Assembly (NCBI GenBank): GCA_002376715.1
Contig: DFOK01000110.1
Span: forward strand, 67 to 64,066
Reading direction: 5' to 3'
DNA: 64,000 bases
Source of the DNA: Bacteroidales bacterium UBA3543
GTDB taxonomy: Bacteria > Bacteroidota > Bacteroidia > Bacteroidales > UBA932
In this document: one piece after another, positions 1-64,000 of the stretch
Position numbering within the stretch: position 1 is the stretch's first letter
Layout: each line of letters begins with the position of its first letter
Position numbers and translations under genes: made by a program
Notes under the pieces: model-generated
What the model was told of the DNA's origin: nothing
Database searches by the model: none
The model's input: the letters and a program-made list of their open reading frames with translations, nothing else

Positions 1-2
1 TC

Positions 3-293
3 CAATTTAATCTAAAGGCCTCCAATGGCGAGATAATACTAACCAGCGAAGGTTACAAGACCAAGGCAGCTTGCCTCAACGGAGTTGAATCTGTAAAGAA
101 AAACAGCGTTGAAGAGGCAAGATACGATAAGAAAGTAGCTTCAAACGGCAAGCCTTTCTTCAATCTCAAGGCCACTAACGGTCAGATAATTGGAAGCAGC
201 CAGATGTACGCATCCGAAAGGACCAGGGACAATGGCATAGCATCCGTTATGAAACATGCTCCTGAAGCTAAAATTGTAGAGCTTCTGGACTAA
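3..293 (+). CDS. YegP-family (DUF1508) protein, 5' end outside window
   Basis: Frame is open from the window edge to TAA at 291-293. Translation shows two tandem DUF1508-like units (FNLKASNGEIILTSEGYKTKAACLNGVESVKKN and FFNLKATNGQIIGSSQMYASERTRDNGIASVMKH). Confidence 0.75.
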   Translation, partial: QFNLKASNGEIILTSEGYKTKAACLNGVESVKKNSVEEARYDKKVASNGKPFFNLKATNGQIIGSSQMYASERTRDNGIASVMKHAPEAKIVELLD

Positions 294-363
294 AATTTAG
301 GGCGTCTGCTTCGCCGAAGGGGCAGACCATAACCAAGGCTCCCGCCGAGGGGATGCTGTTAAA

Positions 364-386
364 ACGGCCCATCAGGGCCGTTTTTC
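364..386 (+). terminator. Rho-independent terminator after the YegP-like gene
   Basis: Hairpin ACGGCCC-atca-GGGCCGT followed by TTTTT, about 70 nt after the stop codon. Confidence 0.7.
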
Positions 387-390
387 TGTT

Positions 391-470
391 GCGGGTTGCA
401 AGGTGCGCGTTGCGAGGTACGGATGTGGTGCGGGGGTATGGATGTGGAAGTATTTGGTGAGTGACTGCGT
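391..470. repeat. Strand-asymmetric intergenic element, G/T-rich on + strand
   Basis: gcgggttgcaaggtgcgcgttgcgaggtacggatgtggtgcgggggtatggatgtgg is the reverse-complement flavour of the GTAACNCGCAMC/ACTAC family seen at 9 other sites. Confidence 0.6.
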
Positions 471-547
471 ATATATAATAGAATGGGGGGCAATGAGACT
501 AAAACAAACAAAATACACTATCGTTACACTGCTAATAATTGAAAGTC

Positions 548-1180
548 ATGTTTAGAAAATTTCACATTATCATCTGGCTTGTGGCCTTACTGTCTGTTTG
601 GTCCTGCCAGCATTTTTTTGATGACGACTTTAAAGGGGCAACCGTATTGTCCGAAATATCTACATCCAACGATGGTGATTTAATCTCAAAATTAACAACG
701 AACTGGATCCCCGGCCACCTGTTTAAAGATGTAAGTGAGGACTATGTCGTTTTTTCTCAAGTAGGATTATTAGGGATAACCCACAAGGATGGAAAATCTA
801 CTACAGGTTATATTAATATGAGTATGGTTCCTAAAAAATATCAGGATTATGCCGGAGAAGCCCCGTCAGAACATTATCGGGTTTCCATAAACTTAAACAA
901 AATATCGTTTAAAGAGGATGGGGCTAGCTATTCTATAGCTGCGAAGAAGATTAAAACCCAGGTTCATTTCGATTCAGGCGCCGGTTGTATCATAATTAGA
1001 AACACTGTTCCAGCTACCGTTTCCGTTTCCGGAAAACTTAATGCACAGGAGCAAACTACCAGGTCCGGTCTCCATCTTGTGGGAGATGTCGCAGTATCAG
1101 TAAAACTCTCCTCAAATGAAGTTATTTCGCTTAAATTTACCGACCTCTATTATAATATGGGTATCGCTTACTACTATTAA
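548..1180 (+). CDS. Hypothetical lipoprotein
   Basis: ORF 539..1180 starts at TTG; ATG at 548 gives MFRKFHIIIWLVALLSVWSCQ, a signal peptide with a lipobox-like Cys. No recognisable catalytic motif. Confidence 0.55.
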   Translation: MFRKFHIIIWLVALLSVWSCQHFFDDDFKGATVLSEISTSNDGDLISKLTTNWIPGHLFKDVSEDYVVFSQVGLLGITHKDGKSTTGYINMSMVPKKYQDYAGEAPSEHYRVSINLNKISFKEDGASYSIAAKKIKTQVHFDSGAGCIIIRNTVPATVSVSGKLNAQEQTTRSGLHLVGDVAVSVKLSSNEVISLKFTDLYYNMGIAYYY

Positions 1181-1255
1181 GGCGCACCTCGAACCCCACA
1201 CTGCATAACACGCAACCCGTAACTCGTAACACGTACCCCGTAACACGCACCCCTA
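1181..1255. repeat. Strand-asymmetric G-poor intergenic element (GTAACNCGCAMC units)
   Basis: cgtaactcgtaacacgtaccccgtaacacgcacc at 1218-1251. It fills the gap between two convergent stop codons (1180 and 1253). Confidence 0.7.
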
Positions 1256-2689
1256 TAAAGTGGGTGAGCCGGGTATGAAGCGTACAGGTTGAGTAGGGAT
1301 AAAAAAGTAACCGCTTCGAGTATCGGCAGTTATCGGCATAGGTGCCGACCATGCTTTTTTCACATCATTGCGCATAAAATCCTCCATATTGAACGGATCG
1401 TTCGGGATAGGAACCACTTCAAAAGTCCCCGAAGCGGATTGATACAGATAATCATATAACCGGACACCGGCTGCACGCCGCAACAACAATTTTACGATGC
1501 TTTCACGGCTCGGAGCGTTGTAGTAAGGACGATTATCTACCATGCAACTACGCTCTTCCGGCCTCCAAACACCCCGTTCATAAAAATAGGCACCCTCATA
1601 ATAACCTACTGCCTGATATCCGGGCAGCGTATAATAATGCGCCCACGGAGCCTGCTCTTTGTCACCGCTGATATCGACATTGAAAGCATAACCGTAATAT
1701 TTTCTCTCTTGCAGTTCCTTTTTATGACGGTAAGGCGAAGAACCTGATCCATCTTCCGGCAATGTCTCTCCGGGGTGTGTTACATATTCATCGACGAGTC
1801 GCCCGAAGCCATGGCCACCGGCCTCATGATGAATCAAGTCAGCCAACCTGGAATAGCTCCCAACCGCTGTTCGACAAACCGGACAAAGTGCAAGTGCCGA
1901 TCCATCTCCGTATTGCCAGCAAAGGCCTCCATAACGGTCAATATTTGCCAAAAGAATAAATAACGTATTTCTCATACGCTCCTCGGTCATACCGGGAATG
2001 CGCCTCGCAGCCTGAAACACCAAATTAGGATTGTCCATAGCCATGACATACGGTTCATCAAAACGGACACCAAAAGTGGTGCGTACTTTAGTGTTTTTAT
2101 CACTTTCCGTAATCCCGCTTTCCGGCGAAAAAACCACAAATTGCGCTACCCGAAAATAGGAACGGTAAGTGCTGAAGGGTTCGACTGAAAAAAAAGCCTC
2201 CATGGCATCTTGCGCATCTCGATTAAAAGAACCCTGTGAGCCATAATCAATCGCGGAATAGCCATCACCCATAATAATCACTTCGTTGGGATAGGTGCCT
2301 TGCGTATGCTTCTGCAGAACCGTATAAGTATAGTCAATTACATCCAACGGTTGTTGGATCACGGTTAAAGTCAAAGTGCGGTTACCACATTTAATAATCA
2401 CCTCCGTTTGGCGAATCCTCTTATCATTGGGCTTCGCCTGGCAGGTCAATTCCATTTCTTGCGCTTCCTGCCCAGAAAGCGGCGTAATCTGCAGCCATGT
2501 AGCATCACTTGGTACCTCGATAGTCCACGGAACATTGCTGGAGAGGTACACCTTATGCGGAGCACCGGTATAGGCCAATTCAATGCTCGGTTCGCTCAAT
2601 GTGCAAATTATCTCCTTTTGACAAGCACATAGCAAAGCCAAGAAACCAAGCCCTAGCCCCAGCAACATTATACGTTTCATAAAATTCAT
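1253..2689 (-). CDS. M64-family (IgA-peptidase-like) metallopeptidase lipoprotein with N-terminal BACON-like domain
   Basis: 478-aa ORF with lipoprotein signal LLGLGLGFLALLCACQ. N-terminal Ig-like segment PWTIEVPSDATWLQITPLSG resembles BACON. Zinc motif HHEAGGHGFGRLVDEY is typical of peptidase M64. Confidence 0.7.
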   Translation of the reverse strand: MNFMKRIMLLGLGLGFLALLCACQKEIICTLSEPSIELAYTGAPHKVYLSSNVPWTIEVPSDATWLQITPLSGQEAQEMELTCQAKPNDKRIRQTEVIIKCGNRTLTLTVIQQPLDVIDYTYTVLQKHTQGTYPNEVIIMGDGYSAIDYGSQGSFNRDAQDAMEAFFSVEPFSTYRSYFRVAQFVVFSPESGITESDKNTKVRTTFGVRFDEPYVMAMDNPNLVFQAARRIPGMTEERMRNTLFILLANIDRYGGLCWQYGDGSALALCPVCRTAVGSYSRLADLIHHEAGGHGFGRLVDEYVTHPGETLPEDGSGSSPYRHKKELQERKYYGYAFNVDISGDKEQAPWAHYYTLPGYQAVGYYEGAYFYERGVWRPEERSCMVDNRPYYNAPSRESIVKLLLRRAAGVRLYDYLYQSASGTFEVVPIPNDPFNMEDFMRNDVKKAWSAPMPITADTRSGYFFIPTQPVRFIPGSPTL

Positions 2690-2787
2690 ATAGTTTTTCT
2701 TTTGTTAGTAATCTGCTAAAGAATGATAAACCGCCGGCACTAAATTTAAATGCTTATATTTGCCCGAGTCATAATAAATATCTCATA

Positions 2788-2973
2788 ATGAGAACTGAAA
2801 TTTGTCCTCGCTGCGGCGCCTCTTTCGAATGCTATCATGACACCCACTCGCACAACGATTGCTGGTGCACACGCCTTACACTTCCTCCGGCCGTTTTGAA
2901 ACAATTACAGCATCAGTGGCCCGGTAAATGTCTCTGCAAAAAATGTCTGGAGGAGTTAGTCGTTGGCCTTTAG
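2788..2973 (+). CDS. Cysteine-rich CWC-family small protein
   Basis: 61-aa ORF MRTEICPRCGASFECYHD...NDCWCTRL...CLCKKCL, the Cys pattern of the Cys_rich_CWC family. Confidence 0.6.
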   Translation: MRTEICPRCGASFECYHDTHSHNDCWCTRLTLPPAVLKQLQHQWPGKCLCKKCLEELVVGL

Positions 2974-3102
2974 CTGTTGGCTGTTAACCTTTAACACCTA
3001 CTGCTTAACCTCCGCAACCCGAACCTCGCCATCCAACCCCTCAACCCAAACCTCGCACCAACTCACTACATACTACACACTACATACTACATACTCAAAA
3101 CT
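2974..3102. repeat. Strand-asymmetric G-poor intergenic element, largest copy
   Basis: By hand count, about 5 G in the last ~100 nt. It reads ccgcaacccgaacctcgcc...cctcgcacc, then cactacatactacacactacatactacatactc, and ends at the stop of the minus-strand S41 peptidase gene. Confidence 0.75.
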
Positions 3103-4710
3103 CTACTTCCACCTGTCAAGGGCCTGGTATAGTCCCTGATCATCTCTCAGACGGATATTGTATTCTGAACCTCGCAAATAGTATTTTACCAAAATTTCTT
3201 CTTCCAGAAGAGGAACTATCTCCTCTTTCTTAATACGCAGCATAGTCTCCTTGTCCACCTTGATACGTGCGGATAGAGCATCAATTTCGCTCTTGTACAC
3301 ATCGTAGAGTCCGTCCTGCTTTGCCGCCTTTATCAACTGGTCAAGTGCAGACTCTGCGGAACTGCGGATGTCAAATTCGCGGGTTCCGGCATAACGGATA
3401 AAGTCTTCGTACTCCCCATCAGTGAGATGGAACTCAGCGGCGGGAGCTATGGAGAGATTCTTTTTGAAATATTCGATTGCGTAATCGCCGAGAATATCAT
3501 TGTAAACAAGAGAATATGCGGGACGGCTATAAGACCTGGCCGGCACAATAAGATCGGGAGTGATACCGCCACCATCGAAAACGCTGCGGCCAAGGCGTGT
3601 CTTGAACTCACGTTTCAGACTGTCGGGTACATTCCCCACGCTGCCATCCTCATTGCGGTGGCTATAATCGATGGCTTGGACACATCTGCCGCTGGGAGTA
3701 TAATATTTCCCCGAGGTAATCTTAACCTTACCGTCATAGAGAGTGGGTTTGATGGACTGAATAAGTCCCTTCCCGAAAGTTCTCCTGCCGGCTATGGCTC
3801 CTCTGTCCAAATCCTGGAATGCTCCGGCAACAATCTCCGATGAAGAGGCTGAACCGCTGTCCACCATTACGAGTACGGGGATTAGCGTATCAATAGGGGG
3901 AGTGGTTGTGTAATACTCTTCATTCATCCTCTCTTCACGTCCTCTAGAGGAGAGTACATGAGTACCTTCCGGTACAAATAGCGACATAAGCGATACCGCT
4001 TCTTCCATAATACCCCCACCGTTGCCCCTGAGGTCGATTACCAGGCGTTTTGCGCCCTTCTCTTTCAAGGCCATTACACTCTCCTTAAACTGAAGATGCA
4101 TATTTTGAGTAAATCCCGTCAGTACTATATAGCCGATGGAATCCCTGATAATCTCCGCATAAGCAATATCGGAAACACGGATTCTCTCACGGGTGACGGT
4201 AATATCCACCGTATCGAGGGTACGACCTCGGATCACGGTAAAAATCACATTTGTACCGGGCTGTCCCTTCATCTTGGCGGCACTCTGAGCGGAGGTTTCT
4301 CCATAGACCGATACTCCGTCGATGGCTATAATCACATCTCCGGGGACCATGCCCGCCTTTACTGCAGGAGAACCCGGATAAGGCTCGACAATCAGCACTC
4401 CGCTGTCGGGACTCTTCTTGATAAGAGAACCGATGCCTCCGTAGGCACCCGTCGTCATCATTTCAAAATCTTCTCCCTCCTCTTCCGGAATGTATGTAGT
4501 ATAGGGATCGAGCGACTGGAGCATCGCTTTGATACCGACGGGTATGATTTTACCATAATCTATGGTGTCAACATAAGATTTGGAGAGCTCTTTCAGTATC
4601 GAATACTGAATCTCCATATTCTGTCCTAATTTGAAGTCGCCGGACTGCGCAAATAAGGTCACTGATACCAAAATTGCGAATGTAACCGCGATGGTTTTGA
4701 AAAATTTCAT
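3103..4710 (-). CDS. ctp: S41-family C-terminal processing (tail-specific) peptidase
   Basis: ORF 3103..4740; ATG at 4710 gives MKFFKTIAVTFAILVSVTLFAQ signal. It has a PDZ-like segment (GDVIIAIDG) and S41 motifs (DLRGNGGG, SASSSEIVAGAFQD, GKG). Confidence 0.85.
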   Translation of the reverse strand: MKFFKTIAVTFAILVSVTLFAQSGDFKLGQNMEIQYSILKELSKSYVDTIDYGKIIPVGIKAMLQSLDPYTTYIPEEEGEDFEMMTTGAYGGIGSLIKKSPDSGVLIVEPYPGSPAVKAGMVPGDVIIAIDGVSVYGETSAQSAAKMKGQPGTNVIFTVIRGRTLDTVDITVTRERIRVSDIAYAEIIRDSIGYIVLTGFTQNMHLQFKESVMALKEKGAKRLVIDLRGNGGGIMEEAVSLMSLFVPEGTHVLSSRGREERMNEEYYTTTPPIDTLIPVLVMVDSGSASSSEIVAGAFQDLDRGAIAGRRTFGKGLIQSIKPTLYDGKVKITSGKYYTPSGRCVQAIDYSHRNEDGSVGNVPDSLKREFKTRLGRSVFDGGGITPDLIVPARSYSRPAYSLVYNDILGDYAIEYFKKNLSIAPAAEFHLTDGEYEDFIRYAGTREFDIRSSAESALDQLIKAAKQDGLYDVYKSEIDALSARIKVDKETMLRIKKEEIVPLLEEEILVKYYLRGSEYNIRLRDDQGLYQALDRWK

Positions 4711-4799
4711 CTTCTCTCTACTGTTTTTAAAACTTTGCAAAAGTAATCATTTAATCATTTTGTTCATATCTTTGAGGCCAATTATCAGAATCATCAGGT

Positions 4800-5390
4800 A
4801 TGGAAATAGTGTTTGCCACAGGCAATGCCAACAAACTGGCCGAGGCCCAAAGGGTATTGGGCAAGAAATTTCACCTTGTGATGCCCTCGGAACTGGGATT
4901 TGACGGGGAACTCCCCGAAACCCACGAAACTCTATACGAAAATGCCGTTGAAAAGGCACTCTTTGTCTGGAATAAATTTCAGAAAAATTGTTTTGCCGAT
5001 GACACCGGACTCGAAGTGGACGCTCTTGGAGGAGCACCCGGAGTACATTCCGCACGCTATGCCGGCGAACCCAAATCTCCACCTGACAATATAAGAAAAC
5101 TGCTCAAAGAACTTGAAGGCGTACCTGCCGAAAAGCGTACCGCAAGGTTCAGGTGCGTCGTTGCGCTAATAGAGGAAGGAGTGTTGCACACCTTTGAAGG
5201 GATCTGCGAAGGCCACATCACCACCACTCTACACGGCTTTGACGGCTTCGGATATGACCCGATCTTCAGGCCGCTCGGTATGAATGCCACTATGGCGGAA
5301 ATCTCCCTTGAAGAGAAAAATTCCCTCTCACATAGAGGCAAAGCGATGGAAAAACTCCTATGTCACTTATCTGCAAATCCCAGGCGATAG
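4800..5390 (+). CDS. rdgB: Non-canonical purine NTP pyrophosphatase (RdgB/HAM1 family)
   Basis: 196 aa, MEIVFATGNANKLAEA..., FGYDPIF and SHRGKA motifs. Confidence 0.9.
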   Translation: MEIVFATGNANKLAEAQRVLGKKFHLVMPSELGFDGELPETHETLYENAVEKALFVWNKFQKNCFADDTGLEVDALGGAPGVHSARYAGEPKSPPDNIRKLLKELEGVPAEKRTARFRCVVALIEEGVLHTFEGICEGHITTTLHGFDGFGYDPIFRPLGMNATMAEISLEEKNSLSHRGKAMEKLLCHLSANPRR

Positions 5391-6097
5391 TACTTCATCT
5401 CACAAAGTACGGCGATTCGGGTCTCATAGCACACGTGCTCGACAGCAGACTCGGACGTCGCGGCATCTATTTGCGCGGCATGAAAAAGAGCAAAAACAGT
5501 GCCGTCACCGCTCACTTTCACAACCTTGCACTACTGGAGGTGGTCACTGCTGCCTCAACTAAAAGCAAACTGCTCTATCTGCGGGAATACCACCCCCTGG
5601 TTCAACTCCACTCCATAAGGACCGATATAAGCAAAGGTGCCATCGCACTATTTGTCAGTGAAGTAATCTACCGTACTCTCAGGGAGGAAAGCGGAGACGA
5701 AGAACTCTTTGAATGGCTCAAGGGTATGATATCGACTCTGGAAGCCCTTGAGGGCAATTGCGCCAACTTTCATCTGAAATTTCTCGCCGGATTTTGCAGG
5801 CAGATGGGGTTTCTGCCTCATGACAATTGGTCGGAGCAGACTCCGTTGTTTGACATAATCTCTGCAAGATTTGTCACGCCGGACTCCTCTAACGACTCCG
5901 GATATCTCTTCTCAGAGCAGGACTCCCTGCTGCTTCACCGACTTTTGAGTGCCGACTTCAATGAAGCTATGCAAATCCCGCTAAATGCCAAGGCAAGGAA
6001 CAGTTTTTGCGATCAGATGTTGAAGTATCTGAGCTATTGGCTGGAAACATCCATCAACATCCGTTCGGTAGCGGTACTTCACACTATTTTTGCATAA
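5360..6097 (+). CDS. recO: DNA repair protein RecO
   Basis: 245 aa. N-terminal OB-fold pattern KSQAIVLHLTKYGDSGLIAHVLD; overlaps the rdgB 3' end by 31 nt. Confidence 0.8.
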   Translation: MSLICKSQAIVLHLTKYGDSGLIAHVLDSRLGRRGIYLRGMKKSKNSAVTAHFHNLALLEVVTAASTKSKLLYLREYHPLVQLHSIRTDISKGAIALFVSEVIYRTLREESGDEELFEWLKGMISTLEALEGNCANFHLKFLAGFCRQMGFLPHDNWSEQTPLFDIISARFVTPDSSNDSGYLFSEQDSLLLHRLLSADFNEAMQIPLNAKARNSFCDQMLKYLSYWLETSINIRSVAVLHTIFA

Positions 6098-6119
6098 CTT
6101 TGTTATAAATAATCGACAT

Positions 6120-7637
6120 ATGTCTCTCATCAATAAAATATATCTCTCCTGTGCACACGGGATGCTCAAGGGGCTGGACCGCACCAGGAAATATCCTTTC
6201 GAAGTACAGAAAGAAGTGTTTGCAACTCTTCTGAAGGGAGGTGCGGATACTATTTTTGGCTCAGAGCACGGCTTTTCGAAGATCAACTCGATCCAAGATT
6301 TTCAGCGTCAGGTACCGGTTCGTGATTATAATGCGCTATACCCCTATATCGAACGGCTGCGTTTCGGTGAAAATTATGTACTTTGGAATGAAAAAACCCA
6401 CTTTTTTGCTAAAAGCTCGGGAACAAGTTCAGGCAAGAGCAAGTTTATCCCCATTACTCATACCAACCTCCGGGAATGTCATTACGGAGGGATGCTGCGA
6501 ATGCTGGCCAACTATGTGCAAAATTATCCGGACTCACGAATTTATTCCGGTAAGTCAATCACTCTAGGAGGTAGCGTAGCACCCGATTTTGGCGGAAGAA
6601 ATTTCAGTGGCGACCTCTCAGCAATACTTCTGCGCAACTCACCCGCTTTGGCGGAATTATTACGCATACCAAACAAAAAAATAGCGATGATGCACGATTT
6701 CCACGAAAAGGTGGAGATTATTTGTCGCAAATACAGTAAGGCCAATGTGACAAACTTTGCCGGAGTACCCTCCTGGAACCTTATTATGCTCCGCCGTGTA
6801 ATGGAGTATAACAATGTACGTTGGCTGACTGACGTGTGGCCTAACCTGGAGTTGTTTATGCACGGAGGTATAAGTTTTGAGCCCTACAGAGCACAGTACG
6901 ACGCTATTATTCCTCCCGGTTCGGTGCGTTATTTTGAGAATTACAATGCTTCCGAGGGATACTTCGCTTTTCAAGATGATCCTGAAGATAAATCTATGCT
7001 GCTGACACTCGACAACGGAGTCTTCTATGAATTCACTACTCTCAAAGAGCTCTCCGATGCAATGGAAAACGGACGACCCGTACCCACTCTTACTGTTGAC
7101 GAGGTACAGACCAATGTGCCATACGCTGTCATAATATCAACTACAGCCGGTTTGTGGCGCTATCTTATAGGCGATGTGATAACATTTACCTCGCTCACTC
7201 CCCACAAGGTGGTTATTTCCGGCAGGACCCAACTCTTCATTAATGCCTTCGGAGAGGAATTGATGATTGGCAATGCCAACACGGCTTTGGCAGCTGCCTG
7301 CAAGATGCACAATGCTACGGTAAGTGATTTTACCGTCGCTCCGATCTTTATGGAAGGAGAGTCAAAAGGTGCCCACCAATGGGTGATTGAATTTGAAAAT
7401 GCACCCGAAGATGTGGAGGCTTTTGCCGATACTCTGGATGAGGAGCTCTGCGCCTGCAATTCCGATTATGAGGCAAAACGCACTCATACCATGACAATGG
7501 AGCGGCTCCACCTGGCAGTTGTCCCTGAGGGAACATTTTATCGCTGGATGGAGTCACGCGGCAAAATAGGCGGCCAAAACAAAGTCCCCCGTCTCTACAG
7601 CGACCGCCGCTATGTGGATGAAATCCTTCGGATTTAG
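6120..7637 (+). CDS. GH3 auxin-responsive-promoter family protein (acyl-adenylate-forming superfamily)
   Basis: ORF 6090..7637 starts at TTG; ATG at 6120. Motifs FAKSSGTSSGKSKFIPIT and the length (about 505 aa) are typical of Bacteroidetes GH3-family proteins. Confidence 0.8.
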   Translation: MSLINKIYLSCAHGMLKGLDRTRKYPFEVQKEVFATLLKGGADTIFGSEHGFSKINSIQDFQRQVPVRDYNALYPYIERLRFGENYVLWNEKTHFFAKSSGTSSGKSKFIPITHTNLRECHYGGMLRMLANYVQNYPDSRIYSGKSITLGGSVAPDFGGRNFSGDLSAILLRNSPALAELLRIPNKKIAMMHDFHEKVEIICRKYSKANVTNFAGVPSWNLIMLRRVMEYNNVRWLTDVWPNLELFMHGGISFEPYRAQYDAIIPPGSVRYFENYNASEGYFAFQDDPEDKSMLLTLDNGVFYEFTTLKELSDAMENGRPVPTLTVDEVQTNVPYAVIISTTAGLWRYLIGDVITFTSLTPHKVVISGRTQLFINAFGEELMIGNANTALAAACKMHNATVSDFTVAPIFMEGESKGAHQWVIEFENAPEDVEAFADTLDEELCACNSDYEAKRTHTMTMERLHLAVVPEGTFYRWMESRGKIGGQNKVPRLYSDRRYVDEILRI

Positions 7638-7680
7638 TTACGGGGTGCAGGGTTATAGATTTGGGGCTCTGAGCTTGGCC
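7637..7680. repeat. Short G/T-rich member of the post-stop element family
   Basis: ttacggggtgcagggttatagatttggggctctgagcttgg begins at the stop codon of the GH3-family gene. Confidence 0.4.
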
Positions 7681-7681
7681 A

Positions 7682-7759
7682 ACATTTGGTGGAAAACGGC
7701 AAATTACATAAAAACATTTGGTGGAAAACGGCAAATTGACGAAAAAAATTTGGTGGGGA
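7682..7759 (+). repeat. Two exact 24-bp direct repeats plus a degenerate third copy upstream of the AAA ATPase gene
   Basis: ACATTTGGTGGAAAACGGCAAATT at 7682-7705 and 7714-7737 (32-bp period). A partial AATTTGGTGGGGA at 7747-7759 contains a TTTG in -33 position. Confidence 0.8.
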
Positions 7760-7772
7760 GCTTGAAAAGTTA

Positions 7773-7780
7773 TATTTTTG
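7773..7780 (+). promoter_or_regulatory. Bacteroidetes-type -7 promoter box (TAnnTTTG)
   Basis: TATTTTTG at 7773-7780, with TTTG at 7749-7752 (20-nt spacer), 18 nt before ATG 7798. Confidence 0.5.
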
Positions 7781-7797
7781 CCTAAAAGTCTAAGAAT

Positions 7798-9144
7798 ATG
7801 GCAGAGGATATGATTCATTTCAAGAGAAAGATTTATGACACTATGCTCAAATGGAAAAATGAGCGTAATGGTGATACCGCATTGCTTATACAAGGAGCTC
7901 GCCGTGTTGGTAAATCCACTATTGCGGAAGAGTTTGCACGCAAAGAGTATAAATCGTACATATTGATCGATTTCTCAAAAGTCTCCAAAGAGGTCAGCGA
8001 TTTGTTCAATGATATATCGGATTTGAATTATCTCTTCATCAGGTTGCAATTCATTTTCCAAGTAGAATTGCATGAGCGAGAGTCTGTAATTATTTTCGAC
8101 GAAGTACAGTTGCAACCATTGGCAAGGCAGGCTATCAAACACCTTGTCAAGGATCATAGATATGATTATATTGAAACCGGCTCTTTAATATCCGTAAGAT
8201 CCAAAAGTCGCGATATCATTATTCCAAGTGAAGAAACCAAGGTGAATATGTATCCCATGGACTATGAGGAATTCAGATGGGCATTGGGAGATAATGCAAC
8301 CATACCTTTATTGCGTACGGCATTTGAAAAGAAAATGCCGCTTGGCGATGCTGTTCATAGAAAACTTATGCGTGATTTTCGGTTGTATATGCTTGTGGGA
8401 GGTATGCCTCAAGCTGTTTCCGCATACATTAATACCAATAACTTTACAGCAGTAGATGTGGTTAAACGAGACATCATTGCTCTATATGAAGAGGACTTCG
8501 GTAAGATTGATGATTCGGGAAGAGCAAAAGCTATGTACGATGCCATACCGGCTCAATTAAGCAGAAACAGGTCACGATATCAAGTCGGAAATGCCATCCC
8601 TGAAGAGAAGGTCGATAGGGTAATAAATATCATCAAGGATATGGAAGACTCTATGACAACAAATGTGGCTTACCATGCTGATGACCCCAATGTGGGCTTG
8701 GCATTGACTATGAATCAGGAATATTTCAAGATGTATGCTTCCGATACCGGTCTTTTCGTTACGCTTGCATTTAAGGATAGTGACATAACGGAAAATGTTA
8801 TTTACAAGAAGTTGCTCAGTGACAAACTAAGCGCCAACCTTGGTTATGTATATGAAAATGTGATTGCTCAGATGTTAAAAGCTACCGGCAAAAACTTGTT
8901 CTATCACACCATACCATATGCTGACGGTAAAAAGTATTATGAAGTAGATTTTATAATCACTGACAAACATAAAATTTCACCCATTGAGGTTAAATCATCG
9001 GGGTATAAAACGCACAAATCACTAGACGAATTTTGCGTCAAGTTCTCTGACCGCATAATGAACAAGTATGTGATTTACACAAAAGACTACAGATATGAAA
9101 ACGGGGTACACTATGTACCTGTTTATATGACAATGTTTTTGTAA
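7798..9144 (+). CDS. AAA-family ATPase with DUF4143-type C-terminal domain
   Basis: 448 aa. Walker A GARRVGKST, Walker B-like VIIFDEVQ; overall layout matches the AAA_14/DUF4143 ATP-binding proteins common in Bacteroidales. Confidence 0.8.
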   Translation: MAEDMIHFKRKIYDTMLKWKNERNGDTALLIQGARRVGKSTIAEEFARKEYKSYILIDFSKVSKEVSDLFNDISDLNYLFIRLQFIFQVELHERESVIIFDEVQLQPLARQAIKHLVKDHRYDYIETGSLISVRSKSRDIIIPSEETKVNMYPMDYEEFRWALGDNATIPLLRTAFEKKMPLGDAVHRKLMRDFRLYMLVGGMPQAVSAYINTNNFTAVDVVKRDIIALYEEDFGKIDDSGRAKAMYDAIPAQLSRNRSRYQVGNAIPEEKVDRVINIIKDMEDSMTTNVAYHADDPNVGLALTMNQEYFKMYASDTGLFVTLAFKDSDITENVIYKKLLSDKLSANLGYVYENVIAQMLKATGKNLFYHTIPYADGKKYYEVDFIITDKHKISPIEVKSSGYKTHKSLDEFCVKFSDRIMNKYVIYTKDYRYENGVHYVPVYMTMFL

Positions 9145-9351
9145 ATCTTGCGTTTCATAATTCAAAAACACCAAAACGCGATTATCGGTAATGCAATTGT
9201 AGCTATTTCCCTAAATAAATCAAATTAGTGCATTGTTTGCAAAAAGCAGACATAGATTTTTTTTTATTAAAAAAGTATCTATCTTTATCCACTGAAACTC
9301 AATCTTTTAACGGGGACTATTTTTTAAACTTTTGCCAAATAATAAACAGCT

Positions 9352-10857
9352 ATGAAACTCAAACTACTTATTTCGGCACTCCTAGCCCTATTGGTGGCGG
9401 GCTGCACGCACAATATTAATCTTCCCGAGCCTGTTGAAGGAGAGGGAAAGATGGTTACCATACGCGCAACGATCCCACCGGAGACCCGCGTAGCGTACGA
9501 TGACGGCACACGCACACTCTCATGGCAGGACGGTGACCAGCTCCTGCTGGTAGGATATGATGACAACGGTGCCTATAAAGGACATAATGTCTTTACATTT
9601 CAAACAGGAAGCAGCGGTAATTTTACGGGAAATGCCGTATCAGGGGCTACAAAATACAAAGCCTATTATCCGGGAAATGTCATCACGCTGGACCTAAACG
9701 GCAACTTAAAACCTCTTCTCGCCAATTTCTGGCAACAGACACAGAACGGAAACAATTCTACTGCACACCTTCGCGATAAAATCCTCATGTATGACGAGAC
9801 TGCCAATCCCCTCAACGAAACTTTCAACTTGGCTTTGAAGAGCAGCATTATCAAATTTAATCTCCAAAACGTGCCGGCCAACGTGGGAACACTAGTCAAC
9901 CTGATTTGGATTGTAGAGAATGAACCGGGAGTGAATAAACATTTGAGGCTTGATGTAACCGGTGTAACCTTCTCTACCGCCCAGGACAATATCACCGCGT
10001 TCCTCGCTTTTGACCCCACCGTGACACAGGTCGCTGCAAACGGAAAGGTGAGAATATCACTAATTGGGGAGCAGACGTATGTGTGGACGAGCGGCACCTT
10101 AACGGAAGGAAAGAACTACTCCGTAGGAAATCGCTACACAGGTAGTGTAAATAGCGGTTGGGTAAGGGTAATCAACCCGCTCAGCTACGTTGCCGCATAT
10201 AATGTAAATCCTGACGGTACCGGCTTTGACAATAATCTGACAGCCTGCAATGTGAGCGGTCACTTTACTTGGAATGCTGCAAGGGCTATCAATATTCCCT
10301 GTTATTACCTGCCGAGCAATGAAGAATGGATGAGTATTGTGCCGAAGCGAGGTAACTACGTTTATGTTGACTTCGATAGCATGGCTCCCAAGCCATATGA
10401 TAATATTACTGAAAACGTCATAGTTCAAGGAGCGAACATTACTATGACCAGCGATTTTCGCAATTATTCTAGGCTTTGTTATGCCCTTCGTTACCAGGGT
10501 ACCGGTATGGTCTCTGCTTGGAAGTATGAGTATAAAAACTATAATACTAATAATTGTCATATGAAGATTACTTGTCGTAGTGTAGCAGCATCGACAAGCA
10601 TTGATGATATCGCCAACGAGGCTTTCTGGAGTACCGGTAACGGGAACGATGTGGTTCGATATTTCCCTGCCGGCGGTAGCCTTAGTAACCAGTACGGATA
10701 CCAGATGAGAGGCTCTAGTGGCCTTTTTTGGTCTTCTACTGAGGCTGAAAACAATAGCGATTACGCTTTGATTATGGTATTCGGTCCATTCAATGCTGTA
10801 TCCAATAGAGCAACCCTAAAGTCTGAGCAGTATACTGTCCGTTTGTTTACCAATTAA
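9352..10857 (+). CDS. Surface lipoprotein: fimbrillin-like N-terminal region plus C-terminal FISUMP (Fibrobacter succinogenes major paralogous) domain
   Basis: 501 aa with lipobox LLALLVAGC. SWQDGDQLLL-type motif as in fimbrillin-like proteins. The C-terminus (YYLPSNEEWMSIV ... FPAGG ... GLFWSSTE ... YTVRLF) matches the FISUMP pattern. Confidence 0.65.
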   Translation: MKLKLLISALLALLVAGCTHNINLPEPVEGEGKMVTIRATIPPETRVAYDDGTRTLSWQDGDQLLLVGYDDNGAYKGHNVFTFQTGSSGNFTGNAVSGATKYKAYYPGNVITLDLNGNLKPLLANFWQQTQNGNNSTAHLRDKILMYDETANPLNETFNLALKSSIIKFNLQNVPANVGTLVNLIWIVENEPGVNKHLRLDVTGVTFSTAQDNITAFLAFDPTVTQVAANGKVRISLIGEQTYVWTSGTLTEGKNYSVGNRYTGSVNSGWVRVINPLSYVAAYNVNPDGTGFDNNLTACNVSGHFTWNAARAINIPCYYLPSNEEWMSIVPKRGNYVYVDFDSMAPKPYDNITENVIVQGANITMTSDFRNYSRLCYALRYQGTGMVSAWKYEYKNYNTNNCHMKITCRSVAASTSIDDIANEAFWSTGNGNDVVRYFPAGGSLSNQYGYQMRGSSGLFWSSTEAENNSDYALIMVFGPFNAVSNRATLKSEQYTVRLFTN

Positions 10858-10887
10858 TCAGGCCTATTGCCTGATATATGGCTTAAT

Positions 10888-10938
10888 CCTCGGGGTGGGG
10901 ATTGGGGCTTTGGCACCACGCACCTCGTACTACAAATG
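10888..10938. repeat. Composite member of the post-stop element family (G-tract half plus C/A half)
   Basis: cggggtggggattggggctttgg followed by caccacgcacctcgtactac. Confidence 0.45.
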
Positions 10939-11204
10939 GAAACGAATTAAAATTTTTTATTGCAATTAATTTGTTTAACTTAGTCCGCTGAAACACATAT
11001 AGTTCAACTAGAAATCTTCTCTATGTTTGTGCGACAACGGAATATAAAATTTAGCCAAGTCGAACAATCGTCCGTAAGTCTACTCTATCTCGCTGATATA
11101 GAGTTATTTATTGCCCTCCCCCATTCAAAAATAGGCAGTATTTATACCCGCTACTCGTGTTCTGTTGGCCCCATATAGGTCACAAGACGAACTATTAAAA
11201 ACAA

Positions 11205-11342
11205 ATGACTATGAAAAACAACGAATTCAAATTGGCGGAACATTACGTCGCTCCCGATCTCAAAGTTATCGAAATTGAACTAACCCAAAACATCCTCACG
11301 GCAAGCCTTCCCGACGTTGGGGACGGAGGAGATGCGTGGTAG
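11205..11342 (+). CDS. Unannotated small ORF (45 aa), unknown function
   Basis: ATG at 11205 (second ATG at 11211) to TAG at 11340-11342: MTMKNNEFKLAEHYVAPDLKVIEIELTQNILTASLPDVGDGGDAW. It is below the 60-aa cutoff of the ORF track. The sequence is not low-complexity and has an acidic Gly-rich tail ending in Trp. Confidence 0.4.
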   Translation: MTMKNNEFKLAEHYVAPDLKVIEIELTQNILTASLPDVGDGGDAW

Positions 11343-11462
11343 GTGTGATTAGCTATTTACCGTTAACCATTGGTAATTAGCCGAAAGTGCAACGGATATA
11401 AAACTGAGTAAACAATAAACTAAATTCAAGGTCTTTGGCAAAATTCTCAATCTATCCTATAT

Positions 11463-13792
11463 GGAAGCAGCGGTAATTTTACGGGAAATGCCGTATCTGG
11501 GGCTACAAAATACAAAGCCTATTATCCTGCAGATGCCATCTTCCTGGATCCTAATTATGGTGTGCATTTTGATAAATTATGGCAACAGACACAGAACGGA
11601 AACAATTCTACGGCACATCTAGGCGACAAGCTGTGTTTGTGTGACGAGTCGGGCCACGGTTTAGATCAGCTATTTACATTAGCAGCCAAGAACAATATCC
11701 TAAGACTTAATCTCACCGGCATGCCGGAGTGGTTAGGAACCCTCAAAAGACTGATTTGGACCGTTGAGTACGAAACAGGATGTACTCGATCCACATGCCT
11801 CGATATCACCAACTATACATACACTTCAGGTGACGAACTGATTGCTTACCTCGCTTTTGACCCTACGGTGACGAGGATCATTGCGAACGGAGAGGTAAGA
11901 ATCACGCTGATAGGCGACATGTCGTTCGAGTGGAAAGCCACAACGAACAAGCCGAATGGCATGAACTACGCACAAGGGAATACCCGCTACTACGCTTCAG
12001 TAAGTGATGGTTGGCTTAATGTTGCTCCACTGATGTACACCATCAGAACCAATGACCCAAATACGGAATATGGAATCAAGCAACCATTTGCTTCCTCCAT
12101 AAACCCTTGCCATATGACTATCTACTGGGGAGATGGATCCGAAAACACATTTTTAACACAAAACAGTACACTTTCACCGGAGAGATTTGCTTCGCATAAC
12201 TACACCGGCGTAGGTGATTATACAATTACCATCATTTCCGACCAAGCAGGTGCCGTAAAACAGATGCCGCAAATCACATTTTACGAACATATTGGAAACA
12301 ACTTATACGAAAGCGATACGCTGCTTACAACAGTACTGACCCCTTTCCCCAACATGGAGGCAAATTCTTTCGAAGAATGCTTCTGCGGCTGCAATCAATT
12401 AACCTCCATTCCGGCAGATCTGTTCAGGTTCAATACTCAAGCAACAAATTTCCATGGCTGCTTCTGGCTGTGTACCAAATTAACCTCCATTCCGGCAGAC
12501 TTGTTCCAATACAACGTGTCTGCAGAAAATTTTGCGGGTACATTCTTAGCCTGCTACTCATTAACTGAAATTCCTACGGGATTGTTTGACGACAATACGC
12601 AAGCAACAAATTTCACCCGCTGTTTCGAATATTGTACCTCATTAACTTCTCTTCCTCAGGGATTGTTTGGCTCCAATGCGAATACGCAAGCGACAATTTT
12701 CGAAAGCTGCTTCAAACACTGCATATCATTAACTACTGTTCCTACAGGATTGTTTAGCAACTATTCACAAGCAACAACCTTCGAAAGCTGTTTCCAATAT
12801 TGCCGTTCATTAACGACTCTTCCTCAGGGATTGTTTAGCACAAATACACAAGCAACAAATTTCAGCCTGTGCTTCCATTATTGTACTTCATTAAATAACC
12901 TTCCTACGGATTTGTTTAAATATAATACGCTGGTGACAAATTTCAGCGATTGTTTCTTGCAATGCCACTCATTAACTACTCTTCCTGCGGATTTGTTTAA
13001 GCATAATACGCTGGTGACAAATTTCGACGGATGTTTCTGGGCCTGCGAGAATTTAAACAACATTCCGGTAGATCTGTTCAGATACAACACGGCAGTAACA
13101 ACTTTCTCTTACTGCTTCGCGGGGTGCCTCTCATTAGACAATATTCCGGCAGACCTGTTTAGGGACAATACGGGCGTAATAAGTTTCCACGCATGCTTCG
13201 CTCAATGCACCTCGTTAACTACTATTCCTACGGGATTGTTCAGTGCTAATGCGCAAGTACAAGATTTCGCCAACTGCTTCCGAGAATGCAACTTTACTCA
13301 ACTTCCGGCAGATCTATTCACCGGTAATGGGGCGGCAATATCTTTCAACTTTTGCTTTTACGACTGCCCCGCGTTAACTTCTCTTCCTCAGGGATTGTTT
13401 AGCAATAATACGCAAGCAGAATCCTTCTATGGCTGTTTCAACAACTGCACAGCATTAACTACTCTTCCTGATAACTTGTTTTCAAATAATTTGGTTGCAA
13501 CAAATTTCGAAGACTGCTTCAAAAATTGCACTAAGTTGGTTTTAAAAAGGAAATTTTTCCGCTTCCGCAGGGCAATGACCAAGGTTTTTTTGCGAATAGA
13601 ACAATGCGTTTCGCAAATTGTTTTAACGGTGTAGGTTCGAACTCAGCAGTTCAAGGTACTGCCCCTGAGTTATGGAACTTTTACGGAGGTGGGGGTCAAA
13701 CGGGTCCAACAATATGGGTGATTGAAAACTGTTTCACTAACGCCAATGTAACTAACTACAACGATATTCCTAACTATTGGAAAGGATTATAG
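11463..13792 (+). pseudogene. 5'-truncated, frameshifted paralog of the 9352..10857 lipoprotein, fused to a PKD-like segment and 15 BspA/DUF285-type leucine-rich repeats
   Basis: Homology to gene 9352 begins abruptly at 11463 (64/65 nt identical to 9607-9671). There is no signal peptide and no in-frame ATG; the frame is open only from 11424. The reading frame breaks near 13535-13545, so the ORF track splits it into 11562..13634 and 13604..13792. A hairpin terminator follows the second frame. Confidence 0.6.
12369..13538 (+). repeat. Coding tandem repeat, about 81 bp x 15 (27-aa Cys-containing LRR units)
   Basis: Units of the form F-x-x-C-F-x-x-C-x-S-L-T-x-(I/L)-P-x-x-L-F-x-x-N-T-x-A-T-N. Neighbouring units at about 12895-12955 and 12969-13025 are nearly identical at DNA level. 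Confidence 0.85.
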
Positions 13793-13826
13793 ATCAAAAA
13801 ATCCACCGTGAGGTAGATTTTTTGAT
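13793..13826 (+). terminator. Hairpin terminator after the LRR pseudogene
   Basis: Perfect 11-bp inverted repeat ATCAAAAAATC (13793-13803) / GATTTTTTGAT (13816-13826), starting 1 nt after stop 13790-13792. Confidence 0.65.
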
Positions 13827-13860
13827 AGTTTTGAATTCCAAGTCAGGAGTTGGATATAAA

Positions 13861-13913
13861 CCCGCACCCCGTGCCCCCGCAACTACATACTACCCACTAC
13901 ATACTCGCAACTA
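13861..13913. repeat. G-poor element (ACTACATACTAC type) upstream of the B12 riboswitch promoter
   Basis: cccgcaccccgtgcccccgcaactacatactacccactacatactcgcaac. This is the only copy not oriented with a gene 3' end. Confidence 0.6.
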
Positions 13914-13939
13914 TTTTTTTTCTTTAAAAAGAAATCCTT

Positions 13940-13947
13940 TACCTTTG
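13940..13947 (+). promoter_or_regulatory. Bacteroidetes-type -7 promoter box for the riboswitch-btuB transcript
   Basis: TACCTTTG is an exact TAnnTTTG match, 7 nt upstream of the predicted riboswitch P1 stem. Confidence 0.5.
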
Positions 13948-13953
13948 CATCGT

Positions 13954-14099
13954 AATTGAGGCTAAAGGGAATCCGGTGCGAACCCGGGACTATACCCGTA
14001 GCTGTGAGTTCTGTAATTCCTAAGCTATTCTTTGCCACTGTCCTTTGCGGATGGGAAGGCAGCTCGAAGGAGGAACAAGTCAGAAGACCTGCCTTGATT
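13954..14099 (+). promoter_or_regulatory. Cobalamin (B12) riboswitch
   Basis: Conserved core AAAGGGAATCCGGTGCGAACCCGGGACTATACCCGTAGCTGTGAG, GCCACTG, GGGAAGGC and AAGTCAGAAGACCTGCC. The P1 stem pairs aattgaggc (13954-13962) with gccttgatt (14091-14099). It lies 50 nt upstream of a TonB-dependent receptor gene. Confidence 0.9.
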
Positions 14100-14148
14100 A
14101 TTTGTTGGATTGGAAATCCCGGGTTTGGATTTCATGATTTGTTGTTAA

Positions 14149-16170
14149 ATGCAATACTCCTTCAGGGCATTTTTCAAAACTGTAGTACTTATTGCGGTAG
14201 CATTATTTCTGTTGCCGGCAACTCTTTTTGCCCAAAATAAGAAGCGGGACACAGTAGTAGTGCGTCAACTGGAGGAGTCGCGCATCACATCTGTCACCAA
14301 GCCCTCACCCACTCTTCAGAGCGCACCCGTGCAAGTTATGGATCGTACTGCCATTGAACGTTTGGGAGTACAGGAACTGCACGAAGCAGTCAAAAATCTC
14401 GCAGGTGTCAATATTCGTGACTATGGCGGTATCGGCGGCATCAAGACGGTCTCCATAAGAAGTCTCGGAGCTCAGCATACGGCGGTATCCTACGATGGTA
14501 TTGCGGTATCCGACATACAGAGCGGACAGGTGGACATCGGAAGGTTTTCGCTGGACAATGTGGAGATGATTACTCTCTCCATAGGCCAAAGCGATGAAAT
14601 TTTCAAGTCTGCAAGGTTGTTTGCCTCCGCAGGAACACTCAACATCACCTCGTCAGTACCTGTTTTCGAAGAGTGCGGCACTAATGTCACCGCACGTATG
14701 AGAGTGGGGTCATTCGATACCTATAACCCTTCCCTGCTATTGGAGCAAAGACTGGGAAGCAGGTGGGCGCTCGGAGCGAATGCCGATTGGGTAACCTCCA
14801 AGGGCGATTACCCCTTCATCATCGATAACGGCAGGGAGCTGGAGCATCTGTTGAGAAAAAACAGCGATGTCAATACCCTCAGAGCGGAGATCAATCTCTG
14901 GGGTTCTATCGGCGCTTCCGGCAAATTTTCACTCAAGGCAAGCGGCCTTTCGGGTGAAAGAGGACTCCCCGGTTCGGTGGTTCTTTACAATCAGGATGCA
15001 TTTGAGCGCTTGTGGGACAAAAACGGTTTCGTCCAGGCTTCCTATAATACCACCCTCGGCCAAAAATGGGACCTGAAAAATGTACTCAAATACAACTATG
15101 CCTGGAGCAAATATTACGATGAAAGTCAGCGATATCCCTTGGGGTTTGTAGAAGACCTTTATACTCAGCAGGAGTATTATGGCTCGATAGCTACCCGTTT
15201 CAAGCCTGCAAAGGGAGTGGAATTGACATTTGCGCAGGACCTGTTCTACAACACTCTGGATGCATCAATTCCCGAATGCCCATTTCCCGAAAGGATAAAT
15301 TCACTTACAACTCTAGCGGGAAAATATCAGGGGTCATCTGTAACCATTGTTGCCTCACTTACCAATACATATATAACCGAAAAGGTGCAAAAAGGCGATC
15401 CCGCGCCTAACAGAAACAACCTTTCACCTGCTCTGAGCATCTCCTGGAAGCCCTTCAAGGCCACCAATCTCCGAATCAGAGCCTCATACAAAATGGGATA
15501 CCGTGCACCCACCTTCAATGACCTCTACTATTTGAGAATGGGCAACACCAACCTCAGACCTGAGCGTGCCGACCAGTACAATCTAGGATTAACCTGGAGC
15601 GGCACTCTCGGCAAAGAGGAGTCAGGATGGCTCTCCGCCACTCTGGATGGCTACTACAATAGCGTAGAAGACAAAATTGTGGCCAGACCCACCCTCTTTA
15701 TATGGAAAATGATGAACATAGGCAAAGTGCAGATAGCAGGAGCAGATCTGAGCGTCACTTCCAGGGTTCGGTTCGGCAACAATCACAGCATCACACTCTC
15801 AACCAACGCTTCATACCAGTATGCTGTGGATGTTTCGGACCCCGAGAGCAAAACCTGGCGTCACCAGATTCCCTACACCCCACGCATTTCGGGAGCAGTC
15901 AATCTTGCCTGGAGCAACCACTGGGTCAATCTAAGCTACATCATCTCCTTTGTAGGAGACAAATATTCACTGCCCCCCAATGTGGAGCGCAACCTCATCA
16001 AGGGCTATGCCGAACATACCGTCTCAGCATACAGGGACTTTAACCTGCGCAGAATCTCTTTCCGACTCCAGGGAGAAATAATTAACTTTACCAATAAAAT
16101 GTACGATATCATACAATATTATCCGATGCCCGGACGCAACTTCAGGCTCACATTAAAAATTAAAATATAA
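14149..16170 (+). CDS. btuB: TonB-dependent receptor, vitamin B12 transporter BtuB-like
   Basis: 673 aa with signal peptide and plug-domain motifs (DRTAIERLGV, IRSLGAQHTAVSYDGIAVSD). It sits directly downstream of the cobalamin riboswitch. Confidence 0.85.
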   Translation: MQYSFRAFFKTVVLIAVALFLLPATLFAQNKKRDTVVVRQLEESRITSVTKPSPTLQSAPVQVMDRTAIERLGVQELHEAVKNLAGVNIRDYGGIGGIKTVSIRSLGAQHTAVSYDGIAVSDIQSGQVDIGRFSLDNVEMITLSIGQSDEIFKSARLFASAGTLNITSSVPVFEECGTNVTARMRVGSFDTYNPSLLLEQRLGSRWALGANADWVTSKGDYPFIIDNGRELEHLLRKNSDVNTLRAEINLWGSIGASGKFSLKASGLSGERGLPGSVVLYNQDAFERLWDKNGFVQASYNTTLGQKWDLKNVLKYNYAWSKYYDESQRYPLGFVEDLYTQQEYYGSIATRFKPAKGVELTFAQDLFYNTLDASIPECPFPERINSLTTLAGKYQGSSVTIVASLTNTYITEKVQKGDPAPNRNNLSPALSISWKPFKATNLRIRASYKMGYRAPTFNDLYYLRMGNTNLRPERADQYNLGLTWSGTLGKEESGWLSATLDGYYNSVEDKIVARPTLFIWKMMNIGKVQIAGADLSVTSRVRFGNNHSITLSTNASYQYAVDVSDPESKTWRHQIPYTPRISGAVNLAWSNHWVNLSYIISFVGDKYSLPPNVERNLIKGYAEHTVSAYRDFNLRRISFRLQGEIINFTNKMYDIIQYYPMPGRNFRLTLKIKI

Positions 16171-16189
16171 ATCAAATAACGATAAAAAA

Positions 16190-17311
16190 ATGAAAAGAAC
16201 ACTTCTCAGACTCGCAATTATTGCAGGAGCGGTACTGATTATGTCATCCTCCTCCTGCCTCGACCCCAACAATGGTAAAGAACCTGAAATTCCTCTGACT
16301 ACCATCGGTACCTACATCCTCAACAATGGTAATTTTGGTTCAAACGATGCCAACTTTACGGCTTATAATCCTTACACCAAGGAGCTCAATTACAACATCT
16401 TCGAGCGCAGTAATGAAGGCAGGAAACTCGGTGACACCGCTCAGGATATGATTGCTTTCGGCAGTAAAATTTATATTGCCGTCTACAACTCCGGGGTCAT
16501 TTTCGTAACTGACCTTGAGGGTAAAGTAATCAAGGAGATCAAAACCAAGGCTAAAGGTTCAGCAGCCAATCTATCGCCACGCTTCTTCACCACCTGGGAA
16601 AACTACGTATATGTAACCTTCTACGAGGGTTATGCCGGCAAGATTGACACCACATCCCTAACAGTATCCGCACTTGCAAAAGTCGGTGACAATCCTGAAC
16701 AGATCAAAATTGCAGGTGAAAAACTCTATGTTGCCAATTCAGGTGGTATGAACTATCCCAACTACGGCAAGACTCTCTCTGTACTCAACCCCGTTACCAT
16801 GGATGTGATGAGCGAAGTTAAGGTATCGGACAATCCGGTCTATCTGGAGTCTGACTCAAGAGGTAATCTCTATGTGATATCCATGGGCAACTATAATGAT
16901 GTTCCCTCCTGCCTTCAAATCGTCAACCCCAACAACGACTCCGTTCAGAAACTTGAGCTGGAGGGTATTACTCCCACATTTATCGCCAAAGGTCCGGGCA
17001 ATGCCCTCTATCTTGTAAGCTCGAGTTATGATGCAAATTGGAATCTTATAGCCGATTATTATGTCTTCGATACAAACAAAAAAGAAATCTACGGCAAACT
17101 GATAAAAGATGGAACACGCGTGGAAAATCCCTATTCTCTTTCCGCTGACACACTGCTTACACTTATTTACATAGGCACATCCGACTATGTAACCAACGGA
17201 CAGATGTATGTAATCGATGCCTTTGGACACATGTATCACGCATTTGACACCGGAGGACTCAACCCTATCACCGCATGTCCGGTAACTGCCGGTGGTAAAA
17301 AAGATAAATAA
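16190..17311 (+). CDS. Beta-propeller (YncE/YVTN-like) surface lipoprotein in the BtuG position
   Basis: 373 aa with lipobox IMSSSSC. Repeated propeller-blade motifs (KVGDNPEQIKIAGEKLYVANSGG, KVSDNPVYLESDSRGNLYVISMG). Position immediately after btuB matches the Bacteroides BtuG arrangement. Confidence 0.55.
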   Translation: MKRTLLRLAIIAGAVLIMSSSSCLDPNNGKEPEIPLTTIGTYILNNGNFGSNDANFTAYNPYTKELNYNIFERSNEGRKLGDTAQDMIAFGSKIYIAVYNSGVIFVTDLEGKVIKEIKTKAKGSAANLSPRFFTTWENYVYVTFYEGYAGKIDTTSLTVSALAKVGDNPEQIKIAGEKLYVANSGGMNYPNYGKTLSVLNPVTMDVMSEVKVSDNPVYLESDSRGNLYVISMGNYNDVPSCLQIVNPNNDSVQKLELEGITPTFIAKGPGNALYLVSSSYDANWNLIADYYVFDTNKKEIYGKLIKDGTRVENPYSLSADTLLTLIYIGTSDYVTNGQMYVIDAFGHMYHAFDTGGLNPITACPVTAGGKKDK

Positions 17312-17313
17312 CA

Positions 17314-18447
17314 GTGACCCGACAATTCTTCATAGGTTTTGTTTTTATTATATTGATGGCTTCGCTCTGCTCCTGTGAAAGCAGGAGCGGAGTAACAGCC
17401 GAAACGGAATGTTTCAAAGCCGACAGCGTCTATTACGCCAAAGGCTTTGAAATTTCCCGTTTTGATGATTGGATAATCGTGAATGTTCGCAATCCCTGGG
17501 ACACTCTCAAAACACTAAAACGCTATATTCTTGTGGAAAGGGACAAGCCCTTGCCTGACTCTCTTCCCGAAGGAGAAATTATCAGGACTCCGGTCGATAG
17601 GGCAGTATTTTATACCACAGTCCACTCATCAATGGTGGCACAAATGGGCCGTATTGATGCCATCAAAGGTATATGTGAAGTACAATATGTTACTGACAGC
17701 CTTATTCTCGAAAGAATAGCAGATGGCAGGATTGCAGATATCGGCCTTGCAACAGCTCCTAATACCGAAAAAATCATAGATCTCAATACGGAACTTATCA
17801 TTGCGTCACCTTTCGAAAACAGCGGCTACGGTGCAGCTGAAAAGATCGGCATTCCAATAGTGGAAGCGGCCGACTATATGGAGAGCCATCCGTTGGGACG
17901 GACTGAATGGGGCCGTTTCTATGGTCTCCTTTTTGGGGAGGGAGAGAAGGCGGATTCCATTTTTTTCGCAACAAGCAAGCGTTATAACCATCTCAAAGAA
18001 TTGGCGGCAAAGTCCACCTGCCGACCCCGTGTCCTGCTTGAGAGAAAATATGGGGCATCCTGGATAATTCCGGCAGGAGATAGTTATATTGGTACAATTC
18101 ATGCGGATGCCGGTGCCGATTACATTTTTAGTAATATCAAAGGCAATAAAAATGTATATCTCACTTTCGAAAGTGTTTTTGATAAAGCACATGACGCAGA
18201 TATATGGCTTTTCAAATATTTCACAAACAACGAGTTCACATATGAAGTTCTGAAAGACGAATATCTGCCTTATTCCAATTTCAAGCCTTTTAAAGAGAAG
18301 AATATTTACATCTGTCACACGACAAGAACCGGATATTATGATGATATAACACTTCATCCTGACCGTCTTCTGGAAGATCTGATATTCATTTACCATCCGG
18401 AACTTTTACCCGAATACACTCCGAGGTTCTATTTTCCTATGAAATAA
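17314..18447 (+). CDS. btuF: ABC transporter periplasmic substrate-binding lipoprotein (BtuF/FecB-like)
   Basis: 377 aa, GTG start, lipobox MASLCSC. Class-8 periplasmic-binding-protein layout within the B12 operon. Confidence 0.7.
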   Translation: MTRQFFIGFVFIILMASLCSCESRSGVTAETECFKADSVYYAKGFEISRFDDWIIVNVRNPWDTLKTLKRYILVERDKPLPDSLPEGEIIRTPVDRAVFYTTVHSSMVAQMGRIDAIKGICEVQYVTDSLILERIADGRIADIGLATAPNTEKIIDLNTELIIASPFENSGYGAAEKIGIPIVEAADYMESHPLGRTEWGRFYGLLFGEGEKADSIFFATSKRYNHLKELAAKSTCRPRVLLERKYGASWIIPAGDSYIGTIHADAGADYIFSNIKGNKNVYLTFESVFDKAHDADIWLFKYFTNNEFTYEVLKDEYLPYSNFKPFKEKNIYICHTTRTGYYDDITLHPDRLLEDLIFIYHPELLPEYTPRFYFPMK

Positions 18448-18448
18448 A

Positions 18449-19459
18449 ATGAAGGGACGCAGTAAAATCATTAATGTCTATATCGGCTTGGGAGTAACTC
18501 TGCTGTTGCTTTTCTGCGGTGGATTGCTCTATGGTGCCGTCAAGATACCGCTGCGATCAGTAATCCAAATCATTTTCGGAACATTTGAAGGAAGGCCGAC
18601 CTGGACACATATTGTGATACAATCGAGACTTCCCCAAACTATTACCGCCCTCTTTGCCGGAGCCTCGCTGGCGGTGAGCGGTCTTATGCTACAAACCCTC
18701 TTTCAAAATCCCCTTGCCGGCCCCTCAATCCTCGGCATAAGTGATGGTGCCTATCTGGGTGTAGCGCTTGTGATGATCTATTTCTCATTCACCACCTATC
18801 TCAGCACCATAGTGGCGGCATTTATAGGTGCAACAGTTGTTCTACTTATTATTATCGGATTCTCCCGAAAGGTCCGGAACAGCGTGATGCTACTCATTAT
18901 AGGTATAATGGTGGGGTATCTTGCCTCCTCGGTAATCTCCATCCTCAACTATTATGCTTCGGCAGACAAAGTACACCAGTTTGTGCTATGGGGAATGGGT
19001 GATTTCAGCGGGGTCTCAATAGAGAAACTCCCCTGGTTCGTGTTTTTTGCTATCGGTGGACTGATAGTATCTATTTTCCTGATAAAACCCCTAAATGCGT
19101 TGTTGCTCGGGGAATCTTATGCTGCCAATCTGGGAGTTCGTGTCAAGAGAGTTCGCGTAGCCATACTTATCTGCACAAGCATTCTTACCGCCGCCACAAC
19201 TGCCTTCTGCGGCCCAATTTCCTTCATAGGTCTGGCCGTACCTCACATTGCCCGACTGCTACTCGGAACCTCCAACCACAAACAGTTACTACCCATTACC
19301 CTGCTTGCAGGAGCTTGCGTTGCGCTTTTGTGCAATATGCTGACAGTGGTACCGGGCAGTAATGCAATACTTCCGCTCAATGCCGTCACTCCGATTATCG
19401 GCGCTCCCGTCATCATATATGTTATTGTTAACCGTAAGAATATCCAATATTTTAACTAA
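18449..19459 (+). CDS. btuC: FecCD-family ABC transporter permease (BtuC-like)
   Basis: 336 aa, polytopic. Motifs LAGPSILGIS and FIGLAVPHIARLL are typical of FecCD/BtuC permeases. Confidence 0.85.
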   Translation: MKGRSKIINVYIGLGVTLLLLFCGGLLYGAVKIPLRSVIQIIFGTFEGRPTWTHIVIQSRLPQTITALFAGASLAVSGLMLQTLFQNPLAGPSILGISDGAYLGVALVMIYFSFTTYLSTIVAAFIGATVVLLIIIGFSRKVRNSVMLLIIGIMVGYLASSVISILNYYASADKVHQFVLWGMGDFSGVSIEKLPWFVFFAIGGLIVSIFLIKPLNALLLGESYAANLGVRVKRVRVAILICTSILTAATTAFCGPISFIGLAVPHIARLLLGTSNHKQLLPITLLAGACVALLCNMLTVVPGSNAILPLNAVTPIIGAPVIIYVIVNRKNIQYFN

Positions 19460-19462
19460 GAG

Positions 19463-20494
19463 ATGAAAGAGCAGATCACCATATCGGCAACCGGACTGGC
19501 CATTGGATTTTCTCTGAGGGGCGGCAGGCACAAGGTTATCCACAACTCGCTTGACCTTTCGCTCCGTAGCGGTGAGGTGACATGCCTGCTCGGCCTCAAC
19601 GGTGCCGGTAAGTCCACTCTTATCAAGACCCTCTGTGGTTTCCTTCCCCCATTGGCAGGTGGTATAACAGTACTTGGAGCCCCGCTTAAAAGTTACTCTC
19701 ACGATCGTCTTTCCACTATTATCGGGGTGGTACTTACCGAAAAGACCTATGCCGGAGGTATTACCGTGTATGATCTGGTTTCGCTGGGCAGATATCCGCA
19801 TACAGGCATCTTCGGGCAACTAAAAGTGAGTGACCATGAGGCCATCTCAAAATCTCTTGAGGCTGTGGGCATTGCACATAAAGCTTCTTCATATATATCG
19901 GAACTAAGCGATGGAGAGCGCCAAAAGGTCTTTATAGCCAAAGTCCTGGCCCAGGAGTGCCCAATCATCATGCTTGACGAGCCTACCGCATTTCTGGATG
20001 TCACAAGCAGGATAGAGATAATGGTTCTTTTGCGCAAGCTTGCACGGGAACAACAGAAAAGTGTCTTGCTCTCCACCCACGACCTGGATTCCGCTATCCA
20101 ACTCGGTGACAAGCTCTGGCTTCAGGAGAGGGGTACAAAGGATAACCGTACCTCCTCACCGATGGTCTGCGGCACACCGGAGGATTTGATTCTCAGTGGA
20201 GTGCTGGAATCTTTCTTTAGCAAAAAGGGAGTGGTTTTCGACTCCTATTCGGGCAAAATTTCCCCTGTTCCTTCGGAAAATCCCGTCGGTATCGACGGAG
20301 AGGCACGGAGTGCTTTTTGGGTAGGAAATGCGCTAAAGCGCAAAGGATTTGCCCCTACTGTTCCCGCCGAAAACATTATTTCGGTGCAATGTATTTCTTC
20401 CACCGAATTCATCGTTTCATTCCCGGATGGGAAAAATATAAAAGCGAAATCTATCGAGGAGTTGCTGAATCTCTTTACCAAGTCATCTTCTTGA
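19463..20494 (+). CDS. btuD: ABC transporter ATP-binding protein (BtuD-like) with a ~90-aa C-terminal extension
   Basis: Walker A GLNGAGKST, signature LSDGERQ, Walker B IIMLDEP. Confidence 0.85.
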   Translation: MKEQITISATGLAIGFSLRGGRHKVIHNSLDLSLRSGEVTCLLGLNGAGKSTLIKTLCGFLPPLAGGITVLGAPLKSYSHDRLSTIIGVVLTEKTYAGGITVYDLVSLGRYPHTGIFGQLKVSDHEAISKSLEAVGIAHKASSYISELSDGERQKVFIAKVLAQECPIIMLDEPTAFLDVTSRIEIMVLLRKLAREQQKSVLLSTHDLDSAIQLGDKLWLQERGTKDNRTSSPMVCGTPEDLILSGVLESFFSKKGVVFDSYSGKISPVPSENPVGIDGEARSAFWVGNALKRKGFAPTVPAENIISVQCISSTEFIVSFPDGKNIKAKSIEELLNLFTKSSS

Positions 20495-23400
20495 CGACAC
20501 GGCAATCGAGACCCTGTTCGTAAAGCCAATCCACAAGCTCTCCATCTACCGATACTCTGAATTTGTTTGAATAGAGCGAAACTGTCTCTTTTTCTCCGTT
20601 ATGATTGAATGAAAGGTCGATAAATAGAGGCGTTTCCCCTTTATGGGCACGCAATTTCTTTGTCAGGGCCTTGCGAAAACCGGCATCCGACTGCTCCAGA
20701 TCCATAGATATATGGAATTCTTTGAAAAATTGCTCTTTTGCGTTGGAGAGAAGGGTCATATTGGCAATGAAGAGACGATATTCCGGCGCCTTCTTATTGT
20801 CTTCCGCTTCCTTACGGTAAAGTTCTTTCGTCACGCACTTGATCAACAAAGCAGTGTGATCCACCATGTAGTGCATATAAGCTTCATAGCTCCTACCCGA
20901 AAGAGAAAATGTATGGCTGCCATTGAAATCCTCTAAGGTGAATGTGCACCAGGGACGGTTCCCGGTACGGGTATATTTGATCTGCACATCGGTCACAAGA
21001 CCTCCTACCGTAAATTCTATATTCCGGAGTTTGGGATCCCTTGAGAGATTATCTTCTATACTGCGCATTTCGCTGAGTTCGACTGTCACCAAGTTATCAA
21101 ATTCAAATCTGAATTTGTCCAACGGATGGGAAGAGATATACATACCCACAAGCTCTTTCTCCTTTTTTAGAAGCTCTATCTCATCATATTCCTGAAGAGG
21201 CGGGATCTCGGGACGCACCGGCTTCATCTCTTCGATATCTCCGAAGAGTCCACCCTGCATCACACTATCGTTCTGATATTTATAAGTGTATTTCAGAAGT
21301 TCGTCAATAAAGGACTCATCCTTGTTGTTGAAAAGGGAATACTGCGTCCGGTGAATATCACCAAAAGAGTCAAAGGAGCCCGAATAGACGAGACACTCTA
21401 TTACTCTACGGTTGACAACACCCGAAGGAAGTCTTTCTACGAAATCGAATATATCGGTAAATGCGCCTCCACGCTCCCTTTCCGCGATAATTGCATCAAT
21501 GACATTGGTTCCCACACCTTTGATGCCGGCCATTCCGAAACGGATATTGCCCTTTTTGTTGACGGTAAATGTAGTACGACTCTCATTGATGTCGGGTCCG
21601 AGAACTTCGATTTTCATCCTTTTACAGTCATCCATCAGCTTGGTGATTTCCTCAATGTCGTTTAGGTTTTTGCTGAGGTTGGCGGCAAGGAACTGGGCAG
21701 GATAGTGTGCCTTGAGATAGCCCGTCTGGTAACCCAGCCAGGCATAACAGGTGGCGTGTGACTTGTTGAACGCATACTCTGCAAAACTCTTCCAGTCCTT
21801 CCAGATCTTTTCCAAAATCTCTTGCGGGTGGCCTTTGGCCAGAGCTCCCTCCATAAACTGATCGTAGAGCTTTTCCATCACGCTGAGTCTCTTTTTGCCC
21901 ATGGCACTGCGCAGAGTGTCGGCCATACCGGGAGTAAATCCTGCAAGTTCCTGGGAAAGACGCATCACCTGTTCCTGATATACCGTAACACCATAAGTAT
22001 CCTCAAGATATTCCTCCATCTCTTTCAGGTCGTATGTTATCTCCTGTTTTCCGTGTTTACGTGCTACAAAATCAGGGATATATTCCATAGGACCGGGACG
22101 ATAGAGTGCATTCATCGCAATCAGGTCCTCAAAACGGGTCGGATGCAGTTCGCGAAGCCATTTTTTCATGCCATCCGACTCAAACTGAAAGACTGCCGTA
22201 GTATTGCCCTTACTGAAAAGCTTGTAGGTAAGAGGATCGTCGATGGGAATGGCTTCGATGTCAAAAGGTTCATGGCCGCTCTCAACAATGTTGGACATCG
22301 TCTCTTTGATGATTGAAAGAGTCTTCAGGCCGAGAAAGTCCATCTTGAGCATACCCACCTGCTCGATATAGGAGCCTTCATATTGTGAAACCCAAATTTT
22401 CTCCTTGCTATCCTTATCCTCCTCCACTGTTATGGGAATTATGTTGGTAAGGTCTTCACGACCTATGATAAGGGCACAGGCGTGAACTCCGGTCTGGCGA
22501 ATGCTACCTTCAAGCTGTTGAGCATATTTAATCGTATTGCTCAAATTTTTATCCTCCGAATTAAGGGCATCTTTAAAGTCCTGTATTCTCTCCACACAGA
22601 GTTTTACGGTCGGAGGCACTTCTACCTTGACCAGCGACGTCGAATCAGTTTTGTCGTAAGCATCTATTTCAAAAGACCTCGGGACAAGTTTGCTCAGACG
22701 ATCGGCCTCCTGAAGAGGCACCTGTTCGATACGAGCAACATCCCTGATTGCACTTTTAGTAGCCATCGTACCGAATGTTATCACATGGGCAACATGATCT
22801 TTACCATATTTCTTCTCCACGTATTCGAATACCTTGGAACGTCCTTCGTCATCAAAATCTATGTCGATATCGGGCATAGAAATACGGTCTGGATTTAAGA
22901 AACGCTCAAACAGGAGATCATATTTGATGGGGTCGATATTGGTAATCTTTAGACAGTATGCCACTACGGATCCCGCAGCCGAACCACGTCCGGGACCCAC
23001 TGAAACACCCATTTTACGTGCTTCAGCTATGAAGTCCTGCACAATGAGGAAGTAGTCGGGATATCCCATCTTTTTGATGGTTTCCAACTCGTAATCAATT
23101 CTGTCGCGTATTTTTTGAGAAATCTCTTCTCCATAACGCATTTCCGCTCCTTTATAGGTAAGGTATCTCAGATATTCGTCCGAATCTTCATACTCTTCCG
23201 GGATTGGGAAATGGGGGAGTATCGGATCTGAGTCGATGGAATAGAGTACTACTTTGTCGGCAACTTCAAGAGTATTGGACAATACCTCCGGATGGTCGGG
23301 AAATAGTGCCGCCATCTCCTCTTTACTTTTGAAATACTCCTGTTGGGTATAACGCAGCCTGTCGGGATCATCCACATTATTATTGAATGTGAGACAAATA

Positions 23401-24089
23401 AGACGATCGTGTGCAGGCCCGTCCTCCTTGTCCACAAAATGGACATCATTGGTAGCAATCACCTTGATGTCGTGTTTTTTTGCCAACTCATAGAGAGCCT
23501 CGTTGACAATCTGCTGTTTTTCAAATGTCTCCTTCGGGGCTAGAGGCACATCGGTGGGATGGCTCTGAACCTCAAGATAATAGTCTTCACCGAAAATGGA
23601 TTTGTACCAGAGTACGGCTTCTTCGGCCGCCTCCATATTTCCTTCCATTATTCGTCTGGGTACCTCCCCGCCAAGACAGGCAGTAGTACAAATCAATCCC
23701 TCATGATATTTTTCAATCAATTCTCGGTCGATCCTCGGATGAAAATAAAATCCTTCGATATTGCCCAGAGAGCAGAGTTTGACCAAATTGTGGTATCCGG
23801 TAATATTTTTAGCCAAAAGAATCAGGTGATATGCCTTCTGGTCAATTTTTCCGCGGCGGGTATGTCTGTCCTCCAGTGCCACATAGACCTCACATCCGAC
23901 GATGGGTTTTACATCGGGATATTCGGCTGCCACCCTCAAAAACTCCTTGACACCATACATATAACCGTGATCGGTTAGTGCCAGGGCGGGCTGTCCATAC
24001 TTGCGTGCCTTTTGGAAAAGGGACTTGATGGGAGAGGCTCCGTCGAGAATGGAGTATTGCGAGTGGACGTGAAGGTGGACAAATGACAT
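20475..24089 (-). CDS. dnaE: DNA polymerase III subunit alpha
   Basis: 1204 aa. PHP domain start MSFVHLHVHSQYSILDG, plus the polymerase core and OB-fold regions. Confidence 0.95.
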   Translation of the reverse strand: MSFVHLHVHSQYSILDGASPIKSLFQKARKYGQPALALTDHGYMYGVKEFLRVAAEYPDVKPIVGCEVYVALEDRHTRRGKIDQKAYHLILLAKNITGYHNLVKLCSLGNIEGFYFHPRIDRELIEKYHEGLICTTACLGGEVPRRIMEGNMEAAEEAVLWYKSIFGEDYYLEVQSHPTDVPLAPKETFEKQQIVNEALYELAKKHDIKVIATNDVHFVDKEDGPAHDRLICLTFNNNVDDPDRLRYTQQEYFKSKEEMAALFPDHPEVLSNTLEVADKVVLYSIDSDPILPHFPIPEEYEDSDEYLRYLTYKGAEMRYGEEISQKIRDRIDYELETIKKMGYPDYFLIVQDFIAEARKMGVSVGPGRGSAAGSVVAYCLKITNIDPIKYDLLFERFLNPDRISMPDIDIDFDDEGRSKVFEYVEKKYGKDHVAHVITFGTMATKSAIRDVARIEQVPLQEADRLSKLVPRSFEIDAYDKTDSTSLVKVEVPPTVKLCVERIQDFKDALNSEDKNLSNTIKYAQQLEGSIRQTGVHACALIIGREDLTNIIPITVEEDKDSKEKIWVSQYEGSYIEQVGMLKMDFLGLKTLSIIKETMSNIVESGHEPFDIEAIPIDDPLTYKLFSKGNTTAVFQFESDGMKKWLRELHPTRFEDLIAMNALYRPGPMEYIPDFVARKHGKQEITYDLKEMEEYLEDTYGVTVYQEQVMRLSQELAGFTPGMADTLRSAMGKKRLSVMEKLYDQFMEGALAKGHPQEILEKIWKDWKSFAEYAFNKSHATCYAWLGYQTGYLKAHYPAQFLAANLSKNLNDIEEITKLMDDCKRMKIEVLGPDINESRTTFTVNKKGNIRFGMAGIKGVGTNVIDAIIAERERGGAFTDIFDFVERLPSGVVNRRVIECLVYSGSFDSFGDIHRTQYSLFNNKDESFIDELLKYTYKYQNDSVMQGGLFGDIEEMKPVRPEIPPLQEYDEIELLKKEKELVGMYISSHPLDKFRFEFDNLVTVELSEMRSIEDNLSRDPKLRNIEFTVGGLVTDVQIKYTRTGNRPWCTFTLEDFNGSHTFSLSGRSYEAYMHYMVDHTALLIKCVTKELYRKEAEDNKKAPEYRLFIANMTLLSNAKEQFFKEFHISMDLEQSDAGFRKALTKKLRAHKGETPLFIDLSFNHNGEKETVSLYSNKFRVSVDGELVDWLYEQGLDCRVVKKMTW

Positions 24090-24109
24090 TACAAAGGATT
24101 TCTATTAGT

Positions 24110-25633
24110 TTATATCTTTATGAGTGAACGGCCCGTCATTATCTCAGGCTGAGGGATTCCCATCAGTTTTAGCATGGTAGGGGCAATATCGGCCAGGATA
24201 CCGTCGCTGACCTCTTGCACATCATCATCTACCACTATAAAAGGCACTTTGTTGAGTGAATGGGCTGTATTGGGAGAGCCGTCTTCATTGACGACATTGT
24301 CGGCATTGCCGTGATCTGCAGTAATCAGGACAGAATATCCGGCCTTGCGTGCCGCTCTTACAACCTCGCCCACACAAGTATCGACAGTCCTTACCGCCTT
24401 CAGGATGGCATCATAGACACCCGTATGTCCCACCATATCTCCGTTGGCGAAGTTGAGTATCACCATATCGTGTTTACCTGTAGCGAGCTCGACTATCAGC
24501 GCATCCTTTACCTCCAATGCGCTCATCTCAGGCTTTAGATCATAGGTTGCCACTTTCGGGGAATTAATCAGTATGCGATCCTCTCCGGCGAACTCTTTTT
24601 CACGTCCGCCGTTAAAGAAAAATGTCACGTGTGCATATTTTTCCGTTTCAGCAATGCGAAGCTGACTCTTTCCGACAGAAGAAACCACCTCTCCGATAGT
24701 CTGGGGTACATTCTCCTTGTCGAAAAGGATATGAAGTTCCTGAAATTTATCATCATAAGGAGTCAGAGTGCAATAGTAGAGAGGGATGGTATGCATTCCG
24801 GCTTCGGGCATATCGGTCTGGGTGAGGACGTAGGTCATTTCACGGGCACGGTCATTTCTGAAATTGAAGAAAATGACTGCATCACCCTCCTCCAGGGTGG
24901 CTACCGGAGTCCCTTTTTCCGACACTATGGAGATGGGCTTTATAAATTCGTCAGTAACCTCTTCCCGATAGGATTCCTCAATGGCCTCAACAGCTGAAGT
25001 GGCCTTGCGACCTTTGCCACTCACAAGAAGATCATAGGCCTCCTTGATTCTTTCCCATCTCTTGTCCCTATCCATTGCGTAATAACGGCCCGCCACGGAG
25101 GCTATCTTACCGGTAGTGCGGGAAAGAACCTCCTCCAACTCGGCCACATAGCCTTTTCCGCTTCTAGGGTCGGTATCACGACCATCCATAAAACAGTGCA
25201 CGAATACTTTTTTCAAATCTGCATTGGCCGCTTCGCGTAAGAATTCATAGAGATGATTGAGAGAACTGTGTACCCCGCCGTGCGAGCAAAGTCCCATGAA
25301 ATGGAGTTGCTTGCCTGATTTTTTCACATATTCGTAAGCCGCCGCAATCTCCTTGTTTGACATCAGAGCATGTTCGCGACAAGCGATATTGATCTTCACG
25401 AGGTCTTGATATACCACACGACCGGCTCCGATATTCAGGTGTCCCACCTCGGAGTTACCCATCTGCCCATCGGGAAGACCCACATCCTCACCGCTCGCGC
25501 TCAGCTGCGAAAAAGGATATTTCGCTTTCAATGCATCAATTTCGGGTGTTCCGGCTGTATATATAGCATTAGAGTGATCTTGACGCCCTTCTCCCCAGCC
25601 ATCCATTATTATCAAGAGTACTTTTTTATTCAT
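24110..25633 (-). CDS. gpmI: 2,3-bisphosphoglycerate-independent phosphoglycerate mutase
   Basis: 507 aa, [21 protein letters not shown] and ADHGNAD motifs. Confidence 0.95.
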
Positions 25634-25705
25634 TATCTATTCAAATTTGTTAATTTTGTTACTACATTTTCCGTCCGAACGGAGGAATGGACAAAGTTAC
25701 GAATT

Positions 25706-27763
25706 ATGGCAACAAAGAGAAAGAAAAATGATTTCAGCGGGAGCAAATCTTCCAAAGGGAGTAAAAAGAGTACAAGAAAGATGCAGGATCCCGTAAAGGC
25801 ATCCGACAGGCGAAGCAAAAATAAAGTTGAGGCTGAAGGCATAATCAATCTCACCAGAGACGGATTCGGATTTGTAACTGTTGACGGTATTTCCAATGAT
25901 ATATTCATCCACATCAGCAAGATGCGGGGCGCCTTGCATGGTGACCGCGTCAAGATCCTTATTCCCAAGAATATAGACCCAAGAGTACGAAGGATTGAAG
26001 GCGAAGTAAAACACATAATAGAGCGTTCACGCAAGCCTCATATCGGAGTGCTGCACATAGTCGGAAAACAGGTTTGGGCCATAGTGGAGAGCCGCAATAT
26101 GCCCTACGACATCCGTATCCCCCTAGATAGCCTCGATGACTTGCCGGAAATGGGCGGCATCAAGGCGGCAAAAGGGATCAAGGTGGCTGTATTAGTAACC
26201 GACTGGCCGCGCCGAAGTCCTGACCCCATAGGGAAAATAGTGGATGTACTAGGAGTCCCGGGAGAAAATGATACCGAGATGCACTCCATCCTTGCACAAT
26301 ACAATCTCCCCTACCGTTTCGAACCGGAGGTGGAGAGTGCTGCCAACGCTATCTCAGATGTAATAACCGCCGATGAGATCGCTAAACGGTGGGACTATCG
26401 CTCCGTCACCACCTTTACCATTGACCCTTCGGATGCCAAGGACTTTGACGATGCACTCTCTATCAGAGAACTGGAAAAGGGAATATATGAGGTGGGAATC
26501 CACATCGCAGATGTGACTCACTATGTAACTCCCGATACTCCGGTGGACAAAGAAGCCTTCAATCGTGCCACTTCGGTCTATCTGGTGGACAGGACCATAC
26601 CGATGCTCCCCGAAAAACTCTCCAACAATCTCTGTTCACTGCGTCCGCACGAAGACAAACTCTGCTACTCGGTCATCTTTAAAATTGACGACAACGCAAA
26701 GGTGCTGGATGCCAAATTCGGACGCACCATCATCAACTCCGACCACAGATTTGATTACGAGCAGGTACAGGAGATCATCGAAGATATGCACGGACCTCTC
26801 TGCAAAGAGATACTCAAGCTCCACTCCATCGCAACAATCCTCCGCAGGAAACGTTTCGAACACGGCGCCATCAAGTTTGAACGTCCGGAAATGAAGGTAA
26901 TCGTGGACAAAGAGGGCAAACCGCTGGATGTTTGCCGCCAGGAGTCGGTAGAGAGCAACTGGCTTATAGAGGAATTCATGTTGCTGGCTAACCGTTATGT
27001 GGCTTTTCAAGTAGCCAGAAAATGCAAATCCGTAAACCCCACTTTTGTTTATCGTGTGCACGACAACCCCAATCCTGACAAACTCCTGGAGCTGCGCCGC
27101 TTTGCAAAGAATTTCGGTCACACTCTGGGCGATACCGACAACCCTAAAAACATCGCGAGAAGCCTCAACAAGCTTATGACCGGTATCAAAGATAAGCCTG
27201 AAGAGAATGCCATCGAGATGATGGCACTCCGCTCTATGTCACGTGCCGTCTATTCCACCGACAATATCGGCCACTATGGTCTGGCATTTCAGTTCTATAC
27301 CCATTTCACCTCTCCCATCAGGCGCTATCCCGATATGATGGTGCATCGTTTGCTGACCAAATACCTCAACGGAGCCAAATCTCAGGACAAAGCCTATTAT
27401 GAGGAGAATTGTAAATATTGCTCCGAGAGGGAACAGCTGGCTACCGATGCCGAGCGCGCCAGTATCAAGCTCAAACTTGTGGAATTTATGCAGGACAAGA
27501 TCGGGCAGGAGTTTGAAGGTACTGTCTCAGGTCTCACCGAGTGGGGTATGTATGTGGAAATCGAGCCTACCAAGATTGAGGGTATGGTCTCATTGAGGGA
27601 ATTTACCAAGGACTACATGGTCTTTGATGAGGAAAAATACCAGATTGTCGCCAAGGCCTCCGGCCGAAAATTCACCCTCGGAGACAAAGTCAAAGTGCGC
27701 GTTCTCCGCGCAAATCTCGAACAAAAGCTCATTGATTATGAACTGATTTGGGAGGAAGAATGA
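25706..27763 (+). CDS. rnr: Ribonuclease R
   Basis: ORF 25370..27763 runs antisense into gpmI. ATG at 25706 (MATKRKKNDF, basic N-terminus) is the plausible start. It has an RNB domain (HIADVTHYV, SPIRRYPD) and a C-terminal S1 domain. Confidence 0.9.
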   Translation: MATKRKKNDFSGSKSSKGSKKSTRKMQDPVKASDRRSKNKVEAEGIINLTRDGFGFVTVDGISNDIFIHISKMRGALHGDRVKILIPKNIDPRVRRIEGEVKHIIERSRKPHIGVLHIVGKQVWAIVESRNMPYDIRIPLDSLDDLPEMGGIKAAKGIKVAVLVTDWPRRSPDPIGKIVDVLGVPGENDTEMHSILAQYNLPYRFEPEVESAANAISDVITADEIAKRWDYRSVTTFTIDPSDAKDFDDALSIRELEKGIYEVGIHIADVTHYVTPDTPVDKEAFNRATSVYLVDRTIPMLPEKLSNNLCSLRPHEDKLCYSVIFKIDDNAKVLDAKFGRTIINSDHRFDYEQVQEIIEDMHGPLCKEILKLHSIATILRRKRFEHGAIKFERPEMKVIVDKEGKPLDVCRQESVESNWLIEEFMLLANRYVAFQVARKCKSVNPTFVYRVHDNPNPDKLLELRRFAKNFGHTLGDTDNPKNIARSLNKLMTGIKDKPEENAIEMMALRSMSRAVYSTDNIGHYGLAFQFYTHFTSPIRRYPDMMVHRLLTKYLNGAKSQDKAYYEENCKYCSEREQLATDAERASIKLKLVEFMQDKIGQEFEGTVSGLTEWGMYVEIEPTKIEGMVSLREFTKDYMVFDEEKYQIVAKASGRKFTLGDKVKVRVLRANLEQKLIDYELIWEEE

Positions 27764-28418
27764 ATAGCACCTGAGGTCTCTGTTGTTTAAGCATTCTGTT
27801 CAGTTCACGCTCTCTGCCGTCGCAAAGAGAGTTGAGCAGGGCGTGAAATTGGGGTCCGTGATTTTTATGAATTAAATGACACAATTCGTGAATAATCACG
27901 AAGTCGGCAAGCTCCGGAGTGAGCCGCATAAGGTGAATGTTAAGGCTGATATTTCCCGATTTTGAGCAACTGCCCCAGTTTGTGCGATTATTTCTTACCG
28001 TCACTTTACCGGGTTTGAAACCAAATTTGGCAGCGAGCAGCTCCACTCGCTGTGGAAGATATTTTTTGGCTTCAAAGCGAATTATCTTTAAAATAGCCTC
28101 TTCCGATATAATACCATCCGCAGAAGCTCTTTTGAGCCTCTCGGAAGAGATCTCTCCGGTAATCAATTTAAGGGGTTGGTCGGGAGTGATCCTGACTGCC
28201 TCCTCCTTCCTCTTTTTGCTTTGCTTTAGAAGCGTAGCCGCTATCCACTCCTCTTTCTCCTCAACAAAAGCGATTGCCCTCGAATAGCTGACCAACCATG
28301 GTACCGTTACCGAAATCCCGTTTATCGGGTGCACAGCCAGCCTCACTCTTTTCGACAGCCGGCTTTTTCTTATAATAATCTCACCAAGCCTCGGATGGAT
28401 ATATGTTTTTGATTTCAC
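27729..28418 (-). CDS. M48-family metallopeptidase, YgjP/DUF45-like
   Basis: HELCHLIHKNHGPQF zinc motif. The track start at 28439 is a TTG inside the repeat element; GTG at 28418 (KSKTYIHPRLGEIIIRKS) is more plausible. Confidence 0.75.
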   Translation of the reverse strand: MKSKTYIHPRLGEIIIRKSRLSKRVRLAVHPINGISVTVPWLVSYSRAIAFVEEKEEWIAATLLKQSKKRKEEAVRITPDQPLKLITGEISSERLKRASADGIISEEAILKIIRFEAKKYLPQRVELLAAKFGFKPGKVTVRNNRTNWGSCSKSGNISLNIHLMRLTPELADFVIIHELCHLIHKNHGPQFHALLNSLCDGRERELNRMLKQQRPQVLFILPPKSVHNQ

Positions 28419-28466
28419 TCTGCACCCAGTAACTCGCAACGCACCCGCACTACTACAGACTACCCA
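28419..28466. repeat. G-poor post-stop element
   Basis: cccagtaactcgcaacgcacccgcactactacagactacccac abuts the serpin stop codon at 28467-28469. Confidence 0.7.
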
Positions 28467-29780
28467 CTACAGACTATTAAATACTCCTGCAAAAAGTATT
28501 ACTCCGGAGGTTTTTTCAACTATGGTATACACGAATGGATGGTCTGCAAAAAATTCAATCTCTTTATCAGGCTGACCGGGAAAAGAGGTAAATCCTATCT
28601 GTACCGCTGTAACGGCTGCCGCCTCTGTACCCCATTCAGTTACATTTATACGAGCCTTCTGGATAACCGATCCGATAAAGAAATCTTTGATAGCAGGATG
28701 GGACAGCAATTTGTCAAATTCAGCATTATTAGGATCAAAAGCACGACGAATTCCTAATGCATTTAACATCTCATTGAGGTTGTATTTATCCTCTATCTCA
28801 AACCTGGGTAGCCGGAGCTTTACAAGTGCATCATTCGACATTGATGCTAAGGCTGTAGACCAACTCTTCTGAGTGAGGGATGAGAGCAGACTCTCCAAAC
28901 CATTACTGCCCTTTATGTCAGGCAGGATGATATACATGGCAAACTTACCATTTGCATATGGAAGTTCTACGATACCATTTTTTCCAATTTTTCCATAACG
29001 GAAATTCCTGGAAGCAACCATATAATCGACCTTCCTTGTTCCTCCTCCATCCAGATAGAAGGGTTTGGATTTCTCAATATCATCACTGTTAAACATAGGT
29101 TTCCCTGACTCTTCGCTCCATTTCGCCTTGAAATAAAGCGCATTTAAAATAGCAGCAGCGAAATTATCGATAATGTCGCTTTCATCAAGAAACGGAAAGA
29201 TAAATCCGTTGGTACTGCGATATGCCCATTCGTTGATCCGGTCAACAACAACCTTGGGATTTTTAGCATCCACATACTCCACAGGTGCATAGTAAACCTT
29301 TTCTGCAATATTGCGAAAAGCATCCTGAACACGGAATTCTTTATTTACAATCACCGCATCAGTCAACTTTACTTCGACAGAATCATCAAGCGCAGGCAAC
29401 TGATTGAGCAAAAGGTTGCAATACTCATTCAGGGCATCTTGGTTTTCCCCATAACCCAATGTCCTTATAATCTCCGAAGCAGTTTCACCACTGGCGCCGT
29501 TTGCTGTGATGGCAAGAGCATACTGCAAACTGAGCGGAGAATAGATAACGCTCGCTTGTCCCTGCTGGTAAAGGAGCTTTAAACTATTTATCGCAAAAGC
29601 ATTACCCGAATTGACATAGGTTTTTTGTTCTTCACTCAACGTCACTTTGGATATAGGATCTTTCGGGGAGGGAGAAATGATGTCAATGGGATCATTTACC
29701 TGCGGAACATCATTTTTTTCGCATGCTGCCAAACCAAGAGCAGCAATAAAGAAAACCAATAAAATTTTTAGCCGTTTCAT
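28467..29780 (-). CDS. Serpin-family protease inhibitor, lipoprotein
   Basis: 437 aa with lipobox ALGLAAC. Serpin hinge and C-terminal signature GTEAAAVTAV ... FFADHPFVYTIV ... ILFAGVF. Confidence 0.85.
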   Translation of the reverse strand: MKRLKILLVFFIAALGLAACEKNDVPQVNDPIDIISPSPKDPISKVTLSEEQKTYVNSGNAFAINSLKLLYQQGQASVIYSPLSLQYALAITANGASGETASEIIRTLGYGENQDALNEYCNLLLNQLPALDDSVEVKLTDAVIVNKEFRVQDAFRNIAEKVYYAPVEYVDAKNPKVVVDRINEWAYRSTNGFIFPFLDESDIIDNFAAAILNALYFKAKWSEESGKPMFNSDDIEKSKPFYLDGGGTRKVDYMVASRNFRYGKIGKNGIVELPYANGKFAMYIILPDIKGSNGLESLLSSLTQKSWSTALASMSNDALVKLRLPRFEIEDKYNLNEMLNALGIRRAFDPNNAEFDKLLSHPAIKDFFIGSVIQKARINVTEWGTEAAAVTAVQIGFTSFPGQPDKEIEFFADHPFVYTIVEKTSGVILFAGVFNSL

Positions 29781-29900
29781 AACTTATAGTGTATTGAGAT
29801 TTTTAAATAAAATAATGTCTGTCTAATTACATTTACGCAGTAACTCGCCAAATACTTCCATCACTGATTAAATATTTCAACTGTTTAAAGCATTAAATGA

Positions 29901-30004
29901 TAACATACCGCATAACACGTAACACGCACCAAGTACCCCGCACCGCGTAACCCGAACCTCGCACCAAGTACCTCGCACCATGTAACACGTAACTCGCACC
30001 CCGC
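29901..30004. repeat. G-poor post-stop element (GTAACNCGCAMC units)
   Basis: cataacacgtaacacgcaccaagtaccccgcaccgcgtaacccgaacctcgcaccaagtacctcgcaccatgtaacacgtaactcgcacc ends at the stop of the deoxynucleoside kinase gene. Most G residues occur within CG dinucleotides. Confidence 0.75.
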
Positions 30005-30616
30005 TCAAAAAAGCCCGAAGAGACGGGCATCGATCCGGTTGGTAATAGATGCAAAATCTTCAGGCCTGTTTTCAAAATCCAGATTATCTGCATCGATGAT
30101 GAGCACTTCGCCGGGATATTGCGATATCCACTTTTCATAACGCTCATTCAGACCGCGAAGATACTCCAAACTCATGCTCTGCTCGTAATCGCGTCCTCGT
30201 TTCTGAATTCGGCTCACTAAATGAGGAATTGAGGATTTTAGGTAAATAAGCAAATCGGGCAGTTTGATCATTTTGACCATCACTCCGAAAAGGTCCATAT
30301 AGGCATCGAAATCACGCTGAGAGAGATTGCCCATATCTTTATTATTGGCCACAAAAACATAAACTCCTTCAAATATGGTCCTGTCCTGGATAATGACATC
30401 GTCACTGCCGGCAATCTCCATCAGATCCTTTATCCTTTGAGTAAGAAAATAAACTTCGAGATTGAATGACCAGCGCGGAATATCCTTGTAATAATCTTCA
30501 AGATAGGGATTGTAGGTAACGGCTTCGTACTTTGGCGTCCAGCCGTAATGCTGAGCCAACATGCGGGTAAGAGTAGTCTTACCGCTTCCAATATTTCCGG
30601 CTATACCTATATGCAT
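30005..30616 (-). CDS. Deoxynucleoside kinase
   Basis: P-loop IGIAGNIGSGKTTL directly after ATG 30616 (the track start at 30637 is GTG). dNK-family length and motifs. Confidence 0.85.
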   Translation of the reverse strand: MHIGIAGNIGSGKTTLTRMLAQHYGWTPKYEAVTYNPYLEDYYKDIPRWSFNLEVYFLTQRIKDLMEIAGSDDVIIQDRTIFEGVYVFVANNKDMGNLSQRDFDAYMDLFGVMVKMIKLPDLLIYLKSSIPHLVSRIQKRGRDYEQSMSLEYLRGLNERYEKWISQYPGEVLIIDADNLDFENRPEDFASITNRIDARLFGLF

Positions 30617-30646
30617 TGCTCCTGTTTTTGAGCCCACAAGATAGCA

Positions 30647-31402
30647 TTATTTTTTGAATAATCCGTACAGGGCACTGCCGGAACCCGACATTGAGGCGTA
30701 AACTGCACCTCTCGAATAGAGTGCCTCCTTTTGTGCTGCAAGGCCGGGATATTTGAGGAAAAGCGATTCCTCAAAATCATTTTTTAAAAGACCACGCCAT
30801 TCTTCCATTGGCCTTTTAATGATGTCCAAAATCGACTCCACAGGCTTGCGCGGCGTTACTCCGGCATAGGCCTCTTTTGTGGATATAAACAGATCCGGAA
30901 TCACCAATTCGATACGGTAATCCTCAAGGGATATTTCCACAGGGGTAAGTACTTCGCCCCGACCGGTTGCATACATCGGACGATTGTATATAAAGAAAGG
31001 ACAATCACTGCCGAGTGAAGCGGCATGACCGGCCAGTACTTCGTCAGTAAGCTCCAGCGAAAACATCTTGTTGAGCAAAATAAGAGTAGCAGCAGCATCG
31101 GAAGAACCGCCGCCGAAGCCGGCACCCGCAGGAATTTTTTTGTAAAGGTGAATGGCAACAGGCGGTAGATCATACATATCCGCCATCAGACGATAGGCCT
31201 TGACGCAGAGGTTTTCCATAGGATCACCGTCAAGAGGAATTCCATAAAGATGCATTGAAAATTTTTCGGCATAAAGCACCTCCAGGATATCGCTATAGTC
31301 CGGACACGGCACAAAGAGAGTCTCAATATTATGAAAACCGTCAGGACGTTTTTCTATAATATCGAGACCCAGATTGATTTTCGCATTCGGAAAAAATATC
31401 AT
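30647..31402 (-). CDS. ispE: 4-(cytidine 5'-diphospho)-2-C-methyl-D-erythritol kinase
   Basis: 251 aa, N-terminus FPNAKINLGLDI, GHMP-kinase motif PAGAGFGGGSSDAA. Confidence 0.9.
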   Translation of the reverse strand: MIFFPNAKINLGLDIIEKRPDGFHNIETLFVPCPDYSDILEVLYAEKFSMHLYGIPLDGDPMENLCVKAYRLMADMYDLPPVAIHLYKKIPAGAGFGGGSSDAAATLILLNKMFSLELTDEVLAGHAASLGSDCPFFIYNRPMYATGRGEVLTPVEISLEDYRIELVIPDLFISTKEAYAGVTPRKPVESILDIIKRPMEEWRGLLKNDFEESLFLKYPGLAAQKEALYSRGAVYASMSGSGSALYGLFKK

Positions 31403-31426
31403 CTTTTGTCTATAAAAGTTCCTCTG

Positions 31427-33949
31427 CTAATTGCACTTGGAATAGCCACATTCCATACATACCAGGCAACCCTCCTGATAGACGAGGTTTTTGCTGGCAC
31501 AATTGCCACATTTCTGACCGGTCTCATCACGGGTGCCGTCGGGAATATAGCGTTTGAGCGCTCGTTCCACTCCATTTTTCCAGGTGTTGATGGATTCGCT
31601 ATCGAGCTCAAGTCCCTGAACCAGGTTGAGGATGTCCACTATGGGCATACCGTTGCGGATAACTCCCGAGATGAGTTTGGCATAATTCCAAAACTCTTTG
31701 TTGAACATGTGTGAGATACCTCCAAGCACACTCGGATAGCCGAGAGCATCGACATAATGGAAATCATATCTGGACTTACCGCTCTTGAGATCCTTCTCCT
31801 TGACAATCCAACCCTTCTCGATGGACCTGGGAATTACACGGGTATCTTCATCCACAATACCGGTAAAAATCTCATAAGGCTGCCCGTCGAGTTTCCCAAC
31901 AAAGGCAATCCATCTCTCCGATCTGTTACGGAAACGAATGATATCAGCCTCAAGTGTCTGAGGGCGCTTTTTAGGTTTGAGAACAGGCATATCCTTGCTT
32001 GTTGAGACAAGCACACCTGAACGGCTGCCTTCACGATAGACGGTCATACCTTTACACCCCGATTTCCAGGCGGTTTTGTAAACCTCCGCAACAGTCTCCT
32101 CCGTGATGTCTTCAGGCAGGTTGACTGTAACGCTGATGGAGTGATCGACCCATTTCTGGATTTCACCCTGCATCTTCACCTTGGATACCCAGTCAATATC
32201 ATTGGCTGTAGCTTTGTAATAAGGAGATTTTTTAAGAAGATCCTCAAGTTCATCTTCATTCATTCCCATTACAGTATCCTTCTCATAACCATTTATCATA
32301 GCCCAGGTAAGGAACTTATGATGGAATACGAAATACTCCTCAAAGCAATCGCCCATATCATCAGTATATGTTATTTTAACATTCTGGTCGTTGGGATTGA
32401 CTTTTTTGCGACGAAGATAAAATGGCCTGAATACGGGTTCGATGCCCGAACTGGTCTGTGTCATCAAACTTGTGGTGCCTGTAGGGGCGATAGTCAGCAT
32501 GGAGACGTTGCGGCGACCGGATTTGACCATACGTTGATAAAGATCAGGGTCTTCGGTCTTGATGCGTATGATCATAGGGTTGTTGATCTCTTTCGAAGCT
32601 TCGTATATGGGGAATGCTCCGCGCTCCTCAGCCATTATCACGGATGACCTGTAAGCCTCAACGGCAAGCGTTTTCTGTACCTGAACTGCAAACTCTATAG
32701 CTTCCATGGTGCCGTAGGTGAGTCCCAGAGCCGCCAGCATATCACCTTCTGCAGTAATACCGAGACCTGTCCTACGTCCTCCCAATGATTTTTTGCGGAT
32801 TTTCTCCCAAAGTTCATATTCCGTCCTCTTAACGTAGTCATCCTCGGGATCAGCCTTGATTTTGGCCATGATAAGATCAATTTTCTCCATCTCAAGGTCA
32901 ATAAGGTCATCCATAAGGCGCATCGCTTTGGCGCAATGTTCTTTGAAAAGAGGAAAGTTGAAGGTAGCTTTGGAAGTAAATGGATTGTCAACATATGAGT
33001 AAAGGTTGATGGCAATCAGGCGGCAGGAATCATAGGGACATAAGGGAATCTCACCGCAGGGATTTGTGCTGACAGTCCTGTAGCCCTTATCTGCATAACA
33101 ATCGGCCACCGATTCCCGAAGAATGGTGTCCCAAAAGAGAACGCCGGGCTCCGCGCTCTTCCAGGCATTGTGGATAATCTTTTTCCAGAGTGCGGAAGCA
33201 TCAATTTCCTGAGTCACTTTCGGCTTTTTACTGTAAACCGGATATTGTTGGGTGTAAGTGCTTCCGGAAAGAGCTGCACGCATAAAATCATCATCGATCT
33301 TGACGGATACATTGGCTCCGGTCACCTTACCCTGCTCCATCTTTGCATCTATGAAATTTTCCGCATCGGGATGCTTAATGGAAATCGTGAGCATAAGTGC
33401 ACCCCTACGGCCATCCTGTGCTACCTCACGGGTGGAGTTGGAATATCTCTCCATGAAAGGAACCACACCCGTCGAAGTAAGGGCACTATTGAGTACCGCG
33501 CTGCCAGTAGGCCTGATATGAGAAAGGTCATGCCCCACACCACCTCTGCGCTTCATGAGCTGTACCTGCTCTTCGTCAATCATCATGATGCCGCCGTATG
33601 AATCTGCAGGACGCTCGTGACCTATCACAAAACAATTGGAAAGCGAAGCCACCTGATGCTCATTGCCGATACCTGTCATCGGGCCTCCCTGAGGAATGAT
33701 ATATTTGAAATCCTTAAGTAACTCAAAGATCTCAGATAGTGTCATCGGATTGGGATATTTATTCTCTATCCTGGCAAACTCCGCAGCCAAACGCTTGTGC
33801 ATATCGGTGGGAGATTTTTCATATATATTACCGAAAGAGTCTTTTAGTGCATACTTATTAACCCATACGTTGGCGGCCAGTTCGTCGCCCTTAAAATAAA
33901 TCTTGCTCGCAGCGAGAGCTTCATCAAAAGAGTACTTCATGATTGACAT
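31427..33949 (-). CDS. nrdJ: Adenosylcobalamin-dependent (class II) ribonucleoside-diphosphate reductase
   Basis: 840 aa. Active-site region STNPCGEIPL and C-terminal zinc ribbon CGNCASKNLVYQEGCLVCMECG. Confidence 0.9.
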   Translation of the reverse strand: MSIMKYSFDEALAASKIYFKGDELAANVWVNKYALKDSFGNIYEKSPTDMHKRLAAEFARIENKYPNPMTLSEIFELLKDFKYIIPQGGPMTGIGNEHQVASLSNCFVIGHERPADSYGGIMMIDEEQVQLMKRRGGVGHDLSHIRPTGSAVLNSALTSTGVVPFMERYSNSTREVAQDGRRGALMLTISIKHPDAENFIDAKMEQGKVTGANVSVKIDDDFMRAALSGSTYTQQYPVYSKKPKVTQEIDASALWKKIIHNAWKSAEPGVLFWDTILRESVADCYADKGYRTVSTNPCGEIPLCPYDSCRLIAINLYSYVDNPFTSKATFNFPLFKEHCAKAMRLMDDLIDLEMEKIDLIMAKIKADPEDDYVKRTEYELWEKIRKKSLGGRRTGLGITAEGDMLAALGLTYGTMEAIEFAVQVQKTLAVEAYRSSVIMAEERGAFPIYEASKEINNPMIIRIKTEDPDLYQRMVKSGRRNVSMLTIAPTGTTSLMTQTSSGIEPVFRPFYLRRKKVNPNDQNVKITYTDDMGDCFEEYFVFHHKFLTWAMINGYEKDTVMGMNEDELEDLLKKSPYYKATANDIDWVSKVKMQGEIQKWVDHSISVTVNLPEDITEETVAEVYKTAWKSGCKGMTVYREGSRSGVLVSTSKDMPVLKPKKRPQTLEADIIRFRNRSERWIAFVGKLDGQPYEIFTGIVDEDTRVIPRSIEKGWIVKEKDLKSGKSRYDFHYVDALGYPSVLGGISHMFNKEFWNYAKLISGVIRNGMPIVDILNLVQGLELDSESINTWKNGVERALKRYIPDGTRDETGQKCGNCASKNLVYQEGCLVCMECGYSKCN

Positions 33950-34076
33950 TTGTAGTTGTTAGGCAAGCTAAAAGGGGCCGAAACCCCTTTGGCATTATTC
34001 TGGGGCCAATAACGCCTGTTTACATATGTAAATTCCGGTACGCAAGTTACAGTAAATTGCATAGGCCTTTTCAATA

Positions 34077-34109
34077 TTATCAACATAGTTATCAACAAAG
34101 TTATCAACA
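34077..34109. repeat. Three phased direct repeats of TTATCAACA (DnaA-box-like) in the nrdJ/thiL divergent intergenic region
   Basis: TTATCAACA at 34077-34085, 34089-34097 and 34101-34109 (12-bp period). Each has one mismatch to TTATCCACA. A minus-strand TAnnTTTG box (CAAAGTTA at 34096-34103) overlaps them. Confidence 0.8.
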
Positions 34110-34164
34110 ATTTTAACAAAGTCCTATCATTCTTACTGTTACATTACAGTTACATTATTTTTTG

Positions 34165-34172
34165 TATTTTTG
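34165..34172 (+). promoter_or_regulatory. Candidate -7 promoter box for the thiL-like gene
   Basis: TATTTTTG matches TAnnTTTG, 19 nt before ATG 34191. Confidence 0.4.
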
Positions 34173-34190
34173 TGAAAATTCCAAAATCAA

Positions 34191-35201
34191 ATGGGCACAA
34201 CTCGTACTGAAATCTCATCTATCGGCAAAGAAAATTTTATCGATAGTCTTTTCGAAAACACCGGGTACACCAATGAACGCACCATAAAGCTCTCTGAAAA
34301 GGGTGAGTGCTGCACTTCTCACAAAATTCTCCTCGAAGGGGTCAATTTTGACCTGGTCTATACCCCTCTCAAACATCTCGGATACAAAGCTGCCCTATGC
34401 GCATTAGGAGAAATCTATGCGCAGCTGCGCCAGCCGGTCTCTCTCTCGCTCAACCTTGGACTATCAAGCCGCTTCTGCGTGGAGGATGTAGCCGATTTCT
34501 GGTCGGGCTTCATCGCTGCCGCCAAGGAGCATAATGTAAAACATCTCTCCCTGGAGCTCAACCCCTCACTCACAGGACTCTGTATCAGCATCTCTGCAGC
34601 AGGCGTTCAGAAAAAAGGCATAATCGCCAAAGTACCCACACCCAAAAACATGGATCTGATCTGCCTCACGGGTAATGTTGGAGCAGCATATATGGGACTT
34701 CACGTGCTACAAAGGGAGAAAATATCCTTCATCAAAGAGAGCTCGCAACAACCCGATCTCTCAAAATACAAACAGATCCTGGCCGCATATCTCAGCCCTT
34801 CAATCAATCCCTCCGTAGTGAGCAGATTTGTGAAAGAGGAACTCTATCCCTCCACGGGATATTTCCTCACCAAAGGCCTGGGTGCAGCAATCTTGGATCT
34901 TGTGAAAGACACGGGCTTCGGAGCCAAAATTTACCTAGACAGGATTCCCGTTTCCTCACAAAGCCTCGAAATGGCTCAGGAGATAGAAATGGATATGGTC
35001 ACCGCCATAATCAACGGCGGAGAGGACTATAAATTCATCTTTACCGTGCCCATTGAAAAGCATGATGTAATCAGAAAAGAATTTCAGGATTATGATGTCA
35101 TAGGACATCTTGCACGCCCTGAAGTGGGCGCAGTGCTGGTAACCCCCGACGGTGCAGAACTCACCATCCGCGCACAGGGCTATGAAGCCTCAGAAAGTTA
35201 G
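34191..35201 (+). CDS. thiL: Thiamine-monophosphate kinase-like (AIR synthase-related) protein
   Basis: 336 aa. LLEGVNFDLVYTPLKHLGYKAALCALGEIYA resembles the ThiL/PurM-fold N-domain. Confidence 0.6.
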   Translation: MGTTRTEISSIGKENFIDSLFENTGYTNERTIKLSEKGECCTSHKILLEGVNFDLVYTPLKHLGYKAALCALGEIYAQLRQPVSLSLNLGLSSRFCVEDVADFWSGFIAAAKEHNVKHLSLELNPSLTGLCISISAAGVQKKGIIAKVPTPKNMDLICLTGNVGAAYMGLHVLQREKISFIKESSQQPDLSKYKQILAAYLSPSINPSVVSRFVKEELYPSTGYFLTKGLGAAILDLVKDTGFGAKIYLDRIPVSSQSLEMAQEIEMDMVTAIINGGEDYKFIFTVPIEKHDVIRKEFQDYDVIGHLARPEVGAVLVTPDGAELTIRAQGYEASES

Positions 35202-36205
35202 CAACAGTTTCTGATACAAGTGCTGCAATGTGAAAATTCGCCGCGAAGACGCCTTTCCACAAGACTGAGCATTCTTTCGCGAAGTTCCGTATTGGAAATT
35301 TTCTCCAACACTTCGTAGGCAAATGCCTTCTGCTGAAGGATCCGTGCCTCTACTGCCGGTATGCCCCTGGTACGCATATAGAAAAGCTCGTCTTCATTTA
35401 AGCGGCCGATGGTTGCTCCGTGGCTGCATTTCACATCATCGGCGTAGATTTCAAGCTGGGGACTGGTATATGCCTTTGCTTTGTCGGAGATAAGCAGATT
35501 GTGATTGGCCTGATAAGCCTCCGTCTTCTGTGCGTCCGGAGCCACATTGATACGGCCGTAGAAGCGGGCTACACCTTCATCATCCAGAATGCCTTTGAAG
35601 AGTTGGTTGCTGTTACATTCGGGAACAAGATGGTTGACATAGATATTGTTATCCATCAGCTGCTTGGAGTCTGTAAGATAGAGTCCTGCCAGGTCACATT
35701 CTGCATGCTTTTCATTGAAGTTGAGAAGGATATCGTTGCGTATAACCCCGCCATGGAGCGAGAGAAACACCATTTTAAGGAAGGCTCTGGTGGCCAGATT
35801 GACCTCATATGAGGTGCCGTGTTCCGCGTTGTTGTGCTCGTTCTGCATGATGTAAAATTCTGCGGATGCATCTCTTTCCAATGTTATGGTCACCTTCTCA
35901 GTAGTCCTGAACTTATCCGGTGAGAAAGTATGAGAGCACTGAATTATCCTGCCCGCCGAGCCCTTTCCGAAATAAAAATCCTGCTGCGTAGAAAGGTGCT
36001 CTTTATAAGATTTGTGGCGTACGGAGATAATCTGGAGCATCTCTTTCATCACCTCCCCCTCTTCCAACCGAAGGGAGAAGGGAGTTTTGCCGCCCTGTAC
36101 CTTTCCATTGACAATAAAGAGCTGCCTTGTCTCTTTCAGAGGCACTTTACATCTGAATTCGCTGGTGAGGGCGGGCGCGTATATGTAGTTCTGTTCCATT
36201 TTCAA
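35198..36205 (-). CDS. sufD: Fe-S cluster assembly protein SufD (short form)
   Basis: 335 aa. C-terminal SufBD beta-helix motifs (QLEIYADDVKCSHGATIGRL, LFYMRTRGI). Its start overlaps the sufC stop by 4 nt. Confidence 0.8.
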   Translation of the reverse strand: MKMEQNYIYAPALTSEFRCKVPLKETRQLFIVNGKVQGGKTPFSLRLEEGEVMKEMLQIISVRHKSYKEHLSTQQDFYFGKGSAGRIIQCSHTFSPDKFRTTEKVTITLERDASAEFYIMQNEHNNAEHGTSYEVNLATRAFLKMVFLSLHGGVIRNDILLNFNEKHAECDLAGLYLTDSKQLMDNNIYVNHLVPECNSNQLFKGILDDEGVARFYGRINVAPDAQKTEAYQANHNLLISDKAKAYTSPQLEIYADDVKCSHGATIGRLNEDELFYMRTRGIPAVEARILQQKAFAYEVLEKISNTELRERMLSLVERRLRGEFSHCSTCIRNCC

Positions 36206-36960
36206 TTTATCAGCCAGTCGTAACCCCGTTGTTCGATTTCCTGCGCAAGTTCGCGGCCTGCACTTTTGATTATGCGTCCTTTGTAAATGACGTGAATGTA
36301 GTCAGGCACAATGTAGTCGAGCAGACGCTGATAGTGCGTGATGACGATAGTTGCATTCTCAGGGGTCTTGAGACGATTTATTCCGCCTGCTACTACACGG
36401 AGCGCATCCACGTCTAGTCCGGAGTCTGTCTCGTCGAGGATTGCAAGCTTAGGCTCGAGCATAGCCATATGGAAAATTTCGTTGCGTTTTTTCTCCCCTC
36501 CGGAAAATCCCACATTGACGCCTCTGGAGGTAAAACTGCTATCCATATCCACATAAGCCATTCTCTCCCGCATCAATTTGAGAAATTGTGCTGCGCTTAG
36601 TTCGGGAAGTCCTTTCCTTTTGCGATGCTCATTTACTGCTGTTTTGATAAAATTGACATTGGTCACTCCCGGAATCTCTATCGGATACTGGAAGCCGAGG
36701 AAAACGCCTGCCCAGGAGCGCTCTTCCGGAGAAAGTTTGAGCAAATCCTCACCCTCATAGAGGATTTCCCCTTCGGTCACTTTATAATTCTCCTTGCCCG
36801 CAAGCACTGCGGAAAGAGTGCTTTTACCGGAACCATTGGGACCCATAATGGCGTGCACTTCGCCCGGCCTCACCTCAAGGTTTACACCCGTGAGGATTTC
36901 ACGGTCATCTACAGAAACTTTAAGTCCCTTTATTTTGAGCATAATGTTGTCGTTGTTCAT
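36202..36960 (-). CDS. sufC: Fe-S cluster assembly ATPase SufC
   Basis: 252 aa, Walker A GPNGSGKST, FSGGEKKRNEI, ILDETDSGLD. Confidence 0.95.
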   Translation of the reverse strand: MNNDNIMLKIKGLKVSVDDREILTGVNLEVRPGEVHAIMGPNGSGKSTLSAVLAGKENYKVTEGEILYEGEDLLKLSPEERSWAGVFLGFQYPIEIPGVTNVNFIKTAVNEHRKRKGLPELSAAQFLKLMRERMAYVDMDSSFTSRGVNVGFSGGEKKRNEIFHMAMLEPKLAILDETDSGLDVDALRVVAGGINRLKTPENATIVITHYQRLLDYIVPDYIHVIYKGRIIKSAGRELAQEIEQRGYDWLIN

Positions 36961-36963
36961 ATA

Positions 36964-37629
36964 TTATTTCTTTTCTTTTTTGTACAATTTAAACCAGTGA
37001 TAGAGCGAAACCAGACCATTGATAAGGTAGAGAGCACTCACTATCGGCATAAAGATGTGACCCACTGAGATATGAAGCACTATCTGAGTGATATTGACAA
37101 ATAGCCAGGCAATCCAGCAGTCCCATTTCTTTTGAGCCGAAAGAAATTGTGCTACAAGTATCAATACCGTAACTAATGCATCCAGATATGGTATCGGATC
37201 TGAAGGAAACACTCCTACAAACCATTTTGTACCCAGCTGCCGCAGTAACCATCCCCATAGGATTGCCAGAATAAATACCGATGCTATGGTTATTATTCTC
37301 TGGCGCCAGGTAAGCATCGTCACTTTTAAGGCTTTCGGATCTGACGAACTTTCCTCCCCCTTTTTAGGGTGTGTCCACCTGTAATGTCCCAAAATATTTA
37401 TACCAAGAGAAATCGGCTGGAGAATGAGACTGGCGTAGAGGTTTTTGTTCCAAAACATCAGGAAGAGGAGTACCGTATAGAAATAACCCACCCAGAAGTT
37501 GTATTTGCTGTTACGACCGGCTAAAAAGACACAGGTCAGACCGAAAATCGATGTGACAAGGTCTATCAGCAACACCGGCACATCACCGCCGATTGTAAAT
37601 AGTGTATAGTTTATTACTTCTTTAATCAT
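36964..37629 (-). CDS. PnuC-family (nicotinamide riboside-type) transporter embedded in the suf operon
   Basis: 221 aa, about 7 TM segments. [22 protein letters not shown] and the W-rich C-terminal half parallel the second PnuC paralog at 52335..53033. It overlaps the sufB stop by 4 nt and ends 3 nt before the sufC start. Confidence 0.65.
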
Positions 37630-39062
37630 CCCACGCTTCCTTCAAGTGATACCTGTAAAAGTTTTTGCGCCTCAACGGCAAATTCCATCGGTAGTTGATT
37701 TAGCACCTCTCTGGCATAACCGTTAACGATAAGTCCTACCGCATCTTCCTCAGGAATACCTCTCTGGCGGCAATAAAAGAGCTGATCTTCACTGATCCGG
37801 GAGGTGGTGGCCTCATGCTCGATTACGGAGCTGCGGTTGTCGCTCTCAATGACGGGGAAGGTATGAGCGCCGCATTTATCTCCAAGCAGGAGAGAGTCAC
37901 ACTGAGAATGGTTGCGCGCTCCGGTAGCGTTTGAAGCCACTTTTACCAACCCACGGTAACTGTTCTGACTATATCCCGCTGAGATACCTTTACTCACTAT
38001 GCGACTGACAGTATTTTTTCCTAAATGGATCATTTTGGTTCCGGTGTCAGCCTGCTGACGATTGTTTGTTACCGCCACCGAATAGAACTCCGAAGTGGAG
38101 TTGTCGCCCTTGAGTATGGTACTCGGATATTTCCATGTAATGGAGGATCCCGTTTCTACCTGTGTCCAGAACAAACGGCTGTTTGAGCCCTTGCATATGC
38201 CCCTCTTTGTCACAAAATTGTAGATTCCGCCTTTGCCATCCTTGTCACCAGGATACCAATTTTGAACCGTAGAATATTTGACCTCCGCATCGCGCTCCAC
38301 TATAATCTCTACCACTGCCGCGTGAAGTTGTGCCTCATCGCGCATCGGGGCTGTACACCCCTCCAGATAACTCACATACGACCCTTCATCCGCAACAATC
38401 AGAGTCCTCTCAAACTGTCCGGTACCTCTGGCATTGATACGGAAGTAACTCGAGAGTTCCATCGGACACCTGACTCCCTTGGGTATATAGCAGAAAGAAC
38501 CGTCACTGAAAACTGCAGAGTTTAGTGCAGCATAAAAGTTGTCACCGATAGGCACAACTGTTGCCAGATATTTGCGTACCAAATCGGGATAATCCCTTAC
38601 CGCTTCCGAAAAGGAACAGAATATGATTCCTTTCTCCGCAAGGGTCTCCTTAAAAGTGGTCTTGACTGAAACGGAGTCAAATACCGCATCCACTGCCACT
38701 CCGGCGAGCATATTGCGCTCATGCAACGGAATTCCCAGTTTGTCAAATGTGGCTTCGAGCTCAGGATCTATTTTACCTGAAGCACTTGTAGCCTTCGGTG
38801 CCGCATAGTAGATGATATTCTGAAAGTCAATTTCGGGTATCTCCAGATGAGCCCATGTTGGCAAGGTCATCTTCTTCCATCGGGCAAAAGCCTTGAGACG
38901 GAAATCCAGCATCCACTGGGGCTCTTCTTTTTTGCGGGAAATCATACGGATTATATCCTCATTCAATCCCTTGGGAATGAACTCCTGTTCAAGATCGGTT
39001 TCAAAGCCGTGCCGGTACTCTCCACCGGCGATTTCTTCTATGACTTTCCTCTCTTTTTTCAT
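37626..39062 (-). CDS. sufB: Fe-S cluster assembly protein SufB
   Basis: ORF 37626..39113; ATG at 39062 gives [20 protein letters not shown]. SufB motifs throughout. Confidence 0.92.
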
Positions 39063-39208
39063 TATTTTAAAAAAATCAACTTTTTTATAAAAACGATGCA
39101 ACGTTTGTGCCACTTATTGCATCTATATAGTAGGTTTAGGTTTTAGTACACAAGGAAAGGGGTTTGATTCTGGCAGAGGATCAGCCCTTTTTTTTACACA
39201 TATACCTC

Positions 39209-40420
39209 TCAATTGGCCGCCCGCGAAACCACCGCTGCCAAATAACCTATCAATCCCACACCGCCTGCAATGATCATAATATCGCTCCAACGTATCACAA
39301 CGGGATAATATTCAACTATAAAATTGCCCGGCATCTTCACTAGCCCAACCTTCTGCTGCAACAGGCAGATTAGGAGTCCCAGAGCAATACCTGCCACGAT
39401 GCCCAGCAGGGAAATCATCCATCCCTCCTTTACAAAAATCTTTTTAATAAGCCGTTCATCAGCTCCCATCGACGTCAATATTTCTATATCGTCGCGCTTC
39501 TCTATGATAAGCATCGAAAGTGAACCGAAAATATTGCACGAGATGATGATCATCACAAAGAGCAAAATGGCATAAATGGCTATTTTCTCGTAAGAGAGAA
39601 GCTTGTAGAGAGACTCATTTTGCTGCTGCCGGTTTTTAACCGTAAAGGAGTCACCCAATGCCGCACTCACCTTCTTTTGGAAATCTGCATTCACCACCCC
39701 ATTAGGCGAAATAACACTGGAATCCGCATAGATTTCGACCGATGTTACCTCATCCTCATACTCAAGCAAAGAGCGGAGAGTCTCAACCGGCAGGAACATA
39801 TACTTCTTGTCAAAATTCTGGTCGAGAGAGATGATGCCACCAGGATAGAGCCTTTCGCTGCGAAGTGAAGTAAAAGGATTGACCGGCGACACATCTGCCG
39901 TTCTTGAAGGAAAATAGACGTCTAACGGTGTTACGAAAGCTATCCTCAAGCCCAGTTCCTGGGCGAGCGTATAACCTATGACCACTTGCTTTAAATCACC
40001 TAACTCCAATTCAAAATTCCCTTCCACCACATAATCTTTCAAACCGGTGACGCTTATATAGGCCGAATCTACTCCTCTTGCAGTAGCGACTATGTGGTTG
40101 TCTCCGTATGTTACAAAGACATTCTCCTCCAGCACCTCACAAAAAGAGAGCACAGCTGCATTACTCCTTATCTCCTCAAATCCTTCGCTATCAGTGGTAA
40201 AAACCTTTCCCTCAGCGGGAGTTACCAGTAAATCGGGGGTGTAACTGCTGTAGAGTGTGCGTACAATGGAGTCAAAACCATTATAGATCGACATTATCAC
40301 TACCAGAGCAGCACAGCCTATGGCAATACCCGCCGCAGAGATGCCTGATATGATATTAATCACATTGTGGGACTTCTTTGCGAAGAGATAGCGTCTGGCA
40401 ATGAAAGTCGAGAGGTTCAT
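39209..40420 (-). CDS. FtsX-like ABC transporter permease (LolE-like)
   Basis: 403 aa. N-terminus FIARRYLFAKKSHNVINIIS, a large periplasmic loop, then 3 C-terminal TM segments. Confidence 0.8.
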   Translation of the reverse strand: MNLSTFIARRYLFAKKSHNVINIISGISAAGIAIGCAALVVIMSIYNGFDSIVRTLYSSYTPDLLVTPAEGKVFTTDSEGFEEIRSNAAVLSFCEVLEENVFVTYGDNHIVATARGVDSAYISVTGLKDYVVEGNFELELGDLKQVVIGYTLAQELGLRIAFVTPLDVYFPSRTADVSPVNPFTSLRSERLYPGGIISLDQNFDKKYMFLPVETLRSLLEYEDEVTSVEIYADSSVISPNGVVNADFQKKVSAALGDSFTVKNRQQQNESLYKLLSYEKIAIYAILLFVMIIISCNIFGSLSMLIIEKRDDIEILTSMGADERLIKKIFVKEGWMISLLGIVAGIALGLLICLLQQKVGLVKMPGNFIVEYYPVVIRWSDIMIIAGGVGLIGYLAAVVSRAAN

Positions 40421-40770
40421 TACTCTTTATTGTTGAGCAACTCGTCTATATGCTCGACATAATCAAGTGAATCATCTAAAAAGAATGTGAGTTCCGGCAC
40501 AATCCTCAACTGTTTGGCCACAAGGTTACCCAGCTCTCCACGCAAACTTCTGTTCTGGGAAGCAAGGATATCCATTACCTTCTGACTCTTGTCGGAAGGA
40601 AATATACTCACATATACTCTTGCAAGCGAGAGGTCGGGACTCATCCTCACTCCGCTCACCGTTACCATAGCTCCGTCGAAGGCGGCCATACCTCGGCCTC
40701 TGATGATTTCAGCCATATCCCGCTGAATTTGCCTTGCCACCATGCGTTGTCTTTTGCTTTCGTTCTCCAT
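40420..40770 (-). CDS. rbfA: Ribosome-binding factor A
   Basis: 116 aa, RQRMVARQIQRDMAEII ... VTVSGVRMSPDLSLARVYVS. Confidence 0.9.
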   Translation of the reverse strand: MENESKRQRMVARQIQRDMAEIIRGRGMAAFDGAMVTVSGVRMSPDLSLARVYVSIFPSDKSQKVMDILASQNRSLRGELGNLVAKQLRIVPELTFFLDDSLDYVEHIDELLNNKE

Positions 40771-40790
40771 AACCTTTCTGTTATTTTCTA

Positions 40791-42092
40791 TTATTCAAAT
40801 TTCAGAATAAAATAGTTCTTCTTTCCCTTTTGTACCAAAATATATTTGCTGTCAAGCAGATGCTCCGCTGTCAGCGTGTATGCGATATCCGTTACCTTCT
40901 CTTTGTTGATGGAAAGACCGCCGCCTTGAATCATCTTACGACATTCACCCTTGGAAGGAAATACGGATGTGATCACCGCCATCATTTCAATAATATCTGA
41001 AGGGAGCTGCTCCTTACGGAGTTCAAACTGGGGAACTCCCTCAAATACTGAGAGAAAAGTTTGCTCATTAAGTGACTTTAAAGCCTCAGAAGTGGCATTG
41101 CCGAAAAGAATGGAAGAGGCATCCAGCGCATTCCGATACTCCTGCTCTCCGTGCACCATCACGGTAACCTCTTTGGCCAGGAGCTTTTGTAGATTCCTTA
41201 AATGGGGAGCCTCTAAATGTTCGGCGACAGCAGCCTCTACCTCTTCAAGAGTGAGCATTGTGAAAATCTTTATATACTTCTGTGCATCTTCGTCGCTCAC
41301 ATTGAGCCAGAACTGGTAAAAAGTGTAGGGGGAGGTGTATCTTGCATCCAGCCAAACATTACCCTGTTCGGTCTTTCCAAATTTGCCACCATCCGCCTTT
41401 GTGATTAACGGGCAAGTCATTGCAAAGGCATCTCCCGAAAGTTTTCGACGGATTAGCTCCGTACCGGTGGTAATATTGCCCCACTGATCACTGCCGCCCA
41501 TCTGGAGTTTACACCCCTCATGCTCATAGAGCCATAAAAAATCGTAACCCTGCACAAGCTGATAAGTAAATTCGGTAAAGGACATACCCTCGCGCTCTTC
41601 ACCGGAAATGCGCTTTCTCACCGAATCCTTGCTCATCATATAGTTGACTGTAATGTGCTTGCCGATATCGCGTATAAAATCCAGAAATGTAAAATCCTTC
41701 ATCCAGTCATAGTTATTGACCAGTTTTGCTGCATTGGGAGCATCACTGTCAAAATCGAGAAATCTGGAGAGTTGGGCCTTGATGGCGGCTTCGTTGTGCC
41801 TGAGAGTCGCTTCGTCTATGAGATTGCGTTCAGATGACTTCATAGAAGGGTCACCAATCATACCTGTGGCACCACCCACCAGAGCTATCGGCCTATGGCC
41901 GCAATTCTGAAAATGCTTGAGCATCATAACGCTCACCAAGTGACCTATATGGAGTGAATCTGCAGTAGGATCGATACCTACATAAGCGGATGTACGCTCT
42001 TTCATCAACTGTTCTTCCGTACCAGGCATCATGTCATGAATCATCCCTCTCCACTCCAACTCCTTAACAAAGTTCTTAGATATCTTTGCCAT
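40791..42092 (-). CDS. tyrS: Tyrosine--tRNA ligase
   Basis: 433 aa, HIGH motif (SLHIGHL), KMSKS-like KFGKT, C-terminal S4 domain. Confidence 0.95.
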
Positions 42093-42153
42093 ATTATTCT
42101 ATATATTTATATTATCAGTTGAGCTGACAAAGGTAGTTATTTTATAGAGATTT

Positions 42154-42186
42154 AAAAACCGCTGATGCCATAAATGCAACAGCGGC
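42154..42186 (-). terminator. Hairpin terminator downstream of the phosphopantetheinyl transferase gene
   Basis: On the minus strand, CCGCTG-n15-CAGCGG followed by TTTTT. Confidence 0.55.
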
Positions 42187-42217
42187 TATGTATGCACAGG
42201 ATACTGACAGAAAGGCA

Positions 42218-42856
42218 TTAACCCACCACCCAGACCATCACGTGATCCTCAAATACCATATATTCGAGCTCAAACTCCATCTCTACACCATCCTTATGAG
42301 TGAAAGTTGCTTCAAGTTCACCATCATCATCGGGACTGAAGCGTTCAAGCTCTATCTGCTCCGCAAAATCAACCCCATGTAGAGACATTCTCTTGTAAAT
42401 AGCCTCTTTTGCACACCAGTAGATAGCCAGATGTAGGTTCTTATGCCTCTCTGACAGGTCCTCGATCTCATCCTCGGAAAGGGCTTTCGTCTCTACTGCG
42501 GAGAAATCACGGTCGAGGGACTCAATATCGATGCCCAGTGTTTCATCCGGATGGATGATGATAGCCACAAAACGATTGGTGTGCGCAATACTAATCTCAG
42601 TGGCCATATTCTGGAGGTAAGGACGGCCGTTGTCGTGGTGACCCAGATATACCTTATCCTCGAATATCTCGTTGAGAAGGGCTCTGACTGCAAGTTTCTC
42701 CCTTCTGCGGGCTTCGCTCTTGATAAAACTCAGGTCTTCGAGCTCATCGTTGGGAATCGGAGCCGAGAGTTCCATCAGTTGCTTTTCACTCTCGGTAACC
42801 TCCCATACGAAGATTTGCGCATCATTGTCAAGTTCTTTTTTAAGATAAAGTGCCAT
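42218..42856 (-). CDS. 4'-phosphopantetheinyl transferase (Sfp-type)
   Basis: GIDIE metal-binding motif and WCAKEAIYK motif. ATG at 42856 (MALYLKK) is preferred over the track start at 42880. Confidence 0.8.
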   Translation of the reverse strand: MALYLKKELDNDAQIFVWEVTESEKQLMELSAPIPNDELEDLSFIKSEARRREKLAVRALLNEIFEDKVYLGHHDNGRPYLQNMATEISIAHTNRFVAIIIHPDETLGIDIESLDRDFSAVETKALSEDEIEDLSERHKNLHLAIYWCAKEAIYKRMSLHGVDFAEQIELERFSPDDDGELEATFTHKDGVEMEFELEYMVFEDHVMVWVVG

Positions 42857-43025
42857 AGTTATGAAAATAGGATAAGGCATCCGCCGCCTCCTAAAGCGGG
42901 GATAAGTGAATTAAAGTGAATGGGATTGCACTGTATAAAGAGGAAGGCTCGGAAGAGCTTTCGTCAGCATATGGAAATTGACAACTCGGAGGTTCCAAGA
43001 CAGCGCTGTTTAATTGGTTAACAAG

Positions 43026-43096
43026 TTGAGATACCAGGATTCGAACCTAGACAGACAGAACCAAAATCTGTAGTGCTACCATTACACCATATCTCA
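43026..43096 (-). tRNA. tRNA-Gln (anticodon UUG)
   Basis: The 71-nt cloverleaf folds by hand. Acceptor stem TGAGATA/TATCTCA plus discriminator A; D arm GTGT-AATGGTA-GCAC; anticodon arm ACAGA-TTTTGGT-TCTGT (anticodon TTG); T arm CTAGG-TTCGAAT-CCTGG. No encoded CCA. Confidence 0.9.
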
Positions 43097-43192
43097 GTAA
43101 ACTGCAAAGGTAAGAATAATTTAAATTAATCAAAACTATTCTACCTTATGAAAATTCAGATGAGAAGTAGCTGTATAGCCTTCGACCTATTT

Positions 43193-44620
43193 TTAATCTC
43201 TCATTTTAACTCTTACCTTTCTCATGGACTTGCGGCTCTTTTCTGCTGCAAAGCCCATAACATGACTTTCCACTGATGCCTCCAAAGTGCTGCTAAGCCT
43301 GGACTGGTCCTGGGCTGCTACCGCCTCAAGAAAGTCACGCACCAGTGCTAAATCGCCTCCACCATGGCCTGCTCCCTTATATTCCTCCAATTCCTCAACC
43401 TCTCTCGACCAAATTTTAGTCTTGCCCGTCTTGAAGTCCCAGGCTGTAAATATGCTCATATCTCCTTCAATGTATCCCTTCGTGCCCATAACGCGGGTTC
43501 GGCGACCTCCCCAGGGGGTAAAGGCATCCATTGTAAATGTAGCTGTCTTATCCTCTTCAAACAGCATAGTTGTCACATAATGGTCGGGTTGGTCATTATC
43601 ACATTGGAATACGCAACGACCATAGCCTGTTGTGCGAAGTTTCTCCAAGATCTCCGCATCATCATTTCTGTTCTTAAGGTCAAAGACTCCGAGGTGCTTC
43701 TTACGTCTCAAATATACATCCATTGCCGAGAACGGGCACTCGGCTTCATACGGACAGCCATCGGTACATCTGAATGGCGCACCCTCCGGCATATTTTCCT
43801 TTTTGAATAAATGCAGTGACCCTTCTGCTGAAATTACCTTGCAGGGTTTATCTATCAGCCAACGCATGATATCGAGGTCGTGACACGATTTGGCGAGAAT
43901 AATGGGAGTTGTCTCCTTCTCTACTCTCCATTTGCCACGAACATATGAATGGGCCATATGCGCAAATTCTATCGGCTCCATATGTTGAATGTTCACAACT
44001 TCTCCTATCGCTCCTGACCTGATATATTCCCTCAGTGCGATAAAATATGGTGCATATCTCAGCACATGACATACTGCCACTATCCTATTGTATTTTTCCG
44101 TCTGACGCAGTATATCCCTGCACTCTTTTTCGGTTTGGGCAATAGGCTTTTCCAAAAGCACATCATAACCAAGCTCCAACGCCTTCATACAAGGTTCATA
44201 GTGCAGATCATCAGGAGTAGCTATTACTACGACATCGGCCAGCTTCGGTTGCTCCAAAAGCTCCTTAAAGCCTACAAACGCGTTTTCCATAGGAATGCCG
44301 TGTTTTTTAATCATAGCATCTCTACGACCTTCTATCGGTTCTGCAACACCCACGATCTTAAAGTTCTCCGGATATCTCTCCGCATAGGAGGCATAGAGTC
44401 TTCCCCGATTTCCGGCTCCGACTATTATAGCTGTAATCCGCTTACCGCCCGTATCGGGTCTCAAACTGCGTAATGGGAAGTGAATCAGCTCTTCCGGCGG
44501 TAGTTTTGCAAGCTCTTCGGCTGACATGCCCGCCATACTTTTAGCCATCGCAAACGGGTCTGTAATAGCTAAGCCTGCCGTTACCAGACCAATTTGCTTA
44601 AGGAAATCTCTTCTAATCAT
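43193..44620 (-). CDS. Gfo/Idh/MocA-family oxidoreductase with Tat signal
   Basis: 475 aa. Twin-arginine leader MIRRDFLKQIGLVTAGLAI and Rossmann motif IIVGAGNRG. Confidence 0.8.
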   Translation of the reverse strand: MIRRDFLKQIGLVTAGLAITDPFAMAKSMAGMSAEELAKLPPEELIHFPLRSLRPDTGGKRITAIIVGAGNRGRLYASYAERYPENFKIVGVAEPIEGRRDAMIKKHGIPMENAFVGFKELLEQPKLADVVVIATPDDLHYEPCMKALELGYDVLLEKPIAQTEKECRDILRQTEKYNRIVAVCHVLRYAPYFIALREYIRSGAIGEVVNIQHMEPIEFAHMAHSYVRGKWRVEKETTPIILAKSCHDLDIMRWLIDKPCKVISAEGSLHLFKKENMPEGAPFRCTDGCPYEAECPFSAMDVYLRRKKHLGVFDLKNRNDDAEILEKLRTTGYGRCVFQCDNDQPDHYVTTMLFEEDKTATFTMDAFTPWGGRRTRVMGTKGYIEGDMSIFTAWDFKTGKTKIWSREVEELEEYKGAGHGGGDLALVRDFLEAVAAQDQSRLSSTLEASVESHVMGFAAEKSRKSMRKVRVKMRD

Positions 44621-44646
44621 AATATCTGTTTTAGTGTTATCTGCTT

Positions 44647-44919
44647 TTGAAATTCCATAATTCGCAATTTACACAATTTAGCCCTATCTTCAATAATTAT
44701 TTTACAAATAATTGTAAGGAGCAATTTAGCAATAGCGTGGTGCTCAACAGGGAGTACATCAAGCGATATAACCATCAGGCTATTAAAATTACCCTCACCG
44801 ATGATACCGAGATGCCGGTATCGCGAAGAAGAGCCAAAGAATTGAAAGAAACTTTAAGCGAGAGAAAAGGGTTAAGTAGTATCGTCTCATCATTTATCTC
44901 GAAGTACGAAAAAAAGTGA
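44647..44919 (+). pseudogene. Probable remnant of a LytTR-family response-regulator gene (C-terminal fragment only)
   Basis: The 90-codon ORF starts at TTG. Only the segment VVLNREYIKRYNHQAIKITLTDDTEMPVSRRRAKELKETL resembles the last ~40 aa of a LytTR DNA-binding domain. No receiver domain is present. Confidence 0.35.
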
Positions 44920-44953
44920 TCAAGAGGTTCTTGTCGCTATATGGCTTAAACGG

Positions 44954-45418
44954 CTAAAAAATATAATTCACTACAGCTTCGCCATATTTGATAAAAAGAA
45001 GGGTCCAGAGCAGAAATCTCAGACCTCTGCCAATAAGCATATAGAAAGAACATTTCCAGAATGGAACCCTGTAAAAACCTAGTGCGATTGCAAAAACATC
45101 ACCTATAAAAGGAAACCAGGTGACAAGTGCCAAAAGCGATCGCCAGCGATCTATTTTTTCTTTTTGTGCAGTCAAAGTCTCCGGTTTTACCTTGAACCAC
45201 TTCTCTATCCACTCCCATTTACCAATACGTCCTACACCATACGTAGTAAGTCCACCCGACCAGTTGCCCAATGTGCCTACCAAGAAGACTATCCAGGGAT
45301 TGACCCCTGTCAGAAGTATACCTATATAGAGTACAGTTGAATTGAAAGGCACCATGGTCGCAGCCATAAATGTGCCTAGAAAGAGTCCCGGAAGACCAAG
45401 CCCTTGAAACCATTCCAT
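44954..45418 (-). CDS. YqaA/DedA-related (SNARE-associated) membrane protein
   Basis: About 154 aa, 4 TM segments, MEWFQGLGLPGLFLGTFMAATMVPF. The track start at 45424 is TTG; ATG is at 45418. Confidence 0.7.
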   Translation of the reverse strand: MEWFQGLGLPGLFLGTFMAATMVPFNSTVLYIGILLTGVNPWIVFLVGTLGNWSGGLTTYGVGRIGKWEWIEKWFKVKPETLTAQKEKIDRWRSLLALVTWFPFIGDVFAIALGFYRVPFWKCSFYMLIGRGLRFLLWTLLFIKYGEAVVNYIF

Positions 45419-45424
45419 ACTCAA

Positions 45425-45480
45425 AACTAAATACTAGCTACTCAACTCAATACTACATACTCAGAATTCAGAACTAAACA
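45425..45480. repeat. Weak A/C-rich post-stop element (ACTAC type)
   Basis: ctactcaactcaatactacatactcag, immediately downstream of the tadA stop. Confidence 0.35.
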
Positions 45481-45915
45481 CTAGTTTCTTTTATCTCTGA
45501 AAAACTCAGTTACCAGATTGCCACACTCAATGTCCAGAACTCCTTTTACCACCTCTGTTTTCGGATGTAGGAGAGATGGGGAAAAGAGTGAATATCCTCT
45601 CTTAGGATCGTCAGCTCCATAAACAAGACGTCCGAGTTGTGCCCAGGCCAACGCTGCAGCACACATAGGGCATGGTTCCACAGTTACATAAAGTGTGCAT
45701 TCCTTCAGATACTTACCGCCAAGGTATTCCGTAGCCATGGTAATCAACTGCATCTCCGCATGGGCGGTAGGATCGGTAAGAAGTTCAGTAAGATTGTGGC
45801 CGCGTGCAATGATATGGCCCTTGCACACAACAACTCCTCCAATAGGCACTTCTCCCTGTTTAAGTGCCACTGCTGCCTCTTTAAGCGCTTCGCGCATATA
45901 TTTTTTGTCGTCCAT
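45481..45915 (-). CDS. tadA: tRNA adenosine(34) deaminase
   Basis: ATG at 45915 (MDDKKYMREAL). Deaminase zinc motifs HAEM and PCPMCAAAL. Confidence 0.9.
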   Translation of the reverse strand: MDDKKYMREALKEAAVALKQGEVPIGGVVVCKGHIIARGHNLTELLTDPTAHAEMQLITMATEYLGGKYLKECTLYVTVEPCPMCAAALAWAQLGRLVYGADDPKRGYSLFSPSLLHPKTEVVKGVLDIECGNLVTEFFRDKRN

Positions 45916-45920
45916 TGTCT

Positions 45921-45961
45921 GAAAAGAAATAAAAAGGGAGCGACCGCATAAGGTTGCTCCC
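45921..45961 (-). terminator. Hairpin plus T-tract immediately upstream of the tadA start
   Basis: A 10-bp stem (45936-45945 paired with 45952-45961); on the minus strand it is followed by TTTTTATTTCTTTTC. Confidence 0.6.
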
Positions 45962-46183
45962 CGCAAATATAATATTTCTATCCAATATAGGATTTATATC
46001 ATACCCAAAGCGCCACTTTTACCAAATCTGCATAAGGTTGCCTACGTTAGGAGGAAGTGCAAACAGGGTGTCTACAAGAGCATCGGCATCAAGACTTTGC
46101 AGCTCTACATAGTAGTTCTTATCCCTGCTGGTTTTAAGAGCATAAATATTTTTAATGGTTCTAATTAATTGATTTTTTCAGAT

Positions 46184-46225
46184 AAAAAAATTAAAAGGGA
46201 GCAACCGTAAGCACGATTGCTCCCC
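46184..46225 (-). terminator. Rho-independent terminator of groES-groEL
   Basis: Minus strand GGGAGCAA-n12-TTGCTCCC followed by TTTTAATTTTTTT, 34 nt after the groEL stop. Confidence 0.75.
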
Positions 46226-46258
46226 AATAATATTTATATTGTGTTTCTCCGATAGGAA

Positions 46259-47905
<1,647 letters not shown>

Positions 47906-47909
47906 TTAA

Positions 47910-48182
47910 TTATTTAAGTACTGCGACTACGTCTGACTGACGCATTATGAGATAATCTTTACCGTCAACACTGATTTCGGTGCCGGCATATTTGCCGTAC
48001 AATACGGTATCGCCTACGGTAAGCTCCATAGGTTCATCTTTTTTGCCGTTACCTACGGCTACTACAACACCCTGCTGGGGTTTTTCTTTTGCGGTGTCCG
48101 GAATGAACAATCCGCCTGCGGTCTTTGTTTCCGCCTCTTTAGGTTCAATCAGAACTCTGTCTGCCAATGGTTTAATCTTCAT
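47910..48182 (-). CDS. groES: Co-chaperonin GroES
   Basis: 90 aa, [14 protein letters not shown]... Confidence 0.97.
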
Positions 48183-48300
48183 AATATGAAATGTTTAGTT
48201 TTTTAAATCTTGTGCTTTAATTTCGGCAAAATAAATGCCACCGGCATATTTCTGCCAATTTGTCACAGTATTTTCTTTACATTTGCAAAAAAATTGATCC

Positions 48301-49266
48301 ATGATGACAAAACAATCACTGATATCTCTTCTACTTGCATCAGTATTACTGCTTACTGCCTGTAAGAACACCACTGATTTACCGGCCAGACCATTTCCCA
48401 CTCCTCAGGTACCCGCAATGCTCAGCAGCAACATGCAGCAGGCTTTCCAATATATCTCCCTTCATTTCTGGGATAAGTTGTACGCTCCGGGGGTCGAATA
48501 TTCCAAAGATACCACTTTGGTGATGGGAGTCACTCACGACGATTTCGAAGAGGCTTTTGCTATATATCTCACGGCGCTGGATAATGTGACCCTCCCTGTA
48601 ATGAATGCTGCTCAGGATACTATGCTTGCCCGCGCATCCAGACACAAACTCTCCCATCCGGAAAGCAAAGTGTGGGAAACCATCACCGAGCTTTCTGAGA
48701 AATATCTTTACGACCCCAATTCTCCCTACAGAAACGAAGAGATATTTCTCCCCGTACTGGCTCATCTCAAGGAGTCGCCTTTTACTACCGACGAAGAAAA
48801 AATGCACTATAGCCATTTGCACCGCTTATGCTCTTATAACCGCATCGGCACAAAGGCGGCAGATTTCAAATATACCCTAAAGAATGGCCGGACAGGCACC
48901 TTGCACCAGGTAAAAGCCGAATATGTGCTGCTCTTTTTCAGCAACCCGGAGTGTCAAAACTGCAAGGAGATAATCGATGCTCTCGCCGGTTTGCCTGAAA
49001 TATCGCAACTTATAGAGCAGAAGAGAGTTGCTGTACTCAATATATATCCGGATGCAGACTTGGCCGAATGGTACGACTACCAGTCGAACTATCCTGAAAA
49101 CTGGATTAACGGATATGACCAGGATTTGGTACTGAATATGCAGACCATTTACAATATCCGCGCAATACCTTCACTCTATCTGCTTGACAAAGAGAAGAAA
49201 GTTATTTTCAAGGATGCCCCGCCTGAAAAAATCATCCCCTGGCTTCAGAAGAATGTCGGCTGGTAA
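48301..49266 (+). CDS. DUF5106-type N-domain plus thioredoxin-fold (TlpA-like) lipoprotein
   Basis: 321 aa, lipobox LLLTAC. The FPTPQVPAMLSS...ISLHFWDKL N-domain pattern and a CQNC active-site motif. Confidence 0.7.
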   Translation: MMTKQSLISLLLASVLLLTACKNTTDLPARPFPTPQVPAMLSSNMQQAFQYISLHFWDKLYAPGVEYSKDTTLVMGVTHDDFEEAFAIYLTALDNVTLPVMNAAQDTMLARASRHKLSHPESKVWETITELSEKYLYDPNSPYRNEEIFLPVLAHLKESPFTTDEEKMHYSHLHRLCSYNRIGTKAADFKYTLKNGRTGTLHQVKAEYVLLFFSNPECQNCKEIIDALAGLPEISQLIEQKRVAVLNIYPDADLAEWYDYQSNYPENWINGYDQDLVLNMQTIYNIRAIPSLYLLDKEKKVIFKDAPPEKIIPWLQKNVGW

Positions 49267-49317
49267 AGCTTTTGCATCTATTTGTCGCAAAAGTGCTATC
49301 TTTGAGCCCCTTTTTTT

Positions 49318-52300
49318 ATGAAAGTTATATCTCCTGTTGGCCGTTTAGCCTTCCCGTTAATACTCTTCACAGCCCTTCTGTTGTCACAGAATCGGGCAGC
49401 GGCGCAGTATTACACACTCGGCAACGACCCCGCTAATGCAAAGTGGTCAATCATACGGGGAGATACATACAAAATCATATATCCGCAACAGACCGACTCC
49501 CTGGCAAGAAGGTATCTCTATCTTTTTGAGAAACACCGGCACACCAACCTTGCCGGACTCAGGATAGAGTCACCTAAAATGCCCATAATCCTTCACCCTT
49601 ATACCACTACAAGCAATGCTACCGTAGTGTGGGCTCCAAGGCGAATGGAAATATTCACCTCGCCGCCGGCAACCGGAGGATATGCCCAAAACTGGGAGAC
49701 ACAACTGGCTCTCCACGAAGGGCGACACCTCGGACAGATGCAGCACTACACAAAGGGGGTGTTCAGTTTTTTCAACATACTCTTTGGAGAGCAGTCGCTG
49801 GCACTGGGCATAGGATTTTACCCTTCTGTGTGGCTTCTGGAAGGAGATGCAGTCCTAAACGAGAGCGACTTTTCCAACGCCGGCCGCGGTAGAAGCGGGG
49901 AATTTCTGATGTACTACAGAACAGCATTTCTACAAGATGATATCCGTTCATATTACCATTGGAGGTATGGTTCATATCGGCATTTTGCTCCCAACAAATA
50001 TGCTTTCGGCTATATGCTGACAAGTATGATGAGATATGCATCCGGTAACTATTATGCTACCGGTGATGCAATGTCAATACAGGTAAAAAGATGGTGGGAT
50101 TTCTTCGGCGTATGGAATACCAGCTTTATCAGGGCCACGGGACGCACACCTAGAAGACACTGGCGTTTGGCAGTCTCATTCATGAGTGATCTGTGGCAGA
50201 AGGATTATCTCAGCAGAGGACCCTATCACATAGCGGAGCCTTTGCTGGCTAAAGAGCCCCGTATATACACCGGTTATACCGACATTCTTCCGACTGAAAA
50301 GGGCATTATTGCTACTAAAAGCGGGTACCACGACTCCAGGATGCTTGTAACAATAGACTCTCTCGGAAAAGAACGTAGGATAAGACCCTTTGCACCCACC
50401 ACCAGTAATATTATATCTGATGGGGATAGCACCCTTATATGGGCTGAAACGATACCTGACCTGCGTTGGGAACTGCAAAATTTCTCCATTATACGCAGCT
50501 ATGACCTCAATAGCAAAGAAATCAGAGATATAACCTCCCGCACCAAATATTTCAACCCTGCACTTTCTGCTGACGGGCAATCCCTTTTCGTGGTAGAATA
50601 TCCCATTGGAGGGGGATCCCAACTGGTGCAGATAGACAAAAAAGAGGGTTTTGTGATAAAGAGAATCCCGGCACCGCCCGGAGGTCAGATTACCGAAATA
50701 GCACAGATCGGCGACTCGCTGTACGCATTGATTATAACCGAATCCGGAATGGGAATATACTGGACGGGGATCTCCTCAGACAACGGAGTATGGCACAACG
50801 AAATCCCCGACCAGCATAGATACATTCAGGATCTGACTGTCAGCGGCAACAGTCTCTGTTTTACATCCGATCTGGACGGCCTTGTCAATAGCTATATCTA
50901 CAACCCCGACCTTAAACTGATGCGCAAACTCACTAACTCGCGTTTCGGGGCCAAATATCCACATATTGACAATAATTCCGGACGCCTCTACTGGGCCGAT
51001 TTCGGACTCAAAGGTTACCAACCCGTATCGGCTCCGCTGGATTCACTGGACTGGAGAGTGGCAGATTTTGGTAAACCCTTTATAAATAATATTTCCGAAC
51101 ATCTCTCACGCCAGGCAAGACTCAATACCGAACCTCTTTCCGAAGAGGAAGATGCAGCTCTCAAGGCAAGGATAGATTCCCTCCCTGCAAAAAATTATAA
51201 AAAACTGCCACACCTGCTTAGAATTCACTCCTGGGCTCCTTTCTATGCTAATATCAACAGGATTATGAATATGAGCTACGAACATTTCTATCAGTTGGTA
51301 TCAGTCGGTGCTACGGTTATTTCCCAAAACGATCTGAGCACTGCCACTATGCAGCTCGGATATTCATACCACAAAGGATTCCACTCCGGACACCTCAATT
51401 TCAATTATTCAGGACTCTATCCTGTATTGGAAATAGCAGTAGATTACAACGACAGACATCGCACTAACACCACAATTGAAGAGGTACACCACCATCAGAC
51501 TATTTTACCGGCTCATCCGGGAGTAATGCCCGGAGAGGTATATCCGATAAGACACACCATTGACACAACAGACATCCCCTCCTGGGATGTTTCATTGAGA
51601 ACTTATGTCCCCCTCAATCTCAGTAAATCGGGCTGGAACAGCGGTTTGATACCCCAGTTGAGATATGATTTCAGTAACGATAAATACTCCCTTTTCGGAC
51701 ATAAAGGCATCTATCGCCAAAGTCTGACCTACGGAGTGCGTTACTATAAGATGCTCCCCAACCCAAAGAGTCGTCTCTTCCCCAAATGGGGTTTCGGCGT
51801 CCAAGTCAGTGGAGCATATTCTCATGGACCTCACAACTCCTCAGGCAATATTGCATACTTCTATACTTACGGTTATCTGCCGGGCATTCTGAACAATCAG
51901 GGAATTAAACTCTCAGCCGCATATCAAAAGCAATTCAATAAGAGAGCATTCGGATATCTCCCCAATTTGGCTTCAATGCCGAGAGGTTTCGACAACATCG
52001 TGCTGATGGATTATGCTAAATTCACCGCAGATTATGCAATCCCGATCTATCTCGGTGATGTCACCTGGCCCTGGCTCTACTATCTTAAGCGCCTTCAGAT
52101 AATTCCTTTTGGCGACTTCGCCATTAACAGATCTTCCTGGTATCCTCAAAACGGAATTATTAAACCTATCGACCAAAAATATCTCTACTCATACGGAGTG
52201 GATGTTCTTGTCAATGCCCACCTCCTGCGTATCGGAAGTGAACTTTCATTTGGATTTCGCTATGCAAGAACAAGTTTAGGTACTAATTATTGGAATGCAC

Positions 52301-52323
52301 TCTTCAGCACAGGCCTGTTTTAA
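49318..52323 (+). CDS. Large secreted/outer-membrane protein of unknown function (HExxH motif, propeller-like middle, beta-barrel-like C-terminus)
   Basis: 1001 aa with a signal peptide ending AAAQ. LHEGRH at residues 132-137. TolB/PD40-like segments (ALSADGQSLFVVEY, SGRLYWADFG). The C-terminal third is rich in alternating aromatic residues and ends in F. Confidence 0.5.
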   Translation: MKVISPVGRLAFPLILFTALLLSQNRAAAQYYTLGNDPANAKWSIIRGDTYKIIYPQQTDSLARRYLYLFEKHRHTNLAGLRIESPKMPIILHPYTTTSNATVVWAPRRMEIFTSPPATGGYAQNWETQLALHEGRHLGQMQHYTKGVFSFFNILFGEQSLALGIGFYPSVWLLEGDAVLNESDFSNAGRGRSGEFLMYYRTAFLQDDIRSYYHWRYGSYRHFAPNKYAFGYMLTSMMRYASGNYYATGDAMSIQVKRWWDFFGVWNTSFIRATGRTPRRHWRLAVSFMSDLWQKDYLSRGPYHIAEPLLAKEPRIYTGYTDILPTEKGIIATKSGYHDSRMLVTIDSLGKERRIRPFAPTTSNIISDGDSTLIWAETIPDLRWELQNFSIIRSYDLNSKEIRDITSRTKYFNPALSADGQSLFVVEYPIGGGSQLVQIDKKEGFVIKRIPAPPGGQITEIAQIGDSLYALIITESGMGIYWTGISSDNGVWHNEIPDQHRYIQDLTVSGNSLCFTSDLDGLVNSYIYNPDLKLMRKLTNSRFGAKYPHIDNNSGRLYWADFGLKGYQPVSAPLDSLDWRVADFGKPFINNISEHLSRQARLNTEPLSEEEDAALKARIDSLPAKNYKKLPHLLRIHSWAPFYANINRIMNMSYEHFYQLVSVGATVISQNDLSTATMQLGYSYHKGFHSGHLNFNYSGLYPVLEIAVDYNDRHRTNTTIEEVHHHQTILPAHPGVMPGEVYPIRHTIDTTDIPSWDVSLRTYVPLNLSKSGWNSGLIPQLRYDFSNDKYSLFGHKGIYRQSLTYGVRYYKMLPNPKSRLFPKWGFGVQVSGAYSHGPHNSSGNIAYFYTYGYLPGILNNQGIKLSAAYQKQFNKRAFGYLPNLASMPRGFDNIVLMDYAKFTADYAIPIYLGDVTWPWLYYLKRLQIIPFGDFAINRSSWYPQNGIIKPIDQKYLYSYGVDVLVNAHLLRIGSELSFGFRYARTSLGTNYWNALFSTGLF

Positions 52324-52334
52324 AATTTTATTGA

Positions 52335-53033
52335 ATGAATAAGACTTCCGCACTTAAATTACACTGGTTTGACTGGTTCCTGATATTGGGAGTCACGATC
52401 ACGAGCATCATAACCTCTGCATTTGCGGAACGGTTCGATTGGCTGGGGCTTATAATCAACATTACGGGCATCATAAATTTGGTGCTCTGCGCCAAAGGCA
52501 ATCTGATAAATTACTTTTTCGGTATCATATACAATGCGCTCTACATCTATGTGGCATTTTCCACAAAACTCTACGCCGATTCTGCCATATATCTGCTCTA
52601 TTATCTGCCAATGCAGTTTGTTGGATGGGCCAACTGGAAGAAAAACCAAAATAAAGAGAGTGGAGCGGTGATAACCAGGCGCCTCACTATGAAGAGTGCT
52701 GCCCTGCTTATTGCAATCGCAGCAGTACTTGTTCCGTTGTTTGCATGGATACTTGCTCTGCCGGTCATCGGAGATGCTCAGCCGTGGGCCGATTCCGCTA
52801 CTACCGTAGCCTCAATCATAGCGATGTATATGATGGTAAAGGCCTATGTTGAACAGTGGTATATCTGGCTTGTGCTTGACGTGATTCAAAGCGTAAAATG
52901 GCTTGTTGAGACCATTCGTGGAGGAGAACATGCTGCGATGATGCTCATAATGTTTCTCTTTTTCACGGCAAATGCCATCTATGGCCTCATTCAGTGGAAT
53001 CGTCTTGAGAAGAGTGAAAGTAATCGGAAATGA
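52335..53033 (+). CDS. pnuC: PnuC-family nicotinamide riboside transporter
   Basis: 232 aa, 7 TM segments. LCAKGNLINYFFGIIYNALYIYV and PMQFVGWANWKKN are PnuC-type motifs. Confidence 0.75.
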   Translation: MNKTSALKLHWFDWFLILGVTITSIITSAFAERFDWLGLIINITGIINLVLCAKGNLINYFFGIIYNALYIYVAFSTKLYADSAIYLLYYLPMQFVGWANWKKNQNKESGAVITRRLTMKSAALLIAIAAVLVPLFAWILALPVIGDAQPWADSATTVASIIAMYMMVKAYVEQWYIWLVLDVIQSVKWLVETIRGGEHAAMMLIMFLFFTANAIYGLIQWNRLEKSESNRK

Positions 53034-54795
53034 CCTTTGCCAGATGAGGTCCGACACACTCTCTGAGCTCTTCGAATGATGCCTGACGAATGCGCGTTAC
53101 GCTTTTGAAGTGTTTTAAAAGTTTGGTCTGTGTGACCTCTCCCACCCCTTTTATTTGTGAAAGTTCACTGCGGATCTGCCGTTTGCTACGTCTGCCCCTA
53201 TGATGGGTCAGGCCAAATCTGTGCGCTTCGTCACGAATTTGCATCAGTAAACGCAGGGATGTAGAATTTTTATCGAGCCAGAGCGGTGTGGGATCTCCGG
53301 GAATTATAATTTCCTCAAGCCTTTCGGCAATTCCTGCCAGCGCTACTTCACCTGGGATACCAAGTTCTTCCAGTGCCTCATAGGCGAAGTTGACCTGTCC
53401 GCGTCCTCCGTCGATAATTACCAGCTGTGGCAAAGATTCTCCTTCGGCAATCATACGCGAATAGCGACGGTTGACCACTTCTTTCATCGATGCATAGTCA
53501 TTTGTCCCAACCACGCTCTTGATATTGAAATGACGATACTCCTTTTTGCTTGGAACGCCATCTCTGAAGACCACACATGCTGCAACGGGATCCGTACCCT
53601 GAATATTGGAGTTGTCGAAGCATTCGATATGGACAGGGAGCTTATCCAGACTCAGATCCTTTTTAAGATTGGCGACTATACGTTCACGATGCTCATCGGG
53701 CCGGAGCGCCTCCTCCTGTTTTAGGCGGTTTATCTTCATCTGGGCGGCATTTTTACGACTGAGCTCCAGCAATGACTTTTTGTCACCTCTAACGGGAATA
53801 TGGATATTCTTCCCCTCAAATTCCTGGTCAGGTAAAAAAGGTACCAGCACCTCGGAGGAGAGTTCACCGAATCTGGAGATTATTTCTGCTATAATTTCGC
53901 TCAGAATCTCCTCCCTGCTTTGTTCAATACGCACCTTAAGCTCCATGTTGAAGGAATGTACAATTGCACCCTGCCTTACGCGTATAAAATTGGAAAAGAC
54001 GTCATTCCCCTCTTCGACAAACGAGACGGCATCTATGTCCTTTCCACCAAAGCCCACTATCACAGATTTGCTATAGTACTGCTCAAGCAACTCCAATTTT
54101 TCCTTATACTCCTGTGCCTTCTCAAACTCCAAACGTTGCGAATGAAGACTCATTTTCTCTTTAAATTCGCGCTTTAAGGAAGAAAAATCACCTTTTAGCA
54201 AGGAAGCGATACCCTCAATCTGACGGTTGTACTCCTCCTCTTTCATCAATCCCACACAAGGGGCGGCACATTTACCTATATGATGGTTGAGACAGGGACG
54301 ATATTTGCCGGCGGAGATTATTTCGGGAGTAAGCGAAAGCTTGCAATCGCGTAGTTTGTAGAGTCCGGAAATTAGCAGGATCAACTGGTTTGCGTGATAA
54401 GCCGAACTGTAGGGCCCGAAATAGAGAGATCCATCCTTAACATATCTTCTGGTGGTGATTATTCTCGGGAAAGGTTCGTTGCGAATGCATATCCACGGAT
54501 AGGTTTTTCCATCCTTCAGGAGAATGTTGTATTTCGGCTGAAACTCCTTGATAAGCAAATTTTCCAGTAAAAGCGCATCCTGTTCGCTTCCAACTACGGT
54601 ATACTCCAGATCTGCGATTTTCGAGACCATAACTCTAGTCTTGCGATCGAGGGATTCAGGCGGTCCGAAATATTGAGAAACTCTTTTCTTCAGGTTCTTT
54701 GCCTTACCTACATATATTATCGTCCCCTCCGAATCAAGATATCTGTAAACACCGGGGTTTTGCGGAAGAAATTCTATTTTATCCCTCACTTCCAT
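52987..54795 (-). CDS. uvrC: Excinuclease ABC subunit C
   Basis: ORF 52987..54954; ATG at 54795 gives MEVRDKIEFLPQNPGVYRYLDSEGTIIYVGKAKNLKKRV (GIY-YIG). UvrBC-interaction region, endonuclease domain and C-terminal HhH. Confidence 0.93.
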   Translation of the reverse strand: MEVRDKIEFLPQNPGVYRYLDSEGTIIYVGKAKNLKKRVSQYFGPPESLDRKTRVMVSKIADLEYTVVGSEQDALLLENLLIKEFQPKYNILLKDGKTYPWICIRNEPFPRIITTRRYVKDGSLYFGPYSSAYHANQLILLISGLYKLRDCKLSLTPEIISAGKYRPCLNHHIGKCAAPCVGLMKEEEYNRQIEGIASLLKGDFSSLKREFKEKMSLHSQRLEFEKAQEYKEKLELLEQYYSKSVIVGFGGKDIDAVSFVEEGNDVFSNFIRVRQGAIVHSFNMELKVRIEQSREEILSEIIAEIISRFGELSSEVLVPFLPDQEFEGKNIHIPVRGDKKSLLELSRKNAAQMKINRLKQEEALRPDEHRERIVANLKKDLSLDKLPVHIECFDNSNIQGTDPVAACVVFRDGVPSKKEYRHFNIKSVVGTNDYASMKEVVNRRYSRMIAEGESLPQLVIIDGGRGQVNFAYEALEELGIPGEVALAGIAERLEEIIIPGDPTPLWLDKNSTSLRLLMQIRDEAHRFGLTHHRGRRSKRQIRSELSQIKGVGEVTQTKLLKHFKSVTRIRQASFEELRECVGPHLAKVISDYFHSSQDDSTE

Positions 54796-54856
54796 TTTTT
54801 GAGCAAGATATGAGCAAAATATGTATATTTGCGGCAAACTTAAACCTTGCCGGCTG

Positions 54857-56686
54857 ATGGATAAAACAAAAGTAATCAATAAATCGGACATAATGAAAGT
54901 CATTAAAATGAAAGGTCCGATTGGTTGGATTGTGTCAACGCTGGCTATGTCCATTCTGGGATTTAATAAAGTTAATCGCAGTTTTTACCGTTGCAGGCAC
55001 CTCTCCGGCCCTGATTTTTCCGAAGCCATACTCAAAGATATAGGCATTTCCATAGATGTCAATTCTGCACAACTCGATTACCTGCCCCTTGAAGGGCCGT
55101 TCATCACCATATCAAATCATCATTTTGGCGGAGCAGACGGACTGATGCTAAGCGCGATTGTGGGCGCAATCCGTCCCGACCTTAAGCTTCTCACCAACTT
55201 TCTCCTCTCAATGATTCCTACACTGGAGGAGAGTTTTATACCGGTCAATCCCTTTTCCGATTCCACCAGCAAACGTAAGAGTATTGCAGGTATCAGGACA
55301 GCAATGGAACACATCGAAAAGGGAGGCTGCCTGGCTCTCTTTCCGGCAGGCGAGGTCGCCACTATCCAGAAAGGAGATAACCGAACTTCACTCAAAAGTG
55401 GCAGAGTGGTAGAAGATATCCCCTGGCCTTCCAATATGATTAAACTCATAAAGAACGCCAATGTGCCGGTTGTGCCAATTTACTTCGAAGGTGAAAATAG
55501 TCGTTGGTTTCATTTTTTAGGCAGAATTCACCCGATGCTCAGGACCTTATCTCTTGCCAACCAACTCTTTAAAAAGCGTGGCAAGACTATCCCCATGCGC
55601 ATAGGCTGGCCTGTTTTCACTTCGGAAATTGCCGACTTTGACAATCTTGACGACCTGGGACGCCACCTCCGAAGCAGAGTCTATGCCCTTCAGGCAGAAT
55701 TTGCGGACCCCAACAAGGAGAATAAAGTGGAGCATGTCGCCCCGATAGCCCTTCCTAAAGATCGCAAGGCGATACTTAAGGAGTTATCACGGATCAAGGA
55801 TAATAAACTCTACCAAACGGCCCAGTACCATTGCTTCCTGGCGAACTACGAAGATATCCCCAATCTGATTCACGAGGTAGGTCGCAGACGCGAAGAGGCC
55901 TTCAGAGCCAGCGGAGAGGGCACCAATACAGCTTTAGATATAGACAACTTTGACCAATACTTTAAACATCTGATCCTATGGGACTCCTCCCAGAAAAAAC
56001 TTGCGGGCGCCTATCGTCTCGGCATTGGAGAGGAGATATTTGCTAAGCACGGTGGCATCAGCGGATTCTATTCATCCAGCCTTTTCGTCTATAAAGAAGA
56101 GTTCGAGCCTATCCTGCGCAAGACTATAGAATTGGGCAGGAGCTTTGTCAGCGTCGAATACCAGAAGGAGGCACTGCCCTTAATGTTGCTCATCAAGGGA
56201 CTTATGCACTCCGTGATGCTATATCCTGATGTAGAGTATTTACTGGGTCCCGTGAGCATATCCAACTCTTACCCAAGATTTTTCCAGAGTCTGATGTTCT
56301 ATTATATCATGGAGCAATGCAGAACCGACTTTGGACGCGATCTGATATCACCACGCAAACCTTTCACACCTGATTATCTCAAGACCGATCCTGAATATCT
56401 GCTGATGGGCAAGATGAGCACTTTAGAAAAGTTTGACAAGTATCTGATGCGCCTTTCTGACAACAAATACCGTATGCCTACCCTTGTCAAAAAATATATC
56501 AAAATCAATTCAAAGATCATCTGTTTCAATGTTGATCCGCTATTCAACTACTGTCTGGATGGGCTTGTGCTGCTCAAAATCGCAGACTTCCCCAAACAGG
56601 AACTTCTGATGATGACAAGGGATATCGAGAATCCTTTCGAGCGCGAAAAGATATTCAATCATTTCGGCTATTCACTCAAAGATTAA
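54857..56686 (+). CDS. Fused PlsC-type O-acyltransferase plus GNAT-like N-acyltransferase (OlsF-like aminolipid synthase)
   Basis: ATG at 54857 (MDKTKVINK). The N-terminal half has the acyltransferase HX4D motif (NHHFGGADG) and FPAGEV. The C-terminal half resembles OlsB/hemolysin-like GNAT domains (GAYRLG, ELGRSFV). Confidence 0.6.
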   Translation: MDKTKVINKSDIMKVIKMKGPIGWIVSTLAMSILGFNKVNRSFYRCRHLSGPDFSEAILKDIGISIDVNSAQLDYLPLEGPFITISNHHFGGADGLMLSAIVGAIRPDLKLLTNFLLSMIPTLEESFIPVNPFSDSTSKRKSIAGIRTAMEHIEKGGCLALFPAGEVATIQKGDNRTSLKSGRVVEDIPWPSNMIKLIKNANVPVVPIYFEGENSRWFHFLGRIHPMLRTLSLANQLFKKRGKTIPMRIGWPVFTSEIADFDNLDDLGRHLRSRVYALQAEFADPNKENKVEHVAPIALPKDRKAILKELSRIKDNKLYQTAQYHCFLANYEDIPNLIHEVGRRREEAFRASGEGTNTALDIDNFDQYFKHLILWDSSQKKLAGAYRLGIGEEIFAKHGGISGFYSSSLFVYKEEFEPILRKTIELGRSFVSVEYQKEALPLMLLIKGLMHSVMLYPDVEYLLGPVSISNSYPRFFQSLMFYYIMEQCRTDFGRDLISPRKPFTPDYLKTDPEYLLMGKMSTLEKFDKYLMRLSDNKYRMPTLVKKYIKINSKIICFNVDPLFNYCLDGLVLLKIADFPKQELLMMTRDIENPFEREKIFNHFGYSLKD

Positions 56687-56703
56687 AAGATCAAGAAGCT
56701 CTT

Positions 56704-56913
56704 TCAGGGCACGGGGTCATACCCGGAGCCGCCCCATGGGTGACAACGCAGGATGCGCTTTACTGCGAGGTATATCCCTTTGAATACTCCATGTTTGCGT
56801 AGGGCATCCATAGCATATACCGAGCAGGTTGGAGTGAACCTGCAGGCATTGCCTACATATGGAGAGATGAAAAACTTATAGAACTTCAGCAGCATCAGCA
56901 GCGGGAAGATCAT
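56704..56913 (-). CDS. yidD: Membrane protein insertion efficiency factor YidD
   Basis: FYKFFISP...[19 protein letters not shown]...[18 protein letters not shown] at 56913 gives the usual ~69-aa length; the track start is 56979. Confidence 0.88.
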
Positions 56914-57277
56914 TACCTTTCGTACCACTGCCAGCGATTTTGACCAGAATCTCTCCCATTTTTGAGAAAATGGAGCCATAATCCTTTATTTCTTTTGCCA
57001 CATAAATAAACATCAAGTCGCAGAAAGGCTCTCCTCCCAAAAGATGTTTCAGGTGTCTGTAAGCCTCACGCATCCTCCTCTTCAGAAGATTGCGCACCAC
57101 AGCACGTTTGAATGATTTTTTGGGCACGGTAAAGAGTGCGCGATGACACTCTGAGCCGGTGTTATTTCTGTATAAAACTCTTAAGGGGTATCTGAACACG
57201 ACATCCCCGCTTTCCAAAAGAGCATCAATGTCTTTTTTAAAGCAAACCTTCTCGTGTTTTGGAAACCCAAAATCCAT
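56876..57277 (-). CDS. rnpA: Ribonuclease P protein component
   Basis: 133 aa, basic, [22 protein letters not shown]. Confidence 0.88.
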
Positions 57278-58018
57278 CTAATGCGACTTTTCAAAATAGT
57301 TGAGCAGAGCCTTTGCTATTGAAGGGGCCTCAGGAGTGGGTGCCTCTATCTCAGTCTTGAGTTTTGCATCTTTCATAGCTTTGGCGGTGGTAGGGCCGTA
57401 GGTGGCGAAGAGTAGTGAGCCCTGTTGGAACTCGGGATAACTTTCAAGAAGAGATTTCACATCTGAAGGGCTATAGAATACCACCATCTGATATTTGCTC
57501 AGATCAAGCGAACTCAGGTCAGCGCTTACCGTCTTCACAAAAACCGCACTGCCGTGTTTGAGTTTTGCCTTGGTGAAAAGCTTTTTCACATCGGGACGAA
57601 GCCCATCCGTACAGGCAATCAGGAAATTTTCCCCCTTGTGTTTTGCCCCAATGTTATCCACCATTGAGGAGATCGTACCGTTACCGAAAAAGATTTTCCT
57701 CTTTCGATAAACAATATAAGTCTGGAGATATTGTGCTATCAATTCTGATTGGCAGAAATATTTCATCGTCTCGGGAACGGTCAACCTGATCTCTTCACAT
57801 ATTCTGAAAAAAGCGTCTATGGCTACCCTTGAGGTAAAAACTACAGCCGTATAGTCAAGAATATTGACCTTATTGGCTCTGAACTCCCGGGCTGTGACAC
57901 CCTCCACGGTAAAAAAAGGATGAAAATCCACATTTACGCCATATTTTGAAATAAGCTCCGTATAGGGAGAAGCATTTGTGGGAGCGGGTTGAGAGATTAA
58001 GATGTTGTCAATTGTCAT
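57278..58018 (-). CDS. hemD: Uroporphyrinogen-III synthase-like protein
   Basis: 246 aa with the HemD-fold pattern (ILISQP...YTAVVFTSRVAIDAFF). Has the conserved Bacteroidetes neighbour DUF4271. Confidence 0.7.
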   Translation of the reverse strand: MTIDNILISQPAPTNASPYTELISKYGVNVDFHPFFTVEGVTAREFRANKVNILDYTAVVFTSRVAIDAFFRICEEIRLTVPETMKYFCQSELIAQYLQTYIVYRKRKIFFGNGTISSMVDNIGAKHKGENFLIACTDGLRPDVKKLFTKAKLKHGSAVFVKTVSADLSSLDLSKYQMVVFYSPSDVKSLLESYPEFQQGSLLFATYGPTTAKAMKDAKLKTEIEAPTPEAPSIAKALLNYFEKSH

Positions 58019-58021
58019 ATA

Positions 58022-58726
58022 TCAAAACCTTACTGCTATGTCTGCCAAAAGGATGACAGGCAGCAATTCCAGGCCACAAAGATACAAAAAGCCTAAAAAA
58101 TGCGAAAATCCTGAAGAAATAAATATTCCCATACTTTTGATTAAGTATAGCAGACACCATACGAGAAATATCACTCCCAGGCATATCAGAACAACAATAT
58201 GTCCCATATCAGGAATAATGCGCAGAATTACAGGTACCGGTAATGAAGTCAACGTCACCATTATTGTCGCCGAAAAATTGAGACGATAAACATTCTGTAC
58301 GGCCTCTTTTTTACCCCATAACCACGACATAATCAAAAATGAAAGTTGCTTGAAGAGGAAAAAACCGGCAAAAGCGGCCAAAGTTAATAAAAAGCCATGT
58401 GCTGCGACTCCGGATCTGCAGAAGATAAAGCTAAGTAGAGGCAAACAGATCAGAAATGTCACCCGTATTGAAACATTGTTATAATTCTCGTTGAATACTT
58501 CCCGGATTTTCCGCTTATCAGTTAATACCGAAAAAGAACAGAAAGTCGCGTTAATGACCCTGCGGTTAAAAATAATAAAAAGAACAAGCAGAGAAGCGAC
58601 AACGATGGAGAGAATCATATCATTCTCAACAGGCTGTATTGGCATTGAATAAGGCTCGGTGACAAGGGAGAGACGGCTCTCCGGCCAGCAATCGACTATG
58701 GACCTTATGGTATCCTGAACATTCAT
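58022..58726 (-). CDS. DUF4271-like polytopic membrane protein
   Basis: About 234 aa, 6 or more TM segments. ATG at 58726 overlaps the upstream SUI1 stop by 1 nt (TGATG). Positioned upstream of hemD, as is usual for DUF4271. Confidence 0.6.
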   Translation of the reverse strand: MNVQDTIRSIVDCWPESRLSLVTEPYSMPIQPVENDMILSIVVASLLVLFIIFNRRVINATFCSFSVLTDKRKIREVFNENYNNVSIRVTFLICLPLLSFIFCRSGVAAHGFLLTLAAFAGFFLFKQLSFLIMSWLWGKKEAVQNVYRLNFSATIMVTLTSLPVPVILRIIPDMGHIVVLICLGVIFLVWCLLYLIKSMGIFISSGFSHFLGFLYLCGLELLPVILLADIAVRF

Positions 58727-59103
58727 CAATTGCTTCTTTTGGCGTTGTAGCCCATTGACCGGAGCAATGTGACAATCCTGTCGCGGAAATCTCCCTGAAT
58801 AATGATTTCACCCTCTTTAACCGAACCGCCCACACCGCATTTACTCTTGAGAGTTTTGCCTAGTGCCAACAGATCCTCTTCACTTCCAACAAAACCTTTG
58901 ACAAGAGTAACCTGTTTGCCGCCTCGGTTGCGACGGTCGATGGAGACAATCAACCGCTGCTTTTCCGCAGGAATAGTCTCCACCGGAGACTCATCTCCGC
59001 CGGTTTCATATTTAAAGTCGGGATTGGTTGAAAAAACTACTCCCAATCTGCTTTTCCAGTCGTTGTCTGACATATGTGGTTCTTTTTTTGCAAAGGTAGT
59101 CAT
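58726..59103 (-). CDS. yciH: SUI1/YciH-family translation initiation factor
   Basis: RNRGGKQVTLVKGF ... KCGVGGSVKEGEIIIQGDFRDRI. The alternative ATG at 59073 (MSDNDWKSRL) is perhaps the true start. Confidence 0.85.
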   Translation of the reverse strand: MTTFAKKEPHMSDNDWKSRLGVVFSTNPDFKYETGGDESPVETIPAEKQRLIVSIDRRNRGGKQVTLVKGFVGSEEDLLALGKTLKSKCGVGGSVKEGEIIIQGDFRDRIVTLLRSMGYNAKRSN

Positions 59104-59141
59104 AATTATTTTTAACTTTGCTGCTTGTATAAAAGTATATA

Positions 59142-59177
59142 GATTATAACAGATATTATGATTATAACAGATATTAT
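59142..59177 (+). repeat. Perfect 18-bp tandem duplication spanning the start codon of the DUF2723 gene
   Basis: GATTATAACAGATATTAT at 59142-59159 and 59160-59177 creates two in-frame ATGs (59158 and 59176). Confidence 0.9.
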
Positions 59178-62100
59178 GAATTCAAGGAAATTCACCCTTT
59201 ACAACAGAATCATTGCATCGGTAATCCTACTGGTTGCGGCAGTTGTCTATCTTATGACCATCGAGCCTACTACCAGTTTTTGGGATTGCGGTGAATTTAT
59301 CGCATCTTCCTACAAACTTGAAGTCGGACACCCGCCAGGGAACCCGGTTTTCCAGCTTTTTGCCCGATTTTTCACAATGTTTACGGGCAAGATGCAAGCT
59401 GCGGCGGCAGTCAATGTTATGAGTGCTGTTTGTTCGGCTTTCACCATATTTTTTCTCTATCTGACAATTGTCCATCTGGGCAGACGACTCAATGAAAAGA
59501 GCGGCAGAAACCTCTCTATAGCCAACGCAGTCGCTATCTACGGTGCAGGTGTTGTGGGAGCGCTTGCATACTGCTTTTCCGATACATTCTGGTTTTCAGC
59601 AGTCGAGGCCGAAGTATACGCCATGTCTTCCCTGTTTACTGCAGTAGTTTTCTGGGCAATCCTCAAATGGGAAGAGGAGGCTGATAGCAAATATGCCAAC
59701 CGGTGGATTATTTTGATATCATTTCTGATGGGTCTCTCCATAGGAGTGCATTTGCTCAACCTTCTGGCAATTCCCGCTATAACTTTTATAATTTATTACA
59801 AAAAATCGAAGAAAGTTAACTGGAAAAGCGCTACCGGAGTTTTGCTACTCTCAGGTGCTATAATTTTGGCTGTGATGATCGGCGTAGTCCAGTATCTGCC
59901 CAGAATTGCCGCTTTCTTTGACAGGATATTTGTGAATGGCTTTGGTGCTCCATTCAATCTGGGTGCAGTTATATTCCTCGTGCTGCTCTTTGTGGCCTGC
60001 TTCATTGGAATGTACTGGCTCAGGAAGAAAGAAAAGGCAATTTTACACACCGTCGTACTCTCTTTTACCACTATTCTAATTGGTTTTTCGACCTTTGCTG
60101 TTGTAGTTATCCGCGCAAGCGCAAATACCCCTACCAACGAGTACCAGCCGGATAATCCCTATACACTGGTGAGGTATCTAAGCCGCGAACAGTATGGCAG
60201 CAATCCTATCATTTACGGACAAGCCTATACCTCTCCTTACGACATCAAAAGGGTGAATTATTACACCCCGCTGGACGGTCGCTACTACAAAGCTGAAAAC
60301 ATCGAAGTGGTGTTTCCTTCGGAGGGCAAAATGTTCTTTCCGAGAATGTGGAATTCAACTGATCAAAAATATGTTAATTTGTACGATAGCTATTCCAAGG
60401 TCAAGAACAACCGTACTATAACTGTCAGAGGAGAAAGGCAGGTAATCCAGATGCCTAAATTCAAGGACAATCTGAGATTTTTCTTCGATTATCAACTCAA
60501 CTATATGTATTTCCGCTACTTTATGTGGAATTTTGTCGGAAGGCAGAACGATTTCCATGGACAGGAGCCCTCTGATCTCATCTCAGGTAACTGGGAGAGC
60601 GGTATCGGACTCATAGACCGAATACGTCTGGGGGATCAGTCCGAAGCACCGGAGATCCTGAAAAACAATAATGCCAAGAACCATTACTATTTTCTTCCTT
60701 TAATACTGGGTCTGATAGGATTTTTCTTCCAGCTGCGCAAAGATGGACGTAACTGCTGGGTGACCTCATTGCTTTTTATACTCACCGGAATAGCCATTGT
60801 GGTATACTTAAATCAACAACCTTTCCAGGTGCGAGAACGTGACTATGCCTACGCAGGCTCTTTCTATGTCTTCACTATCTGGATAGGTCTGGCGGTGCTG
60901 GCTATACAGAGTTGGATTGAAAAAATCCATAAAAAGGAAAAAGGTGGTGCCGCCATAGCAGGAGCAGGAGTAGCAACAGCTCTCTGCCTTTCCGTCGCAA
61001 TACTGATGGGATGCGAAAACTGGGACGACCATGATCGCAGCGGACGTTATACGGCTCGCGACTGGGGGTATAATTTCCTTGCCGGTACAGACCCCAATGC
61101 CATCCTGATTACCTATGGAGACAATGATACCTTCCCTCTCTGGTATCAACAAGAGGTAGAGGGAGTGCGTACGGATGTGCGAATAGTTAACACATCGCTC
61201 CTCGGCACCGATTGGTACATAGACCAGATGCAACGCAGACAATATGAGTCGGATCCTCTGAAAATTACCATCCCGAGAGTCCAGTATCTTTATGGTACAA
61301 ATGACTATCCTTATGTAATCAATGCTATTGAGAGGCCGATCCTGGCTTCACAGGCGATAGACATTTTCCGCAATCCGCAGTACAAGCTCTCCGACGGCAA
61401 AACTGACTTCCTCCCCGCCAAACAGTTATTGATTCTGGTAAACAAAGAGAATGTCAAAAAGTACGGAATTGTAGCTGAAAAGGACTACGACAAGATCGTA
61501 GATACCGTTGTACTCAATATCGATAGCGACAGGATAGGAAAAACTTCTCTCATAATCCTGGATTTTCTCTCTACTTACCAATGGGACAGACCGGTTTACT
61601 GCGTTACTACCGGAACAGACCTGAATCTGGGTCTCGAAAAATGGTTCCAGGTTGATGGTATGGTTAACAAACTTGTGCCTATATACAATCCTGATTTTCG
61701 TGAATATTCTCAGATTGACGAAGACAAAATGTACAAAATACTCACTGAGACATACAGGTTTGATTCGCTCAAAGACACCACAATCCATGTGGATTACCAA
61801 AACATCTATTCATTTATGGCCGTACAGCCGATAAGGGAGATGTTTGCCAAGGTTTCAAACAAACTCATACAGAGTGGCAAAGTTGATAAAGCCGAGGTGT
61901 TGCTGGATATGGCTATTGATATCATGCCCAGAAAGAATTTCCCTTACAATATTTCGTTTTTACACTCTCTCAATGAATTGTCGATTATTGATATGATAGA
62001 ACAATACCTGATGATAGGTAAGAGCGAAAAGGCAATAGCGCTCGCTGATCAGTTTGTGGAAGAGACACTGCAAATAGCCAACTTCTTCGCCACATCTTAT

Positions 62101-62232
62101 GGCAGTTCATCTTTCTCTACCAAGGAAATGGACTCAAATGTGACTCTGCTCTACTATGTTGTAAACATTTTTGAGCGATACGATCAGAAAGAGTTTGCCA
62201 ACTCAATCAAACGCCGGTTGGTAGAGTTATAG
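59158..62232 (+). CDS. DUF2723-domain membrane protein (GT-C-like putative glycosyltransferase)
   Basis: 1024 aa. N-terminal polytopic region with TSFWDCGEFIASSYKLEVGHPPGNPVF, plus a large C-terminal soluble region. Confidence 0.75.
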   Translation: MIITDIMNSRKFTLYNRIIASVILLVAAVVYLMTIEPTTSFWDCGEFIASSYKLEVGHPPGNPVFQLFARFFTMFTGKMQAAAAVNVMSAVCSAFTIFFLYLTIVHLGRRLNEKSGRNLSIANAVAIYGAGVVGALAYCFSDTFWFSAVEAEVYAMSSLFTAVVFWAILKWEEEADSKYANRWIILISFLMGLSIGVHLLNLLAIPAITFIIYYKKSKKVNWKSATGVLLLSGAIILAVMIGVVQYLPRIAAFFDRIFVNGFGAPFNLGAVIFLVLLFVACFIGMYWLRKKEKAILHTVVLSFTTILIGFSTFAVVVIRASANTPTNEYQPDNPYTLVRYLSREQYGSNPIIYGQAYTSPYDIKRVNYYTPLDGRYYKAENIEVVFPSEGKMFFPRMWNSTDQKYVNLYDSYSKVKNNRTITVRGERQVIQMPKFKDNLRFFFDYQLNYMYFRYFMWNFVGRQNDFHGQEPSDLISGNWESGIGLIDRIRLGDQSEAPEILKNNNAKNHYYFLPLILGLIGFFFQLRKDGRNCWVTSLLFILTGIAIVVYLNQQPFQVRERDYAYAGSFYVFTIWIGLAVLAIQSWIEKIHKKEKGGAAIAGAGVATALCLSVAILMGCENWDDHDRSGRYTARDWGYNFLAGTDPNAILITYGDNDTFPLWYQQEVEGVRTDVRIVNTSLLGTDWYIDQMQRRQYESDPLKITIPRVQYLYGTNDYPYVINAIERPILASQAIDIFRNPQYKLSDGKTDFLPAKQLLILVNKENVKKYGIVAEKDYDKIVDTVVLNIDSDRIGKTSLIILDFLSTYQWDRPVYCVTTGTDLNLGLEKWFQVDGMVNKLVPIYNPDFREYSQIDEDKMYKILTETYRFDSLKDTTIHVDYQNIYSFMAVQPIREMFAKVSNKLIQSGKVDKAEVLLDMAIDIMPRKNFPYNISFLHSLNELSIIDMIEQYLMIGKSEKAIALADQFVEETLQIANFFATSYGSSSFSTKEMDSNVTLLYYVVNIFERYDQKEFANSIKRRLVEL

Positions 62233-62260
62233 TCTCGAGTGGCCAAAAGCCAACAGCAAC

Positions 62261-62299
62261 AACAAAGCCCCGAAAGTGAAAAAAATTCGGGGCTTTGTT
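62261..62299. terminator. Bidirectional hairpin terminator between convergent genes
   Basis: Perfect 14-bp stem AACAAAGCCCCGAA (62261-62274) / TTCGGGGCTTTGTT (62286-62299). Confidence 0.7.
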
Positions 62300-62323
62300 A
62301 TTAGGAGATATAGTGATTTACTT

Positions 62324-62389
62324 AATACTCCCTACTCGAAACAACTCTACAGTCCGTAACCCGCAACGCGTAACTCGCACCATTACACA
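62324..62389. repeat. G-poor post-stop element
   Basis: ccgtaacccgcaacgcgtaactcgcacc (62354-62381) ends at the stop of the minus-strand beta-eliminating lyase gene. Confidence 0.7.
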
Positions 62390-63769
62390 CTATTTCGCTT
62401 TCTCGAGTTCCACAGTAAAGTGTCTCATAATCGGCAACTCTTTTGTTATGACATAGCCCCGGGTAATGCTCTCCCGGCGGTCATATACATTTTTGAGAGC
62501 AGCAGCGATGTAATCCATATGGTTGTTGGTATAGACACGACGCGGAATTGCAAGACGAAGTAATTCGAGTGCGGGATAGCGATTTTCTTTTGTATCGGGA
62601 TCACGATCTGCGAGAAGAGCTCCAATCTCAACACTACGAATACCTGCCTCCAGATAAAGTTCAATACCGAGCGTCTGAGCTATAAACTCCTCTTTAGGAA
62701 CCTTGGTGAGGATTTTTTTGGCATCTACGAAAATGGCATGTCCACCGGCGGGTCTCTGATAAGGAATACCATATTCGTCCAGTTTTTTACCCAGGTATTC
62801 CACCTGCCTGATGCGTGTCTCGAGATAATCAAACTCGGTACCTTCGCGCAATCCCTGTGCAAGTGCATTCATATCCCTGCCTGCCTGTCCGCCATATGTG
62901 AGGTAGCCCTCGTTCATAATGCAGTACATATGACATTTCTGCATATCCTCTTCATTCCTGAAGGCCACAAAACCGCCTATGTTGACAATAGCATCCTTCT
63001 TGGATGACATCGTCATCATATCGGCGTATGAAAACATTTCACGGGTAATCTCTCTGATCTCCTTATCCTGATAGCCCTCTTCGCGGGTTTTGATAAAATA
63101 TGCATTTTCAGCAAAACGGGCTGAGTCTATCAGCAGTTTCACGCCATATTTCTTCGCCAGAGCAGCAACGCCTTTGACATTTGTCATCGATACGGGCTGA
63201 CCTCCGGCCGTATTGTTGGTCACTGTAAGTACGATTGCAGGGATCTTCTCTACCGGGTTGCTTTTTAAAACATTCTCGAGTTTTTCAAGATCTATATTTC
63301 CCTTGAAAGGAATCTCAAGTTCGGTGTCTTTGGCCTCATCTATTGTGCAGTCAATTGCGTGTGCCTTGCGAAATTCGATGTGACCTTTAGTCGTATCAAA
63401 GTGCGAATTTCCGGGGAGTATGTCTCCCTCTTTGATAATTGCCGAGAAAAGCACATTTTCGGCCGCTCTGCCTTGATGTGTGGGGATAAAGTAGCGGAAC
63501 CCTGTCACCTCTTCGATCGACTCTTTAAGGGCATAATAGGACCTTGCACCGGCATAACTTTCGTCACCTTCCATAATAGCTGCCCACTGTTTGTCACTCA
63601 TTGCTCCGGTACCGGAATCGGTAAGAAGATCTATAAATACATAATCGCTCTTTAGGTTGAAGAGATTGTATTTAGCCTCGGTAATCCACTTCTCTCTCTC
63701 AGCGCGTGTACTACGCTTAAGACTTTCAACTGTCTTTATCTTATAAGATTCTGCAAAAGGTAACTCCAT
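62390..63769 (-). CDS. tnaA: Tryptophanase / tyrosine phenol-lyase family beta-eliminating lyase (probably tryptophanase)
   Basis: 459 aa, MELPFAESYKIKTVE..., DLLTDSGTGAMS, PLP-lysine region SSKKDAIVNIGG. Confidence 0.75.
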   Translation of the reverse strand: MELPFAESYKIKTVESLKRSTRAEREKWITEAKYNLFNLKSDYVFIDLLTDSGTGAMSDKQWAAIMEGDESYAGARSYYALKESIEEVTGFRYFIPTHQGRAAENVLFSAIIKEGDILPGNSHFDTTKGHIEFRKAHAIDCTIDEAKDTELEIPFKGNIDLEKLENVLKSNPVEKIPAIVLTVTNNTAGGQPVSMTNVKGVAALAKKYGVKLLIDSARFAENAYFIKTREEGYQDKEIREITREMFSYADMMTMSSKKDAIVNIGGFVAFRNEEDMQKCHMYCIMNEGYLTYGGQAGRDMNALAQGLREGTEFDYLETRIRQVEYLGKKLDEYGIPYQRPAGGHAIFVDAKKILTKVPKEEFIAQTLGIELYLEAGIRSVEIGALLADRDPDTKENRYPALELLRLAIPRRVYTNNHMDYIAAALKNVYDRRESITRGYVITKELPIMRHFTVELEKAK

Positions 63770-63811
63770 AATTATAATTTTTAATATTAAACGGCTACAA
63801 AGTTACAAAAA

Positions 63812-63840
63812 ATAAGAGCAAACCGAAGATTTGCTCTTAT
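63812..63840 (-). terminator. Rho-independent terminator of the secDF-like gene
   Basis: Stem ATAAGAGCAAA / TTTGCTCTTAT; on the minus strand it is followed by TTTTTT. Confidence 0.7.
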
Positions 63841-63867
63841 TTGAAATTAAATTATTTTTCCGGAAGA

Positions 63868-64000
63868 TTATTTCTTCGCAGCTTTGGCGGCAAGCCTTTT
63901 ATCCATAAAGATGTTGAGGTCGTACATAATCGGAGTTCCAACGAAAATGGAAGAGTAAGTACCTACCGCAACACCGAGTGCAAGAGCAACTGAGAAACCT
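63868..64000 (-). CDS. secDF: Protein translocase SecDF/SecF C-terminus, 5' part outside window
   Basis: Translation ...GFSVALALGVAVGTYSSIFVGTPIMYDLNIFMDKRLAAKAAKK* ends at the TAA complement at 63868-63870. Confidence 0.7.
   Translation of the reverse strand, partial: GFSVALALGVAVGTYSSIFVGTPIMYDLNIFMDKRLAAKAAKK

Follow-up and report, generated by a model that had tools for sequence, protein, structure and literature searches.

For decades, bacterial genomes have been known to contain tandem heptanucleotide repeats, whose function is still to be worked out. Among the long simple-sequence repeats (SSRs) of prokaryotes with units of 5 to 11 nt, 7 nt is the commonest unit length, and these repeats are, in the summary that PMC4679880 gives of Mrazek et al. 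2007, mostly non-coding, phylogenetically sporadic, and attributed to slippage. The cyanobacterial STRR are 7-bp tandem repeats in intergenic or intercistronic positions (e.g., hupS-hupL), for which roles in transcript stability or translational coupling have been proposed (PMC2670836). Direct repeats of the heptamer TAACTGA occur as near-perfect copies in Beggiatoaceae, cyanobacteria, and a few Bacteroidetes (MacGregor 2015, PMC4679880), mostly a few nucleotides upstream of gene starts, and translational control was proposed for them (PMC4679880).

The 64-kb stretch of Bacteroidales DNA analysed here (the window) contains nine or ten intergenic stretches built throughout on one degenerate heptad, and the element family named in the original prediction is thus real. 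On the G-rich strand the consensus, derived over nine arrays, is R-K-T-N-Y-G-N. Motif clusters, defined as at least three units of CGYAMC or ACTACM, number seven in the window against 0.025 expected from 200 Markov shuffles, and all seven are intergenic: 388-432(-), 1211-1251, 3054-3091, 13863-13911, 28435-28471, 29918-30000, and 62355-62381(+). This bears out the claim that the elements are not coding, with array 2955-3006 reaching into the last codons of a small gene. Autocorrelation at period 7 marked 11 segments across the 64 kb (1.3 in shuffles), and the other periods from 4 to 12 showed no intergenic enrichment in the window. TRF detected period 7 or 14 at six arrays (388-418, 1206-1253, 3007-3095, 13878-13913, 28452-28476, and 29907-30000), with degenerate copies (68-93% matches). 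The elements had been described as not being tandem repeats; they are degenerate heptanucleotide tandem-repeat arrays, long simple-sequence or minisatellite-like in kind. Both of the unit types distinguished at the outset were recovered, but they are transition variants of one heptad and not distinct types, as transitions are the sole differences between AGTATGT and GGTACGT units. Four of the seven heptad positions (R, K, T, and G) are constrained across unit types, at about 1 bit each.

The assignment to no described repeat class was wrong as far as the kind is concerned, since heptanucleotide tandem repeats in prokaryotic intergenic DNA are known (PMC4679880, PMC2670836). Like the long SSRs in that summary, the arrays are head-to-tail 7-nt repeats in non-coding DNA, with copy numbers that change between related genomes; they depart from that summary in being strongly degenerate, mixing heptad variants, being anchored on stop codons, and having a fixed polarity to the adjacent gene. 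To our knowledge, neither stop anchoring nor polarity is known in descriptions of the long-SSR class, and both features look new for heptanucleotide repeats, as far as the summarised accounts go. With STRR the arrays have the 7-bp tandem unit in common, but their host is a member of the Bacteroidales and not a cyanobacterium, and they lack hairpin potential, of which STRR are reportedly capable. STRR are not known to have units of the R-K-T-N-Y-G-N type. The TAACTGA repeats are alike in that their heptamers stand in tandem in intergenic DNA, favour one orientation to the adjacent gene, and are sporadically distributed, Bacteroidetes included, whereas the arrays have a degenerate unit, R-K-T-N-Y-G-N, which is not TAACTGA, and lie downstream of stops. 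REP and BIME elements are imperfect palindromes mobilised by RAYT transposases, present in many copies per genome, and located at gene 3' ends, often convergent ones; the arrays are also short, non-coding, and located at 3' ends, but they are non-palindromic tandem repeats without stem-loops, and no such transposase was seen in the window. In eukaryotes, GC-skewed, R-loop-prone pause regions downstream of genes present Pol II with a G-rich non-template strand past the coding end; such a strand is common to both, by analogy only.

The leftmost array (388-436; GTTGCGN/GGTGCGN, G-rich on the plus strand; TRF 7/14, unit cluster, and period-7 scan) lies just past the terminator hairpin (364-388) of a DUF1508 gene (3-293, plus strand). 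An array follows the terminator at this gene end in four species, and the arrays of the related loci L002, L003, and L006 use other units. The original prediction had extended this copy over 391-470; the array itself stands, but the right third (445-471) is a separate 27-nt promoter-like motif, which recurs at 29834-29860 on the minus strand. The array at 1181-1252 (GTTACGN/GGTACGN, G-rich on the minus strand; TRF, cluster, and period-7 scan) begins at the TAG (1253-1255) of an M64 peptidase gene and fills the entire convergent gap. Orthologous arrays are present in L002, L003, and L006, and L010 has no array and a TGA stop.

An unskewed array of GTTGGCT, GTTAACC, and TTTAGCT units without an assigned strand (2955-3006; period-7 scan 2948-3008) overlaps the last codons and the TAG (2971-2973) of a Cys_rich_CWC gene (2788-2973, plus strand), and related GCYAACA arrays occur in L005 (5372-5422), L006 (9829-9883), and L163 (12152-12211). 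Beside it, a composite array of GAGTTTT, RTGTAGT, and GGTKNNG units (3007-3102; G-rich on the minus strand; TRF) forms the core of the stretch 2974-3102 that had been flagged. It is anchored on the TAG (3103-3105) of an S41 peptidase gene, and its C>G excess (+43.6%) is the highest of any 78-nt window in the 64 kb. The nine close-relative loci covering the S41 end (L001-L006, L010, L016; 86-96% aa identity) have an array there, with unit numbers that vary among relatives and a 73-nt block difference between the window and L006 (96% aa identity); at 67% aa identity or less the array is absent. Further along, a short array (7638-7668; TTACGGG GTGCAGG GTTATAG, G-rich on the plus strand) is anchored on the TAG (7635-7637) of a GH3 gene, and the same stop carries longer arrays in L001, L002, L003, and L005 and minimal ones in L004 and L006. 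The mixed element at 10892-10938, which has no assigned strand and was recognised by a period-7 score of 18 and by its sequence, has the weakest family membership; about 35 nt past the stop of the gene at 9352-10857 (plus strand), it runs from G-rich heptads (GGGGTGG GGATTGG GGCTTTGG) into C-rich ones (CACCACG CACCTCG TACTACA).

In the centre of the window, the array at 13861-13913 (C-rich on the plus and G-rich on the minus strand; TRF and cluster) immediately precedes the promoter and cobalamin riboswitch (13942-14110) of a TonB-dependent receptor operon. L002, L005, and L006 keep it upstream of the riboswitch, and in L006 the genes on either side of it are divergent. The serpin array (28419-28466; G-rich on the minus strand; TRF and cluster) sits on the TAA-TAG stop of its gene (28467-29780, minus strand), upstream of a YgjP-like gene; it differs by one-unit changes in L156 and is identical in four same-species assemblies. 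Super-repeats of 14 and 35 nt composed of GGTGCGA/GTTACGN make up the array at 29901-30004 (G-rich on the minus strand; TRF score 132), which is anchored on the TGA of a deoxynucleoside kinase gene (dNK; 30005-30637, minus strand) and is 104 nt long here, where L156 has about 25 nt, the remaining spacer being conserved.

The spacer between a tadA-like deaminase gene (TAG, 45481-45483) and a VTT-domain gene is filled by a GAGTWNN/TAGTATN array (45425-45480; G-poor on the plus strand and assigned to the minus strand). This spacer is 2-4 nt long in L164, L165, L171, and L173, which have TGA or TAA stops, and L163, L175, and L176 have TAG and a 76-nt array with units unlike those of the window. 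The copies 7637-7680 and 45425-45480 are weak standing alone and are backed by arrays at matching gene ends in relatives. The rightmost array (62324-62389; G-rich on the minus strand; cluster) sits on the TAG of a tryptophanase-like gene (62390-63769, minus strand) and is identical in L160-L162. A hairpin that has T runs for either direction comes next, at about 62265-62305, so that the array would lie inside the mRNA; the order of stop, array, and terminator is the same in L016.

Of the 19 gaps in the window with a gene 3' end, 10 hold an array, and of its 7 divergent gaps none does (p = 0.02), in agreement with the proposed link to gene 3' ends. Also as predicted, most start at a stop or terminator: seven begin 0-3 nt past a stop codon, namely that of the gene whose sense strand is G-rich in the array, and 388-436 begins past a terminator. 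At 9 of 10 independent sites (p = 0.02), transcription of the anchored gene would yield the G/U-rich strand as RNA, the array upstream of the riboswitch (13861-13913) being the single exception to both stop anchoring and G-rich sense. These orientation statistics rest on about 10 independent sites, because some 60 kb of additional neighbourhoods from relatives contributed none. Arrays occupy the DNA from the stop codon to the next functional element and often provide the TAG stop themselves. TAG is the stop codon at five of the seven anchored stops and in 9 of the 42 other genes (p = 0.015), and among the relatives compared the presence of an array goes along with the choice of stop codon at the GH3, M64, and tadA gene ends. 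Back-up stops fail as a unifying cause of the polarity, since only RTGTAGT and GAGTTNN units have stops on the G-rich strand; GTTGCGN units have none, and GTTACGN units bear TAA on the opposite strand.

Three of the four non-overlapping convergent gaps in the window hold an array, and convergent pairs in relatives have two, each G-rich on the strand of its own gene (L002 11295/11417; L003 13664/13774). Replication does not set the orientation, since array orientation flips with gene blocks while cumulative GC skew is monotonic. Beyond the clade, about 100 unrelated metagenome arrays of like unit type comprise 20 cases of a G-array followed by an inverted C-array and one of the reverse (p = 2e-5). 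Tandem contexts in a broad metagenome sample are split between 13 G-sense arrays beside stops and 17 C-sense arrays beside starts, so the predicted orientation rule holds for the window but not universally. Arrays are not obligatory: a plain hairpin terminator without an array marks many 3' ends, among them those of groEL, SecDF, and GlyRS, and several close relatives have no array across 21 kb.

The polarity might be purely mutational, if cytosines on the non-template strand, exposed by transcription, were deaminated past stop codons, so that the sense strand lost C and gained T there, and the resulting neutral heptads were amplified by slippage. RTGTAGT and AGTATGT are C-to-T (CpG-to-TpG) and G-to-A variants of GGTACGT and GTTACGN, decayed units such as GTTATG lie at array ends, and the arrays vary between species and are dispensable, all of which is consistent with deamination. 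We nevertheless consider this origin unlikely. The depletion of C is extreme (0-12% C on the G-rich strand) and confined to the arrays, while neighbouring 3' spacers without arrays are unskewed; one heptad consensus at independent loci and in unrelated metagenomes is not expected from the drift of random seeds; and elsewhere, arrays with C-rich sense are often found beside start codons.

The arrays are specific to one genus-level clade of uncultured anaerobic-digester Bacteroidales. They recur at matching gene ends across the clade, and species differ by gains and losses of units and blocks (at the S41, dNK, serpin, GH3, M64, and tadA ends); the outgroup loci L008, L009, L011, L158, L159, and L165 lack arrays at the compared gene ends. 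Within species, no array variation was found among three to five assemblies. An assembly artefact is ruled out because arrays are identical in five and in three independent assemblies, and the identity of independent same-species samples likewise leaves a hypervariable contingency locus within populations unsupported. The RTGTAGT array was discarded as a clade marker, as an identical pure repeat also occurs in unrelated phage and giant-virus contigs.

Arrays can arise in spacers that were formerly just 2-4 nt long. At the tadA end, arrays of 56-76 nt occupy a junction of 2-4 nt in four relatives, and the two different arrays found there both come with TAG; unrelated loci draw on a common unit vocabulary; and L010 lacks a G-array, an inverted C-array, and everything between the two. 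These observations would suit mobile or templated insertion just past stop codons, with the arrays as footprints or cargo of a non-autonomous element or of break repair that copies arrays. We hold such insertion to be highly improbable, as the arrays have no terminal inverted repeats, target-site duplication, or fixed length or ends, the 64-kb window contains no associated transposase or reverse transcriptase, and orthologous arrays differ by internal units, as expected of slippage.

On the C-rich strand of the arrays, G amounts to 10.9%, and 67% of those G are in CpG (22% in the window as a whole). Eight of the nine arrays have 38-49% C and 7-15% G on this strand, and 45425-45480 is weaker in composition (25% C, 5% G). 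Composition alone is a poor diagnostic: a scan for G- or C-poor segments, rejected as a detector, returned 127 (90 G-poor and 37 C-poor) against about 82 in shuffles, nearly all of them in coding DNA, with 2984-3114 as the sole outlier. The folding energy of the C-rich strand is -0.01 to -0.07 kcal/nt, compared with -0.17 +/- 0.06 in genomic windows, and shuffling the G-rich strand leaves its degree of structure about the same (MFE z about 0, both strands folded). Searching the whole window with Rfam 15 at the gathering score returned the cobalamin riboswitch and tRNA only, and at E<=1 there were no matches over 250-3200 and 28300-30100. The folding of both strands and the Rfam searches exclude a hairpin or structured RNA, as had been predicted. 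Pairing of a G-array with a C-array into one long hairpin terminator is not general (z = -2.7 for one pair and -0.4 for another). Intrinsic terminators, sought as a G+C-rich hairpin with a U tract, are absent within the arrays, and separate hairpin terminators stand beside two of them (364-388 and about 62265-62305). A consensus terminator scan was set aside, as it gave 17 sites against 14.7 in shuffles and missed one obvious terminator.

These results bear on the main idea of the original prediction, a function in the 3' UTR, where the G/U-rich heptads could be a repeated platform for an RNA-binding protein (e.g., an RRM-type protein of Bacteroidetes) or a barrier to 3' exonucleases. The tryptophanase-like array, placed between stop and terminator hairpin and hence in the mRNA, with the like arrangement in L016, would allow such a role, as would the four constrained heptad positions and the transcript stability or translational coupling proposed for the STRR heptamers of cyanobacteria (PMC2670836). 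The DUF1508 array, however, follows the terminator in four species, length and unit make-up shift freely among close species, the G-rich strand is as unstructured as shuffles and matches no Rfam family even at E<=1 in the two regions searched, and no candidate protein was found. We therefore think a binding platform or exonuclease barrier quite unlikely, and we give as little credence to the expected outcome, that the array sets mRNA stability or 3'-end formation.

C>G bubbles are predictors of Rho-dependent termination in E. coli, where regions free of C>G seldom terminate (PMC6144790). The C-rich strand of the arrays fits the compositional definition of rut sites, being C-rich, G-poor, and unstructured (PMC6144790), and the prediction that the antisense strand is rut-like in composition holds: among the 78-nt windows of the 64 kb, the arrays rank highest in C>G, and in eight of the nine, YC dimers on the C-rich strand reach 17-23 per 100 nt (window mean 13). 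Unlike rut sites, the arrays have their rut-like strand opposite to the sense strand of the neighbouring gene, and most of them fall short of 78 nt, a length that only 3007-3102 and 29901-30004 exceed. The likeness to rut sites is probably best taken as resemblance in a possible mode of action and not as class membership. The footprint of E. coli Rho is 60-80 nt, a value that may not hold for the Rho of the host clade.

One possible, though doubtful, function is that of selected one-way Rho-dependent insulators, whose outgoing G-rich RNA would be Rho-proof and whose incoming C-rich RNA would recruit Rho. Incoming transcription would comprise convergent read-through, antisense transcription, and read-through from upstream operons, and polymerase would be stopped before or just inside the gene, a part of the proposal that we hold equally tentatively. 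The C-rich strand supplies the strongest C>G windows of the 64 kb and is essentially unstructured, features that are predictive in E. coli (PMC6144790). The arrays in three of four convergent gaps, the paired arrays of relatives that would each guard their own gene, and the 20-to-1 excess of G-array-then-C-array order at unrelated metagenome loci all point the same way. So does the S41 end, which keeps its array in the nine close-relative loci despite sequence turnover, and array 13861-13913, the exception to stop anchoring, would fit as well, being C-rich when read towards the riboswitch-controlled operon and lying upstream of the operon promoter. Against insulation, the arrays are facultative, several close relatives having none over 21 kb; several arrays are only 31-56 nt long, under the footprint of E. 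coli Rho; RTGTAGT-type units would give ACUACAY RNA without a YC dimer on the C-rich strand, and 45425-45480 has just 7 YC per 100 nt; and tandem contexts offer no obvious incoming antisense transcription. A broader wording, that the arrays are lineage-specific polar boundary elements under selection, which allow polymerase to exit, meet its approach with Rho, and are renewed by slippage, would on the sequence evidence likewise be rather unlikely. If it were true, the polarity of the metagenome arrays would indicate a widespread, undescribed use of repeats that gives Rho-dependent termination a direction.

We favour, with a probability of about 0.5, the reading that the arrays are products of slippage and recombination that have been filtered by transcription, and that they are tolerated passengers with orientation-dependent side effects rather than dedicated devices. 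Replication slippage, together with copying between arrays with common units, would give rise to the arrays and spread them, and their placement and polarity would be set by what transcription and translation tolerate. Because the G-rich strand bears TAG and TGA, an array can adjoin a stop codon, or take its place, with no extension of the protein; because G-rich RNA would be a poor Rho substrate, an array in a 3' UTR or operon spacer would cause no polarity. In the reverse orientation, long, unstructured, C-rich and G-poor, rut-like sense RNA would be made, and selection would purge it. As a side effect, transcription entering a gene from its 3' side would produce rut-like RNA.

Several observations weigh against the passenger reading. 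A tolerance filter alone does not explain the polarity in convergent gaps, where the array is G-rich on the strand of the gene that it touches. C-sense arrays next to starts are as common as G-sense arrays next to stops in the metagenome sample (17 and 13), so that lineages elsewhere do tolerate C-rich RNA in sense. The 60-80 nt needed by E. coli Rho exceeds the length of most arrays, which would count against a filter based on Rho. Slippage alone cannot turn a 4-nt spacer into a 56-76 nt array, and we infer copying between arrays for this step. The S41 end keeps an array in the nine close-relative loci despite complete unit turnover, which could instead reflect positive selection.

The clade offers an unusually clean case of heptamer repeats, with a common heptad consensus, fixed stop anchoring and polarity, and clear gains and losses between close species. 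It recasts the purpose of such repeats as testable questions, namely whether orientation decides Rho-dependent polarity and whether antisense or convergent transcription is blocked. The arrays also matter for annotation, as they yield spurious ORFs, extend start codons, and replace stop codons; in L156, the gene caller set the start of the YgjP-like gene within an array.

Counting the units of the original prediction, CGYAMC and ACTACM, and requiring at least three within 20 nt, we found seven unit clusters in the window (mean of 200 Markov shuffles, 0.025), at 388-432 on the minus strand and at 1211-1251, 3054-3091, 13863-13911, 28435-28471, 29918-30000, and 62355-62381 on the plus strand. 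All seven are intergenic. A period-7 autocorrelation scan of the window returned 11 segments (1.3 in shuffles), Tandem Repeats Finder calls period 7 or 14 at most array copies, and among periods 4 to 12 intergenic DNA is enriched for period 7 only. The predicted repeat family thus exists, but the two separate, non-periodic unit types ascribed to it merge into one. Aligned by EM to a shared 7-nt register, all nine arrays yield the consensus heptad R-K-T-N-Y-G-N on the G-rich strand, with about 1 bit of information at four positions. The "GTAAC..CG" units read on this strand as GTTACGN, GTTGCGN, and GGTGCGN and the "ACTACAT" units as AGTATGT, all of them transition variants of this heptad. G makes up 10.9% of the C-rich strand, two thirds of it in CpG (22% window-wide), and a composition scan of the window showed that the family is not definable by base composition alone.

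One predicted copy, 391-470, is an array only in part, as its right third (445-471) is a different 27-nt motif, TGGAAGTATTTGGNGAGTNACTGCGTA, which recurs upstream of the serpin gene. The motif occurs twice in the window (445-471, plus strand; 29834-29860, minus strand; none expected) and a third time past its right end, at about 2285-2311 of the related contig L160. The start codons of gene 548-1180, the serpin gene, and a small L160 gene each lie some 75-80 nt downstream of one copy, and the motif's shape, GGAAG-N16-GCGTA, resembles an ECF-sigma-type promoter.

The predicted placement at gene 3' ends and the predicted coupling of orientation to the adjacent gene both hold. Among 26 intergenic gaps of at least 25 nt, 19 contain a gene 3' end and 7 are divergent; an array is present in 10 of the former (3/4 convergent, 7/15 tandem) and in none of the latter (p = 0.02). 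Seven arrays start 0-3 nt past the stop codon of the gene that has the G-rich strand as sense; these genes encode an M64 peptidase, an S41 peptidase, a GH3 protein, a serpin, a deoxynucleoside kinase, a tadA-like deaminase, and a tryptophanase-like lyase. Orientation tracks gene strand, not replication strand; that the polarity is purely mutational is one of the weaker explanations. The stop codon next to the array is TAG in five of the seven, compared with 9 of 42 other genes (p = 0.015). The arrays at 1181-1252, 2974-3102, and 45425-45480 fill the whole spacer, and past the stop of the tryptophanase-like gene come the array and, beyond it, a hairpin that has T runs in both directions. The array at 388-436 comes directly after the DUF1508 gene's terminator hairpin, and the one at 10892-10938 is mixed (a G-rich part, then a C-rich part). 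The one at 13861-13913 is the exception: its sense strand is the C-rich one, and it immediately precedes the promoter and riboswitch of a TonB-receptor operon. The nearby groEL, SecDF, and GlyRS genes (highly expressed or housekeeping) have ordinary hairpin terminators without an array.

The riboswitch is a cobalamin riboswitch (Rfam RF00174, 89.6 bits; 13942-14110, plus strand) ahead of the TonB-dependent receptor operon (14149-20494), with a Bacteroidetes-type -7 box, TAccTTTG, at about 13940-13947. The arrays are also a source of start-codon errors and spurious ORFs in annotation: automatic calls and mechanical ORF lists stretch the start of the YgjP-like gene into the serpin array (12083-12817 in the relative's locus L156; 27729-28439 in the window), and in L166 the start is called 132 nt further in on the same sequence.

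The window has a G+C content of about 45% and proteins typical of Bacteroidetes (a BACON-domain M64 peptidase, an S41 peptidase, a TonB-dependent receptor, a serpin, and GroEL). In public data, its nearest relatives are MAGs of uncultured "Bacteroidales bacterium" recovered from anaerobic digesters and biogas reactors, among which GroEL identity leaves a gap between a tight clade (at least 97%) and the next relatives (at most 89%). The S41 peptidase gene is followed by an array in all nine loci of relatives that include the gene's 3' end (86-96% protein identity) and by none in relatives at or below 67% identity. These arrays share the vocabulary GAGTTYY, RTGTAGT, and GGTKRCG plus a AGGGGAAGTTGAGGGGTG module, and differ in unit number and order. 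The GH3, M64 peptidase, DUF1508, serpin, and kinase gene ends follow the same pattern; the kinase array has a length of 104 nt in the window and of about 25 nt in a relative at 96% identity, with the remainder of the spacer conserved. Where two genes converge in relatives, two arrays are present, and each has its G-rich strand as the sense strand of its own gene. Within a species, arrays are invariant (kinase and serpin arrays in five assemblies, the tryptophanase array in three), which rules out an assembly artefact. The outgroup loci examined have no such arrays, and some clade members have none over 21 kb, so the arrays are facultative. In one relative's locus (L010, about 7060-7115), the GH3 gene end is joined directly to the cobalamin riboswitch promoter; the segment of L002 that begins with the G-rich array (ATAGTT) and ends with the inverted C-rich one (AACTAT) is absent, as though this inverted pair had been cut out.

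The most informative junction is tadA-VTT. One outgroup and three clade members have a 2-4 nt spacer after a TGA or TAA stop, the window has TAG followed by a 56-nt array, and three other loci have TAG plus a 76-nt array built from different units; the end of the protein is unchanged. Stop codons co-vary with array presence at GH3 and M64 as well. Even operon spacers therefore gain arrays, and the stop codon either comes with the array or is overwritten by it. Insertion by a mobile or templated process is a weaker candidate for the arrays' source.

The arrays are degenerate heptanucleotide tandem repeats that are clade-specific, stop-anchored, polar, variable between species, and dispensable. 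No Rfam family matches them, and they had been predicted to form an undescribed repeat class, but their kind is known: they are heptanucleotide simple repeats, like long prokaryotic SSRs with 5-11 nt units, of which, according to the summary in PMC4679880, heptamers are the commonest and slippage the proposed cause; the TAACTGA repeats (PMC4679880); and the cyanobacterial STRR, 7-bp repeats of unknown function found, e.g., between hupS and hupL (PMC2670836). What appears to be new for this known kind is the anchoring on stop codons, the link to TAG, and the polarity.

As RNA, the G-rich strand forms no more stable folds than its own shuffles do; that it serves as an RNA-binding platform in the 3' UTR is a weaker explanation of the arrays. 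The C-rich strand is nearly unfolded (-0.01 to -0.07 kcal/nt vs. -0.17 ± 0.06 in random genomic windows). When the two strands are scored in the 78-nt C>G windows applied to E. coli Rho terminators (PMC6144790), an array ranks highest on each (+43.6%, 3004-3081; -38.5%, 387-464; mean 2.8 and sd 8.4 across the window), and every intergenic entry among the top plus-strand windows is an array. The main rival explanation takes this rut-like antisense strand to be the point, making the arrays one-way Rho insulators; it fits two observations well, the exceptional array at 13861-13913 and the convergent spacers with two arrays, and we consider it unlikely overall. We give a probability of about one half to slippage and inter-array copying followed by filtering: slippage and copying from array to array would make the arrays, and transcription and translation would decide where, and how, an array survives. 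The G-rich strand could abut or replace a stop codon and, as a poor Rho substrate, would do no damage within 3' UTRs or operon spacers; the reverse orientation would put rut-like RNA on the sense transcript.

Scanning public metagenome contigs for three GKTRCG heptads yielded at least 120 loci from many habitats (G+C 36-71%), which are true arrays because most matches run well past the search pattern. Among the matches listed, which form an independent sample, the order G-array, then inverted C-array no more than 150 nt away, is seen 20 times, and the opposite order a single time (p = 2e-5). In tandem gene contexts among these matches, G-rich-sense (13) and C-rich-sense (17) arrays are about equally common, the former adjoining the upstream stop (median 16 nt) and the latter the downstream start (median 31 nt). 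The polarity, with the G-rich strand pointing away from the adjacent gene, therefore seems general beyond the clade; the restriction to 3' ends is the clade's own property.

Among the matches listed, many unrelated contigs (L040, L043, L038, L078, L117, L147, and others; some above 60% G+C) carry a GTTGCGN-type array with an inverted copy within tens of nt, and array and copy together make long, perfect hairpins directly past a stop codon. Such hairpins resemble terminators assembled from repeats and lacking a U tract. Repeats made purely of RTGTAGT are present in unrelated viral contigs, too. The clade has unskewed heptad arrays as well (AATTGCT/AATTGTC; L001 4844-4892, L005 11846-11900), and Alistipes MAGs have AATTTCC and ATTACTC/ACTACTA heptads (L013 2579-2667, 9428-9487), so Bacteroidales intergenic DNA is dotted with various kinds of tandem heptamer.

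The window holds further repeats. A 690-aa ORF without a Pfam match (11562-13634) contains 81-nt tandem repeats (27 codons, 70-85% matches; 12557-13038) whose translation resembles leucine-rich repeats. A 32-nt direct repeat, AACATTTGGTGGAAAACGGCAAATTGACGAAA (2.4 copies, 91% matches; 7681-7756), lies upstream of an AAA_14/DUF4143 ATPase gene (7798-9144), and a different one, ATAATTACGTTTTGGTG, upstream of another such gene in L006 (2090-2180). Ahead of the ribonucleotide reductase gene (31427-33949, minus strand), the divergent region has 2.8 copies of TTATCAACAAAG, with TTATCAACA resembling a DnaA box, plus TTACAGTTACA repeats at 34077-34157; together they may form a regulatory site.

Follow-up and report, generated by a model that had tools for sequence, protein, structure and literature searches.

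Type V pilins, the FimA/Mfa superfamily of the Bacteroidia, have been reviewed (PMC8512630), and their structures include BF1858 (3t2l), BACOVA_04980 (3ufi), PG_0181 (4rdb), Mfa2 (5nfi) and Mfa3 (5nf4). With the genes studied here, which carry a DUF8237 module, they have in common a lipoprotein signal with a lipobox and an all-beta N-terminal module of ~250 aa; the extra C-terminal binding-type domain found here is a feature of tip pilins as well. The likeness rests on predicted fold, and polymerisation and protease maturation are putative in our case. Unlike type V pilins, however, these proteins give no Pfam fimbrillin match, the module being DUF8237. Moreover, no pilus operon (anchor, usher-like or tip set) surrounds the two genes of interest, gene 1 and gene 2, and the C-terminal modules are FISUMP-like or DUF285/PARCEL leucine-rich repeats (LRR). 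The latter recall the BspA-like/PARCEL (DUF285, TIGR02167) proteins of Bacteroidales and Mollicutes, with the same 26-27-aa two-Cys/Phe repeats and LRR solenoid. Here, in contrast, a pilin-like lipoprotein module and then a beta-sandwich linker precede the repeats within one protein, and the copy in the window (the whole 64,000-nt stretch of DNA that was analysed) is broken.

Silent-cassette antigenic variation operates in Neisseria pilE/pilS, Borrelia vlsE and Mycoplasma genitalium MgPar. In the pilS/vls type, several promoterless partial cassettes have conserved flanks in common with one expression site. Our locus resembles such systems in that a 5'-truncated, start-less copy lies beside an intact paralog and a short non-reciprocal transfer has occurred. 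Unlike pilS and vls, it has one truncated copy, whose homology to gene 1 is on the 5' side only. It also departs from silent cassettes in that the truncation arose when a gene intact in relatives suffered a deletion that can be dated, a second lesion is present, the transfer is older, and no population heterogeneity is seen at the level of assembly consensus. Concerted evolution and ectopic gene conversion are likewise familiar from bacterial multigene surface-protein families such as Neisseria opa. As in opa-type families, particular pairs of genes here share near-identical patches although the sequence around them has diverged, with gene gain, loss and decay alongside. We consider it very probable that the locus reflects ordinary turnover of a surface-protein family by birth, death and conversion, with no programmed switch.

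Architecture of the locus

The features of the locus, all on the + strand, are as follows.

9352..10857, +, gene 1: 501-aa lipoprotein; N-module DUF8237, predicted type-V-pilin-like; C-terminal domain divergent, FISUMP-like
9545..9671, +, gene-conversion tract inside gene 1: minimum extent 9561-9666; gene-1-type sites at 9544 and 9672
10858..11204, +, intergenic region: kept in the sister lineage, 92% identity to contig L021
11022-11029, +, Bacteroidetes -7-like box TATGTTTG (TAnnTTTG): from a motif scan; candidate promoter
11205..11342, +, small ORF of 45 codons: conserved; likely start at 11211, giving 43 aa
11343..11462, +, leader remnant: spans from the small ORF to the lost 5' end; homology to the leaders of C54 and L021 extends to the junction at 11462|11463
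11463..13792, +, gene 2 pseudogene: assigned by ortholog identity, repeats, TIGR02167 match and the predicted LRR solenoid fold of the ortholog
11463 to ~12107, +, gene 2 N-module, from ~codon 94
~12108-12368, +, gene 2 beta-sandwich linker, predicted
12369 to ~13540, +, gene 2 PARCEL/DUF285-type LRR, 15 units
13544..13548, +, gene 2 frameshift site: A5, against A6 in the intact ortholog
13549-13792, +, gene 2 C-terminal cap, now out of frame
13793..13826, +, hairpin (inverted repeat) immediately 3' of the gene 2 stop codon: 15-nt arms, 93% complementary

The description of gene 1 as a lipoprotein gene, made in an earlier sequence-only reading, is borne out by the 501-aa ORF and its lipobox, MKLKLLISALLALLVAGC. 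The N-module carries PF26707 (DUF8237) as a precomputed annotation; our Pfam scan of gene 1 returned no family at E<=0.01, fimbrillin models included. The AF2 model of gene 1 matches the FimA/Mfa-superfamily 'cell adhesion proteins' 3t2l, 3ufi and 4rdb, and Foldseek comparison with 3t2l, 3ufi, 4rdb, 5nfi, 5nf4 and 4h40 gave a probability of 1.0 with modest TM scores (0.35-0.45). The predicted product is a lipoprotein precursor with a two-domain beta-sandwich pilin fold. The C-terminus, previously labelled FISUMP, scores 21.6 bits against TIGR02145, which is sub-threshold (cutoff 41.65). Of 10 paralogs, 7 match the same model at E<=0.01, the lowest E-value being 7.8e-7. The label therefore needs softening to FISUMP-like, and the domain appears to be, at best, a divergent FISUMP relative.

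In gene 2, family homology begins abruptly at 11463 and no signal peptide is present, just as the same reading had noted. The first ATG, GTG or TTG in the open frame (11424-13634) is the GTG at 11562. The 15 repeats that it had counted are indeed there, each of ~27 aa. TIGR02167 scores 34.6 bits on them (cutoff 30), PF03382 is precomputed on many homologs, which bear BspA family LRR surface protein names, and the predicted fold of the gene 2 ortholog gives LRR solenoid matches. Together these point to LRRs of PARCEL/DUF285 type. Pfam scans of gene 2 and of P0001, its full-length ortholog, returned no match. For the segment once called PKD-like, no Pfam family was found even at E<=1 in 12048-12401 or in P0001, so that name falls; 'Ig-like linker' would be the safer one, as a beta-sandwich is predicted there. 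The hairpin at 13793-13826 is probably a terminator.

Full-length gene 2 in related genomes

Comparison across strains found gene 2 in relatives at full length, with a signal peptide and the upstream unit, and it was copies of this kind that the sequence-only reading had said would point to ordinary decay. A sister lineage (L021, L037-L042; >24 contigs) carries a 1037-aa ortholog with a lipobox at the syntenic position. The order there is GH3, ATPase(s), the gene 1 ortholog (499 aa), the small ORF, a further paralog (gene X), the gene 2 ortholog and a B12 locus. G010, a different species within the genus, has a full-length homolog of gene 2 that lies 79 nt after the small ORF. When aligned, 11462|11463 in the window corresponds to 4819|8283 in L021, and ~3.46 kb, from the leader through codon 94, is absent from the window lineage relative to the sister lineage. 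Beyond this point the N-module of gene 2 is 97% identical to P0001 at the nucleotide level. By this alignment, the point at which homology starts, 11463, is a deletion endpoint and not a recombination site.

The junction at 11462|11463 is identical in 8 aligned assemblies. Indeed, all 19 contigs of the window lineage (12+7), produced by different assemblers, have one layout and one junction. No intermediate alleles occur among these 19, which represent assembly consensus from seemingly one widespread clone, so that rare variants with the deletion or an amplification would escape. A second lesion lies near the 3' end, where the run at 13544-13548 is A5 in 5/5 aligned window-lineage assemblies and A6 in L021; in 18 further contigs, the 62-aa ORF that follows this frameshift is predicted as an ORF of its own. 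Gene 2 is also the sole internally truncated member among ~17 paralogs, the others having their own signal peptide or being cut by contig ends. Taken together, the full-length ortholog of the sister lineage, the 5' deletion and the 1-nt loss mark gene 2 as a young pseudogene with two lesions.

The frame of gene 2 is free of internal stops over 2.1 kb, and its dN/dS against the ortholog is 0.35, vs 0.40 for gene 1, in a comparison based on 29 differences only. An open frame and such a dN/dS fit very recent inactivation, and by themselves do not show loss of function.

The conversion tract and the history of the locus

The two genes share a direct repeat, 9607-9671 and 11463-11527, with a spacing of 1856 nt. 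The reported 64/65 identity proved correct. The block is made up of exact matches of 35 and 29 nt and is in frame in both genes; at the background identity of 57%, its chance expectation is ~4e-12. A second block of 32 nt (9730-9761 and 11580-11611), cited earlier as a further trace of a recent event, is identical as claimed. However, it is uninformative on recent events because it is widely conserved in the paralogs: the DNA encoding its motif, WQQTQNGNN, is 88-96% conserved in at least 10 others.

The history of the longer block can be read from 375 informative sites. From 9561 to 9666, 43 consecutive sites all depart from the gene 1 type, 42 of them matching P0001; outside the tract, 318/332 are of gene 1 type. 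The tract (9545..9671) is identical at 124/127 positions to the sister gene 2 ortholog, vs 82/121 to gene 1's own ortholog. At 3 sites it is of P0001 type and not of gene X type, and a window-specific 2-nt variant is common to the tract and gene 2. Outside the tract, homology between gene 1 and gene 2 is ~57%. These patterns show, at the sequence level, an ectopic gene conversion with the gene 2 lineage as donor and gene 1 as recipient. The earlier proposal of a recent conversion between the two genes stands in this form. Its 5' edge does not, as the tract begins upstream of the 9607/11463 boundary, and the block 9607-9671 is only its 3' half. Because the tract holds ~50 nt upstream of 9607 that gene 2 has since lost by deletion, the transfer predates the truncation. 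By the same comparison, the 64/65 block represents what the deletion spared of the tract.

We propose the following history. Gene 2 would originally have been a full-length LRR-type member, preceded by the small ORF and leader typical of the family. Ectopic gene conversion then carried a patch of 106-127 nt (codons ~65-107) from gene 2 into gene 1, as the tract shows. Next came the ~3.46-kb loss seen relative to the sister lineage, by illegitimate deletion (0-1 nt of microhomology) in what may have been one event or two. It removed the whole of gene X and the last 15-40 nt of the leader (depending on the reference copy), together with the start codon, signal peptide, lipobox and first 94 codons of gene 2. 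In a further event, one A was lost from the A6 run near the 3' end of gene 2, as the A5 run shows.

Other readings of the locus have to be weighed against this one. The sequence-only reading had suggested a possible cassette or switch. On that view, RecA recombination between the 65-nt repeats would delete 1856 nt and join the signal peptide and N-terminus of gene 1 to the LRR body, so that a different domain is displayed. Such an event is mechanically possible, the repeats being direct, in frame and 64/65 identical, and ectopic recombination clearly happens in the DUF8237 family. However, the fusion product would keep the A5 frameshift, and the change would be one-way, destroying the C-terminal domain of gene 1 and the small ORF. 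Moreover, no high-identity protein of fusion size appears among the matches listed or among the 90% cluster members of the gene 2 ortholog. A scan of public metagenomes gave 0 hits for the predicted deletion junction and 0 for the parental junction used as its control, and so carries no weight here. With an intact ortholog in relatives that marks the truncation as loss, a second lesion, a single truncated paralog and 0/19 window-lineage contigs deviating from the uniform layout (assembly consensus), the idea finds no support, and we regard a deletion switch as highly unlikely. A related view, in which gene 2 is retained as a pilS/vls-like silent donor for the non-reciprocal conversion of gene 1, would accommodate both the one existing tract and the frame that is still open at a dN/dS of 0.35. 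Yet the transfer is older than the truncation, ~50 nt of the tract being gone from gene 2. Further, only one truncated copy exists, homology to gene 1 outside the tract is low, and gene 1 alleles fall into only two classes among 10 cluster members, each tracking lineage (assembly consensus). A silent donor is accordingly improbable.

It is also conceivable that gene 2 remains in use and that translation from the internal GTG at 11562 or the ATG at 11721 gives an LRR protein that is not a lipoprotein; a long open frame, low dN/dS and the retention of the upstream unit and a possible promoter all fit. Its product, however, would have neither a signal peptide nor the initial strands of the pilin-like fold, its C-terminal cap is out of frame, and the intact relatives are all lipoproteins, which together make continued use very improbable. 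The chance that the repeated gene family created the truncated junction as an assembly artefact in this MAG is close to nil: several members do lie at contig ends, but the junction agrees in the 8 aligned assemblies from different samples and tools (SPAdes-style NODE, k127, k141, JGI), and no repeat is common to both of its sides. Ordinary family turnover, the reading we prefer, has a simple lesson: a silent-cassette look-alike, in the shape of a truncated paralog whose boundary carries an identical block, can come from plain decay, in this case because a deletion chanced to end within a conversion tract that was already there.

Two further mechanisms were considered and rejected. A recombinase-driven shufflon or invertible element does not fit direct repeats with no recombinase among the neighbours, which are GH3, AAA_14/DUF4143, TonB receptor and ABC transport genes. 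As for slipped-strand phase variation, the homopolymer is no longer than A5/A6, and its length does not vary among the 5 aligned window-lineage assemblies.

The DUF8237 family and its upstream small ORF

The family has ~17 members, in which a type-V-pilin-like N-module (DUF8237) is followed by a FISUMP-like or LRR C-terminal module. Pair-specific near-identical 5' patches recur family-wide (122/124, 87/89 and 72/73). They were found by a seed-and-extend scan; short ones escaped blastn when it was filtered at 90% identity. Patch edges coincide with the conserved motifs LLLxGYD and YKAYYP. The family shows patchy 5' homogenisation and evolves by conversion, repeat-number change and gene loss. 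A bolder view would make DUF8237 loci contingency loci, in which a ~110-nt 'mini-cassette' (codons ~65-107, LLLxGYD to YKAYYP) is repeatedly exchanged among neighbouring paralogs, broken copies serve as sequence archives and the small ORF controls or senses cluster expression; we think this unlikely. A full-text literature search for 'DUF8237' returned no papers, and neither the DUF8237 lipoproteins of uncultured digester Bacteroidales nor the conserved small ORF upstream of them had been described before. The descriptive value is modest: a large family of surface lipoproteins in anaerobic-digester Bacteroidales, in which a pilin-like module is combined with swappable C-terminal binding modules.

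Gene 2 had also been called promoterless. The start codon and signal peptide are gone, but the small ORF, the leader and the TAnnTTTG box all remain upstream. The small ORF and leader precede 8 other family loci, and the small ORF has 9 copies in its own genome. It is present too in G010, UBA1392 and AnMBR.bin311. A Pfam scan of the small ORF gave no match, and its homologs form 37 clusters, every one annotated as hypothetical protein. Its core has a pN of 0.015-0.044 vs a pS of 0.19-0.57. DUF8237 gene clusters appear to have the small ORF as their usual first cistron, and this strongly conserved reading frame of 43-45 aa is the by-product of the analysis with the greatest potential.

Gene 1 and its truncated paralog

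Gene 2, the 5'-truncated paralog with leucine-rich repeats (LRRs; 11463-13792), lies downstream of the intact lipoprotein gene, gene 1.

Features of the locus and copies of the small open reading frame (ORF)
9352-10857, + strand: gene 1, 501 aa, N-terminus MKLKLLISALLALLVAGC, a lipoprotein signal with lipobox
11205-11342: small ORF of 45 codons between gene 1 and gene 2
13942-14110: cobalamin riboswitch (RF00174, 89.6 bits), directly downstream
Small ORF copies on contigs of the window's own genome: C3:17456, C3:26781, C22:964, C35:890, C54:1570, C95:18157, C106:23090, C109:22651
Small ORF copies outside that genome: L021:4562-4699; L050:2650-2796, - strand

A single open frame spans 11424-13634, in which no ATG, GTG or TTG precedes GTG 11562, and similarity to gene 1 and other family members starts exactly at 11463, at GSSGNFTGNAVSGATKYKAYYP. 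The sequence-only reading was thus right that homology starts abruptly at 11463 with no upstream start codon, and right in counting 15 LRRs, each of ~27 aa. The family C-terminal cap sits in a different frame (13535-13792), so a frameshift is present. Gene 2 was also taken to be bare upstream, which proved incorrect: the small ORF is followed by a leader remnant (11343-11462) homologous to the sequence 3' of the small ORF elsewhere. In the C54 copy that homology stops ~40 nt short of the start codon, and on the sister-lineage contig L021 it stops ~15 nt short of the start of gene X, an extra LRR paralog. Missing from gene 2 are the leader end and the first ~94 codons.

Deletion, frameshift and the sister lineage

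Among database sequences, gene 2 is closest to P0001, its full-length ortholog (1037 aa) from a sister lineage. On the P0001 contig and more than 24 others, synteny with the window extends from a GH3 gene to the cobalamin-riboswitch/TonB locus, with flanks at 92 to 96% nucleotide identity. Between these flanks the sister-lineage order is gene 1 ortholog (499 aa), small ORF, gene X and full-length gene 2 ortholog, to which window gene 2 is 97% identical across the surviving N-module. The window junction between 11462 and 11463 corresponds to L021 positions 4819 and 8283, which are separated by 3463 nt in the sister lineage; microhomology at the junction is at most 1 nt. G010 represents another species of the genus; there, a lipoprotein homolog of gene 2 that is full length starts 79 nt past the small ORF. 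The truncation of gene 2 is a deletion. The net loss may represent one event or two, both being possible because gene X and the gene 2 ortholog have nearly identical leaders and 5' ends in the sister lineage. The second lesion of gene 2 is a 1-nt loss, A6 to A5, at 13544-13548. The same junction and truncated ORF occur in 12+7 window-lineage contigs from many samples and assemblers, and a post-frameshift ORF of 62 aa is called in 18 further contigs.

Gene X itself (L021:4835-7889, equal to L037:5835-8889) carries, in every contig examined, a 1-nt indel at TATTTTAGG that splits it into 411 and 617 aa, making it a second decaying family member of the locus. The LRR units number 15 in the window (12369-13540) and ~21 in the sister-lineage ortholog (L021:8001-11114), and one window-lineage sample (L027) has one unit fewer (ORF of 610 aa versus 637 aa). 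In the interval between GH3 and gene 1 (window 7649-9238 versus L037:403-3528), the AAA_14/DUF4143 ATPase genes are non-homologous between lineages, with one in the window (+ strand) and two in the sister lineage, of which one is reversed. The interval from GH3 to the riboswitch is, as a whole, a variable island; its conserved 3' flank is marked by the riboswitch, which heads a TonB-receptor/ABC B12 uptake locus.

Gene conversion and the proposed surface switch

Repeat search and blastn both recovered the direct repeat 9607-9671/11463-11527 at 64/65 identity, as originally described. The copies are 1856 nt apart, start to start, and the chance expectation for such a block is ~4e-12, given 57% background identity between genes 1 and 2 outside it. 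The second, 32-nt block is truly identical, but it had been offered as a sign of a recent event; it encodes the family motif WQQTQNGNN, whose DNA is 88 to 96% conserved in at least 10 other paralogs, and is therefore uninformative on that point.

At 375 informative sites, where the sister-lineage orthologs of genes 1 and 2 differ, window gene 1 matches its own ortholog except in one unbroken 43-site run (9561-9666), in which 42 sites have gene-2-type states; the sites that flank the run, 9544 and 9672, are of gene-1 type. Within the tract, gene 1 is identical at 124/127 positions to the gene 2 ortholog and at 82/121 to its own; outside it, the values are 61% and 96%. The unconverted sister allele resembles the closest FISUMP-type paralogs of gene 1 and has a 3-nt gap in common with them, the tract states are gene-2-type rather than gene-X-type, and a window-specific 2-nt variant is common to the tract and window gene 2. 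For these reasons, gene 2 was the donor and gene 1 the recipient, and the transfer took place inside the window lineage. The tract extends 46 to 62 nt upstream of 9607, into sequence now absent from gene 2, so the conversion is older than the deletion. Gene 2 first converted gene 1, and the deletion then cut inside the tract, leaving the identical block as a remnant. The proposal of gene conversion was thus correct in kind and mistaken about the boundary, since the abrupt edge at 11463 is a deletion endpoint that fell within the conversion tract.

Other paralog pairs carry pair-specific near-identical patches in their first 300 to 400 nt (122/124, 87/89 and 72/73), and gene X and gene 2 have a similar 5' patch in the sister lineage; ectopic conversion is a general habit of the family. 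In the pairs C3:20342/C106:25648, C54:1883/C54:3500, C3:17757/C109:22444 and C35:1088/C95:18355, 5' segments are 90 to 100% identical on a background of 50 to 70%. Several patches stop near gene nt 300 to 330, right past a YKAYYP motif, as does the gene 1 tract at its 3' edge, which may be a recurrent breakpoint. C22:1-660 and C3:17757-18416 are 94% identical over 660 nt, upstream small ORF included, and are either a very recent duplicate or an assembler-split strain variant.

The two genes had been proposed to form a cassette in which recombination between the 65-nt copies switches the surface domain. Such recombination would be in frame and is mechanically conceivable, but it would be a one-way deletion whose product keeps the frameshift (A5). 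At the level of assembly consensus, where low-frequency rearrangements would be missed, the database holds only two gene 1 allele classes, and these track lineage. There is no recombinase among the neighbour genes, gene 2 is the sole internally truncated family member, and relatives carry full-length gene 2, both as P0001-type copies (more than 24 contigs) and in G010. The last of these is a finding that the sequence-only reading had itself named as refuting its idea. These results do not support the cassette or switch model. In a low-power test, dN/dS is 0.35 for gene 2, no higher than the 0.40 of gene 1, and the gene 2 frame is still open, which favours recent inactivation over retained function. 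What the locus shows is the ordinary turnover of a multigene family of surface proteins.

The DUF8237 family and its upstream small ORF

The source metagenome-assembled genome (MAG; 1.86 Mb, 119 contigs) holds ~17 paralogs with a common N-terminal module of ~285 aa, followed by either a FISUMP-like domain or a beta-sandwich and LRR array; C3, C97, C106 and C116 carry LRR-type members that are full length and have lipoboxes of their own. A Pfam-A search gave no match; in precomputed annotation the N-module is PF26707 (DUF8237). The gene 2 repeats match TIGR02167 (PARCEL) above cutoff, and homologs carry PF03382/DUF285 under the name of BspA-family LRR surface proteins. The TIGR02145 (FISUMP) match stays below threshold in gene 1 but recurs in 7/10 paralogs. 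When AlphaFold models of gene 1 (pLDDT ~80-90, residues 60-270) and of full-length P0001 (mean pLDDT 82.7) are set against the PDB, the predicted N-module groups with 'cell adhesion proteins' of the FimA/Mfa type-V-pilin superfamily, and the predicted repeat region with LRR solenoids. Because a full-text literature search on 'DUF8237' found no paper, we regard this pilin-like lipoprotein family, with its FISUMP-like or PARCEL-LRR modules and conserved upstream small ORF, as undescribed.

The small ORF also lies upstream of eight other family loci in the window's genome and of family genes in the sister lineage, G010 and the UBA1392 and AnMBR.bin311 MAGs, with a length of 43 to 48 aa across DUF8237 clusters. 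Profile and homolog searches matched it to no known family, and it has no signal peptide. Its 30-aa core, APDIEVIEIELTQNILTASLPDVGDGGDAW, is under strong purifying selection, with pN of 0.015 to 0.044 versus pS of 0.19 to 0.57. With pN/pS of ~0.05, its conservation is far above that of the lipoprotein genes downstream. The small ORF could be regulatory, as a leader or arrest peptide, or could encode a small partner protein.
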